Source: Neoechinorhynchus agilis (Eukaryota; Animalia; Acanthocephala). Taken from it: a stretch of 64,000 nucleotides of DNA. The DNA lies in the NCBI GenBank assembly GCA_051530055.1, contig CM121343.1, positions 2,140,389 to 2,204,388 of the forward strand, written 5' to 3'. The translations under genes were made by a program, and so were the position numbers. Positions 1 to 64,000 of the stretch are shown piece by piece; the stretch's first letter is position 1; each line of letters begins with the position of its first letter. The notes below the pieces were generated by a model. It was not told where the DNA came from. It ran no database searches and was given only the letters and a program-made list of their open reading frames with translations.

Positions 1-483
1 AGATAAATGCGACCCCGAAAAGGGAAAAGAATAAAGTTGAATTGTCCTAGTTGTTAAAAGTTGAATATGACAGCTCAAATTGTATTATTTTTAGACTTAT
101 AATGAGATGAAATGGTCAAGTTACGCTGCTTGCATGCTTATTCGATATTCTTGAAGGGCCGTGATCATTTTGTGATTTTTTTAGCTAAATAATATTTTAA
201 TCAAGAACATTAAAGCCAACAATAGAAAAAACAAACGCCAGAGCTTAAAGCTCACTCACGTTTATTAACAAGAAGCAAATAAATTTATTCAATTTAAAAA
301 TATGACACATGGACGATACAATATTCTAACGCTTTGACACCACAAAAATTTTAACATACGTAAATTTTAGTTTCAACATTTATACATAATAACAATACGG
401 ACGATAATTTCTATTGGACTTATGGTTTAGGGAATTTAGCCGGTAATTAATTCAATTTGCTACCAAAAGACGCTCAAAATAAA

Positions 484-1004
484 ACCGACGAGGTTCGAAA
501 CGTCTTTAATCGAAATAATCATTTTCCGCGGGTGTAGACTTCTAAACAATAATTCCCCGGCACCTCACATATAAACATTACAAAATTTATTTCCTCTTTC
601 CGTTAATCGATGGTTTGGAAAATCTTGAACTCCAACAAGCACTCCTGCCAAACATTGACCTTGCAAATGAAATGATGAAATCGATGTACAAAATAAAGGT
701 AAGTACAAAAAGCACAACCGCCAACAAACGATACCAATCAATACCATACTTTCGGCAATTGGGGCTGGTTAATTCACGCTTCTTTTCAGCAATATTCAAT
801 GTTGTATCGTTGCCATTTTACTTTTTAATTGTTGATACATAAAGGAAAGCTGAAATGTCGTCTCTTAGCAACGAGGATTTCATTGCCAAATTCAAAAGTA
901 GACAACTTTCAAATGGACAAAAATTAAAAAAAAAGAATCTAGAAATATTGTCGATCGACGTTCTTTGATTATAAATGAAGGACCAATCAATCATTTGTAT
1001 TTTA
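484..1004 (+). mobile_element. Second copy of the ~480-500-nt HHR-associated (retrozyme-like) unit; ribozyme 5'-truncated
   Basis: Matches the minus strand of 45077-45660. It starts with the 3' half of the same HHR (ccgacgaggttc-GAAA-CGTC-tttaat, 485-510) but lacks CTGATGA, and ends at catttgtatttta, which precedes the HHR core in the 45-kb copy. Confidence 0.8.
587..816 (-). pseudogene. Small single-pass membrane protein ORF, paralog of 45351-45569, with a 1-nt deletion just after the ATG
   Basis: NIAEKKRELTSPNCRKYGIDWYRLLAVVLFVLTFILYIDFIISF. The 5' end reads atggcaacgatacaac versus atggcaacgaatacaac in the 45-kb copy (frameshift or sequencing error). Confidence 0.55.
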
Positions 1005-1399
1005 GCACAGATGACCAATACCGAAATTTTGATAACTTCTATTGGCCAAAAAAGGAGCGATTTCAATTCAAAGAAAAAGTATTCAACGAAAGAGATTGTT
1101 AGAATGTAACTGCAAAATAGTACGCGCTGAGTACATTTTATTTTCCTACAATCTGATGCCTTCGAAACGTTTCACAATCATGAACACCAATTTTAATCAG
1201 AATACACAAAAATTCAGAAGATTTACAAAAGCTTAGAGCGATGTGTATACTTCCATACGATTCCGAAATCGCCAAATCAAAGTAAAACAGAAACATACGA
1301 TGCTTTGGAGCATTAAAGCAAAAAATTTCAATAGATGCTTGTAATTTGTAAAATTGCAGATTATTTAGCACTCTGTGATAAAAAAATCGTACAGCAAAA

Positions 1400-4300
1400 G
1401 CGGCTTAAAATGCCTTTTAAAGGGCTACTTTGGAACTGTGCATTGTAGTTTCATATTTTGCATTAAAATCCCTTTTTTGATTTCTTTTTTTAATAAATTC
1501 GCCATCTTTGCAGAGTAAGGAGTTTGCTATACAATTTTTCACTTTTTATTGACGATCACAGAGCTCGTTAACTTCATTCTGAGAAAAATCTTTGTTAGGC
1601 CAAAAATGTCTTTTAAATTGTTACTTTGGAATTGTGCACTTCAGTTTAATATTTTGCATTCAAATCCCTTTTTTAATTTCTTTTTTTTAACAAATTCGGC
1701 ACCTTTGCAGAGTAAGGAGTTTGCTCTAAGATTTTTCATTTTAATGACGGTCACAGAGCTCGTTAATTTCATTCTGAGAAAAATCTTTGTTAGGCCAAAA
1801 ATTCCTTTTAAATTGTTACTTTGGAATTGTTCATTTCAGTTTCATATTTTGCATTCAAATCCCTTTTTTAATTTCTTTTTTTAACAAATTCGGCACCTTT
1901 GCAGAGTAAGGAGTTTGCTCTACGATTTTTCATTTTTAATGACGATCACAGAGCTCGTTAATTTCATTCTGAGAAAAATCTTTGTTAGGCCAAAAATGCC
2001 TTTAAATTGTTACTTTGGAATTGTGCACTTCAGTTTCATATTTTGCATTCAAATCCCTTTTTAATTTCTTTTCTTTAACAAATTCGGCACCTTTGCAGAG
2101 TAAGGAGTTTGCTCTACGATTTTTCATTTTTAATGACGATCACAGAGCTCGTTAATTTCATTCTGAGAAAAATCTTTGTTAGGCCAAATGACGATCTGAA
2201 ACAATTAATTTCATTCTGAAAAAATCTTTGTTAGGCCAAAAATGCCTTTTAAATTGTATTTTCGGAATTGTTCATTTTCAGTTTCATATTTTGCATTCAA
2301 ATCCCTTTTTTCATTTTTTCCTTTTTCTTTTTTAATAAATTGGGCACCTTTGCAGAGTAAGGAGTTTGCTAAACGATTTCTCATTTTTAATGACGATCAC
2401 AGAGCTCGTTAATTTCATTCTGAGAAAAATCTTTGTTAGGCCAAAAATGCCTTTCAAATTGTTACTTTGGAATTGTTCATTTCAGTTTCATATTTTGCAT
2501 TCAAATCCCTTTTTTCATTTCTTTTTTTAATAAATTCGGCACCTTTGCAGAGTAAGGAGTTTGCTAAACGATTTCTCATTTTTAATGACGATCGCAGAGC
2601 TCGTTAATTTCATTCTGAGAAAAATCTTTGTTTGGCCAAAAATGCCTTTAAATTGTTACTTTGGAATTGAGCACTCCAGTTTCATATTTTGCATTCAAAT
2701 CCCTTTTTTAATTTCTTTTTTTAACAAATTCAGCACCTTTGTTTGCAGAGTAAGGAGTTTGCTCTAAGATTTTTCATTTTTTAATGACGATCACAGAGCT
2801 CGTTAATTTCATTCTGAGAAAAATCTTTGTGAGGCCAAAAATACCTTTTAAATTGTTACTTTGGAATTGTTCATTTCAGTTTCATATTTTGCATTCAAAT
2901 CCCTTTTTTAATTTCTTTTTTTAATAAATTCGGCACCTTTGCAGAGTAAGGAGTTTGCTCTAAGATTTTTCATTTTAATGACGATCACAGAGCTCGTTAA
3001 TTTCATTCTGAGAAAAATCTGTTTGGCCAAAAATGCCTTTAAATTGTTACTTTGGAATTGTTCACTTCAGTTTCATGTTTTGCATTCAAATCCCTTTTTT
3101 AATTTCTTTTTTTAACAAATTCGGCACCTTTGCAGAGTAAGGAGTTTGCTCTAAGATTTTTCATTTTAATGACGGTCACAGAGCTCGTTAATTTCATTCT
3201 GAAAAAATCTTTGTTGGGCCAAAAAATCTTTAAATTGTGCTTTGGAATTGTTCCTTCAGTTTCATATTTTGCATTCGAATCCCTTTTTTAATTTAATTTC
3301 TTTTTTTTAACAAATTCAGCACCTTTGCAGAGTAAGGAGTTTGCTCTAAAAGTTTTTCATTTTTTGTGGTGATCACAGAGTAATTCTTCATTCTGAGAAA
3401 AATCTTTGTTACGCCAAAAATGCCTTTTAAATTGTTACTTTGGAATTGCTCATTTCAGTTTCATATTTTGCATTCAAATCCCTTTTTTAATTTCTTTTTT
3501 TAACAAATTCGGCACCTTCACAGAGTAAAGAGTTTGCTCTAAGATTTTTCATTTTAATGACGGTCACAGAGCTCGTTAATTTCATTCTGAGAAAAATCTT
3601 TGTTAGGCCAAAAAATCCTTTTAAATTGTTACTTTGGAATTGTTCACTTCAGTTTCATATTTTGCATTAAAATCCCTTTTTTAATTTCTTTTTTTTAACA
3701 AATTCGGCACCTTTGCAGAGTAAGGAGTTTGCTCTAAGATTTTTCATTTTTTAATGACGATCACAGAGCTCGTTAATTTCATTCTGAGAAAAATCTTTGT
3801 TACGCCAAAAAATCCTTTTAAATTGTTACTTTGGAATTGTCCACTCCAGTTTCATATTTTGCATTCTAATCCCTTTTTTAATTTCTTTTTTTTAACAAAT
3901 TCGGCACCTTCACAGAGTAAGGAGTTTGCTCTAAGATTTTTCATTTTAATGACGGTCACAGAGCTTGTTAATTTCATTCTGAAAAAAATCATTACGCCAA
4001 AAATGCCTTTAAATTGTTACTTTGGAATTGAGCACTCCAGTTTCATATTTTGCATTCAAATCCCTTTTTTAATTTCTTTTTTTAACAAATTCAGCACCTT
4101 TGCAGAGTAAGGAGTTTGCTCTAAGATTTTTCATTTTTCAATGACGATCACAGAGCTCGTTAACTTCATTCTGAGAAAAATCTTCGTTACGCCAAAAATG
4201 CCTTTTAAATTGTTACTTTGGAATTGTTAATTTCAGTTTCATGTTTTGCATTCAAATCCCTTTTTTAATTTCTTTTTTTAACAAATTCGGCACCTTCAAA

Positions 4301-6106
4301 GAGTAAGGAGTTTGCTCTAAGATTTTTCATTTTAATGACGGTCACAGAGCTCGTTAATTTCATTCTGAGAAAAATCTTTGTTTGGCCAAAAATGCCTTTA
4401 AATTGTTACTTTGGAATTGTTCACTTCAGTTTCATATTTTGCATTCAAATCCCTTTTTTAATTTCTTTTTTTTAACAAATTCGGCACCTTTGCAGAGTAA
4501 GGAGTTTGCTCTAAGATTTTTCATTTTAATGACGATCACAGAGCTCGTTAACTTCATTCTGAGAAAAATCTTTGTTACGCCAAAAATGCCTTTTAAATTG
4601 TTACTTTGGAATTGTTCATTTCAGTTTCATATTTTGCATTCAAATCCCTTTTTTAATTTCTTTTTTTTAATAAATTCGGCACCTTCACAGAGTAAGGAGT
4701 TTGCTCTAAGATTTTTCATTTTTTAATGACGATCACAGAGCTCGTTAATTTCATTCTGAGAAAAATCTTTGTTACGCAAAAAAATCCTTTTAAATTGTAA
4801 CTTTGGAATTGTTCACTTCAGTTTCATATTTTGCATTCAAATCCCTTTTTTAATTTCTTTTTTTAATAAATTCGGCACCTTCACAGAGTAAGGAGTTTGC
4901 TCTAAGATTTTTCATTTTAATGACGATCACAGAATATTCTGAACATTCTGAGAAAAATCTTTGTTACGCCAAAAAATCCTTTTAAATTGTTACTTTTTGA
5001 TTATTCTTCAGTTTCATATTTTGCATTCAAATCCTTTTTAATTTCTTTTTTTAACAATTTCGGCACTTTGCGATAAGGAGTTGCTCTAAGATTTTTCATT
5101 TAATGACGGTCACAGAGCTCGTTAATTTCATTCTGAGAAAAATCTTGTTTGGCCAAAAATGCCTTTTAAATTTATTTTTGGAATTTATTTCATTTCAGTT
5201 TCATGTTTTGCATTTAAATCCCTTTTTCAATTTTCTTTTTTTAACAAATTCGGCACCTTCAAGAGTAAGTTTGGTTTGCTCTAGATTTTTCATTTTAATG
5301 ACTGGTCTGGAAGCTCGTTATTTCATTCTGAGAAAATCTTTGTTTGGCCAAAAATGCCTTTAAATTGTTACTTTGGAATTGAGCACTCCAGTTTCATATT
5401 TTGCATTCAAATCCCTTTTTAATTTCTTTTCTTTAACAAATTCGGCACCTTTGCAGAGTAAGGAGTTTGCTCTAAGATTTTTCATTTTTTAATGACGATC
5501 ACAGAGCTCGTTAATTTCATTCTGAGAAAAATCTTTGTTACGCAAAAAAATCCTTTTAAATTGTTGCTGATTGTGCAAACTTTTCAGTTTCATATTTTGC
5601 ATTCAATCCTTTTTTAATTTCTTTTTTTTAATAAATCGGCACTTTTTGCGATAAGGAGTTTGCTCTAAGATTTTTCATTTTAATGACGGTCACAGAGCTC
5701 GTTAATTTCATTCTGAGAAAAATCTTTGTTAGGCCAAAAAATCTTTTTAAATTGTTACTTTGGAATTGTTCACTTCAGTTTCATATTTTGCATTCAAATC
5801 CCTTTTTTAATTGCTTTTTTAACAAATTCGCTGCTTTACCGACAAAAAGTTTGCTCTAAGATTTTTCATTTTAATGACGGTCACAGAGCTCGTTAATTTC
5901 ATTCTGAGAAAAATCTTTGTTAGGCCAAAAAATCTTTTTAAATTGTTACTTTGGAATTGTTCACTTCAGTTTCATATTTTGCATTCAAATCCCTTTTTTA
6001 ATTGCTTTTTTTAACAAATTCAGCACCTTTGCAGAGTAAGGAGTTTGCTCTAAGATTTTTCATTTTAATGACGGTCACAGAGCTCGTTAATTTCATTCTG
6101 AGAAAA
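1400..6106. repeat. Satellite array 1, ~195-bp unit, ~24 copies
   Basis: gacg(a/g)tcacagagctcgttaa recurs at ~1551, 1745, 1940, 2135 and onward; A/T-tract rich. Confidence 0.97.
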
Positions 6107-6323
6107 TATTCAGTTATGGGTATGATATAAGTAGGGAAGATTGATTTGAATCCTCTTGCGGCGATTCACACCCCGAGAATCAGCTTTATTTTGTAATATT
6201 TCGTGGGCCAAACCTTTTCAAACATTGTCACCTGAAAACCCGAAACATAGATTCGATGATGGGTTGACTGGTTTACATCTCAAAGTCATATCAAGAAGAT
6301 CCTTCGGGATGGTCTGTATATTT

Positions 6324-6484
6324 AATTTTGGTGAACATAATCCCACCCCCGATTAAAAATTCTTTTATTATTATGAAATATTTTGGAGGAGGAAACCTGA
6401 TCATTCGCGAGGTTTCCTTTTTCGAAATATTTCCTAATAATAAAGGAGTCTTTAATCGGGGGTGGGATTGTGTTCACCAAAATT
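6324..6484 (+). repeat. Long inverted repeat: 74-bp arms, 13-nt loop
   Basis: 6324-6397 versus the reverse complement of 6411-6484: 65/74 identical, no indels. Confidence 0.95.
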
Positions 6485-6576
6485 CAATCTCAAAGTTATT
6501 TTGAGGATCGAGATGGATATCATAAACGATGGAATTTTTTCTGGCTTAGGATTTGATCGACTATCATCATGAATCG

Positions 6577-8635
6577 ATGACGCCCAACATTGATATGAGC
6601 GTGATCCCCAACTACAGGGCGCGTTATAGTGACGTCAACGCGTACGACGGGGCGTATTCAAAATTGGTTTATTTCTCCGGAAGAATCCTAAAAGTAATAT
6701 TTTCTCCCTTCGTCTCGTTGAGAAAGAATCTGTTTCTCAGTAGATTGGTTTGGTGATGTCATCTCTGGGAGCGAAATCGACGGTGTTTAAATACTTTTCG
6801 GATGTTCATGGATCTCCAGCGTTTGATGCGGAGTTGGCGGATGTGGTCTCAAGACAGAATACTAAAGCAGCATTGGATGTTAACGATGCCATGGTTGAGT
6901 TTAGCAAGTTGCAGGAGTCATTTGACTCTCGGTGCCTTCAGGTGTATCGTGTCAGTGAAAATGGTCGTTTGATCTCACAGCCGAGCGCTAATGGAACCGT
7001 TGGTGCGGGTGTTCAAATAGACGTAGGTCATACGGCTCAAACGACTCCAGACGATTTAAGTGGATATTATGGAATGGGAGAAATCATTCCACCAGAATAT
7101 TATCAGCACGATATGGCATACGACGGTGGTGCGGCGGCGGCGGCGGCTGCTGTCAATGAGCTACAAACGACTCAATCAGTGGTGTACCCAGCAACCGCTG
7201 CCGCCGCTGCAGCCGACTATTATGGATCACAGGAGTGGACTTTTACTCAATCGTATGGAACTGGAGGGACCGTCCCTATGCCTTCAGTTCCGAACCCAAC
7301 TGATCCTGATATGTACCCTCCAGGTTTTTATGACAATCGATACGTATCGACGGATGTGACCATTGAAGGTCAACAAGGTCAGGATTTCTTTATTGATGGG
7401 ATGCAACAGGTTCGTCGTCGACCAGAGATGAGTATATAATCGCGTTTCCACAATGATCTAAGCTGGGAATGTGATATTTTAGAATGTCTAGCAAACGAGC
7501 TCTTCTGCTAGCTCAAGCCGGGAATGATGACGATGAAGAAGAAGGGAGTAATATGGAAGATGGAGAGATGGAGAACGGGAAATATCCATGTTCAACATGC
7601 AAAAAGAAATTCGGTGATCCAGCATCAGCTCGAAGGCATGAACGAAGCCACCGTAAACGCTCGACTGGAATCGCTAAACGGGAATCAAAGTCAAACACTT
7701 ATAAATGCAATTTGTGCCAGCAGAGATTTTCCGCCGGGTATACTCTTAAGAAACATATCAGGGTTCATACAAGAGAAAAGCCTTTTTCCTGCGATTTATG
7801 TAATGAGAAGTTTTCTCAGTGGGGAAATTTGAGACTTCATATGCAACGCCACCTTGGAATAAACCCTTACCGTTGTCCATACTGCGACAAGGCCTATATT
7901 GCACCATCGAAACTTGAAGTTCATATCCGAGGTCACACTAATGAACGTCCGTATGGTTGCGATGTTTGTTGTTCAAACTTTAAATCGAATGATGATCTAA
8001 GGAAGCACATGATGATCCATTGCAATTATAAACCATTCACTTGCTGGATTTGTCAGAAGTCTTTTATGCAACCATCGAAACTGAAACAACACATGAAAGA
8101 GAAACATACACTGGATATTGATGTATGCAAGAAGGATGTCACCGATCGGGGCGTCGAGTATCAGATTAAAATCCTACCAAACCAAGCAAACAGTGCTGCT
8201 GCCTTTGCTGCCGCCGCCGCCGCTGCTGCCGTCACTGCAGCCCAGAAAGCTTCCACAAATGCTGATGGATCTTTTGTTAACACCAATCAATCGGCAGTGT
8301 TCGATGGTGGAGTCCATACAGCTTTTGAAGAATACGCTAACGCTCCTCCACCCAATGGTGCCGGCGGTGTATTGTACTACGGTGGACCCAGTACGACCAC
8401 CACCAGTCTAGCAGCACCCAACTCAGTAGGCCCACCTTCAGAAACCGTTACTACTTTCACTACAAAGACTTTCTATGCCCAAAACGATGTAACACAACAA
8501 AACAATGGAGTTCTTAATGATCAGGAGGAACAAGCAAACAGAAACGGTTCTGATGATGACGACGACGATGTCTATCCTGCCATAGGACACAAAAGGTCCA
8601 AAAGAACCAGCAGGAACAAAAGGAGGCGAAACTGA
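6577..8635 (+). CDS. C2H2 zinc-finger transcription factor (6 fingers, poly-Ala tracts); probably 3 exons
   Basis: Six C-x2-C...H-x3/4-H fingers with TREKPF/TNERPY-type linkers in ORF 7484-8635. An in-frame GT..AG intron at 6694-6743 joins the 6553 and 6750 ORFs. The link from ORF 6750-7439 to the finger exon (intron ~7433-7511) is inferred. Confidence 0.8.
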
Positions 8636-9153
8636 ACTTCTGATCGCTTTTGGTTACTAAACAGATATCGGGCAAACATCGGATTTGTATGTCAGTACTC
8701 ATGGAAGGATTTGGGAGGAACAGGTCTTATAATTTTAACTTGTTGTGAAGATAATCTCATCCAGTTAGAAATCATTTTATTGTGAAGCAATGATTAATCT
8801 GACGAAGTTTCCTTTTCAAGAAATAACCCAGATTATCTTCATCACACAAGTCAAAACTTACCAACCAAATCTGGATCTTCTCTCCTTTTTTAATACCACT
8901 TTTTACTCTTATATTTGGTCCTAAAATTTCGCCAATGTTTTGTGACCAATTTTTTTTGGGTCCGTCAGGACTTCCACTAATGTTCCCGAAGTCCTTCGAA
9001 GAGTTTATACTAATCTCGTCGAATAGGATTCAACGGCCGAGTGCATAAATCGCAGCCAAAACTATATCCTTAATTAGTAGAATCGTGTAACTATGAAGTA
9101 TTCTTTAGATTTTGGTTCGAAACGAGATCTTCAGCTTTCGACAATTTTTAGAT

Positions 9154-10581
9154 ATGAAGGCTCAGTTCATCTTTGGCATCTTATTGGTTCAGACTAAATG
9201 CTCAATAGGTGATACTCATCCTGTGTTTCGAACATGTTTAAATGAGTGTATAAGTCTCGATTGTCCAACTTCACTTAGCGGCCTATCGAAGTTCAAATGT
9301 ATTCGAACGTGCCGTTATGCTTGTATGTGGCAAACGGTCGACTTCTTTAAAGACGTCTATAATTTTATTCCAAAATTCTACGGCAAATGGCCATTTATAG
9401 GACACTTTCTCATCGAAGAACCCGCCTCTGCTGTATTTTCCTTTCTTAACTGGTCCCGAGTGGTGGATCTATGAGGTAGAATTCGCTTGTATTAGAACCA
9501 CTTTCGTACACGAACTATGTTAAATGGAAGGAATTCCGATCTTTAATCTCAAATACAAATGAATATTTCAGAACTTGGAACTTGTACTATATTTTCATCA
9601 TGGTAGCATGGGCTTGTTCAACTGTTTTTCATTGCGTTGATCATCCAATCACTGAGCGAATGGACTACATATCTGCTAGTATAGTCGTATTCGTTCATTT
9701 GGCTGCTGCGATTGGCTGCTCTTTGAAACCAGGTCTTATAAGAAATATTCCATGTCACAAGTTAACCGGAGGTTGATTTCAGTTGAAAGTAAACTGAGTT
9801 TTTTTTCGAAAATGAATAGAAATCTTTATTCCCGAACTTTTGCCGTCTTCTGCAATCCGTCAAACGTTGACCCAAACGCCATTGAGCTCTCCTGATGTAG
9901 TTTTGGGTGTCGCTACTTTAACACAATCGCCTTTGTAGATTTTTGAGTTTAAACCAAAAGACGGCGCATTTTCGAAAATAAAAAAACTTGATTCAAAAAA
10001 ATCAAAAGAGGCAAAGCGTTCAATCTTGTTTAATATCGCTTATCGGCAATGCCTACCGTCACGCAATTTTAGTTTTGCTTATCATCAAAAATGACGGACT
10101 TTGAAAAATAGGAACTTAACAAGACTCGATAGACTGATTGTATCGACTGATATAATCGGTAAAAATATTTATCTCTCCTTAACTCGTTTTCCCATTGACC
10201 GTTCTTTTCCGGACTGAATGGTTAACTACTGATCTATTATCGATATTATTGATTATGTTTTGCAATCACATTCGGACGCTTATGGGATCCAACATTGATT
10301 ACGGAGCAAACATGGACGCTCTAAAGCTTGTAGCTACGTTGGCAATCGTCTATTGGCTTCTATGGAGTATTTACAAGATTAAAAAAAGAAGATACGTCGT
10401 ATATTGCATAGCGACGAACATTTTACTTGCTTTATTTTCCACGTTTGAATTATTCGACTTCCCTCCGTTCAAATGGATATTGGATGCTCATTCGATTTGG
10501 CACCTTTCGACCATTGTCATCCCTTTTGTATGGTCAAAATTCATTTTAAATGATTGCATTATGAACATTAAACTCGATTGA
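9154..10581 (+). CDS. PGAP3: Post-GPI attachment to proteins factor 3 (Per1 family), multi-exon
   Basis: Family motifs SxGD...C...C, CRYxCMW, KFYGKWPF...EPASAVFSFLN, WACSTVFH...TERMDY and ELFDFPP...DAHSIWH. Confidence 0.92.
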
Positions 10582-10594
10582 ACACGTCTATATT

Positions 10595-11089
10595 TTATTC
10601 ATCTTCGTATTTCTCCTTATCAGATTCACTCTTTCCCTCCTTGATATGATCAATCATTTTTAACGCCGTATCGATTCCATCTCTAATATCTTTTATCTCT
10701 TCTTCGAGTTCTTCAACGACTCCCGTACATCTTTCCTGCTCTTCGATCGCATTCTCCAACTCCTGACGGCGTTTTTCGCTTAGGAAACGCCAAAAATCGC
10801 ATTCCGCTTTCTCGGTAGTGTCCCAATACTGCTTTTCCTCTTCTTCCGAAATATCGGAAAAGGACTCGCGACGGCGTTTTACTCCGGCTGAAAGTAACGA
10901 AATTTCCGTCTGAACTGACACGCACGTCGGATGGCTTTCAATACCACTTCCAATTTGCGATATTATCGTCTCTAAATCCAATTAAAAAACCACCACGTCT
11001 ATCTACATCAAAGTGTTCTTACTTGCTTCCAATATTGCTCGTGGAGACGGATCCACGGATAAAGATCTCCGCATCCTCTTTGCACGCAT
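10595..11089 (-). CDS. GMNN: Geminin-like coiled-coil protein (2 exons, intron ~10974-11025)
   Basis: FWRFLSEKRRQELENAIEEQERC..VEELEEEI resembles the geminin [23 protein letters not shown] coiled coil. The upstream exon MRAKRMRRSLSVDPSPRAILEA carries an RxxL D-box-like motif and splices in frame (gtaag...tttag). Confidence 0.7.
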
Positions 11090-11499
11090 CTTAAAAAGTC
11101 AAAAATAATCATTGGGATTCCTCCCAAGAAACATCTCAATCCGATATCTCCTGGTCTCTCACGCAATTTTGAATTCCGCAGTTTTTTTACCATAAATGCA
11201 CAAGAAATATCGAATTCAATTTTCTCAGCGCTGGAAGAATTATTTTACAGTCCGAGTTGCCCAACGTCGTATTTTAAAGTGTCTAATTTTTTCTACCCGC
11301 CATAAAACAACCAATTTGAATTGCCTCGTTTTAAATTTGTCTTGGATTCTACTATTACATCAAGGTCACTCTTTTCAGATTATGCCACGTCAAAACTTTT
11401 TCCCCAATAAAAAGAACGTCTTGAGCTGAATGACGTGATCGAATAAAGTATAGACAATGAGATTGTCTCTTTAAAATGTCTTTAGGCTCTTCCATCAAT

Positions 11500-14400
11500 T
11501 TCCTTCAATTTTTACGCCAATCTTTCAAAATGTACGGCGGTTTTATTGCGAATTTCCTCAGGAAAGATCTAGTCGAATAAAATAATTCCGAACCTTGCAG
11601 AAGGCATGAGATTGTGTCCAAATATCGGATTTAATAAATTCCTTCGATTTTTACGCCTTAAAAAGCGTATAAAGTTCAATCTTCCGAAATATTCGGCGGA
11701 TTTATTGCGAATTTCCTCAGGAAAGATCTAGTCGATTAGATCAATTCCGAACCTTGCTTAAGACGTGGGATTGAATCCAAATATCGGATTTAATAAATTC
11801 CTTCGATTTGTACGCCTTAAAAAGCGTATAAAGTTCAATCTGCCGAAATATTCGGTGGTTTTATTGCGAATTTCCTCAGGAAAGATCTAGTCGATAATAT
11901 CAATTCCGAACCTTGCTTAAGACGAGGGATTGAATCCAAATATCGGATTTAATGATTTCCTTCGGTTTTTACGCCTTAAAAAGCGTATAAAGTTCAATCT
12001 GCCGAAATATTCGGCGGTTTTATTGCGAATTTCCTCAGGAAAGATCTAGTCGATTAGATCAATTCCGAACCTTGCAGAAGGCATGAGATTGTGTCCAAAT
12101 ATCGGATTTAATAAATTCCTTCAATTTTTACGCCTTAAAAAAAGCGTAAAGTTCAATCTTCCGAAATATTCGGCGGTTTTATTGCGAATTTCCTCAGGAA
12201 AGATCTAGTCGATTAGATCAATTCCGAACCTTGTGGAAGGCATGAGATTGTGCCCAAATATCGGATTTAATAAATTCCTTCGATTTTTACGCCTTAAAAA
12301 GTGTATAAAGTTCAATCTTCCGAAATATTCGGCGGATTTATTGCGAATTTCCCCTGTGAAAGATCTAGTCGATTAGATCAATTCCGAACCTTGTGGAAGG
12401 CATGAGATTGTGCCCAAATATCGGATTTAATAAATTTCTTCAATTTTTACGCCTTAAAAAGCGTATAAAGTTCAATCTTCCGAAATATTCGGCGGTTTTA
12501 TTGCGAATTTCTCCTCAGGAAAGATCTAGTCGATTAGATCAATTCCGAACCTTGTGGAAGGCATGAGATTGTGCCCAAATATCGGATTTAATAAATTCCT
12601 TCAATTTTTACGCCTTAAAAAGCGTATAAAGTTCAATCTTCCGAAATATTCGGCGGATTTATTGCGAATTTCCTCAGGAAAGATCTAGTCGATAATATCA
12701 ATTCCGAACCTTGCTTAAGACGAGGGATTGAATCCAAATATCGGATTTAATGATTTCCTTCGGTTTTTACGCCTTAAAAAGCGTATAAAGTTCAATCTGC
12801 CGAAATATTCGGCGGATTTATTGGGTGAATTTCAGGAAAGATCTAGTCGAATAAAATAATTCCGAACCTTGTGAAGGCATGAGATTGTGCCCAAATATCG
12901 GATTTAATAAATTCTTCAATTTTTACGCCTTAAAAAAAGCGTAAAAAGTTCAATCTTCCGAAATATTCGGCGGTTTTATTGCGAATTTCCTCAGGAAAGA
13001 TCTAGTCGATTAGATCAATTCCGAACCTTGTGGAAGGCATGAGATTGTGCCCAAATATCGGATTTAATGATTTCCTTCGGTTTTTACGCCTTAAAAAAAG
13101 CGTAAAAAGTTCAATCTTCCGAAATATTCGGCGGTTTTATTGCGAATTTCCTCAGGAAAGATCTAGTCGATTAGATCAATTCCGAACCTTGTGGAAGGCA
13201 TGAGATTGTGCCCAAATATCGGATTTAATAAATTCCTTCGATTTTTACGCCTTAAAAAGCGTATAAAGTTCAATCTTCCGAAATATTCGGCGGATTTATT
13301 GCGAATTTCCTCAGGAAAGATCTAGTCGATTAGATCAATTCCGAACCTTGTGGAAGGCATGAGATTGTGCCCAAATATCGGATTTAATAAATTCCTTCAA
13401 TTTTTACGCCTTAAAAAAAGCGTAAAAAGTTCAATCTTCCGAAATATTCGGCGGTTTTATTGCGAATTTCCTCAGGAAAGATCTAGTCGATTAGATCAAT
13501 TCCGAACCTTGTGGAAGGCATGAGATTGTGCCCAAATATCGGATTTAATAAATTCCTTCAATTTTTACGCCTTAAAAAGCGTATAAAGTTCAATCTTCCG
13601 AAATATTCGGCGGATTTATTGCGAATTTCCTCAGGAAAGATCTAGTCGATTAGATCAATTCCGAACCTTGTGGAAGGCACGAGATTGTGCCCAAATATCG
13701 GATTTAATAAATTCCTTCAATTTTTACGCCTTAAAAAGCGTATAAAGTTCAATCTTCCGAAATATTCGGCGGATTTATTGCGAATTTCCTCAGGAAAGAT
13801 CTAGTCGATTAGATCAATTTCGAACCTTGCTTAAGACGTGGGATTGCATCCAAATATCGGATTTAATGATTTCCTTCGGTTTTTACGCCTTAAAAAGCGT
13901 ATAAAGTTCAATCTGCCGAAATATTCGGCGGTTTTATTGCGAATTTCCTCAGGAAAGATCTAGTCGATTAGATCAATTCCGAACTTTGCTTAAGACGTGG
14001 GATTGTGTCCAAATATCGGATTTAATAAATTCCTTCGATTTTACACCACATAAAGCGTATAAAGTTCAATCTTCCGAAATATTCGGCGGATTTATTGCGA
14101 ATTTCCTCAGGAAAGATCTAGTCGATAATTATCAATTCCGAACCTTGCTTAAGACGTGGGATTGTGTCCAAATATCGGATTTAATAAATCTCTTCGATTT
14201 TTACGCCTTAAAAAGCGTATAAAGTTCAATCTTCCGAAATATTCGGCGGATTTATTGCGAATTTCCTCAGAAAGATCTAGTCGATTAGATCAATTTCGAA
14301 CCTTGCTTAAGACGTGGGATTGCATCCAAATATCGGATTTAATGATTTCCTTTCGGTTTTTACGCCTTAAAAAGCGTATAAAGTTCAATCTGCCGAAATA

Positions 14401-15785
14401 TTCGGCGGTTTTATTGCGAATTTCCTCAGGAAAGATCTAGTCGATAATATCAATTCCGAACCTTGCTTAAGACGTGGGATTGTGTCCAAATATCGGATTT
14501 AATAAATTCCTTCGATTTTTACGCCTTAAAAAGCGTATAAAGTTCAATCTTCCGAAATATTCGGCGGATTTATTGCGAATTTCCTCAGGAAAGATCTAGT
14601 CGATTAGATCAATTCCGAACCTTGTGGAAGGCATGAGATTGTGCCCAAATATCGGATTTAATAAATTCCTTCAATTTTTACGCCTTAAAAAGCGTATAAA
14701 GTTCAATCTTCCGAAATATTCGGCGGTTTTATTGCGAATTTTTTCAGGAAAGATCTAGTCGATTAGATCAATTCCGAACCTTGCAGAAGGCATGAGATTG
14801 TGTCCAAATATCGGATTTAATAAATTCCTTCGATTTTTACGCCTTTAAAAGGCGTAAAGTTCAATCTTCCGAAATATCTATGGATTTATTGCGAATTTCC
14901 TCAGGAAAGATCTAGTCGATTAGATCAATTTCGAACCTTGCTTAAGACGTGGGATTGCATCCAAATATCGGATTTAATGATTTCCTTCGGTTTTTACGCC
15001 TTAAAAAAGCGTATAAAGTTCAATCTTCCGAAATATTCGGCGGTTTTATTGCGAATTTCCTCAGGAAAGATCTAGTCGATTAGATCAATTTCGAACCTTG
15101 CTTAAGACGTGGGATTGCATCCAAATATCGGATTTAATGATTTCCTTCGGTTTTTACGCCTTAAAAAGCGTATAAAGTTCAATCTGCCGAATATTCGGCG
15201 GTTTTATTGCGAATTTCCTCAGGAAAGATCTAGTCGATTAGATCAATTTCGAACCTTGCTTAAGACGTGGGATTGCATCCAAATATCGGATTTAATAAAT
15301 TCCTTCAATTTTTACGCCTTAAAAAGCGTATAAAGTTCAATCTTCCGAAATATTCGGCGGATTTTTTGGGAATTTCCTCAGGAAAGATCTAGTCGATAAT
15401 ATCAATTCCGAACCTTGCTTAAGACGTGGGATTGTGTCCAAATATCGGATTTAATAAATTCCTTCGATTTTTACGCCTTAAAAAGCGTATAAAGTTCAAT
15501 CTTCCGAAATATTCGGCGGATTTATTGCGAATTTCCTCAGGAAAGATCTAGTCGATAATATCAATTCCGAACCTTGCTTAAGACGTGGGATTGTGTCCAA
15601 ATATCGGATTTAATAAATTCCTTCAATTTTTACGCCTTAAAAAGCGTATAAAGTTCAATCTTCCGAAATATTCGGCGGATTTTTTGGGAATTTCCTCAGG
15701 AAAGATCTAGTTGATTAGATCAATTCCGAACCTTGCTTAAGACGTGGGATTGAATCCAAATATCGGATTTAATGATTTCCTTCGA
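11500..15785. repeat. Satellite array 2, ~160-bp unit, ~27 copies, two interspersed variants
   Basis: aggaaagatctagtcga recurs every ~160 bp. Variant segments are ccttgcttaagacgtgggattg and ccttgtggaaggcatgagattg. Confidence 0.97.
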
Positions 15786-16049
15786 TTATCACATAAAGTC
15801 GGTTATAGAATATCAAAATCTGATTGGAACTATAACCATTGCGAATAAAGAGCTGTTTGAAATGTGTAGCGTCCACAAAATTAGAAGACGTTCGGATTTT
15901 TTTTGGGGGGGGGCTAAAATCGCGTGGCTTCAGGTCAACTATTAATGTTTCAACTCAATTTGGTATTTATAACTAGTGTCTTATTTGTGATATTTCAATG
16001 GACTAAAATAGAAGAGTCAAAAAGTTTTACTAATCAATGTGCTTGAATC

Positions 16050-17067
16050 TTATGGTCCCGTCACGTCTGAGCCGAGCGGACGCGAAAAACGATCCAAGTG
16101 TGGACGTCGATTGTAATTGTCTTGACTCCTGTAGCGCCTTGCTGCGGATCCTTCTCGCCTGTCAGAACGAGGTATTATATTTGACAAATTCAAATGTATC
16201 CCATCATTCCGAAGTTGGTTTTTGATAAATTCGAGCTCATCTCTAGTGAGTTGGTAAGAAATATCACCTACAATTCTCCCCTGTTTATCGATTGGATAGG
16301 TTCCCAGGGAAGCGTTTATACTGCTTAAATCAATGAGTGGCGCTCCATCATACTCGTTTTCACCAGGAAAGACACCAGTGTTCCTTATATTTTGATTAGA
16401 ATGAGGCGCTTGTTGATCGTAATCACGGGGACGCTCTGCCTGTGGTTTAAAATGATAATCGCTGGACCTGACTGGGTAATCGTTTAGCTCGTGATTATTA
16501 GCGAGACTATAACTCGATGGTCTAGATTGCGGCATTGATTGCTTATTGTTTCGATTCGCACTTCGAGTCAAAAATGACTGTAGAGCATCTCGTAGTTCAA
16601 ACAGTTCAGTAAGGCATAGATTTTTTTTAAAGTACTCCAAAGGTAAAATTCTATGCTAGCTTAAGTCCTCCGCCGTTATCGATTGTAATGGTCAAGACTT
16701 TACCAGTCGAGCATCGCATGCTGTATAGTTCTCCATTCGAGTACGCTTTCAACTCGTCAGTAAGGTCACTAAACGATGGCCTTTGATAACGATTACTAGC
16801 ATTTGAAGTGTATTGTTGATCGTTGTGCTGCTTTTGCTGGTGAGAATGATGGAACGGACGTTCGTGATTTCCCTCTGCTTCTGGACGGATCCGCTGTAAT
16901 ATTTCAGGATCGTCGAGCACATATTCCTTGATTACAGTCCCGTCCGGCTGCTTTAATTCTTTTATGGAACCAGCCCACTGTTTAAGCTGACCAATATTAC
17001 CTCCAATTTCTAACTTATTTCCTGATGCATCAATGACCTCGTAGCGGACCTGATCACTGGTGTCCAT
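16050..17067 (-). CDS. Hypothetical protein, two adjacent ORFs probably joined by a short intron
   Basis: 138-aa and 196-aa ORFs 10 bp apart with natural amino-acid composition; no family recognised. Confidence 0.55.
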
Positions 17068-17689
17068 TCGATAATCTTAAATGCCGTTATAAACTTTTTA
17101 AGATTAATTGCTCTTAACACTTTTAAAACTCGTAAAAAAGTCAACTTTACTATCAGATTTGCAGTATTAAAACCCATTCGTATTTTTTGAATTCAACGAA
17201 AAGATCAATAGCTAATAAAAGAGAATTTCCCATTCTCTCCACCATCGCTATCAAAAAATTAAAGCAAATCATCTTGGTATTTCACTAAAGCATCCGGCAA
17301 ACTCAATGTAGTATCAAAATTGAACAATGTAATTTCATCTACATAAACCACTGTTATGAGTCATTTTGGTCGCTATTGATGGCCAAACGAAAACTTGTAG
17401 CGTAAAAATTCTAAAATAAAAACAATGTTCCTTTCATAAAAAAAAAGAGGAAAAAGCCAAGGGATAATCTAAAAAGCCCCAATTTTCATTCGATAACCAT
17501 TGAATATGTGGTCTTTTTTAATCCAATGGCCGATTTACTAACGTTTTAAGAATACTAACCGCACCGAAATGTCAACAAAAACAATTACACTTCGAAAACA
17601 AAGAGTTTTCACATCAAATGGTAGACTATCTTATGTTTAAGGCATTTTAGCTGCACTGTGCTTTCCAGAAAAACCTCATCCCGGCGATA

Positions 17690-18900
17690 ATAAACACTTT
17701 CCCAATGCTCGATTCAATTATGTTTAAAGAGCTTTAACGGTCCCGATAAACTTCGATTCGTCGAAAAAAAAGCATTTCAAGTCCAATGGTCGATACGTCG
17801 ATATTTAAAGTATTTTAACGGCACTGTGAGGTCTAGAAAAACTTCGACCAGCGGAAAATAAAGACTTTTCCAATGCTCGATTTAATTATGTTTAAAGAGC
17901 TTTAACGGCAACGCGATGCCGAGAAAAAAACCTTTCGAAAACAAAGACATTTCCAATGCTCGATTCAATTATGTTTAAAGAGCTTTAACGGTCGCGATAA
18001 ACTTCGATTCGTCGAAAAAAAAGCATTTCAAGTCCAATGGTCGATACGTCGATATTTAAAGTATTTTAACGGCACTGTGAGGTCTAGAAAAACTTCGACC
18101 AGCGGAAAATAAAGACTTTTCCAATGCTCGATTTAATTATGTTTAAAGAGCTTTAACGGCAACGCGATGCCGAGAAAAAAACCTTTCGAAAACAAAGACA
18201 TTTAAAATGCTCGATTCAATTATGTTTAAAGAGCTTTAACGGTCGCGATAAACTTCGATTCGTCGAAAAAAAGCATTTCAAGTCCAATGGTCGATACGTC
18301 GATATTTAAAGTATTTTAACGGCACTGTGAGGTCTAGAAAAACTTCGACCAGCGGAAAATAAAGACTTTTCCAATGCTCGATTTAATTATGTTTAAAGAG
18401 CTTTAACGGTCGCGATAAACTTCGATTCGTCGAAAAAAAGGCATTTCAAGTCCAATGGTCGATACGTCGATATTTAAAGTATTTTAACGGCACTGTGAGG
18501 TCTAGAAAAACTTCGACCAGCGGAAAATAAAGACTTTTCCAATGCTCGATTTAATTATGTTTAAAGAGCTTTAACGGCAACGCGATGCCGAGAAAAAAAC
18601 CTTTCGAAAACAAAGACATTTCCAATGCTCGATTCAATTATGTTTAAAGAGCTTTAACGGTCGCGATAAACTTCGATTCGTCGAAAAAAAGCATTTCAAG
18701 TCCAATGGTCGATACGTCGATATTTAAAGTATTTTAACGGCACTGTGAGGTCTAGAAAAACTTCGACCAGCGGAAAATAAAGACATTTAAAATGCTCGAT
18801 TCAATTATGTTTAAAGAGCTTTAACGGCAACGCGATGCCGAGAAAAAAACCGTTCGAAAACAAAGACATTTCCAATGCTCGATTCAATTATGTTTAAATT
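17690..18900. repeat. Satellite array 3: ~80-88-bp monomers in a trimeric higher-order repeat (~245 bp)
   Basis: Three related monomers sharing ccaatg(c/g)tcgat...tttaacgg occur in the order ABC ABC AB AB C AB C; decayed monomers lie upstream (~17440-17690). Confidence 0.92.
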
Positions 18901-19239
18901 CTTTTACATAACCACGAGACTAGAAAAAAAACTAAGATCAGTAAGAAATTTCGGCCTTTATATTGCGAACCTGTTAAGAAACTCTCCCAATTGTGTATAT
19001 TGCACTATTTTCAAAGCAACATGAAATGCCTTTTGCGTTGTGCGTAATGATGAGTGAAACGCGTAAAATTGACTCATATAACAACCTCCTGCATTGACAA
19101 CTTTGTACTCGATTTCGCGAAATAACAGTAATACAAAGCCAGCGACTTGAACAGCTAATAAATCCGTTTAATAAATAATTTTTCCTAAAAATTTAGAAGC
19201 CTTCTACATGGTCAAAGTTATTAAATAGGAGTATATACA

Positions 19240-21545
19240 ATTTTTCATCATCGAGAGAAAATCCTTGGGGGTGATAGATTTGGCGATGTGGTGTTCACAA
19301 TCCTTAGGATAAAATATATTTTATTGATTTTCAATATTTCACGATAAAGCAACGTTTGATCATCAAGAGAAAATCCTTCGGGAGGATAGATTTGGCGATG
19401 TGGTGTTCTTAATCCCCAGTATAAAATATATTTTATCGATTTTGAATATTTCATGACTAAGCCTCGCTTTATCATCAAGAGAAAATCCTTCGGGATGATA
19501 TAATTGACGATGTGGTGGTTTTCAAAATTAAAGGATAAAATATATTTTATCGATTTTGAATATTTCATGACTAAGCCTCGCTTTATCATCAAGAGAAAAT
19601 CCTTGGGAATGATATAATTGACGATGTGGTGGTTTTCAAAATTAAAGGATAAAATATATTTTATCGATTTTGAATATTTCATGACTAAGCATCGCTTTAT
19701 CATCAAGAGAAAATCCTTCGGGATGATATAATTGCGATGTGGTGTTCAAAATTGGTAAAATATATTTTATGATTTTAATATTTCATGACTAAGCTCGCTT
19801 TATCATCAAGAGAAATCCTTGGGAATGATATAATTGACGATGTGGTGGTTCAAAATTAAAGGATAAAATATATTTTATTGATTTTGAATATTTCATGACT
19901 AAGCATCGCTTTATCATCAAGAGAAAATCCTTGGGAATGATATAATTGACGATGTGGTGGTTTTCAAAATTAAAGGATAAAATATATTTTATCGATTTTG
20001 AATATTTCATGACTAAGCCTCGCTTTATCATCAAGAGAAAATCCTTCGGGATGATAATTGCGATGTGGTGGTTTCAAAATGGTAAAATATATTTTATCGA
20101 TTTTAATATTTCATGACTAAGCCTCGCTTTATCATCAAGAGAAAATCCTTGGGAATGATATAATTGACGATGTGGTGGTTTTCAAAATTAAAGGATAAAA
20201 TATATTTTATCGATTTTGAATATTTCATGACTAACTGTTTATCATCAGAGAAAATCCTTGGGAATGATATAATTGACGATGTGGTGGTTTTCAAAATTAA
20301 AGGATAAAATATATTTTATTGATTTTTAATATTTCATGACTAAGCCTCGCTTTATCATCAAGAGAAAATCCTTGGGAATGATATAATTGACGATGTGGTG
20401 GTTTTCAAATTAAAGGATAAAATATATTTTATCGATTTTGAATATTTCATGACTAAGCCTCGCTTTATCATCAAGAGAAAATCCTTGGGAATGATATAAT
20501 TGACGATGTGGTGGTTTTCAAAATTAAAGGATAAAATATATTTTATCGATTTTGAATATTTCATGACTAAGCCTCGCTTTATCATCAAGAGAAAATCCTT
20601 GGGAATGATATAATTGACGATGTGGTGGTTTTCAAAATTAAAGGATAAAATATATTTTATTGATTTTTAATATTTCATGACTAAGCATCGCTTTATCATC
20701 AAGAGAAAATCCTTGGGAATGATATAATTGACGATGTGGTGGTTTTCAAAATTAAAGGATAAAATATATTTTATTGATTTTGAATATTTCATGACTAAGC
20801 ATCGCTTTATCATCAAGAGAAAATCCTTGGGAATGATATAATTGACGATGTGGTGGTTTTCAAAATTAAAGGATAAAATATATTTTATCGATTTTGAATA
20901 TTTCATGACTAAGCCTCGCTTTATCATCAAGAGAAAATCCTTCGGGATGATATAATTGACGATGTGGTGTTCAAAATTTAGGATAAAATATATTTTATTG
21001 ATTTTCAATATTTCACGATAAAGCAACGTTTGATCATCAAGAGAAAATCCTTCGGGAGGATAGATTTGGCGATGTGGTGTTCTTAATCCCCAGTATAAAA
21101 TATATTTTATTGATTTTGAATATTTCATGACTAAGCATCGCTTTATCATCAAGAGAAAATCCTTGGGAATGATATAATTGACGATGTGGTGGTTTTCAAA
21201 ATTAAAGGATAAAATATATTTTATTGATTTTAATATTTCATGACTAAGCATCGCTTTATCATCAAGTTTGGGTTTGGTGTGGTGTTTATAAAATATATTT
21301 TATCGATTTTGAATATTTCATGACTAAGCCTCGCTTTATCATCAAGAGAAAATCCTTCGGGATGATAGATTTGGCGATGTGGTGGTGTTCAAAATCCCCG
21401 GGTAAAAGATATTTTATCGATTTTCAATATTTCATGGCTAAGCCTCGCTTTATTATCAAGAGAAAATCCTTGGGAATGATATAATTGACGATGAGGTATT
21501 CATAATCCCCAGGATATAAAATATTTTATTGATTTTCAATATTTC
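19240..21545. repeat. Satellite array 4, 114-bp unit, ~20 copies
   Basis: atcatcaagagaaaatcc at 19471 and 19585 (114 bp apart). A variant monomer pair appears at ~19250-19440 and again at ~20960-21120. Confidence 0.97.
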
Positions 21546-22519
21546 ATGGCTAAACATCCCTCGATTCTGAATTTAAACAATCAAAACTCCCCTGATCGTT
21601 TTTTTAGAAGATCAGCACTTTCCCAGGTTGCTCTCTCAAACCGAGTGCATTCGATTGACCCAAAGATTGGGTCATCCGGAAGAATCTATTGTTAATCATG
21701 CTGACCAAGTCCATTGAACATTATTAGTTCATTTTGATTGGAATTTCGAGTATATGAGTTTAGGGTTGTTCTATGTTTCATGAAAGCGCAATAGTTTGAT
21801 TCTTTTTGTAATTTTTTAAATAAATTTAACTGAAAATTTCCAGTTTTAACACGTGACTGCTATAATAGTCAAGAATATAATGCTATTAAAGTTCCCTAGA
21901 GTCTTAAAGTCTCTATTGAACTACACTGCTTTCGGGAAACAAATTTTTAGATATTTCGGCTGTTTTGTGGCGTCATTAATTTCTAATCAATCGAGTCGAA
22001 TTATCGGTACAATGTTTATTTCTTTACTATTGGATAAATCCTTAGATTTATTGCTTTGATCTTAGAGTTCGCTATTTTCAGATAGTTCGCGATTATTGAT
22101 TGTCAATCAATGCTTGTGACGAAGTTTGCCAGTCTTTTGTAGGTGATTAATTAGAAAGTATGCTCAATTGACATTTTTGTCTTGGATTATTATCTTCGGA
22201 AGGGGTAAAGATACTTTCTTTTTCTTACTTTTGCTACTCTCCCGGATTTAAATTGACTGATTTTTCCTCCCCGATATTTCACTTCTGATAATTCTGACAT
22301 TTTTTCAAGGTTGTCGTAGTTATTCGACGTTAAATTTTTAATGGCGATATAAAAAATAAGTTTCGATTGTTTATTGCGTCGTTTTTTAATTTAATTCAAA
22401 GTGAAAACTTTGATTTTCGATGGAATACAAGAATTATAGGTTTTTAACTTTTTTTTAAAGGAAGGTACTTAAAATTCCCTAATATTCGATTTCATTCCGA
22501 ATTTCTAAGCCGGAAAAAT

Positions 22520-22850
22520 ACTGGTTTGGGATTTTACCTGCCCCAACACGCTCGCAGCATCCCACTTACGGGATGCCACCTCAAAGGCGGGAGCAGTCGC
22601 CAGCTTCAGCGAGGAAAAGAAGCGGCATAAGTACTCCTCGCTCGATGGGCATCAATATATTTTCATCCCGATTGCGGTGGAAACACTGGGATGTCTCGGA
22701 AAAGAAGCCGATTATTTCCTCTCCCGACTGAGAAAGATGCCAAAACATGCCACCGGCGATATGCGATCCAGCAGCTTCCTGTTGCAGCGAATCAGCGCGG
22801 CAATGCCGCGGCCATCAAGGAAGCTGCCGAACAAACATAACATTTGAAGA
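22520..22850 (+). mobile_element. CRE-like (REL-endonuclease) non-LTR retrotransposon, 3' fragment
   Basis: Translates to WDFTCPNTLAASH...EEKKRHKYSSL...YIFIPIAVETLGCLG...FLLQRISAA. Confidence 0.85.
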
Positions 22851-23255
22851 CAACAAATTTAGAAATAAACAACGAGATATTATTTCTATTGGTTTACTAA
22901 GAAAAACTTATGACAAGTCACGCATTTATCATTTATGCCGAGAGTTAATATGAAATGATTTCTAATATGAAAAGCTAAGCAAATACATCCATATTGGACT
23001 TATTGTTTCTCGGTCGAATCTAAATGTGGACTTGTCGAATCTCTCTTTCTTTGTGTATTGCTACTCTACTAACCTGGCAAGGAAATACGCTGAAGCATAC
23101 GAAAAGTCTTAGAAGGAACAGTTGATTTCCATTCTTGATCATTTTTTCTGATTTCTTGCGAATTATTATAGATATTTTTGGCCAAATTACGCTTTGTATC
23201 GGGAGGGATGGTATATTGTTCCAAAAGTTTGAACGATTTTGATGGAATAGCTGAA

Positions 23256-24782
23256 CTATTGATTCTCTGAGGTTCGTATTTTAGTTGTTCCTTGCTTGCT
23301 GGAACTGCAAAATAGAATTCTAAAAAAATAGAGATCTAAATCTTCCATACTATTTGCAAGTATTGGATCTTGATCGACTAATTGTTTCTCATAAGACATT
23401 TGTAGTTTCGAGAACGCTTTTGATGGAATACTTTCAAATCTTTCAGTTGGCACTAAAAGTGATAGATTTCGATTTGATTATCAAAATTATTTGATCTTAC
23501 TTGAGGCTGGTGCAAAATGTTGTTTAACTGGGATCTGAGCACTATTATCTATCCATCCTTGTAATTTCTGAAATGAGCGTGATTGTGTAACCCTTTTTCG
23601 GTCCTTTATTATCGTTGCAATGAATCTACTTAACCTACGCTTCCGTATCATAGTAAGAACTCCTCATTGTACTTTTATTTATTTCACATTCCTGATCATA
23701 TTGTGCCTTTTGATCGGTTTCTCCACTTTCTTCGTAAATTCGACGATGAAGTTTCCTATGTTATAATCATTTTGATTTTCATGGACGACGTGATGTACCC
23801 ACATTCGTGCTCTTGCCCGCTCCATCACTTCATCAAGATCTATTCCCCTTGGTGTATATGTAAACGGCTTCATTCCTGGTTTTGTCATTGTTGAAAGTAA
23901 TCGTTCTGGTATCCGAGTCCCTTCATTTGTTTCCTATATCTTATAAACATATCAATTTCCATCGGATTTTAAAATACTAACCTCCATTTTCACAACATGC
24001 TCTTCCAATGTTTTCGGTTCCTGCAAAATTTAGAAAAAAAACATATTTAAATAGCATATTCAAACAACAATAATGAAGAAGCAACTACTAATTTATCCAT
24101 AAACCCAGTAGAAACACAAACAGTTGAATCTTTTTGTCCCAAAGAAATTTTGAATAGCGACAAATTAATTTTTTTAATGGCTCATTTCTGTAAAAAAAAT
24201 CAGTTTAACTGAAATTCAAGTTTAACGACGTACAAGTTCAGTTGCTCGTTTTTCACTTTCATTTCTAATTGAATTTCGTACATATTTTTGTCGCATTTGC
24301 AAAGCATTCATTGGCGGCGGTTTAGGTATAAAGAACGATGGATTGTTCGAATCAACTGGTGGTTCATTTACATCCGTAGTCATCATGATTTCCTCCTGCT
24401 TTACTTCATCTAACTTTTGAGTTTCGTCGTCACTCGGTGGACTTATATTTTTAATAGGACAAAGTCCTTAGTTCAATGCTTACTTTACAACCGTCAGAAA
24501 CAATGCATTATTGCATTTCTTAATTACATCCAACGCTTGATCATGAGTGAGCGTTTCAGTGCCGACTCCTGCGATTTCGGTGATGATGCATCCTGGGTCG
24601 AGTTTACCGTAAGCAGTCGAACTCTCATACACCTATTTTAGAAGAAAGCTCCATAAGGTTTAAACAAATATGATTTGAACCTTATAAACGGTAATGGGAC
24701 GCCCGACATCTATTCCTCCTTGGATACAAAATCCCCAAGGAATGGCTGAAGTAGACTTGGTAATGAAAACCTTTTTAGACAT
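23256..24782 (-). CDS. N-terminal PDZ-domain protein, Zasp/PDLIM-like, multi-exon
   Basis: Exon 1 is MSKKVFITKSTSAIPWGFCIQGGIDVGRPITVYK. Exon 2 is ...AYGKLDPGCIITEIAGVGTETLTHDQALDVIKKCNNALFLTV, completing a PDZ fold. Later exons include KPFTYTPRGIDL. The 3' end is uncertain. Confidence 0.8.
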
Positions 24783-27253
24783 TTGTTTTTAAATGTGCTA
24801 AAAAAATTAAAGCTCTCGTTCCAAGAAGTCGGCCCGAGAAATGCAAATACTTTCCTCCTGTTCTACGTTTGATAAGAGAATCCTCGTATATATTTGGAAC
24901 AACAACAACAACTATGGATTTATCTGGATGATGAAAGTGGTGTTTGATCGTTCTGCGGCTGTAGTGACGCTTGTAATGTCTCTAAGACTGCGGTAATATC
25001 TTGCCTATTTTGCGAGAAAGTCCTCCTTGCACGGTAGCTTCGCACACAATTGAGGATGTTTATCTTCCTCCGAAGGGATACGACAAAAGTGCAAAAACGT
25101 GTATCCATCACACGTGCTACGAGCTGAGTAGATTATGAGATATTCTATCCGACTCCTGATTAATCATTAACACGTTTCTGCTTCCATAAAGTATACCATT
25201 CTATAATCTCATGAAAATGGGAAGTCATTTCACACTCAAAATTTAATCATATAAAAAAATACAATTATTTTTTTTAGAATCAAACAATGCGGAACCAACA
25301 GAAACATAAAATAAGCGCGCGCGTGCGCCTTAAACGCGTTGTGATTGGCTGAAATTCAACCAACATTTTTTTGACATGAATCTTACATTCGCGATTTAAT
25401 TTTTTTGTGCGTCATTGTGTTCAAAAAGATGACTTGCAAAGATTATTCTTAGTAAATTACTAAGAAGCAATAAATCCTTTTAAGGCGTATCATCAGAATG
25501 GTATTCAGAATACGACAAGGTTTCCATTTTTTCCAGCTGTCATTCACAACATGGAAAGAAAAAAATGCGGAAAATGCCTTTTGCAGTTCTTTTTCTGCAC
25601 AAAGATCAGTTAATAGCTGTGGATGCGAAAACGCGTCAATTCCTTGATGCTAAGAATGAAGCTCTTTTCACATGCACGTCTACCTTTTTTTTGTGGTTTT
25701 GTACTGCTGAATGGGTAAGATAGGAAGCGCAGATTATTTTTAGGAATTGAGGAACACGTTAGAGGAATCGAAAATGGTAGTAGTACACGCGTATTATACG
25801 TCTTCTTTCCTTCTTGTTATAAAAATGGCAATGGTGGCTGTTGCAATATTTGCTTTCGAGAGAAGAAATGAGAAGCTTCTTATGTCTCATATATTTCTCG
25901 CTAGAGTTTTCTTATACTCCGTTCTTGTTCTAAAACACATTGATTTTTCCAAAGTCGGTCTCTCATACAAACCTTCTCGACCTATCACGATTTCGTGTTG
26001 CTTAGCAACCATATTCCAATCTTCACTTCCATCGCCTCCTCTCTCTCTCAATTTTTTATAAATAAAAACAAACAAACTAGATAACATTTTTTTAGTTGAT
26101 ACCTTGATAGACGGAAAGTATTTTCGCGTCAAATCTATGTAAAGTATGACGAGGAGAAAACAGGCAAATCCATCACGGTTAGTATCGAATTCAAACTTGG
26201 TCTTTGAAATTTTATTGGTTACATTTCCGTGCGCGCTTTAAATTTGATTCGTTCGGTGTTTTATACACAGAGGCAGGGAACAAAATGACTGGCGGTATAT
26301 AAACTTTAAAGATCCGTTCTGAATTTTAAGTCACCTATTAAAGTTTCGTATGAGATTACACCTGAGAATTGCGAGTGTCACAAAAATAGAAGATTTGATC
26401 AGAATTAAAAAAATTCTTAATAAAATTACCTGAGATATTGTGGCACCGATTCTGCGCTAGAAAGTTGTTACAAAGTGCAATTTTTCTATTATAAATTTAA
26501 ATATGATTGGCCGTGTGCATATCCATTCTTTGGTGTTTTTTAATTACTCTTAGAAAAAATTATGAAGAAAAGCACTAACCTTATGTAAGGTCATTAATAA
26601 TACTTTAATTACCTTTCGAGATCAAAGAATATTTCCGTTCTTCCGTTATACTCACAAAATACAGAAAATAGCTGCAATTGAGTTTTTGAGAGATCAGAGT
26701 TCTGTGTATTGATGCCATTCTGAAAATCCAGGATTAAAATCAAATGAAATCTTATCATGCTTTGTGGCAACGAAGTATTGACTGCAGCAGACAATGAAAA
26801 AATCATGGTTGCAAATTAGGCACCACCACCACCACCACCACCGCATAGGTTGGTATCAAAATCCAAGAGCTGAATTAGTGACTTATATGATTCGGATTAA
26901 AAAGCAAAATCCTCTTTGAGAATGCGTGCGCGCTTTTTCGTTCTACTTTTTTCGCAATCTTTTACTACTTGATATGTTGTAATTTCTGATAGAAAACGTT
27001 TTTAAAAAGGTATGACCTCAACGTCAAATGATATCTTCTAGGAGAGCTTCTACTCCTATCGAAAAAGCATATCTTTCCTTTTAAAAGTTGTACGGTCTCG
27101 CTCTCGGTTAACATAGATCAGCACAAATTTGGATCGATAGTTGACACTAACTACCAGTCCTATCCTTACAGTTCAAGAGCGAAGATCACTGGATACGGTC
27201 AATTTGATCAACATAAAACGAATTTCAATTACGAGTCGAAACTTCATTCCACA

Positions 27254-29935
27254 ATGCCAATGAGGAGTTCTTCAGTACATTGTTCACCAATGCATGGGCC
27301 GGAGGTCTGCAGACGTCGTTCCTATTCCGAAGGAGTAAATAGAACGGATGAAGTAAATAGGATTATTTCTCTAAGAAACACATTTCCAAGAAATGAATCA
27401 ACAAGCAACCCTAGCACTGATGAGCCAACCGATGGAGGATTTGTACCACTCGTGACCGTGCTCGATTTAACGTTACCCAACGAAAACCACCGAACAAAAT
27501 TTCCAAATCAATCAATCAGCGTAGACGAAGATGAAGAAACGGGCGCTGTAAGCTACGGCAAAACAAAAACAGCAATTGAACATGTTAAGACAAGTCCACC
27601 CGGACGGGATGGATTCTGCGAAATCTGTAAAAAACACTTCTGCAACAAGTACTACTTAAGGGTTTGTATCATCGTATCTTTCAAAGCCCAGTCTTTTTGT
27701 ATCCGTTTGCACCACTTAAAATCGTTTCTAATTCTCTTCTGAATTTTTTTATGTTTACAAATGTATTCAATCAATCTTCATTTCTCAAAAATTAACACAC
27801 TCACCACCTCCCGCCGAATTCCAGCTTTTGTCCTTCCTCGACCGTCGCCATCACGCTGCCAGCGAGATATTTTGTCGAAGGAATAAGCCTGCTCTTGAGT
27901 CTCCGGTTGCTTCTCTCAATTTTTTCGAGAGATCCTTGAGCAGAGAGAGTGCCGAGCTGCCGAGAGCTCCATACGTCTCTACCCCAAAGGGGACAAAATA
28001 GTGAGCCCTCGATAAGTGAAGATATTTCCGTATTTTCCTCCCATCCGCTGCACTGGCGGCACCACCGGCGATTTCGAGGGAGTAGCGGATGTTGCTGGCT
28101 GCGAGGGTATCCACACACGTGGCGTCCCAGAGAAGGCATTTGCCCTCCCGCCACGGAAAGACCGAAATTCCATCGGGCCTACGGCCGTTAAAAACTATTT
28201 ATGTTGTCGCCCAATCCGAAAGCTGCTTATAATTTGTATACTCGAAGACAAAAGTTTGGTCCAATAACGATATAATTTTTTTTGCTATTTAAAGAGCTGT
28301 AGCTATCAATAACTTTCATAAGGCACACTTTTAGAAACACAAAGCTGATGTTCATAATCTCTTTACTGATTATGCCAGAGTGAATATTACTAAAGAGTTC
28401 TCACCTACTAATCATCTAGTCAATGAATCTTCAAGTAAGCCTCTCCCTTTCTACTCACTGATAATTTCCTTTCAGAAGAAGACATTCAAGACGCCAGAAT
28501 TCAGTTAGCACCTTCTAAGGTGCAGCAGCAGCAGCAGCATTCGTACTTCGACACTTCCATTCAACATTTACAATCATTGCTTGAAACTCACGTCACACAG
28601 AATTTGTACTCCCATAATTTACTGTTCTCCGGTAACCTTGCCACTGCGATGATAAATGGGGTTGGTTTGACCGATGAAAAGTCTGTTGCTGTATCTGGTA
28701 GGAATCAAGAAGATATAGTAAATGAAGATAGTACGATGAGTGAACAGCAATCAAAGCTAACGGTTAATCATTTATGTTTTTTCTGTCAACAAACGTTTCC
28801 ATCGAATGCACATCTTGCTTCACACTTGGTCACTACTCATTCGCCCCATTTGCTCCACCAACAACGAGTCCAATCACAACCAATTCCTGCGGCACAATAC
28901 AGTTCAACGCTCAATGTAAATGATGATAGAATGGCGCAGTTGGAGATGGTACTAGGAGCAAAGCCATTTGATCATGAAACATGGACTACAGGCAATAGGC
29001 GTCCAACGGTCGGACAAGTGGCATCGAGCAAACTTTCGGAACGGGTCAAATGTGATATTTGTGGAAAGGAAGTGTGCAATAAATATTTCCTTAAAACGCA
29101 TAAGACCAAAGTCCATGGTGTAGCCGTCGAAAATTCAAATCAGAAATCAGGTACACAGGACCGAAATAAAAGTCAGGTCACAAGTTGCGGCGGAGTCGTC
29201 GATGCGTCGGATTTGCCATGCCTGAATGAAGCAGAACGCAAATCTTTAAAAGAAAGTGGAGTCGATCCGGACTCGTATTGTGTTCTGTGTATGAAATCAT
29301 TTTGTTCAAAGTATTTTTTAAGAACTCACCAACAAAATATGCACAATGTGAGACAAATGTCTTCATCAACAACGATAGCCACAAAGCGCTGGAAACTTGA
29401 TTCTGCAACGATTGCAAACGATTGTGCTAATTCGAGTGGAAGTAATGCACCGCCCAAACCAAAAAATCATTCACCGGCACAATCTCGGGTTCGTTGTTCT
29501 GTTTGTAATAAAGACCTATGCAACAAATACTTTTTGAAGTCTCATCTGCAAAACGTACACAAGATTGAAGTTAAATCTTCTGGATACATTTCAAACAATA
29601 ATTCTAATAATACCAATAACTCGGAGGTTGTTACGCAACCAGTGAATCTTACCAGTGAAACGAAACAACCAGAATCTATAACGATTCCTCAAAAGCGACA
29701 CAATGACGAAGACAAACAAGAATTTCAACCTAAGGCAATAAAAAGAGAGTGTTGTGAATTCAGCAAGATGCAACCTTTTATAATTGAAAGTGACGATCCA
29801 CTTTTTAGAGAGAAAGTCCAACGATCAATCATTTACCTACCTATGAAGTCAAGACTGCATTCTCCGGTGCATTTTAATGTTAAATTAAAACCGGTTGAGG
29901 ATGATGCGACTTTTCAATCTCATAATTGCTGTTGA
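27254..29935 (+). CDS. C2H2 zinc-finger protein with dispersed 'CNKYFL' fingers (3 exons)
   Basis: Finger CEICKKHFCNKYYLR|KHKADVH is split by intron ~27663-28335. Four further fingers lie in ORF 28520-29935 (e.g. CDICGKEVCNKYFLKTHKTKVH). Confidence 0.88.
27770..28190 (-). mobile_element. CRE-like retrotransposon 3' fragment inside a zinc-finger gene intron
   Basis: DTLAASNI...KIRKY...HYFVPFGVETYGALG...FLRQNISLA; the 3' end is shared with the copy at 37055. Confidence 0.9.
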
Positions 29936-30229
29936 AACCACGGTGTTTTTGTTGAGTGCTGTAAACCCAACGGTATGTAAAAATTCAAGAAAAAATAAAT
30001 TCGTCTAAAAGTTTTTTGCGATTCGCTGTACACCGTGCAGGATTTGAGATTTATTTAATTCCATAAGGGCGTTATATAAACTGATCATCAGTTTCGAAAC
30101 ACGAATTATTAGCATTCCTGTAAAAATTAAAATGAATAGACTTAGTAATTCCTACGTAAATAATTTTTTCATTGTTTAATAACCTTATTGGGCAAAAAAT
30201 ATTTACAAACATTTACACTACCGTGCTGG

Positions 30230-31300
30230 ATCACTCAGCTGCCGTCTTGGTGTAATGGTTGAAAGGGCGGATGCAGCGTTCCTTCGCCGGTCACAGGGGC
30301 AGACTAATGTTTTGTAGGAGGAATGCTCATGTTCTCAGATCGTCAGTGATTCGTCTCAATCTCTTAGACAATTGCTTGATTAGGTCCTGTGCCGTGGTAC
30401 CAAATGGCACGAGCGTCTCGACGCCAAAGGGACAAAATAATGATTTCGACTCAAGTCGCCGTATTTAATATTTTTGCGGTCGTCAACGGCGTTTGTTGCG
30501 CCCCCTGGTTTAATGTTGGCGAATTTTATGTTGCTGGCTGCGAGCGTGTCCGCGAACGTGGCGTCCTAGAGATGGCATTTTCCTTCTCGCCACGGGAATA
30601 CTGTGACACCGTCCGGTCTACGGCGGCCACCGAGCCGTCAAAGATTACTCGGCTCTAGGATGTTGGACGCATTCACAGTATTCAGTGCATCTTCCGCAAC
30701 GGCAGCGATTGGATGTGCACATCGGTACCCAAGTCTCAGGGACACTGCAATCCTTACTGTCTATTCGGAGAAAATGGAACCCACAGAAGCGATTTGGACA
30801 GCGTTGAGCCAAGTACCCGATTCTCTTGTAGAAACTGCAGCCAATCGAGTTCGGTTCATCAGGTCACGATAATCTGAAATTAAAGAGTTACGAATTCTCG
30901 CTACCAGAGGTGAATCCCAAACTGATTGTTTGCAACCATTAACGGGTACTTGCTCGCTGCCTGCATCTCCACACGAAAGATTAATTGCCGCCACGAAATC
31001 GTCATCCAAAGTGTAATTCTCGCCAAAAAAAGGTTGAACTATTTTCCGGCTTGCTTCATACAATCCCCAATAAGCTGGCAGAGAAATATCGACTGCTTTT
31101 CGGATACCCAAACCGCCGGAGGCTTCATCACATCCGAGCGTGGCATTATTCAGGTACCGGTTGTTAAAGTTCGACTGGAGAGAATGCGCGACGGGATTGA
31201 CTGCGAATGAGAAGGCTATTGGGCTCAAAGGATCCCTTGTTGAACTCCTCTTTCTGACCACAAAGCGTGGTTATTGAACAACAAGGGAGTTGAAATCCCA
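30230..31300 (-). mobile_element. Degenerate CRE-like retrotransposon (RT to REL region, internal deletions)
   Basis: DPLSPIAFSFAVNP, GGLGIRKAVDISLPAY, ESGTWLNAVQIASVG and a FVPFGVETL-like segment on the minus strand, with stops and frameshifts. Confidence 0.85.
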
Positions 31301-32039
31301 TAGGCATTAACGAAATAGCGAAATGCTTCTGGGGCGGGTTCTCCAACTACTTAAAGCAAATTTGCTCGGTAAACTGTGTTGAATGCATTCTTGAAATCAC
31401 ATTTCAAGATCACGCACGGCATTTGCGAATCAATGTTTTGAATGTAATTTATTCGAGAACTACCTAATCTTTAATTATAATCCGTACTTTCTTTTTGTGG
31501 TTTTGTTACCGCGGATTTAATTCACCGGATAATTCCGACATTTTCCCAAGGTTTGTCATCGTTTAGGTGTCTTATTTGCACACATCGATGATGTGGAAAT
31601 TATGAAATATCGGAAATAAATCACAGAGCTAAAATCCGGGCCCTGAAGATTATTAATCCTTAAATCTGCCCTCTAAAATTGTTTCTTGTAACTTAAATAC
31701 ATTTCTGTCAGCGACACCCGATATAATTTCAACATATTGAAAAACTTTGGCATATTCAACTTTCCTCTGGTCGTAATTTCTGATTTCCGCGAGAGTAAAA
31801 ACCCAAGCAAGGCCTTTCTTAACTTCTCTGGAAACTTTAATATATGAACAAATTCAAAGCTTGGCTCCAATGAAATATCCGACCAAGACGTTCATAATAA
31901 CACGTATATTTGTTTGTTAGATAACAAGAATTGAACCCACTTAATTTTTGGTCCCTTTGTGGCATTGGTTTTTATGAAGATAGGGTAATCGTTATTTGAG
32001 CGATAAACAATATTGGATTTAAACTATGGAATGCGTATT

Positions 32040-32220
32040 TGGTGAGGACGGAGGAAGTCCGTTCGGTTGGGAATATCCGGTCAAGTTTTTAAGGTCCGTT
32101 CTGGTGGGAATTGGTGTTTATTATTTGCAGGAGTGATTGTAAAGGTTGGTCTTTCCTTAGAATCATTTCAGGTTATGATATCCGAGAAGACTGGACAGCA
32201 TGGAAAAAGGAGCGGAGGAC
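32040..32220 (-). mobile_element. Solo 3' fragment of the CR1/L2-like LINE seen at 48130-50880
   Basis: aaggttggtctttcct(t/c)agaatcatttc(a/g)ggttatgatatccgagaaga matches ~48298-48350. Confidence 0.8.
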
Positions 32221-32366
32221 CGAAATTATTTTAAAAGGTGTATTTGCCCTGAGCAGCTTGGTACAAGGGACTTTGTGTACAAATTCATAGTGGAATTTCT
32301 CTATTATTCTAAAAACTTTTTCTTGTTCAACAAACCAATAACGTTGTTTAGGTCACCTGTCGACCC

Positions 32367-32480
32367 GATTGAATCAGTCGTGTTATCAATTCAATTGTTT
32401 AAGTGTCTTATTCGCAAAAGGGCCTTCAAGTGCGAACAAAATACTTAAACAATTGAATCGATATAATGACTGATTCAATC
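32367..32480. repeat. Inverted repeat, ~50-bp arms, 14-nt loop
   Basis: gattgaatcagtc...attcaattgtttaagt...ttcgca pairs with tgcgaa...acttaaacaattgaat...gactgattcaatc. Confidence 0.85.
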
Positions 32481-33900
32481 AGTTCAAGTATTTATACATT
32501 TGTCTTGAAACAACATCATTTATCAGCAAGGGAACAGAGGAACATCTTTATTTTCCATTGCCTCGAGAATCTAGCATTCCCTTTCTGAAAAAAATAGTTG
32601 GCTACACGAGGTGTTGACCATTTTCCAAGGTTAAAAAATCTGAGGCGCTTAGTTCGACTGCGAGAGGTTGAAAAAATTGCACATCAACCGATTGAACTCT
32701 CAACATTTCAAATTATCTTTGATATCCGATGTTTAATGCTTTTAAAATAGATTTAAATATCGATTTTTTTATAAAAAAACTTATTTTTTCTAGGTTTTAC
32801 AATAATAAAGCACAAAACGTGCAATCACCACCGTCCGCAAAATTGAATATCGATTTGGCCAGCATAACAAAAATCACGGATGAGGATAATCAAGACGACT
32901 TTTGTTTCGTTTTTAATTGACGATCGATACGTGTAGTTAGATTTTAAGCTTTTCCTGCAAATTCTATAATTTTTAAAAATTTTCCCTCAAAAAATTGGTC
33001 GTAACTATGAAAATAGTTCATTCTTTACCTGCATATTTTATTCTATTAACTAAACTGATCATAAAACCCTATTAATCGACGAGCAGAAATGTCAGAAAAA
33101 CGTGCTTAGTTGATTTATTCTCAGTTTCCGGAAATTGTTCATCGCACAAAATCATTAGCAACAAGGTGCGAAACGGAAATAGAAACTTCTTCGAACTCAA
33201 GTGTACGACTAAATTTTAACACACCGCCCCTGGATTTTGGTTAGGGAAGCATTGGTCTGCACTACGTACGGTTAAGAGTTCGTACATCTCTCCGGATCCT
33301 CAGATACCTCCTGGAAACGAAACTCATTAGTGAGTTTACTCCCTTCAGCGGACCTTCGATCTTAGGCAGTGACGGAAGTCAATTCTTCCCGCTTTGGCTG
33401 TACGCAAGTCGAAAAACGAATGCGATTTTTTTTACTTGCGTATGATGCGATTATATCCTGGAAGATAAATTTACCCGGGATAACCTCTTTCGGATCGTTG
33501 GTCCGAGTACGCTCAGTAAAAATTGAAATTCTTCAATGATCGGTTTGGCCGTAGAACAGTGAAAAATTGAAATTGTGACATATGACGTAATGTAGAATAC
33601 GGAAGAATTTCAATTAAGTTCATCTGTGGCATTAGTTGAATGACGCATTTCATTGAAGTTTGATTTGGAAATACCTTTAGAGTGAGTATTTCCACTATTT
33701 CTATGACGCTATCGTGTGTATTTTCTACAGGATTGCAATTGCTTTTAATTTGCATTTACGCTGTTTTTTAGTATTATCAATTATATGTGTTTGTCGGTGA
33801 AAAGAAAAATAGATTTTGATTTGTAGTGATGTTCATCACTTATTTTTTATAGTTAATTATAATAATTAAATGAGCTTACTGTTTGTATTTTCCTTAGCAA

Positions 33901-33940
33901 ACAACCTGAAGAAGTCCGACGAGACGGACGAAATATTGAG
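33901..33940 (+). ncRNA. Minimal type I hammerhead ribozyme motif (weak stem I)
   Basis: CUGAAGA-A-GUCCG-acgaga-CGGAC-GAAA-UA-UU. Confidence 0.6.
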
Positions 33941-34062
33941 AACAATATCTTTTTTATAACGAATTATCAAATGATTGATTTATTTGATAATTTCTTTGCC
34001 TTCTTCAGTAAAATCCATGAGTATTGGAAGTGGGGGAAAATTATATATCCTATAATCACTTT

Positions 34063-34107
34063 AATTGAAATATTTCGTCCAATCTTATTGGACTTCTTCA
34101 GTCAATT
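34063..34107 (-). ncRNA. Minimal type I hammerhead ribozyme
   Basis: AAUUGA-CUGAAGA-A-GUCCAAU-aag-AUUGGAC-GAAA-UA-UU-UCAAUU: perfect 6-bp stem I and 7-bp stem II. Confidence 0.85.
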
Positions 34108-34139
34108 ATTGTTTTCGGAGAAAAATTCTTGAAAACAAT

Positions 34140-34184
34140 AATTGACTGAAGAAGTCCAATGTGATTGGACGAAATATTTCAATT
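34140..34184 (+). ncRNA. Minimal type I hammerhead ribozyme
   Basis: AAUUGA-CUGAAGA-A-GUCCAAU-gug-AUUGGAC-GAAA-UA-UU-UCAAUU; differs from its inverted twin only in the stem II loop. Confidence 0.85.
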
Positions 34185-34262
34185 AAGCAACAGACTGAAG
34201 AAGGCAAAGAAATTATCAAATAAATCAATTATTTGATAATTCGTTATAAAAAAGATATTGTT

Positions 34263-34302
34263 CTCAATATTTCGTTCGTCTCGCCGGACTTCTTCAGGTT
34301 GT
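34263..34302 (-). ncRNA. Hammerhead ribozyme motif with one stem II mismatch
   Basis: CUGAAGA-A-GUCCG-gcgaga-CGAAC-GAAA-UA-UU. Confidence 0.5.
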
Positions 34303-34396
34303 TTGCTAAGGAAAATACAAACAGTAAGCTTTGTGAGTGGAAGAAAGTCATTTTAATGACGTTATCTTTACGCAATGACATTTTATTAATTAGAAG

Positions 34397-35128
34397 ATGC
34401 CCCCGGACCCATTGACTTCTGATCAAGATGATGTATATTGTAAAAATGAACTCATAGTTGCTACGGAATACGTTGGGAAACAACTTGGAAGATTATTGGA
34501 CGCTAAAAATGAGATAGATCGCCTTACCAACTCATATTATCAACAAATGGAAAGTTACATCAATAATTTAAAGACAGTTTATTGCTATGTGTCGTTTGAG
34601 TCCAGCTTAATAATCAATGCGACTATTCTCGAACAATTGAACGTTTCATGCGATCATTTGAACGATACACGGTATTTAGGTGCTATTCGTGATTGATTTT
34701 GACGAGGTTTTGAAGTTCGAAGACGTTGGAGCAAATCGAAAAAATCAATGATTGTGCGAACGCCATTATTTTGTGTATTGAGGCGTTCAATAAAACCAAT
34801 TTGGAACTCAACGACAATTTACTAAAGCAGTGTCCTCGGCCACCGTATGCGTCCTTTGCCAATATTAGTGAAGCAGTATCGGAAATCAGTAAATCGTCAA
34901 TGCTTTTGGGTACGTATATCCTTTTTCGAATCTTAGTGCTAAAAATATCCTTTTTAACTGAAAGGTATTTTGCTTATTGATATCAAGTTTGACGATTGGT
35001 TCAAATGGTCTCAGTATGCCAATCAATTGGAACAATTGATTACTATTCGCAAATCCATCGATTTAAGCCAGTCATTGTTGGTTGCAGACAGCACTGTGCG
35101 CCACATATCTACGAGCCTTGAGAATTAG
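34397..35128 (+). CDS. Hypothetical helical/coiled-coil protein, ~3 exons
   Basis: Consecutive ORF segments (34397-34676, ~34720-34909, ~34965-35128) separated by ~50-nt GT..AG gaps; family not recognised. Confidence 0.55.
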
Positions 35129-35419
35129 CAATTATAAGGCTTGCTTTTGTCTGATTGAACACCGATCGGGGACTTGAGTGTGGGAATCAGTTTAACCCAG
35201 AAATTTGAGCGCACTTCTTCTACTGACTTATTTGTCAATCACTGAATAAAACGAAAAACCAACAAATTGTGGACATATTTCAGGAATAATACACATCGAT
35301 CAAATTTGCATTCATGAGACAAAAATTCTATATTGGCTTGTATTTTTCTAAGATCAATAAAAACCGTTTTCCATCCTTAGTGGTTCTTTTTCGAATTAGT
35401 CTTATCTTATCTTTACTAG

Positions 35420-38400
35420 ATGTCATCAACGAATGTACACTCAAGACTTCTTGAACAAATTCTAGCCGAACTACGCCAGGTTTCTAATGACACCAAACGA
35501 AAGCAGCCACACATTAAGGAGGTTTGACTTTTTTATATTCTTTCAATTCACGTGAAATGATTATAAATAGGCGGCCGAGACTGCTTCTCAGTTAATTAGG
35601 CAATACCTTAGCTCCACAGGCAGTGATTCTGATTGTTCAACAGTCGATTCCATCTCGCAACTAAGTGGCGATATAATGAGACCTCTAGTTATGGCGTGCA
35701 TCGAAACAACTAAACAACCTCTCAAACTAATTCAAACGTGTCTCACAGCCATTCATCGTCTTGTCCAATATGACGTTTGTGATCATGTAAGTTCTTGAAT
35801 TTGATCTTCATCGATCCTATGAATTCAAAAAGAGTTTCTTCGAGTAACTTTACCCGTTTAAATATACTTCATGAAGCTACTTTTAACGATACCCATTGTC
35901 GTTTGTTGTTGTACTTCATTTTGCTCACGGAAACCAATTTTTCACTGATTTGTCCTCTTGAGTAGGCATCTTTGATATCAGTAGCGGACGTTTTAATCAA
36001 ATTAGGCCATCAGCAAATGGAGGAGTTAAGACTCATTCAGACAGCCTTATTAATAGTCAATGAATCCAATGTGCTTACTGGAGTTAAACTTAGCCAGGTT
36101 TGATCCCTTTCCTTTATTATTAACGTAGAAATTTTTTTCAGATAATTTGCTTGGCTATGAACATGTGTAAATCAAAAGATCAAACTTTAGCCAATACCGC
36201 GAATGCGGCAGTCAAACAAATGACAGTCGCGGTTTTTGAATGTCTATATACAACCGGTGAGTGCATCAACTTAAATATCCCGACATGAGTTTTCGTTCAA
36301 TAGGTAACGACCCGACCGATGCTTGTTCTCTACTAAAGGTAGGTCAATGCAAATAATCGAATTGTTTTTATATGGCGGAAAAATTGAAGCAATTTATTAG
36401 GTACTCTTTATCAAGGTTGTTTGTCAAATTTTCCGCCATTTTAAAACATTAATTAAATCTTCAAAATGTTATTATAGGACCTATGTAATCTGGCTCAAAA
36501 TCCACCAGCAACACTGGAATGGCTACAATCTCTAAAAACATTTCCACAGGCTCATAGCATTGACCTCATAAATATAATCGTTAAGAAGTATCCGGCGTGC
36601 TTTATCAAACACGAAAACTTGATGAAGATTGCGAGAGACCGTATTCTCGCATGTGTAGTGGATAATATACAACTGACCAATTCAAATGATGGTGAGACAT
36701 TTAGCCAATCTAATCGTTTCCCGGTAATGGCACGAACTGCTTCATTATTTCTAAATTTGGTGACGAGGTTAGCTGGTCATTTGGTAAGTCTATCTCAACC
36801 ATCGTAGCTTATTTTATATTAGCTTGTAGACGACCGAATGTGCGAATGTTACCGAATTGCTGTCAAAATGCATCGAACCAGAGTGTGTTCAGTGGCAAAG
36901 AGCTGTTGGAATCGAAACACTTCACCTTCTTTTTTATTATCATCGAACCTTGCCGTTTGTATCCTTTAAGACCTAAAATGCATACAAGTGTTTAATGAAT
37001 CTTTTTCTCAACTAGAATTCGTTGTTATTTAGAGATATTTCCGGAGCATTTCGACAACCAATCAATCTTCATTTCTCGACAATTAACACACTCACTACCT
37101 CCCGCCGAATTCCAGCTTTTGTCCTTCCTCGGCTGTCGCTATCGCGCTTGCAGCATTGCCCGTTGTACTGCCAGCGAGATATTTTTTCGAAGGAATACGC
37201 CTGCTCTTGAGTCTCCAGTTGCCTCTCTCAATTTCTTTGAGAGATCCTGGAGCAGAGTGAATGCCGAGCTGCCAAGCGCTCCATAATTCTCTACTCCGAA
37301 GGGGACAAAATAGTGTTGTTACAGTCCCTGATATTTTGCTACAAAACCTAGTAGCCATCATTAATATTGCAATCGATATATCGTTGGCAGTGACGAAATC
37401 ATATGAGAATAAATGCTTTGAACGAGTCAAGTGCATGTTGTCTTGAAAATTAGACAAAATATCAACAACTTGTTTCGAATTTCTCTTATATAAAAATTAC
37501 TCTTGAATTTTAACCCTTATTTAGTTTATCTTTGAATTTATTAATTCTTGTATGCAATAATCTCAAGAATAAAACATAGTCACAATTTACTAATTGAAAA
37601 AACTTTAGGGTTCTATTCCTCAACAATAACGATTATGGAGGTTCTGTGCTAAAAGGTGTCGTGGAGCGCATAAGCTCTTTCATGCATAGCTTAACAATGA
37701 AAAAGAATGTGGATAGTGGATTAACGGATTCTTCGTTGGTTCAAGATATCCTAGCTAGTGGAAAAAATGGCGAGCGAAAACAACAGCAGCATACATGGAC
37801 TCAAGTACCACAACCTCCGTCGTTTCTTTATTCAGGAAACTCATTCGTACTTTTGCGGGAATTCGATCCTCAAACGAAACGATCAGTAATGTCAGTAGTC
37901 ATCACTGTGTTCATTGTCTCAAGCTATTTATCTCCGTTAGACTCGAATCTTGGGATCGTGAATTACCATCAATTGACGAAAATCATTTGTTAACCGAGTG
38001 TTACTGCTGCCTTCAACAGCTCTGTTATAGTCTCGTTCTACTTCATTCTGACGATAAACAACCAAAATTGGCATCAGCTTTAGCTGAGAATGTCTGGACA
38101 GGAATTTTGTCTTCATTTCAGTTTTTGTTAGAAATAAGTGCAAGCAGCAAAATAGTTGATGATCTACTAAAATCATATGATCAATTCATTCGTCTTTGCA
38201 GTCCAGGATCGCGATCTAGAATAGAATTACTTATTTATTCGCTATGCAGATTATGCCTACCATCCGGATACTTTCTAACGTGTCTATCGTTGAGTGTCAG
38301 TCCGAGAGCCACCAACGATGCTGCTACATTTATAAGCAAGTCAGGCGGACATAGCCAAACTGGAATAAAGATACGTCTCTGCCGACTCTGTAATACTTGT

Positions 38401-41400
38401 CACGATGCACCTTGTAAAAATCCATCCGAAACTGATATTGCATTCGATGCACTTCAACCAATTGTAACTGGAATGGCTTTGACCGATTATCCAATGCCGA
38501 CCGTTGTAAGCTAATTGTTCAATATAAGCACACATCTCACTTTTTTGTTCAAAGGAATTAACCTATAGACATCTCAGTTGTCTATGCGTGCTAGCACGTA
38601 TGTGTTCTGACAGTGTGGCTGAATTCACCGATTTTAATATGTGGCATCAAATACTAACTGTTCTTTATGTCAGTTTTTTTAAAAGAATGACTTTCACAAT
38701 ATCATCAATAATTGTTATCATAGCATGCCTTTTGGATACTTGGGATATCACCTGATAAAAAAAACGGAGCCAAACTTATCTGTGAACAACCCTTTGAAAA
38801 AGCAATTAAACTTATCGACGATATAATCAATTCAATCAATAATGTTCTAAAAAATACTTCGTATTTATAGTATTTTTGCTATTTGTATTTTCAATTTTTG
38901 GTACTTTTTAGACTTCTGGATGATGCACAGTTTGAACGTCTATTGATGGTGCTACTTCAACAATCAACCCAAGAAGCCAATTTGGGACTTCATGCGGTAA
39001 GTCTTCCATCACAAATAATTTATCCCTAAAAATACAGAACGCTTATAATGATTGAGCCACTGTTTCGTTTTAGGCGCTGAAAAATGATTTATATAAAATG
39101 CTAATTTCGCGTTTATTATTCTGACTACGACATTTATAAAGTCGTTTTCTACACTGATCATTTTACTCGATAAAAAATTTTTGACGTCAATATATTATTT
39201 CGATTTAGAAAAGACACTGTTCCTTATTTCCTATATATTGCGTTGTGGGCGCATCTCAGAATAACCTCGAGCGACGTGCCATTTGGTGGAATCTCGTAAG
39301 AGATCAATTACTTCAGTTAGCCACCGATAGTCTCGAATTGGGCACTTGCGTACGAACGAAAGACGATCAAACATTCGTAGGTTGCTCAACTCGTCGTGAA
39401 GTTGTTGAATTTCATGTGAATATCTTATGTTCATTGATTATCCGATGTATGGCTACCACTGACGATGTTTATGAGACACTGAGTCCAATGTCACGTTTGG
39501 TCGAAACTAACGATCGACTGGGTAATCCACCTAGCTCTGCATCATATAAATGCCAAGTGGAAACTCACTTACACATTCTTAAGACTTATCCTTCTCGACT
39601 AGATGCTTCCTGGCCTCTAATAATCGACGCAATCGATAAATGTGCACGAGGTACCGATGAGGCTGAAACAAATAGATTGGCATTCTCATGTTTTGAATTC
39701 ATGATCAAAGATCTTCTTCCAACCGGTATATTTACTTCGTCAAAAGCATCAAACCATCTATCGCTTCTAATCGACGCTCTAAGTAACTTCAGCGTGCCAC
39801 CCTTACAATCTGAAGAAAAGCTACAGATAATTGCCATCAACACGACGCTTACAGCCATTGAAATGTTGTGGCAGATCGGAGACTATGTAGCTTCGAGTAA
39901 TGTCGGCAACGGGAATATTTGGCTTCAACTCTATGCACGGCTCTCTGATCCACTAGCTCTTGATGCTAGATCCTCGGTGCGAAAAAGCGCGATCCATACT
40001 TTATTTGCTAGCTGCTCCGTACACCAAACAGCTCATTGGACTTGTGAATTTAGATCGTCACTTATTTACGATATACTGTTCCCGCTCGTCAATCAAACGA
40101 ACCATATATTTCTTTTGCAATTTAATAACCTAACCCAAGGACAAGAAAGCTTGAATGCTTCATCCGAAACAATATCAACGGGCATCACTATTGTGAGCCC
40201 AACCGAAAACTATGAGTTTAAGACATGGAGCGAAACAGTCGTCGGTGCTCTACAGGGAACTATAGGACTCATCAGTGATTTCTCCAGTTACCACAATGAA
40301 GGTTAGTGGCGATGTTACTGATTTTATTAAAATTTTTAGAACTGCTCAGCAACGATCCTAAAAATTTGAAATTTATGGCAGTGTGAATACTTTGAGTAAA
40401 ACATTGCGAATAATTTGCCTAGAATTAAACTTTTTATCTCGAAATCTGTAATTGCGAAATTCTACACTTTTATTGTTGATTCAAATTAAACGGTTCCGTC
40501 GTACTTGCCAAAATCTCGTGCTATTTTTGTCGATTAGAGAGAGAGAAAATATGAACGTCTAAAATATGTATATCGGTGTTGATTATTTATTCACTAATAT
40601 CTTCAGTAATCGAAATCAGTTTTACTTCGCCGTGAATTGCGTCTAGTTTATTTTTATCTTTTTTAAATTTCCATCTAATGTTTTATCACTGTTTTAATAA
40701 AACTTTTTATTCCACATAGAAAATTGCACTTATCGTTATGTGGATGTATGGCAAAATTCTCTAAAATTAATGCAAAGTATGATATTGTCACCAAGCCATG
40801 ATATACGCATGGCAAGTGTCGAATGTCTATCTCAACTTTTATCAATCAAAACGGAAATCCCTTGCGAATATTGGCACATTATGTGGTCGTATTATAAGAA
40901 GTACGGATTTGAAATAATCGCCATGGCTTCGAAAAGGATTTCGGACGAGAACGACCAAGCATTTTATACCCAATACCTGCGGTTGTTCTTTAGTATTTCC
41001 CAACGAATATGGTACCATTTCGATCGGAGTCATATGAACACCTTTGCGAACATATCAAGGGAGCTTTTGCTAGTCGACACTTATCCGAGTACAGGATCGA
41101 TTACAATGAATCTAGAGCTTCAAAACGAATGTGTTAAATCTTGTGCGTTCTTAAAGGACAAGATTTTTAAAGAACCGCTGCATAGACAAAGGGAATTAAT
41201 CACATCATTGATTGATTCATGTCTCGAACTTTGCGCTTTGTGTATGCCGATAAGACCGGCTGGACTCTACAAATTCGGAGAAGAAATGATACAGTTTGTA
41301 AGCGATCTTTATATAAAATCGTACGCCGACCCAATCTTATCAGGTGAGAATATCCTTCTTAAAATCATTAAGGTTTGTTATCACCATTTTTCAACGCTAC

Positions 41401-44400
41401 TTAAATCTTTATCCGTTTTATTTATAGGCCATGAACGTACCTTTGTCCCAACGCATGGCATGTCCATCATCGTCGACCTGGAAACTTGGCCTCAAATGCT
41501 TGAATGCATGTATTTTGGCAGGATTTGACACGGGTAAGCGCGATGTTTTGGCATTTTTACTCAATTTTTGCGGTATTTTCGAACCAAAAAGGAATCACCC
41601 ATAAAAAATACAACATTGCCTCTCTCCTTAACTTTAACTTGAAAATATTTTCATAGCAGCGTTGTAGTTTAATTGAATTCTATTTTTGCATAGATAAAAA
41701 GGTAGATTATTGATTAATCAAATTACTATTTAAACTCAAAAATTGTCATAATGAGTTTAAAGTTCTATTTTCGTTGCTTGTAGCCATAATGTTTCAGGAT
41801 TTTTAGTCGACTTTTGCGGTATTTTCGAACGGAATGTAATCACCCCTAACAAATACAACATTGCTTCTCTCCTTAACTTTAATTTGAAATATATTCAGTC
41901 GCTAGTTTAATTGAATTCTATTTTAGATAAAAAAGTAGATTATTGATGAATCAAATTACTATTAACCCAAAGCTAATGAGTTTAAAGTTTATTTTCGTTG
42001 CTTGAATAATGTTTAGATTTTTAGTCGACTTTTGCGGTATTTTCGAAAGGAATGTAATCACCCCTAACAAATACAACATTGCTTCTCTCCTTAACTTTAA
42101 TTTGAAAATATTTTGATAGCAGCGTTGAAGTTTAATTGAATTCTATTTTTGCTTAGATAAAAAGGTAGATTATTGATGAATCAAATTACTATTTAAACTC
42201 AAAAATTGTCATAATGAGTTTAAAGTTCTATTTTCGTTGCTTGTAGCCATAATGTTTTAGGATTTTTAGTCGACTTTTGCGGTATTTTCGAACGGAATGT
42301 AATCACCCCTAACAAATACAACATTGCTTCTCTCCTTAACTTTAATTTGAAAATATTTTGATAGCAGCGTTGAAGTTTAATTGAATTCTATTTTTGCTTA
42401 GATAAAAAGGTAGATTATTGATGAATCAAATTACTATTTAAACTCAAAAATTGTCATAATGAGTATAAAGTTCTATTTTCGTTGCTTGTAGCCATAATGT
42501 TTTAGGATTTTTAGTCGACTTTTGCGGTATTTTCGAACGGAATGTAATCACCCCTAACAAATACAACATTGCTTCTCTCCTTAACTTTAATTTGAAAATA
42601 TTTTGATAGCAGCGTTGAAGTTTAATTGAATTCTATTTTTGTAGATAAAAAGGTAGATTATTGATGAATCAAATTACTATTTAAACTCAAAAATTGTCAT
42701 AATGAGTATAAAGTTCTATTTTCGTTGCTTGTAGCCATAATGTTTTAGGATTTTTAGTCGACTTTTGCGGTATTTTCGAACGGAATGTAATCACCCCTAA
42801 CAAATACAACATTGCTTCTCTCCTTAACTTTAATTTGAAAATATTTTGATAGCAGCGTTGAAGTTTAATTGAATTCTATTTTTGCTTAGATAAAAAGGTA
42901 GATTATTGATGAATCAAATTACTATTTAAACTCAAAAATTGTCATAATGAGTATAAAGTTCTATTTTCGTTGCTTGTAGCCATAATGTTTTAGGATTTTT
43001 AGTCGACTTTTGCGGTATTTCCGAACGGAATGTAATCACCCCTAACAAATACAACATTGCTTCTCTCCTTAACTTTAATTTGAAAATATTTTGATAGCAG
43101 CGTTGAAGTTTAATTGAATTCTATTTTTGCTTAAAAAAGGTAGATTATTGATGAATCATACTATTTAAACTCAAAAATTGTCATAATGAGTATAAAGTTC
43201 TATTTTCGTTGCTTGTAGCCATAATGTTTTAGGATTTTTAGTCGACTTTTGCGGTATTTTCGAACGGAATGTAATCACCCCTAACAAATACAACATTGCT
43301 TCTCTCCTTAACTTTAATTTGAAAATATTTTGATAGCAGCGTTGAAGTTTAATTGAATTCTATTTTTGCTTAGATAAAAAGGTAGATTATTGATGAATCA
43401 AATTACTATTTAAACTCAAAAATTGTCATAATGAGTATAAAGTTCTATTTTCGTTGCTTGTAGCCATAATGTTTTAGCATGTTTATCTGCTTTTAACCGC
43501 TTTTTACAATTTCGAACGCTCAAAAGTCCAAAGGGAACGGATAAAGATCTTTATTTTCCATTTCCTTGAGGATGCATAAAACATTCCATTTTTGAATCGC
43601 GTTATAATAGTTGGCTGGCCTGGGGTCCTGTACCATTTTCCAATTTTAAAAATTCTGTTTTGCTTGGTCCTTGTGCACCAATTGTCTCAATCGCGAGAGG
43701 TTTTTAAAAAGCAAAGCGACGGGGCATTTGTACTTTTTCCCTTTTTTCGGCAGTGGCCTTTTCTTCACTTCCTCGGTTCCTGAAATTGCGCAATCGTATT
43801 CGGGTAGGTAAACAGGAGACAGCCTCTTTCTCAGGGTACTGTTAATGCGCCGTCTGGTCTTTTCCCTGGAGCGATTTATTCTGGCTATCGTTTAGGGGCA
43901 ATTGAGCCGATTAATTATTTTGCTGTCCATCTTTAACCCCGCATTTGCATGTCGTCTCTTTAGTTGAACTAGACGATAAAGTTCTATGGGAGCATATATG
44001 CGACACGTTCACGAAATTCTTATTTCCCTACCCTCAAATGAGTTCAATGGTCGATCCGGAATACGTTTGTTACGATTGTATTGCAGTTGATGCAATTGAA
44101 CTTATTCTGAGGAAGATTCATGACGGACCGGACCATTATTGTACCTTAGCATCGAATCTTTTGAGTATTATCGTTCGCGGTAGTGACTTCAAGGTGGTTG
44201 CAGACCAAAGTGAAGCTGTTCCAACAACAATAACCGAGACCGAGGTTACTAAGCGACTTCATTTCGCCCATAAATGTTTTAAACTATTGTCTATGTGCGG
44301 TACCGGTGAATCTCTGCGATCAAATGGAACGCCCGGTGCCCGCGATGAAGAGTTGGTTAAACGAGAGCCGACTATGCTCCAACGCTTAGCAGCGCCGATG

Positions 44401-44898
44401 CTGGTTGAGCGATGTAGATCGACGACGATTTCATTTAATAAGGGCGGTGAATATTTAGATATCTAAAATAGAAATCATTGGCGAATAAGACAATTATATT
44501 TCGATTTGAAGCCGAGCAGTCATTATCGAATGCATATCTTTTGGACAGGTATGAACAATATTTTTAACTTATCAATGAAAATGTCTGTCTTAAACTCTAC
44601 AAGAAGTAGATACGAGGAATTCAGTGTTGCTGGAAGCGCCGTGATTGCAATGCTCAACTCTATTCTTCATACGCCTGGTATAAAATAGCATAGCGTCTAT
44701 CTTGCTCTTCCATCTAAATCTTTAGTTGATAAAACGTCATGGAATTCATTGGTTTCAATGTACGATCCGCTACTAAGGCTCACTAAGGAACAGCGAGACG
44801 AACTCGCTGATGTGAGAGCATACGAAATACTTTTGGCATTCGTGCCGTTCCTCAAGCAGCCATACGAGATATGCCCTAAAGATCACATACAACCGTGA
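35420..44898 (+). CDS. MON2: Protein MON2 homolog (Sec7/BIG-related endosome-Golgi factor), multi-exon
   Basis: N-terminus RLLEQILAELRQVSNDTKRKQPHIKE|AAE...PLVMAC...AIHRL. Also VWTGILSSFQFLLE...LCRLCLPSGY, SWPLII, NTTLTAIEMLWQIGDY, DARSSVRKSAIHTLF and WSET. Last exon ends ...DHIQP*. Confidence 0.9.
37055..37320 (-). mobile_element. CRE-like retrotransposon short 3' fragment in a MON2 intron
   Basis: Near-identical to 27770-28000 (cctcccgccgaattccagcttttgtccttcctcg); encodes FVPFGVENYGALG. Confidence 0.88.
41540..43480. repeat. Satellite array 5, ~240-bp unit, ~8 copies, inside a MON2 intron
   Basis: cgacttttgcggtattttcgaacggaatgtaatcacccctaac recurs at ~42270, 42510, 42750, 42990 and 43230. 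Confidence 0.96.
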
Positions 44899-45137
44899 GT
44901 GAGAAGAGTGAGTATACGCACTTGAGTAAGTGTGAGCTTTCCAATCATAAAAAAAGGCGATTGTGAACGAGTATTATGAACAGTGGTGGGTCCGCTCATT
45001 AATGACGATTTTTAAGCAGAGACAGACCCACTCATATCAATATGTCTTGGATTATTATTTTCGGGGGGAAAAGATACCGGGGAATATTGATTAGTGGAAT
45101 TGTTTAGAAGTCTACACCCGCGGTAAATGATTATTTA

Positions 45138-45180
45138 GATTAAAGACGTTTCGAGCGTCGTAGGGTTCATCATCAGTCAT
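45138..45180 (-). ncRNA. Hammerhead ribozyme motif with decayed stem II
   Basis: CUGAUGA-U-gaaccctacgacgctc-GAAA-CG-UC; three substitutions relative to the intact copies, two of them breaking stem II pairs. Confidence 0.5.
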
Positions 45181-45350
45181 AAAATACAAATGATTGAATG
45201 GTGCGTCGATCGACAATATTTCTAGATTCTTTTTATTTTTAAATTTTTGTCCATATGAAAGTTGTCTACTTTTAAATTTGGCAATGAAATCCTCGTTGCT
45301 AAGAGACGACATTACAGCTTTCCTTTATGTATCAACAATTAAAAAGTAAA

Positions 45351-45569
45351 ATGGCAACGAATACAACATTGAATATTGCTGAAAAGAAGCGTGAGTTAAC
45401 CAGCCCCAATTGCCGAAAGTATGGTATTGATTGGTATGGTTTGTTGGCGGTTGTTGGTTTTGTACTTACCTTTATTTTGTACATGGCACTTGTCGTTACA
45501 TATGTAGTGTCAGTATATAGCAAGAGTGCTCCTCGGAGTTCAGGATTTTCCAAATCATCGATTGACTGA
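45351..45569 (+). CDS. Putative 72-aa single-pass membrane protein, antisense to the HHR strand
   Basis: MATNTTLNIAEKKRELTSPNCRKYGIDWYGLLAVVGFVLTFILYMALVVTYVVSVYSKSAPRSSGFSKSSID; ~26-aa hydrophobic run; substitutions versus the 587-816 paralog are mostly conservative. Confidence 0.55.
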   Translation: MATNTTLNIAEKKRELTSPNCRKYGIDWYGLLAVVGFVLTFILYMALVVTYVVSVYSKSAPRSSGFSKSSID

Positions 45570-45621
45570 AAGAGGAAATAAATTTTGTAATGTTTATATG
45601 TGAGGTGCCGGGGTTTTATTT

Positions 45622-45666
45622 ATTAAAGACGTTTCGAACCTCGTCGGGTTCATCATCAGTTTGTTA
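45622..45666 (-). ncRNA. Minimal type I hammerhead ribozyme (left arm of a perfect 45-bp inverted repeat)
   Basis: AAA-CUGAUGA-U-GAACC-cgacga-GGUUC-GAAA-CG-UC-UUU. Confidence 0.82.
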
Positions 45667-45685
45667 AAGTGTTTTTATTGCTAAT

Positions 45686-45730
45686 TAACAAACTGATGAT
45701 GAACCCGACGAGGTTCGAAACGTCTTTAAT
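45686..45730 (+). ncRNA. Minimal type I hammerhead ribozyme (right arm of a perfect 45-bp inverted repeat)
   Basis: Core CTGATGA at 45693-45699, stem II GAACC/GGTTC, GAAA at 45717-45720, GTC triplet with predicted cleavage after 45724. Confidence 0.82.
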
Positions 45731-45747
45731 CGAAATAATCATTTTCC

Positions 45748-46479
45748 GGACAAGGAATGCCAACTGCCCGCAATATTGACAAAATTCGCGAACAAGAAGT
45801 TTTGGAAAGACAACGAATCCTTCCTTACCATCTTCACATGAACTTAGAAATGGCGGAGTGCGTTTATCTCACAGGCGCCATACTGACTGAAATATCTGCT
45901 ATGAATATTGATTCGCCTCGAAAACGACAGCTTAACAAACAATTCTTCCACCAGATTAAACAATATGAACGGCAACCCTTCTTTGGATCACCGGATACTT
46001 GTAAAGAACACGTAATGGCAGCAATATGATGTGTCAAAAATGCCGATTGGAATGGAGCATGCGATTTGCTTATCAACGACAAAATGAATCGAAAAGTGTG
46101 GGGACGATTAGCCACTCCGAATTTCCCCATTGAACAAATCCAAGCAACCGTTACAAACGCAGCCAAAATAGAATGCCTCAAGATTTTTTTAATGTGCTTG
46201 GCAACGTCTTATACAAACTTACGACTTAAGACGCTCTCTGATATGTTTGACCTTCCAGAGTACCTAGAGTATTCCAAAGACCTTCCTGTGAATACTACGG
46301 TCGAATGTGTTAAGCGGATTGTCAGTGATATGATTTCTCGAGGTGAAATAAGAGCAAAATTGAGTGAACAGGACGATCATTTGGTTATGCTTCACTCCCG
46401 GCAAACTCCGGTTGCGTCTTGGTTGGGAGTCTCGGGAAATTGCCTGAACAATGTACTTATTTTTATCGATGTTCACTAA
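45748..46479 (+). pseudogene. EIF3C: 5'-truncated eIF3 subunit C (C-terminal PCI region) with an in-frame stop
   Basis: GQG...EVLERQRILPYHLHMNLEMAECVYLTGAILTEI...QYERQPFFGSPDTCKEHVMAAI*...W...TSYTNLRLKTLSDMFDL...IVSDMI..EIRAKL. TGA at 46027-46029; the N-terminal half is absent. Confidence 0.88.
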
Positions 46480-46779
46480 TAGCCCTGCCAAATTGTACGC
46501 GTTTTAGAAGGATTCAGCGCTCCTTTGAAGATCTTCCAAGGATGTTGCTGGAGTTCCATTATCATCAGCGTACTGAAGTTTCGTTACATTGATGAAAGAT
46601 GTTTACGAAATCGACTTCAGACGTCTGAGATTGAATGGATCTCCATCAAATTTGTACCGGACTTGTACGTGTTTCGTCCTTTGACATAGTAGGACGGTCG
46701 CCATGGAGATCGAGAACAATGCCTGGGCAAGAACGCATCCTTGCTTTACTCCGGTAGTGATTTTGGATGCCGGGAAACA

Positions 46780-48040
46780 AGACGATCCATCCTCCGATTC
46801 CGAAATTCTTCGGGCATCTAAACCTTAGATCCCCCGGATCGCAAATACGTGGTTCATCAAGCGGTCGACACAACTTCCCACCTACCACAGTGGAGGATAC
46901 AAGTCGCAGATAAACTTCATCTTGGTACAAAAAAGACATGTCCGCTCTCATCGACGCCAAAGTCATCCCATACGAAACGATTGCAACACAAATTTTCGAC
47001 GTCTTGCGTCTTCGTCAGGAAGCTTTTCTGGCGTCGAAAATTTGAAGCAATAAATAAATAAAACACCCATTTTCCGTTCGAAAATAAATCTGGAATAAAA
47101 CATGAGGGTGTTGGGAAAAGAGGCTTTCCGTAATATTATGATTGCAACACAGCATCGACCAGTAATCGCAGATATTAACATTGAGATGCCTAAACGAATG
47201 CACGAGAAAAGCACAGGTCCATCGCGCATAAAATTGTGGCTCTTTCACGAAAAATCTAAAGAAATAGCTTCCCAGATAACATTGCCTTGCTGTGCTACAA
47301 GTAACCAAATGTGGAACGAAGCCAAGTACTCTATCCACAAATCGCTCATCAAAACGCTGGGAACTACAAAACCTGTAAAACGATATATAAAGCGAGACGC
47401 ATGGTTGTGGACAGAGGAATGAAAGAGAAGGTCAGAGAAAGGAAGCGAATTTATCACTTGTTCCTGGAAACAAGACGGAGGTGAATTAGGAAGTCTATCG
47501 ATCCGCCAAGCGGGAATCGAAGAGAACTGTAGCTATTGCTCGTGCACGACATTATGAAATGGTGAGTAGGAAATCGGATTCGCGAGAGGGGGAGCGAGAC
47601 TATACAGGCTTGTCAAATGTCGCCACGTTCAGACCATGGATATTGAAAAGTTCTACTGCATCACGACAGAAGAGTTCCCTCACCCACAGATCCCAGATTC
47701 CCCCAAGGCGTTGGAGAAGTACAAGAGGCAATCAAAGGGATGAAATAAGGGAAAGCAGCAGGACCAGACGACATTCCGGTTGAGTTGTGGAAGGCAAGAT
47801 GCTGGAACCCAACGCCATGGCTGGCGGTACTATTTAATTAGATCGTTGACGATTACAGAATGCCAACCGATTGACGGCAGAGTAGCCGAATGCTGCAATC
47901 ATCCCCCAATGCGGCTATTATCGCATACAATGAAGAAATTCGAACGCATAGTCGATCGGCAAATTCGTAAAATGGTAGACATAACGACTAACTAAACGGG
48001 ATTCGTCAGCGAATGTGGAACAACATACGCAATAATAACA
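46780..48040 (+). mobile_element. Degenerate RTE-clade LINE (end of APE domain to start of RT)
   Basis: IPYETIATQ/TQHRPVIADI, GPSRIKLW, aAGPDDIPVELWK and RLLSHTMKKFERIVDRQIR segments with frameshifts. Confidence 0.8.
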
Positions 48041-48129
48041 CGTCTATTGAAAACACAAAAAAAAAGATTTAGGAGGACCAATGTACCTTTGGATCCTCAT
48101 CCGTTAATATGGGAATATGCAGCCGAGGG

Positions 48130-50880
48130 ATGTCCGTTCGGGCGGTAATATCTGGTCGGAGGGATGTCTATTCGGGTAGGAACTATCCAGTCGGGGACGG
48201 TTCGTTCGGGTGAGGATGTGTCCGTTTGTTTGAGAATATCCGGTAGGAAGCTCTGTTCTGATGGAATTGATGTTTATTGCTTGCAGGAGCGCTTGTAAGG
48301 TTGGTCTTTCCTCAGAATCATTTCGGGTTATGATATCCGAGAAGATTGGGAAGCATGGAAAAAGGAGCGTAGATACAGGGAGGTGCGCGGTATAGGAGGG
48401 TGAAACGAATTAGCATTACGAGTGTTGTGCTCGTGTGAAAAGGGAGCGATATGTGGAAGTAATTGTGGTTGTAGGGTTGAGAGGCGTTTTGATTGTTTTA
48501 TGGAAATAGCATCAAGGCATTTGGTGAGAGGGGGAAAGTCAGATGTGCAAATTTTAGATGCTGTTTTATGAAGAATTTCAAGACGGCGGATTTGAGATTT
48601 GGAACGGTTGCAGAAGACGCGATAACCGTGGGTGAGGATGGTAAGATAATACAGATGCAAAATTTGTAGATTTCGGGTGAAGGGATTCCTAAATGTCAGA
48701 GGCGTTTGAGTAGATAAATTTTAAACGTGTTGTGCTTGAGGGACAGAGTGATGTGCTAGTCCCATTTCAAATTTGATTGAAATTGGATACGCAGAGTTCT
48801 TAGGGAGGTTACTCGTAGGATGTCATTTAGAAGCTCAGAGCAAGCTGTGGGGTTGGGTGAGAGAGGGGATCATTTCGAAGAATTTAGAGAAATTGAGCTG
48901 GAGTTTGTGATTTTTGCAGACATTTTTATGTGTGTGATTTCTTTAGAGGTTAAGGAAAGGGAGAGGTGGGGTGGTGGATGGGTGATGCGGGTGAGATCGT
49001 CGGTGTGTAAGAAAAGTTGAACATATATTTGCCATTGTTAAATCTATATTTGGCGCAACTAAAGAATTATATAATTTAATTAATTTTCGGCTTGAGCGTG
49101 GGCCTTCTTCAGATATTGTTTGCAAGGTTTTTCAACTGTGAATGCTTGAAAAAACTTGCAAACAATATCTGAAGGCCCACGCTCAGGCCGAAAATTAATT
49201 AAATTAATCTATAATTCTTTAGTTGCGCCAAATATCAATATAATAAAAGTTTAGAGTGAGAGGAGAGAGGTTTGAGGTCGCCTAGGAAAATATTAAAGAG
49301 AAGTGGTGACAGCACAGCACCTTGAGGCACGCCTTTGGTGATGGATAGGCTGATTGAAGAGGTAGAACGGCAGTGAATGTATTGTTTGCGATTGAGAAGA
49401 TAAGATTCGAGCCAGCGGATCTGCCACAAGTTGAGACCAAAATCGGAGCAGGCCCGGAGAAGGAGTGGATGGTCCACTGAGTCGAAAGCTTCAGATAAAT
49501 CAAGTTGAACGAGACGGGTGACATGGGAGGGATTATTGTCGAGGTTACGTAGGAGCGTGTCATAAATGCAAAGCAGGGCATCGGTTGCAGAAAATCAGAG
49601 TAGGAAGCCAAATTGTAGGGGCCATAACTTTTCGTGGAGAAGTGAAAGAAGGCGAGATTTAAAACATTTTTCGATGATTTTTGAAAGTGTTAAAAATGAA
49701 AATTGAACGGAATGATTCGACCGAAATAGGATGCCTTTTTTTGGAACGAGTATAACTTTGGCAGTTTTCAGGCAAGAGGGGTAGATGCCATATAAAAAGC
49801 TGAGGTTTATAATGTATCTAAGAGGGTCGAGAAGTTCGGGGATGGTGTAGCGAAGAACGCAGTATGAGATTTCGGATTGAGAGGACCAATTTTTAGGTAA
49901 TTTCACGAGGTACTTTAGTTCTTCATGTGATGAAACTAAAGGGAGTATCGCCAGGTTGATAAAAGTTTCAGGTGTGGGCGTGAAAGATTGTGTGGAGAGT
50001 GATGTTGAGCAGTGATTGTAAATTGAGTCAGGGCAGAGGTTCTGATGAATGGAATCTAGAACCTGTATTAATTCAGTGGAGAACAAATTAGGGAAGGGAT
50101 CCGGGTGGCGTAGACCAAGAGAGTCCTTGACGGCCCGCCACCATGTTGAGTTGCCACTTGATCGAACTTTAGAAGAAAGGAAGTTTTTGCGGGCGATAAG
50201 TATTTTGTTAGTAAGTGCTTTTTGTAAACGATGAGAGTCTGGGTTGTTATTGCGATGGGCCTTTGAAGCTTGCCTTTGTAGAAGTTTCAGAATGGAGGTT
50301 ATCCATGAAGGGTCGCGGTTGGAGATCCTAATGAATTTCTTGGGAATTGCCGAAGCTAGCGAATTTTCTATGATTGAGGTTAGGGAGGACATGGCCAAGG
50401 AAGGGTTATTTGTGTTGTCAGAGTGGGAGAGGAATGGTCACAGGTCGCGTGGGGAGGGAGTTCAGAGCCGGATGAGTAGGCGTCGATATTTGTGAACATT
50501 TTTTTGAGGTGAGCGTCAAGACGAGTTGGGAAGTCAATAAGTTGGCGCAAGTCGGAGAAGGGTAAAAGAGGAAATAGATTATTGAGGTCCCCTGTAATTA
50601 AGAAATGCTGCGAATTTGGGGAGTTTATGAGCTCCATCATAGAGTCAATTTGGAGCAAGGAGGACCCAGATCGAGAGGCCGGAGGACGATAGACGCCAGC
50701 CATGGCGAATTCTCTAAGCCCGTTTCTCAGAGGAGCTATGAAATGAACAGCGATGAATTCTAAATCGGGGTTTTGAAGAGTGCGGTCATCGCGGTATGTA
50801 TGGAAGGAGGAGTACCCGAGAAGGATGGCTGAGTCTCTGTTGAAGGGGGTAAGCCACAATTCTGTTAAGATGACTACGTT
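48130..50880 (-). mobile_element. CR1/L2-like LINE ORF2 (APE + RT), disrupted
   Basis: VVILTELWL...FLITGDLN (APE), CLKTAKVILVPKK, SKIIEK, QFGF, GVPQGAVLSPLLFNIFLGDL and LFLHTDD. Confidence 0.9.
49019..49244. mobile_element. 226-bp palindromic insertion with HHR-like cores and a 7-bp TSD (aaaagtt)
   Basis: Inverted arms span 49046-49235. aaaagtt lies at 49012-49018 and 49245-49251. Removing the insert restores the LINE RT ...SKLFLHTDD motif. Confidence 0.88.
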
Positions 50881-50915
50881 GGCTTTTGAGGTAGATGAAA
50901 TGAGTTAAATTTTAT

Positions 50916-51550
50916 CTAGTTTAGTGAGGAGGCTATGAGCATTGGAGTAGAAAACGGTTGGGAGAGAATTTTGGATTTGGTGCTCTCCAGTACAGTGTTA
51001 TCGACCTGGATGGACTGATTCTTTTCAGACGCCATATATTCAGTTTTGTTTAGGTTTAATCGTAACCCGAAGTTCGCAAGACGGTCACTCGATGCCTGCA
51101 TTAAGACCTGCTGATCCGTCTGGTTATCCGTCGATAGGAGTATATCATCGGCGTAGAGGATCGTATATGGCATCGGTCGCGGAATGTCGCGAGATATTGT
51201 GCCCATTAACAAAATGAATAGCAGCGGTGATAGTGCGCTTCCTTGGTGGACACCTACTGATATATTGAAAGGCGTTGAGATTCCTACTGAACATCCAACA
51301 CAGCTTCTTGACTTATAGTAGAAAACCTTGACCCACTTCACAAGTATTTCAGGTACTCTGTGTTGTCGCAGCGCTCACAATATAAGCTCGTGGTGGATGC
51401 AATCCAATGCCTTCTTTAAGTCAAAGAACGCGATAAATAGGTCTTTCTTTTTCTCGCGATACTTTTGGCGGAGCATCTGAATGTGAACATAACATCGAAG
51501 TGACCAATAGTGACCAAAAAAAGAAATACGAACCTGTGAGATAAGGTTGT
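50916..51550 (-). mobile_element. RTE-clade RT fragment
   Basis: FFDLKKALDC, VGVHQGSALSPLLFILLM, ILYADD and GLRLNLNKTEYM. Confidence 0.88.
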
Positions 51551-51829
51551 CCCGGCTCTTCTGTCCTGCCAACATGTCATTCATCCACATTTACATCTTG
51601 GATCGGAGATTTTCTTTGATAACTTCCTCGTGTGATACCGAAGAGGATTTCAAAAAGTGCCAGAAAGCAGTGCGCTCAGTCATACTCATTTCTATCATTA
51701 CCATTCACTCATCCCAACTCAAATTTTCGAGTCGCCCCCGGATTTCTCTCTTTGGGATAATAAATCGTTCTTTGTCGGCATCCCGCAACGATTTTCCCTG
51801 AACCCACACCCCGCACCGACAGGTTCAAA

Positions 51830-52400
51830 TACTTCGGATCATTCATCAAAGTTGAAAGCGATTTACAATATGAGAAGTGTCATCAAGAATAAGCGCTGCA
51901 TGGACTAAACGGCGATCGATAACCTGTGTACTTTGCGATCGCAGAATAAATAGTAGCCTAAAGTCGAAGATCTACAAGACAGTTATCCGACCTGTAGCAA
52001 TGTATGGTGCTGAATGCTGGCCGATGACCAAAGCTACAAATAAGCGCCTATTAGTCATGGAGATGAGGATGTTGAGGTGGATAAGTGTGCTTACTCTGCG
52101 TGAGTATATCCGAAATGAAGACGTAAAGACGAAGCATGGAGTAACGCCGATACAAAACAAGCTGTAGGAAGCGCGTCTGTCCTAAAAGCTAATGACGACC
52201 CAATCATCAAAAGGAGTCTTGGAATCCAAGTCGAAGGAAGACGCCCTAAAGGACGACCGAGGCAAAGATGGCTGGACGCCTTACACCAGGACCTCAAGGC
52301 TGCAAACCGGCACCCGGATATGGCACATGGCAGGGGAAATTGGAGGGCTAGATCGATAAGAGCCGACCCCGCCATTGTGCAGGACAAAGGTTAAATAAGA
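51830..52400 (+). mobile_element. RTE-clade LINE C-terminal/3' fragment
   Basis: KSKIYKTVIRPVAMYGAECW...EMRMLRW...IRNE followed by an RPKGRPRQRWLD-type tail. Confidence 0.88.
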
Positions 52401-52628
52401 AGTTGATTTTGGTTTATTTGATTTTGGTTGGTTAATTGTTAGTTGTTTTCAGCGCAGAGAAAATCGTTAATCTATTAGAACTGCTTTATTCAGTTCGATC
52501 GATTTATTGCGACCTCCAACTCGCTTACGTGTAATGCGAAAGAACTAAACAGTTCCAATAAAAAAATCAATTTATTCGTACACATCGATTAGTGGCAGCT
52601 TAAAAATCGTTGGATTTTGTCTTTGACA

Positions 52629-53294
52629 TCACTTAGTTTGTCCTTTGTCTTCGATTTTTTGAAATGTTGCGAACAATTTATGATAATTGGTGCGATCGGT
52701 GCTTTTCGGACAAATGTCTCTTGTTTTTCCCTGCTTCTTGGTTTTACTTCTTTTAAATAAAGATTGAAATAGAGCTGTTTCCACTTTCACTCGAATGCCG
52801 AAGGCTTTTCGGACTTTCTTGTAAATGCATTCCAAATCCTCGGCACTATGAATTCCAACGAAAACTTTGCTTGAATGCTTCATAAGAAAATCCTTTTCTG
52901 AACGTTGAGCAATCACTTCAATTTGAAGTGGTCCAACAAATTTCCAGTTATATGCCGTGTATTGGTAATAAGCAAAGTATTGGTTCGAGAAATTGTGTTG
53001 AACACATTGAAGAAATTCCTTCTCCGTCGTTGTCGGTGGAATTCCGGTAAAGCGAACTTTTACAGCACTGTAGTCTTTTTCATATCCGCTATCATCAGCA
53101 ATTCGTACCGATTTTTGTTTTCCATTTAATCCGATATCGTAATCATTTCCTATACTCATGATTCTTGTGCTTGGTCTACCATCTGCATCGAATCGATCTT
53201 TTATTGTTTGTAATTTAAATAAAAGGTGTTTTCTTATTGGTTTAAACGGTCCTTCATTTGTCTCTTGTTGCCGATCGATAGATGTTTCGTTCAT
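52629..53294 (-). CDS. UPF3: Divergent UPF3/Smg-4-like RRM protein
   Basis: KVRFTGIPPTTTEKEF...YFAY...KVFVGIHSAEDL...VKVETALFQ...KTKK...NYHKLF parallels UPF3 KVVIRRLPPTLTKEQL...YFEF...RAYINFKNQEDI...IVEFAPFQ...KTKK...EYRKFL (recalled alignment, not computed). Confidence 0.5.
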   Translation of the reverse strand: MNETSIDRQQETNEGPFKPIRKHLLFKLQTIKDRFDADGRPSTRIMSIGNDYDIGLNGKQKSVRIADDSGYEKDYSAVKVRFTGIPPTTTEKEFLQCVQHNFSNQYFAYYQYTAYNWKFVGPLQIEVIAQRSEKDFLMKHSSKVFVGIHSAEDLECIYKKVRKAFGIRVKVETALFQSLFKRSKTKKQGKTRDICPKSTDRTNYHKLFATFQKIEDKGQTK

Positions 53295-54439
53295 TTCAAT
53301 TTTTTTGCTACTCGTCCAGTAAACACTTTGTGATTTTATACTGAACAAACGCACGCGCCACAGTTGTTGTTCGCACACACGGTTTCTATGGCAACGGTAG
53401 CCATTTTTTAGATAGTTATATTTTGAAGAATGACGTTTTGGCGCAATGCAGGATTCACGTGAGTTTTGTAATCTTCGTAAACTGTGATGGGTTCGTTCTT
53501 TTAAGTTATCTCCAGTATTCTCAAATCTGTGGACGAGTTCTGAGGCGCTGTTTGAAGGAAGGTCCTAGAGCAGAGGCTATAAAGCGAGAAGGGGCCATTC
53601 CCAAAATCCGCCTCTGGAAGGAATCGAGTCGCAATGCTACAAGCGATACAATGACCGAAAAAAATCGATGATAGAATAATAGAGGAAGAAAAAATTGAAC
53701 GTTTTAGAAATAGATGGTAACTGCAGTTTTTGGAGCCATCTTAACCTTAGTTATTACAGTCCAATGCGCCGTGCTTTGTTTATATTTAATTTACTTTTCT
53801 GAGAAGGCCAAAGAACTGATGACCTTGGTTTTATTCGTCTTTTTCGAAACGTTTATGCAAACGAAAATGTTTTAAATTTCGGCTAATCGTCTACGTTGGC
53901 TGAGTATCGAAATTGAGGCGAAATAGATCATTGATTACAATTAAGTTCATAGTTTTCAGCGAGTTTCAACGTTGGCTCTTAAAAAGATCCACCGTGTTTA
54001 TAAGACCATTTGGTTAACCGATCTTCTTTCTTTTTAGAATCATTTTTTAATTTTAGGTTCACTAACAGAGCATTTTCTTTAACATCCTTTTTGGTCGACA
54101 ATTCGAGATGCTCAATTGAATCAATGATCCATATTCTCTGCCTTACCTTTTTGTCCCGCCTTCAGATATTCATTTCAGCTAATGTCAAATTTTGACTATA
54201 CTACAAAAAGTGCAACCAAGGAATTTTTATTTTTTTATCCTTAAAGGCAAACTATTCAATTTTGATCACAAGTAAACGATTTTACCATTATGTGTTCATG
54301 AATCGTCAACATAGTAACTCGATCTTCTATTATCATGAAATAAGCGATTATACAAAAAACAAAACGGCTCCTTAGTTATTTTATTTCTACTCCTTTTTGT
54401 ATATATCCACAACTCCTTTTTAATCAAAAAATATTTCGG

Positions 54440-55100
54440 TTACTTTACTTCAATCGCCCTTAAAATCCTCAGTGGATCACGTAGCTCGTAGCATTTTATC
54501 TAAAAACATCAATTTTGTCGTCGCAATCACCATCAACGGATTAAAAAAGACCGATTTTTTTGTTTTCTAATCAGTTCTGATTTTTGCTGCTTTCATCTGA
54601 TAAATAATCCGAAAAGTCCCGCTTGATATCAGTGAAAGGAAGACAACCATTTCCCCTGCTCACTTTGAACATTATCCCTAAGTTCGCCGGTGCAAATTTT
54701 TCCTACGATTTTCTTACACTTCAATTGCGCATATCATTAATTCCTATTATTTATCACAAAAAATGTCGATTACTTCACTTCAATCGCCCTTAAAATCTTA
54801 AATCGGTGATGTCGCTCGTATAATTTTATCCAAAAAATATTTATTTTGTCGCAATCACCATCAACGGGTTCAATCCAAAGACTGATTTTTCGTCTTCGGA
54901 ACCGATCCCTTTTCGCAGCTGCTAGAAATGCAACGTTCATTGCATTCTATCTTTCAACTCTTGTCCACATCTAAATGATCGGATGCATTTTGAATTTTCA
55001 TTCATGGAATAACCTTCCTTCTTGAAAAATCATCCAAAATGTCCGTTAAATATCAACGAAGGGGACAACTATTTCCCCTGCTAACTTTGAATGAAAGGTC
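54440..55100. repeat. Old, diverged tandem duplication (~330-425-bp unit, 2 copies)
   Basis: acttcaatcgcccttaaaatc at ~54446 and ~54777; tcgcaatcaccatcaacgg twice; atttcccctgct twice. Confidence 0.7.
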
Positions 55101-55666
55101 GAAAATCGAAGATGCGAAATTTGCCATCGATTTCCTTACAAATTATAAGTGCATATCAAACAGTTTCTCTTGAAACACGAGCGTGCTTCTCAGCAGGATT
55201 CTGTGAGGTTTGTGATGAGATTTTTTCTCTGATGAAAACAGGAGTTCTAAGGGTTCATGGCCCCGTGATTCACGCTGCGGCGGTTCCGGTTCATCCCCAA
55301 AGTTCATTGATTGTGGGCCTAAAAATCCTATCACCAGTACAAAATTAAATTCCATTTGAAGGGAATATTGTACGAGTTTTGCCTAGTGACGTTCTTAAAA
55401 TAATCCCAAGGGGCACGTGATATCAGGCCGCAAAGAGATTCACCTCTCTATTGACAGACTGCATTGAAACTAACTCAGAGTTTTCGTGGATGCGTCTCTT
55501 TGTGTTCCCCAGATTAGTGTTTTCCGCCATTGATATTACTGGCAGTCTGACCACGAAACTCAATAGTTGGCCGCAAAGCTTGCAATCCATTCCTATTTTT
55601 ATAAAAGCATTGTACTCATTCAAAAAGCTTATTTTTGGTCAGTAAATAATTTTAACTCTGTCGCCC

Positions 55667-56083
55667 TCAGTGATAACAAAAGTTGGCATCCTTACAAACG
55701 AGACACTCAGTGCACTTTGGATCGTGTCTTGTGCAGGTGGTGCCGGCAAGAGTTAAACGAACTCCATTCACGGCGCCAAAGTCCAAGAGCCGTGCGTTAG
55801 GCCATCGATGGAGGTACTGTCCTTCAAAGTAAATTCGCTGCATGCACAGAGGAATGCATGAAACCTTCGCGATTTTCTCTTGGAGATCCGATACTCTGAT
55901 AGGTCTATCTCTTTGCAAGTACAACGGCAACATCGTTGAACCGTGCTGAAGTTCCAAATTGACGACGTACATGCCTTGGAGTGGGTAGTCGTGGCACGGT
56001 GTTTCCATTCTGAAGACGAAGTTGATGAACGTCCCACTACTAAATTTTGAACATATTAGATATTTAGTTGCCATGGTGATCAA
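55667..56083 (-). CDS. Ubiquitin-like domain protein (BAG1-type UBL) with a Cys-rich tail
   Basis: LELQHG...VSDLQEKIAKVSCIPLCMQRIYFEGQYL...LLDFGAVNGVRLTLAG follows the ubiquitin-fold pattern. Confidence 0.6.
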   Translation of the reverse strand: MITMATKYLICSKFSSGTFINFVFRMETPCHDYPLQGMYVVNLELQHGSTMLPLYLQRDRPIRVSDLQEKIAKVSCIPLCMQRIYFEGQYLHRWPNARLLDFGAVNGVRLTLAGTTCTRHDPKCTECLVCKDANFCYH

Positions 56084-56239
56084 TCCGTAGAGCCAACGTA
56101 TTTAAGCTTAATTAGTTCTGTTTTTTGTAATTAAATCCAATTCAAGTTTACTTATAAGCAATTGCTCTCTTTAGTACTGGAAATCTTCAGCGAATTCTAA
56201 AAAGAGAGGTAGGGAATGCCAAAAACTATCACACGTTGA

Positions 56240-56631
56240 TCTTATCGGGTGGAATCCGAAGCTTCGATGTGTAATCTGGCTTGTTTCCATCAAAAATGGA
56301 TTACCACACGACTGAATCGATCGTGACTTCGTAATAACACTTGTATGTTATCAAAATCGATCTGATGTCCAGTATTCACAGCGTGTGAGACCACTGCAGA
56401 ACTCATGTCACTCTTTCTATTTATCGATCGCTTGTGCTCCTGAATTCTCCTGTTTAGATCGTTCGTTTGTCCGATGTAGACCTGATTACATTCACTACAT
56501 GGAATCCTGTATACTGATCCAGATTGAGGCTCGCCTTTTTGTTGGGACAAAGTAGTGTGTAAATTACATCCCTTCCGACAATACACACCTACCAGGGGAC
56601 TGCTAATACCTGTCTGTAGTGTCCTCTGCAT
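56240..56631 (-). mobile_element. Penelope-like element 3' fragment (GIY-YIG endonuclease)
   Basis: GSVYRIPCSECNQVYIGQT..LNRRIQEHKRSI...SAVVSHAVNTGHQIDFDNIQVL. Confidence 0.92.
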
Positions 56632-56649
56632 CCTTCCTCATTTCTCTCC

Positions 56650-56960
56650 ACAAAACGTGGTTGTTGAACAACAAGGAGGTCAGAAATAGAAGTTCAACAA
56701 GGGGATCCTTTGGGCCCAATAGTCTTCTCACTCGCATTCAATCCCGTCGCGCATTCTCTCCAGTCAAACTTTAACGGCTGATACCTTTATGATGCCGGAT
56801 TTGCAGACACTCGTGAAGGAGACGGCGAAAATTGGCATTGAATTGAATGCTGCCAAGTGCGAGATTTTAGTGATGAACGTGGAAGATGAAGCGAACGGGC
56901 AAAATATCGTGAAAGATTTTCCGAACCTGGCCCCCTGGATAGAATTGATGCCTCTAGACC
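56650..56960 (+). mobile_element. CRE-like RT fragment
   Basis: VQQGDPLGPIVFSLAFNP...IGIELNAAKCEI. Confidence 0.85.
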
Positions 56961-57557
56961 GGTTGAGCCTTCTAGGAAGCTGCATTTTTTGTTCTAATGT
57001 AGAGCTGTTCGGCACTTGCCGCTGTTCAGAGTTGATCGTCCAACGAAGGTTGTGCCGGCACGATAAAGTTTCGAAGTGCGAAGCATATCACATACTGCGC
57101 AGCACGGAGAGACTGGAAATCGCTGACGAGGAAGGACGAGGAAACGATGGGTGGATTGCATTAAACAGGATAAATTGCTTGTCGATGGAACCACAACTTC
57201 TCGAGAGAGAGAGAAAAAATGCGTGAGTGAAAAAGATGAGAACGTGATCAATTTTGATAACACGGCGTTAACAGTTCGAATGCACCGATGGGTTTATGTT
57301 TGCCAATAATCAACGTGAAAGTTAATTAGGTGAGGTGTACACAATCGTAGGAACCAGCAGGCTTCATTCTCAATTTATTGCGTACGATTATTTTGATTTC
57401 TGCTTTTAATTATTCCATCCAAGAGTCTCAGGATATCCGTATTCTTTACAAATATACTCGGATTTTCATGCTGCTGGTAAATAAATGAAGAATTTTCGCT
57501 CTGCTGTGTCAACCAGTCGTTATTTAAGGAATCCCGGAATCCATCACGACATCGGCC

Positions 57558-59336
57558 TCAAACGAATTCTTCTTGTGCTTCTGCCGTACCATCGCCCTCT
57601 GAAATCGCATTCAACTGAATTTGTCGGATATACTCGTCATATTCGGTCGGCTCATTCCACCACTCATAAATCTCAGCTTGAGCGTTGACGAACGTAACTC
57701 CACCTTCCATAGCGTTACTTTTTATTGTCCCGGAACTTTGCTTTGCTGGCGGCGGCAACAAATCTTCTTGAATTCCAGCATCTAACGCCCTTTTATGCGA
57801 ATGCGAGACTTCCTCCTTCAAAGGTGGTCCATTCGAATTTCTATTACGCAATTGTGCGCTAGCAGCAGTTTGATCGTAGAAACTAATTGAGCCTTGTTCG
57901 TTAATATTTTCGAGCATTCGCCCAGCATGAACAATTCGCGAGTCGTTTTTTTTGTCACATGATTTTCTCCCGAACTCCTTGGTAGAATACCCCGTCCCTG
58001 GTTCTTTTAGTTCGCTAATGGCACCCTCGGATGGTTCCATTTTCTGTTTCTTCGCATCGGCAATTATTTGATCAATGAAAGCTCCAACTTCATCTGGGTT
58101 AGAACTTGTGTTTGGCGCTGTATTCCTCTTCCGAATAGTGCATTGGTTTCTAGAAATGGATTCGTACGGACGGTCCCAGAAACCTGATGTCCCGTTGGAA
58201 CACTTTCTCGAGTGTCATTTGATTTGAGTTTGTTTGTCCAGTTGTTTCGTTATTAATATTTACAAATCCTTCTTGGTTCGAACCGTTAACATGACCTTGA
58301 AAAGTATTTCCAACTGGATTCATTACCGTAGCCGTGGATTGGTTTGCAGAATTTGGATCCGCCGGCATAGTCATAGGACCTTGCAATCCCATTGGACCAC
58401 TTGCTCCGATACCCATTTGTGGTAGGCCGAAATTTGTAATATAATTTCCATGGTATGTGTGTACCGTTGGAGTATTCAGATTTGCTGGAGGAAGGTAAGT
58501 ATTATTTATTCCAATTCCATTATTCATTTGTTGATTTGTGCCATCATAGCCCCATTGTGTGTTCATGGCATTTTGAGTTATAATATTGTTTTGGTGCTGG
58601 AATTCAAATTGTTGTCCAAGAGCATTTGGTTGAAAATTTCCGTTGTATATTTGTGCTGGCTGATACCACGGATTATTCATGGCAAATGTATTAGGTGGGA
58701 TATTATTATAAGTTTGAGATCCGAATTGTGGCAGCTGATTGTATCCATTGGGTGGATACAAATCTGAGCGCACTGGGGTACTATGGCTTTCGGTCGTAAA
58801 CGGCTAAGTCTCCGGTTCTTGTCCGTGTAGGTCCCCGTCCTCTTCCCGGTCTACGTCCGTCACGCGCTGCATTCATATTTTCCTGTGTAAACCCGAGGTC
58901 GCTTTGCTGGACGTTCCTTTATATTGTTTGGATCGTACGTCCAATGATGCTCTGCAACCCGTGGCGCTAACCACCCTTACAAATTGATCATGGTGTGATA
59001 AATTGTGTCTTATCGAGTTCTAAAATTGAGATATTATTGAAGTTTTAAAAAATGAATCATGGCGATGCTCACCTTCATTTGATCGATATCTCTTTTGACG
59101 GTCATTGATGCGAAATATTCAACATTACTAATCATCCAATTGTAGATTTCTTGTAGTGTTAGTCGCTGCTCTGCTGAGGTTGTAATCGCCAGCTGAATAA
59201 GTTCAGCATAAGTGGCGATTCCCCAAGGATTTTGTCGTCTCCCAGGTATCCTTACAATCTCAGTGGCCGCCTGTTCATGTGGATTTATTGTCGCTGAGGC
59301 ATTCTCGTAATTGTTTAATCGATTTAGATTGTTCAT
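57558..59336 (-). pseudogene. FoxO-like forkhead gene, left copy, with apparent frameshifts
   Basis: RRQNPWGIATYAELIQLAI...RLTLQEIYNWM...K|NSIRHNLS. A 2-nt deletion near 58940 (gcatcattgg vs gcatcctattgg) leads to an early stop, and there are further 1-nt deletions near 58210 and 58155. Confidence 0.7.
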
Positions 59337-60429
59337 TGAAGTTGTTTGATCCTTGAAATTTGACGTTGTTACAAAGTTTAAGAATCAACGTGAATAGACG
59401 ATCTTCAAGTGTTAAGCGCAGCTTATATACTCCTGGATGTTTCTTGAAAACATTTACACCTAATCCAAGTGAAAAATATTGTATTTTTGAGTTCAAGTAC
59501 ACTTATAATTCGTAGTTAGAATTTTGAAATAGTTCGCCTCAGAATATGCAGATACATTTAAAATTACCAGAAATTGATTTCTAATACTCGCCAAAGATCG
59601 ACGTTTTTTTAGCAATTAATAAATACACACGTTGATCCTCATCGGATTTAAACACTCTTACACGTCTGAATGTTCTGAAGGACGGGTTGGTCCTCATCGT
59701 TTGTGAGTTTATTTGGTATAAAATTCAATAAATGAGCTATTTGATAGATAAAAAGCTGTTTACATTAAAAATGTGTCCTTTTTTAATCACAGATAAAAAC
59801 ATTTTTGCCTCTGTTAAATTGATGATCTCGTCAATAAACACTTTGCCTTGAAAGTTGCGACGAAATCAGAAGGAAACTATAATGCTACTTTATATGGGTT
59901 TTGGTTACAATCAGTAGTCTTCAAGAAAACCAAACAATCTGCTAATCATTTTTTTTAAATTTTGTTGGCGACCAGATTAACCGCTTTAAATCAAAAATTA
60001 AGCAATTTGAAAATCACCAACATGGAACACGGTTTGTTGCTGGAATTTCACTTGAATTAACATAATTAAATTGCACTGTCATGAAATACTTAGAAACGCC
60101 TCTGGTTTGAACGAAGCTTTTAAACACCCAGGAATGTATAAAACTATATTTCAATTTCATATATTTCACTTTATTAATTTATAAAGTTTACTTCCAGTTA
60201 GACATTTAAAAAATAAAGTATTATCGCACTATATTTTCCATCCGCATGATCGATCAGGTTTTTTATTGGCACTTGGACGGGCAGTTGTAGATATGAAGAA
60301 AAATCAATATTTTTGAGCAGTCGACGTCTTACGGCTTCTTCAGAAATCTACAAAGGCAAGTGGAGTTGTGAAGTGTGTTGAAGTAGCGACATCGAAACGG
60401 AAAGTTCGTCCCGCTTGTTGAGCAGTCCG

Positions 60430-61630
60430 TCCAAAACGAGCCATCAATGCAACCGCCAGAAAATTCTGATAATTCGAAGGCTCAGTTCTCAAGGAAAATC
60501 TCGACTGAAAATAAGCAGCGAACTGCGTTCATATCGCCTACAATCGACGCTACTGGCGCAGACACCTTGAACGCGCCGCTTATCGATCACGGTAACCTGA
60601 GAAGATCAACGCTGCCGGACTCCCCCACGTCTCTACTGGTGTGTGTTCGGTTTGCGGTAAGTCTTATAAATTAACCAATTTGGGGTTTTGTTTGCCCATG
60701 GTCCCCGGGATCTCCGCTGAAGCGAGTCTGGTTCTCAATCACAATCAACCGATCTGTTTATACCTCGGACCTCTCAGATCACCACTGACTATATTTCGAT
60801 ACCTGATATCGTGCGCTTTCTGCCCAGGAAAGTCCTGAAACGGATCCCAAAGGGCGCACGATATCAGGTCGCCAACGCATTTACGGGAATGTTCAACGAT
60901 CGCCTCCCGGCTCTTCGGATTCCCGCGCTTAGTTCTTTGCACCAGTGATGACATCAACAATCAAGGAAAGGGTGGCCCCCTCCGAACAGATATTTAACGA
61001 TTTCGAAATCAAATTTCGCGAGGTTCGTAAGGGACGTACGAAGGAAGGGTTTCGTTGCGGTTTTTCAAAGCGATCACTGACTGAATGTGTCTCTTCGAAG
61101 CCTGCGGACGGAGATGTTCGAGGGCTGTTAGGTTATTGTCATCCTCCGACAGTTTTGCACGAGGAGACAACGCGACACTACAAATACTCCGGTCATAACA
61201 TCCATGCAGTAGTGGCAGTTTTGAAATTCCATCTCCTCCCGTACAAGACAGGACACCCTCTGAAACTTCAGAATTAAAAAAGGTAATCTCTTCTTTTGCA
61301 AATGGATCGGGTCATGGACTTGACGGGCTAAGACCTCAGCACCTAAAAGACATGATGTCCTTTTCAACTGGTGAAGCAGCTCTCTAGAAACTGCGCTTTC
61401 TCGGTTAGTCGACCGCCTGATAATGACAGCGCTGGTTTGCTCATCGTCATTCATGGAGAAACGATTGGCGATAGAGCCAGTGAACACAATTTTCACTGAG
61501 TGAAAATTCACTAGCCACGTTCGAAAAATGCTACGACGACCGAGAAACGATGTCCCGATTGTCCGCGCAACGAGCGTTTTCGCGGACAATGCGCGGGCGA
61601 GTTCTGGACATCAGCTAGGCAAAGCCACAG
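60430..61630 (+). mobile_element. CRE-like retrotransposon 5' portion forming the spacer of the inverted duplication
   Basis: CSVCGKSY zinc-knuckle-like start, LKRIPKGARYQVANA, DGDVRG/AVRLLSS and GLDGLRPQHLKDM motifs with frameshifts. Confidence 0.8.
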
Positions 61631-62707
61631 TACTGCTCAACAAGCGGGACGAACTTTCCGTTTCGATGTCGCTACTTCAACACACTTCACAACTCCACTT
61701 GCCTTTGTAGATTTCTGAAGAAGCCGTAAGACGTCGACTGCTCAAAAATATTGATTTTTCTTCATATCTACAACTGCCCGTCCAAGTGCCAATAAAAAAC
61801 CTGATCGATCATGCGGATGGAAAATATAGTGCGATAATACTTTATTTTTTAAATGTCTACCTGGAAGTAAACTTTATAAATTAATAAAGTGAAATATGTG
61901 AAATTGAAATATAGTTTTATACATTCCTGGGTGTTTAAAAGCTTCGTTCAAACCAGAGGCGTTTCTAAGTATTTCATGACAATGCAATTTAATGAAATTC
62001 CAGCAACAAACCGTGTTCCATGTTGGTGATTTTCAAATTGCTTAATTTTTGATTTAAAGCGGTTAAGCTGGTCGCCAACAAAAATTAAAAAAAAATGATT
62101 AGCAGATTGTTTGGTTTTCTTGAAGACTACTGATTGTAGCCAAAACCCATATAAAGTAGCATTATAGTTTCCTTCTGATTTCGTCGCAACTTTCAAGGCA
62201 AAGTGTTTATTGACGAGATCATCAATTTAACAGAGGCAAAAATGTTTTTATCTGTGATTAAAAAAGGACACATTTTTAAAGTAAACAGCTTTTTATCTAT
62301 CAAATAGCTCATTTATTGAATTTTATACCAAATAAACTCACAAACGATGAGGACCAACCCGTCCTTCAGAACATTCAGACGTGTAAGAGTGTTTAAATCC
62401 GATGAGGATCAACGTGTGTATTTATTAATTGCTAAAAAAACGTCGATCTTTGGTGAGTACTAGAAATCAATTTCTGGTAATTTTAAATGTATCTGCATAT
62501 TCTGAGGCGAACTGTTTCAAAATTCTAACTACGAATTATAAGTGTACTTGAACTCAAAAATACAATATTTTTCACTTGGATTAGGTGTCAATGTTTTCAA
62601 GAAACATCCAGGAGTATATAAGCTGCGCTTAACACTTGAAGATCGTCTATTCACGTTGATTCTTAAACTTTGTAACAACGTCAAATTTCAAGGATCAAAC
62701 AACTTCA

Positions 62708-64000
62708 ATGAACAATCTAAATCGATTAAACAATTACGAGAATGCCTCAGCGACAATAAATCCACATGAACAGGCGGCCACTGAGACTGTAAGGAAACCT
62801 GGGAGACGACAAAATCCTTGGGGATTCGCCACTTATGCTGAACTTATTCAGCTGGCGATTACAACCTCAGCAGAGCAGCGACTAACACTACAAGAAATCT
62901 ACAATTGGATGATTAGTAATGTTGAATATTTCGCATCAATGACCGTCAAAAGAGATATCGATCAAATGAAGGTGAGCATCGCCATGATTCATTTTTAAAA
63001 CTTCAATAATATCTCAATTTTAGAACTCGATAAGACACAATTTATCACACCATGATCAATTTGTAAGGGTGGTTAGCGCCACAGGTTGCAGAGCATCCTA
63101 TTGGACGTACGATCCAAACAATATAAAGGAACGTCCAGCAAAGCGACCTCGGGTTACACAGGAAAATATGAATGCAGCGCGTGACGGACGTAGACCGGGA
63201 AGAGGACGGGGACCTACACGGACAAGAACCGGAGACTTTCCCAACCCGTTTACGACCGAAAGCCATGGTACCCCGGAGCAATTAGCTCCAAATTTGTATC
63301 AACCCAATGGAAACAATCAGCTGCCACAATTCGGATCTCAAACTTATAATAATATCCCACCTAATACATTTGCCATGAACTATAATCCGTGGTATCAGCC
63401 AGCACAAATATACAACGGAAATTTTCAACAAAATGCTCTTGGACAACAATTTGAATTCCAGCACCAAAACAATATTATAACTCAAAATACCATGAACACA
63501 CAATGGGGCTACGATGGCACAAATCAACAAATGAATAATGGAATTGGAATAAATAATACTTACCTTCCTCCAGCAAATCTGAATACTCCAACGGTACACA
63601 CATACCATGGAAATTATATTACAAATTTCGGCCTACCACAAATGGGTATCGGAGCAAGTGGTCCAATGGGATTGCAAGGTCCAATGACTATGCCGGCGGA
63701 TCCAAATTCTGCAAACCAATCCACGGCTACGTTAATGAATCCAGTTGGAAATACTTTTCAAGGTCATGTTAACAGTTCGAACCAAGAAGGATTTGTAAAT
63801 ATTAATAACGAAACAACTGGACAAACAAACTCAAATCAAATGACACTCGGAGAAAGTGTTCCAACGGGACATCAGGTTTCTGGGACCGTCCGTACGAATC
63901 CATTTTCTAGAAACCAATGCACTATTCGGAAGAGGAATACAGCGCCAAACACAAGTTCTAACCCAGATGAAGTTGGAGCTTTCATTGATCAAATAATTGC
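62708..64000 (+). CDS. FoxO-like forkhead transcription factor, right copy, open to the window edge
   Basis: Exon 1 62708-62971, a 52-nt GT..AG intron, then exon 2 from 63024 (NSIRHNLSHHDQFVRVVSATGCRASYWTYDP) with no stop up to 64000; N/Q/G-rich C-terminal region. Confidence 0.85.

Follow-up and report, generated by a model that had tools for sequence, protein, structure and literature searches.

The question raised by this locus is whether two hammerhead ribozyme motifs (HHRs) on one strand, with an open reading frame (ORF) between them on the other, delimit a mobile element that carries its own gene. The locus lies in a stretch of DNA of 64,000 nt (the window), whose coordinates are used throughout. 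A preliminary description had read the 483-nt unit at 45145–45627 as a retrozyme-like element with protein-coding cargo. Such an element would be the first ribozyme-bounded unit mobilised by Penelope-like elements (PLEs) with a protein cargo of its own, and would supply a natural case, in animals, of a ribozyme-processed RNA that is possibly coding. What the evidence favours is a commonplace result of PLE activity, in a genome rich in PLEs. The unit is probably a copy of a short, RT-less PLE family, inserted in the standard PLE configuration and mobilised in trans, with the ORF as a by-product and not a gene. The parts of the earlier interpretation that stand are the small element of PLE origin, its PLE hammerheads and the existence of its RNA; the terms retrozyme-like and protein-coding cargo do not.

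We call the 483-nt unit copy A and a second copy in the window copy B. Both hammerheads of copy A are of a minimal form (CUGAUGA…GAAACGUC) on the minus strand, and their predicted GUC cleavage sites, at 45628 and 45145, are 483 nt apart, as had been described. Read along the minus strand, the locus consists of an inverted fragment, a spacer, the upstream hammerhead (HHR1), a cut-down tail, the body, the downstream hammerhead (HHR2), a 46-nt tail and the start of a diverged unit. The parts are as follows.

45685–45748, plus strand: inverted 5′-truncated element fragment, made up of 8 nt, an intact minimal hammerhead (45693–45724) and 24 nt from the beginning of the tail.
45628–45659, minus strand: upstream minimal hammerhead (HHR1), intact and perfect; predicted cleavage after C45628.
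45614–45627, minus strand: shortened tail after HHR1, lacking in alignment 36 nt that are found in copy B and most genomic copies.
45177–45613, minus strand: body of the unit, 437 nt, in about six copies per genome as judged from whole-genome shotgun (WGS) read depth.
45351–45569, plus strand: 72-codon ORF, antisense to the hammerheads, read here as fortuitous.
45485–45534, no strand assigned: variable patch, with 60% identity between copies A and B.
45112–45312, minus strand: sense-strand ORF of 66 codons reading through HHR2, with a start common to copy B and no homologue.
45145–45176, minus strand: downstream minimal hammerhead (HHR2) with three substitutions; its GUC ends at 45145.
45099–45144, minus strand: 46-nt tail after HHR2, a high-copy segment with the family boundary at 45099.
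44993–45098, minus strand: stump of a further, diverged unit after the tail, about fivefold repeated; its left limit is approximate (about 44990).

The plus-strand motif at 45693–45724 and HHR1 form a palindrome with perfect 46-nt arms and a 17-nt spacer. At the other end of the locus, thousands of loose WGS read ends fall at 45099, and the loose-end consensus of the reads before this position resembles the window sequence. The stump beyond it lies within the 3′UTR of the neighbouring gene and has a WGS depth of 72 in the bin 44993–45069. In one DNA contig, 45613 is joined to 45099. Pfam detected no RT or GIY-YIG domain in the ORFs of the unit or in 10 of the 18 window ORFs of at least 150 aa, and no RT or EN ORF was found flanking either copy in the window. 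A tRNA-derived SINE was rejected because ARAGORN reported no tRNA genes.

The inverted fragment directly adjoins a fragment of eIF3c. This is an intronless, 5′-truncated copy at 45747–46413 (Pfam eIF-3c_N and PCI), whose start coincides exactly with the end of the inverted hammerhead fragment. It matches positions of about 1830–2496 in a 2.6-kb mRNA contig with one mismatch, and WGS depth suggests about two genomic copies. The window has T at 46027, against C in the RNA and in most DNA reads, so the eIF3c copy in the window is probably the unexpressed one.

HHR1 comprises a CUGAUGA core, an unpaired U, a 5-bp helix II (GAACC/GGUUC) closed by a 6-nt loop, and GAAAC followed directly by GUC. The motif has no helix III stem-loop, a palindromic ACGU junction and a short helix I. 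The conserved catalytic core (C3-U4-G5-A6-N7-G8-A9 ... G12-A13-A14) and the GUH triplet are present in HHR1, in HHR2 and in the plus-strand copy, and the window contains the 3′ half of the motif four times, where 0.04 occurrences would be expected by chance. As described, the minimal hammerhead (min-HHR) of PLEs carries an unpaired nucleotide 5′ of stem II, its helix I is short, and helix III and loop 3 are both missing. It is presumed to act as a dimer, its activity in vitro is low even in dimeric form, and it is found in direct repeats and also in opposite-strand pairs nearby, 100–700 bp apart (PMC4209133). Judged by their sequence, the hammerheads at this locus are the helix-III-less min-HHR of PLEs and not canonical type I. 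Even with the limit relaxed to E ≤ 10 over 1 kb, the Rfam hammerhead models gave no match to the motifs, only the palindrome being picked up, mimicking miRNA hairpins, and nothing in the whole window reached the Rfam gathering score. Such a blank is expected for a variant without helix III.

HHR2 is decayed, in agreement with the preliminary description: two of its three substitutions break helix II, at two of the five pairs. At two of the HHR2 sites, 45155 and 45157, the intact letters are present in about 80% of WGS reads and represent the family consensus. The decay is thus private to a minority of copies, copy A included. Other min-HHR-like motifs are found in the window at 33906, 34101, 34146 and 47018. 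They belong to different sequence families (CUGAAGA…GAAA and CUGACGA…GAAA), and those at 33.9–34.3 kb sit in nested palindromes.

Copy numbers were estimated from WGS run X8 at a likeness of at least 85%, with 44300–44915 as the single-copy baseline (depth about 12.6). Depth over the body was 53–91 (mean about 74), corresponding to about six copies, against approximately 3800–4400 over the 3′ half of the hammerhead and the tail, corresponding to about 300–350 copies. The helix II loop had a depth of about 800, and the sequence directly upstream of CUGAUGA about 370. This contrast indicates that the ribozyme and tail piece is a widespread PLE terminus and that the body is a small family; hammerhead and tail together are common to about 300 genomic copies. 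The commonest joint of the high-copy part is that of a head-to-tail repeat of about 70 nt, containing half a hammerhead and the tail. It lacks the CUGAUGA half and would therefore be ribozyme-dead. Among the read joints listed there was no body-specific tandem joint of unit length (about 483–521 nt). The commonest genomic form of the PLE terminus (45099–45146 and 45614–45762) is this tandem repeat of about 70 nt, in hundreds of copies.

Insertions of PLEs form partial tandems that give rise to pLTRs, and they carry an inverted 5′-truncated copy at the 5′ end, a tail of 30–40 bp and HHRs inside the pLTRs (PMC8557442). The same architecture is present at copy A, with direct hammerhead repeats at 45659–45614 and 45176–45099, the inverted fragment at 45685–45748 and a tail ending at 45099. 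Acanthocephalans are rich in PLEs as far as the one genome analysed shows: that of P. laevis is 8.9% PLE, including HHR-bearing Neptune and Penelope/Poseidon families.

We therefore favour, as probable, the reading of the unit as a copy of a short PLE family without RT. The insertion would comprise two direct repeats with a minimal, dimer-type hammerhead, the inverted 5′-truncated fragment upstream, and the 46-nt tail and stump downstream. Its hammerhead and tail would be common to several hundred PLE-derived pieces, and its 437-nt body would belong to a family of only about six copies. Movement or duplication would most likely have taken place through the RT-endonuclease of autonomous PLEs with the same terminal sequence. 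The unit would be either a non-autonomous PLE derivative or an internally deleted copy from which a few further copies were later made; the body could be a non-autonomous sequence in its own right, or else the 5′ region of an autonomous element that a deletion has joined to the 3′ end of the same element. Mobilisation in trans we infer, as we do any choice between the terms non-autonomous and internally deleted.

The second copy, first placed at 484–1004, proved to be real and slightly longer, with a body about 91% identical to that of copy A.

479–1014, plus strand: copy B, in the opposite orientation to copy A, with 91.5% identity to it over the body.
587–799, minus strand: remnant of the 72-codon ORF in copy B, with the ATG out of frame, the stop lost and 20 of 71 residues different (stop codon not counted).

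Copy B starts inside the hammerhead, exactly at the high-copy junction of the family (ACAGT/ACCC at 45703, about 3700 reads), and retains the full 46-nt tail and the body. The CUGAUGA core is absent at both ends of copy B, and similarity to the hammerhead after the body is only 50%. The two copies have both body ends in common, and their flanks are unrelated.

These common ends bear on a rival explanation, in which the body would represent the terminal repeat of an autonomous PLE together with its 5′ region. The unit would then be a pLTR tandem, solo or partial, or the product of an internal deletion, and the 66-codon sense ORF would be the N-terminal stump of a PLE protein. The sense ORF has a common ATG in both copies, and partial tandems of PLEs yield pLTRs of any length, as this explanation would have it. 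However, copies A and B agree at both body ends and differ in their flanks, the body is present in only about six copies, and neither copy has an RT or EN ORF beside it in the window. The 66-aa product has no homologue, and the frame that ends at the UGA of the hammerhead is open for 19 codons only; an endonuclease stump before HHR2 was rejected on account of this short open stretch. We consider this explanation unlikely.

The 50-nt patch at 45485–45534 is 60% identical between A and B, against 95–97% for the neighbouring stretches. The patch aligns without indels (MAFFT) and falls in the C-terminal half of the 72-codon ORF. At least three haplotypes, mosaic for the patch, occur among the reads and contigs, and the patch could have come from recombination between subfamilies. 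Adenine-specific mutagenesis of the DGR kind was ruled out, as substitutions of all types are present.

The preliminary description had proposed a check for RNA, and the presence of the family in RNA was borne out, in contigs that are undirected. Four runs labelled as RNA contain 70–84% of the sampled words of the unit. RNA contigs cover it at word depths of about 11–92, compared with 174–191 for the neighbouring spliced gene. Copy A is matched exactly by the contigs over 45107–45419, and two further variants are represented, one of them of the copy B type. The introns of the neighbouring gene have zero depth in the RNA assemblies, which makes DNA carry-over unlikely. The 3′ part of this gene is the following:

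43945–45131, plus strand: last exons and 3′UTR of a MON2-like gene, with Pfam Mon2_C upstream, GT..AG joints and a stop at 44896–44898.

The spliced RNA contig of the MON2-like gene extends to 45131, within the tail of the element. Copy A thus falls inside, or immediately past, a 3′UTR on the same strand as that gene, and plus-strand RNA from it requires no separate promoter. The family RNA comprises at least three sequence variants in assemblies from which MON2 intron sequence is missing, so read-through at copy A cannot account for all of the family RNA. The RNA of copy A would most simply be 3′UTR or read-through of the MON2-like gene, and that of the other copies may be ordinary transposon transcription.

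In the 3′UTR of the MON2-like gene, RNA run X1 and most DNA reads differ from the window at 44957 (G>A) and 44961 (T>C), and run X3 matches it; the differences are probably allelic. A satellite array with a unit of about 245 nt (41446–43485) is located inside the region of this gene. It is one of five such arrays in the window, the others being at 1389–6146 (about 195 nt), 11501–15938 (about 159 nt), 17686–18904 (about 250 nt) and 19238–21584 (about 114 nt). The window ends in a large fold-back (58060–64000) of inverted repeats with 99–100% identity, arms of up to 920 nt and a centre of about 1.2 kb.

The ORF at 45351–45569 on the plus strand is intact in copy A, as had been reported, with 72 codons, or 80 if read from an upstream ATG, and it encodes a strongly hydrophobic stretch. 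Its length is within chance. When the 483-nt unit was shuffled by dinucleotides, ORFs of at least 72 codons beginning with ATG turned up in 7.1% of shuffles done globally and in 8.9% of those keeping local composition, and the window contains 63 ORFs of at least this length, or about 0.5 per 483 nt. The antisense (minus) frame across the same stretch is also open, for 73 codons in copy A and 75 in copy B.

Copy B has lost 1 nt at 45360, after codon 3, which shifts the ATG out of frame; about 11% of reads show this deletion too. A T>G change at 45567 alters the stop codon, both in copy B and in about 42% of reads. From codon 7 on, the frame in copy B is open; the chance of the frame staying free of stops is about 50%. 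Codon changes were counted between copies A and B, the two full copies read, and about four other copies were represented by the variants listed. Between A and B 23 codons are changed, 21 non-synonymously and 2 synonymously, where random placement would give 5.4 synonymous changes. The changes are distributed 15:8:6 over codon positions 1, 2 and 3, so that third positions are the least variable. This is the reverse of the pattern produced by purifying selection, and thus indicates that there is none. Among the variants listed, those of a third haplotype seen in the reads are mostly non-synonymous too, for example I26F, G30 and L31F. The ORF frame has the best BLOSUM sum of the six frames, and its replacements are no more conservative than permutations (P = 0.23).

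No homologue of the 72-aa product was found by word-indexed search, by exhaustive phmmer against 1.84 billion representatives or in Pfam. Neither phmmer nor Pfam gave a true homologue: the single phmmer match, to a bacterial LysM/NlpC repeat protein, was spurious, and Pfam returned only sub-threshold transmembrane noise. The best of the nearest neighbours in the Atlas scored 0.80, which is the level of shuffled proteins. Searches with the 66-aa and 73-aa products of the minus-strand ORFs likewise found no homologues.

In favour of the ORF, the hydrophobic stretch exceeds what local composition would lead one to expect: it has a 19-residue Kyte–Doolittle mean of 2.8, a value reached by only 0.8% of block shuffles; the 72-codon ORF is the only one of at least 60 aa in the window to exceed 2.5, and the stretch is retained in copy B. 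It coincides with a concentration of GTT, TTG and TGT trinucleotides around 45439–45483 that is at the 99.97th percentile of the window. A patch rich in these trinucleotides would be free of stops on both strands and hydrophobic when translated. The ORF may accordingly be put down to composition, a T/G-rich and GTT-rich stretch leaving both strands without stops. A decayed (GTT)n microsatellite is at most suggested as the origin of the hydrophobic frame, since TRF called no tandem repeat at the GTT-rich patch.

An AATAAA lies 8 nt past the stop of the ORF in both copies. RNA contigs end at 45596/45597, 14 nt after the AATAAA, and a poly(A) site on the ORF strand at this position was considered and rejected. 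The contig end is accounted for by unitig merging at k = 31, since it falls exactly 30 nt past 45567, the last site that distinguishes the paralogues.

A real gene on the element, fast-evolving, lineage-specific and encoding a small single-pass membrane protein, would fit several of these observations: an ORF that is unbroken in copy A and, in copy B, free of stops from codon 7, an unusually strong hydrophobic core that copy B has kept, many conservative replacements with the best BLOSUM sum of the six frames, an AATAAA at the same distance from the stop in both copies, and family sequences in the RNA-seq assemblies, albeit in undirected contigs. It is contradicted by the blank homologue searches (word-indexed, phmmer and Atlas), by the 21 non-synonymous against 2 synonymous changes with third positions least variable, by the similar bias of the further read variants listed, by the frameshift at codon 4 of copy B and by the loss of the stop in about 42% of reads. 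The length of the ORF is within chance, and copy A is in the 3′UTR zone of another gene with RNA contigs that give no direction. Such a gene is very improbable. The fuller version, a PLE-derived, hammerhead-bounded mini-element that spreads this gene, with the variable patch as the trace of diversifying selection on the C-terminal part of the protein, we hold to be highly unlikely as well. The preliminary description had itself named a lack of ORF conservation among copies as one half of what would tell against it, and no such conservation was found: start and stop are not conserved, the codon changes are overwhelmingly non-synonymous, and the antisense frame is open too. We infer that the 72-codon ORF is fortuitous and not a gene.

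There remains the label retrozyme. Metazoan retrozymes have canonical type I HHRs, units of about 170–400 nt, and circular RNAs with a high degree of self-pairing (PMC7229834), and retrozymes have been derived from pLTRs (Li et al. 2026 preprint, 10.64898/2026.07.22.740005). If the unit were a genuine non-coding retrozyme, its two hammerheads would cut out an RNA of 483–521 nt, which would be ligated to a circle and retrotransposed by PLE machinery. Two same-strand HHRs do bracket the unit, family RNA exists, and the same preprint finds pLTRs and non-LTR retrozymes to be phylogenetically related. Yet the min-HHR type is weakly active in vitro even as a dimer (PMC4209133), HHR2 is broken, and copy B has no HHR core. 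No head-to-tail array of the unit was found, no multimers of it were seen among the read joints listed, and copy B is solitary. The unit exceeds the reported 170–400 nt, its RNA folds no better than shuffles (z = +0.87), and the RNA contigs yielded no unit-specific back-joint. A retrozyme in this strict sense is highly unlikely.

The repeat that interrupts the eIF3c copy (46413–46542) is present in very high copy number, about 600 copies by WGS depth. A head-to-tail read joint, leading back 130 nt with 45 other letters, gives a tandem unit of about 175 nt. The loose-end consensus of this repeat contains CTGATGA, and the RNA contigs include the repeat as well. As a retrozyme candidate it may be preferable to the 483-nt unit.

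The value of the locus is modest, as a cleanly annotated partial tandem of a PLE, complete with inverted fragment and tail, for which copy numbers are available from reads. Three known systems can be set beside it. The anatomy of the PLE min-HHR (Cervera & de la Peña 2014, PMC4209133) is matched by HHR1, although helix II is 7–8 bp in the Schistosoma families and 5 bp here, and the two repeats here enclose no RT-EN ORF.

The metazoan non-LTR retrozymes (Cervera & de la Peña 2020, PMC7229834) resemble the unit in being short, AT-rich, PLE-related and transcribed, without a protein of known function, and in being bracketed by same-strand hammerheads of type I topology. They differ in having the canonical type I HHR, with a helix III stem-loop and contacts between loops 1 and 2, where the unit has a min-HHR and no helix III loop. 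Retrozymes also occur abundantly as dimers to large multimers of head-to-tail monomers of about 150–450 bp, whereas here there is one unit of 483–521 nt with a diverged stump, in about six copies. Their circular RNAs are highly self-paired, and the RNA of the unit has no excess structure over shuffles. It is for these differences in hammerhead type, arrangement, copy number and folding that the term retrozyme-like was given up (PMC4209133, PMC7229834).

The third system is that of the non-autonomous or internally deleted PLEs, such as the non-autonomous Chlamys elements, MRC1 among them (Craig et al. 2021, PMC8557442). In these, as here, pLTRs and head-to-tail insertion are retained, RT is absent, there is an inverted 5′-truncated copy and a tail, and the 3′ end is common to a larger family. 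The examples there belong to the Chlamys clade, a clade without canonical HHRs. Here the copy number is very low and the partner is a putative one. In the sense used by the 2026 preprint the unit is a relative of the retrozymes, yet it fails the defining retrozyme features examined; it works like a non-autonomous PLE.
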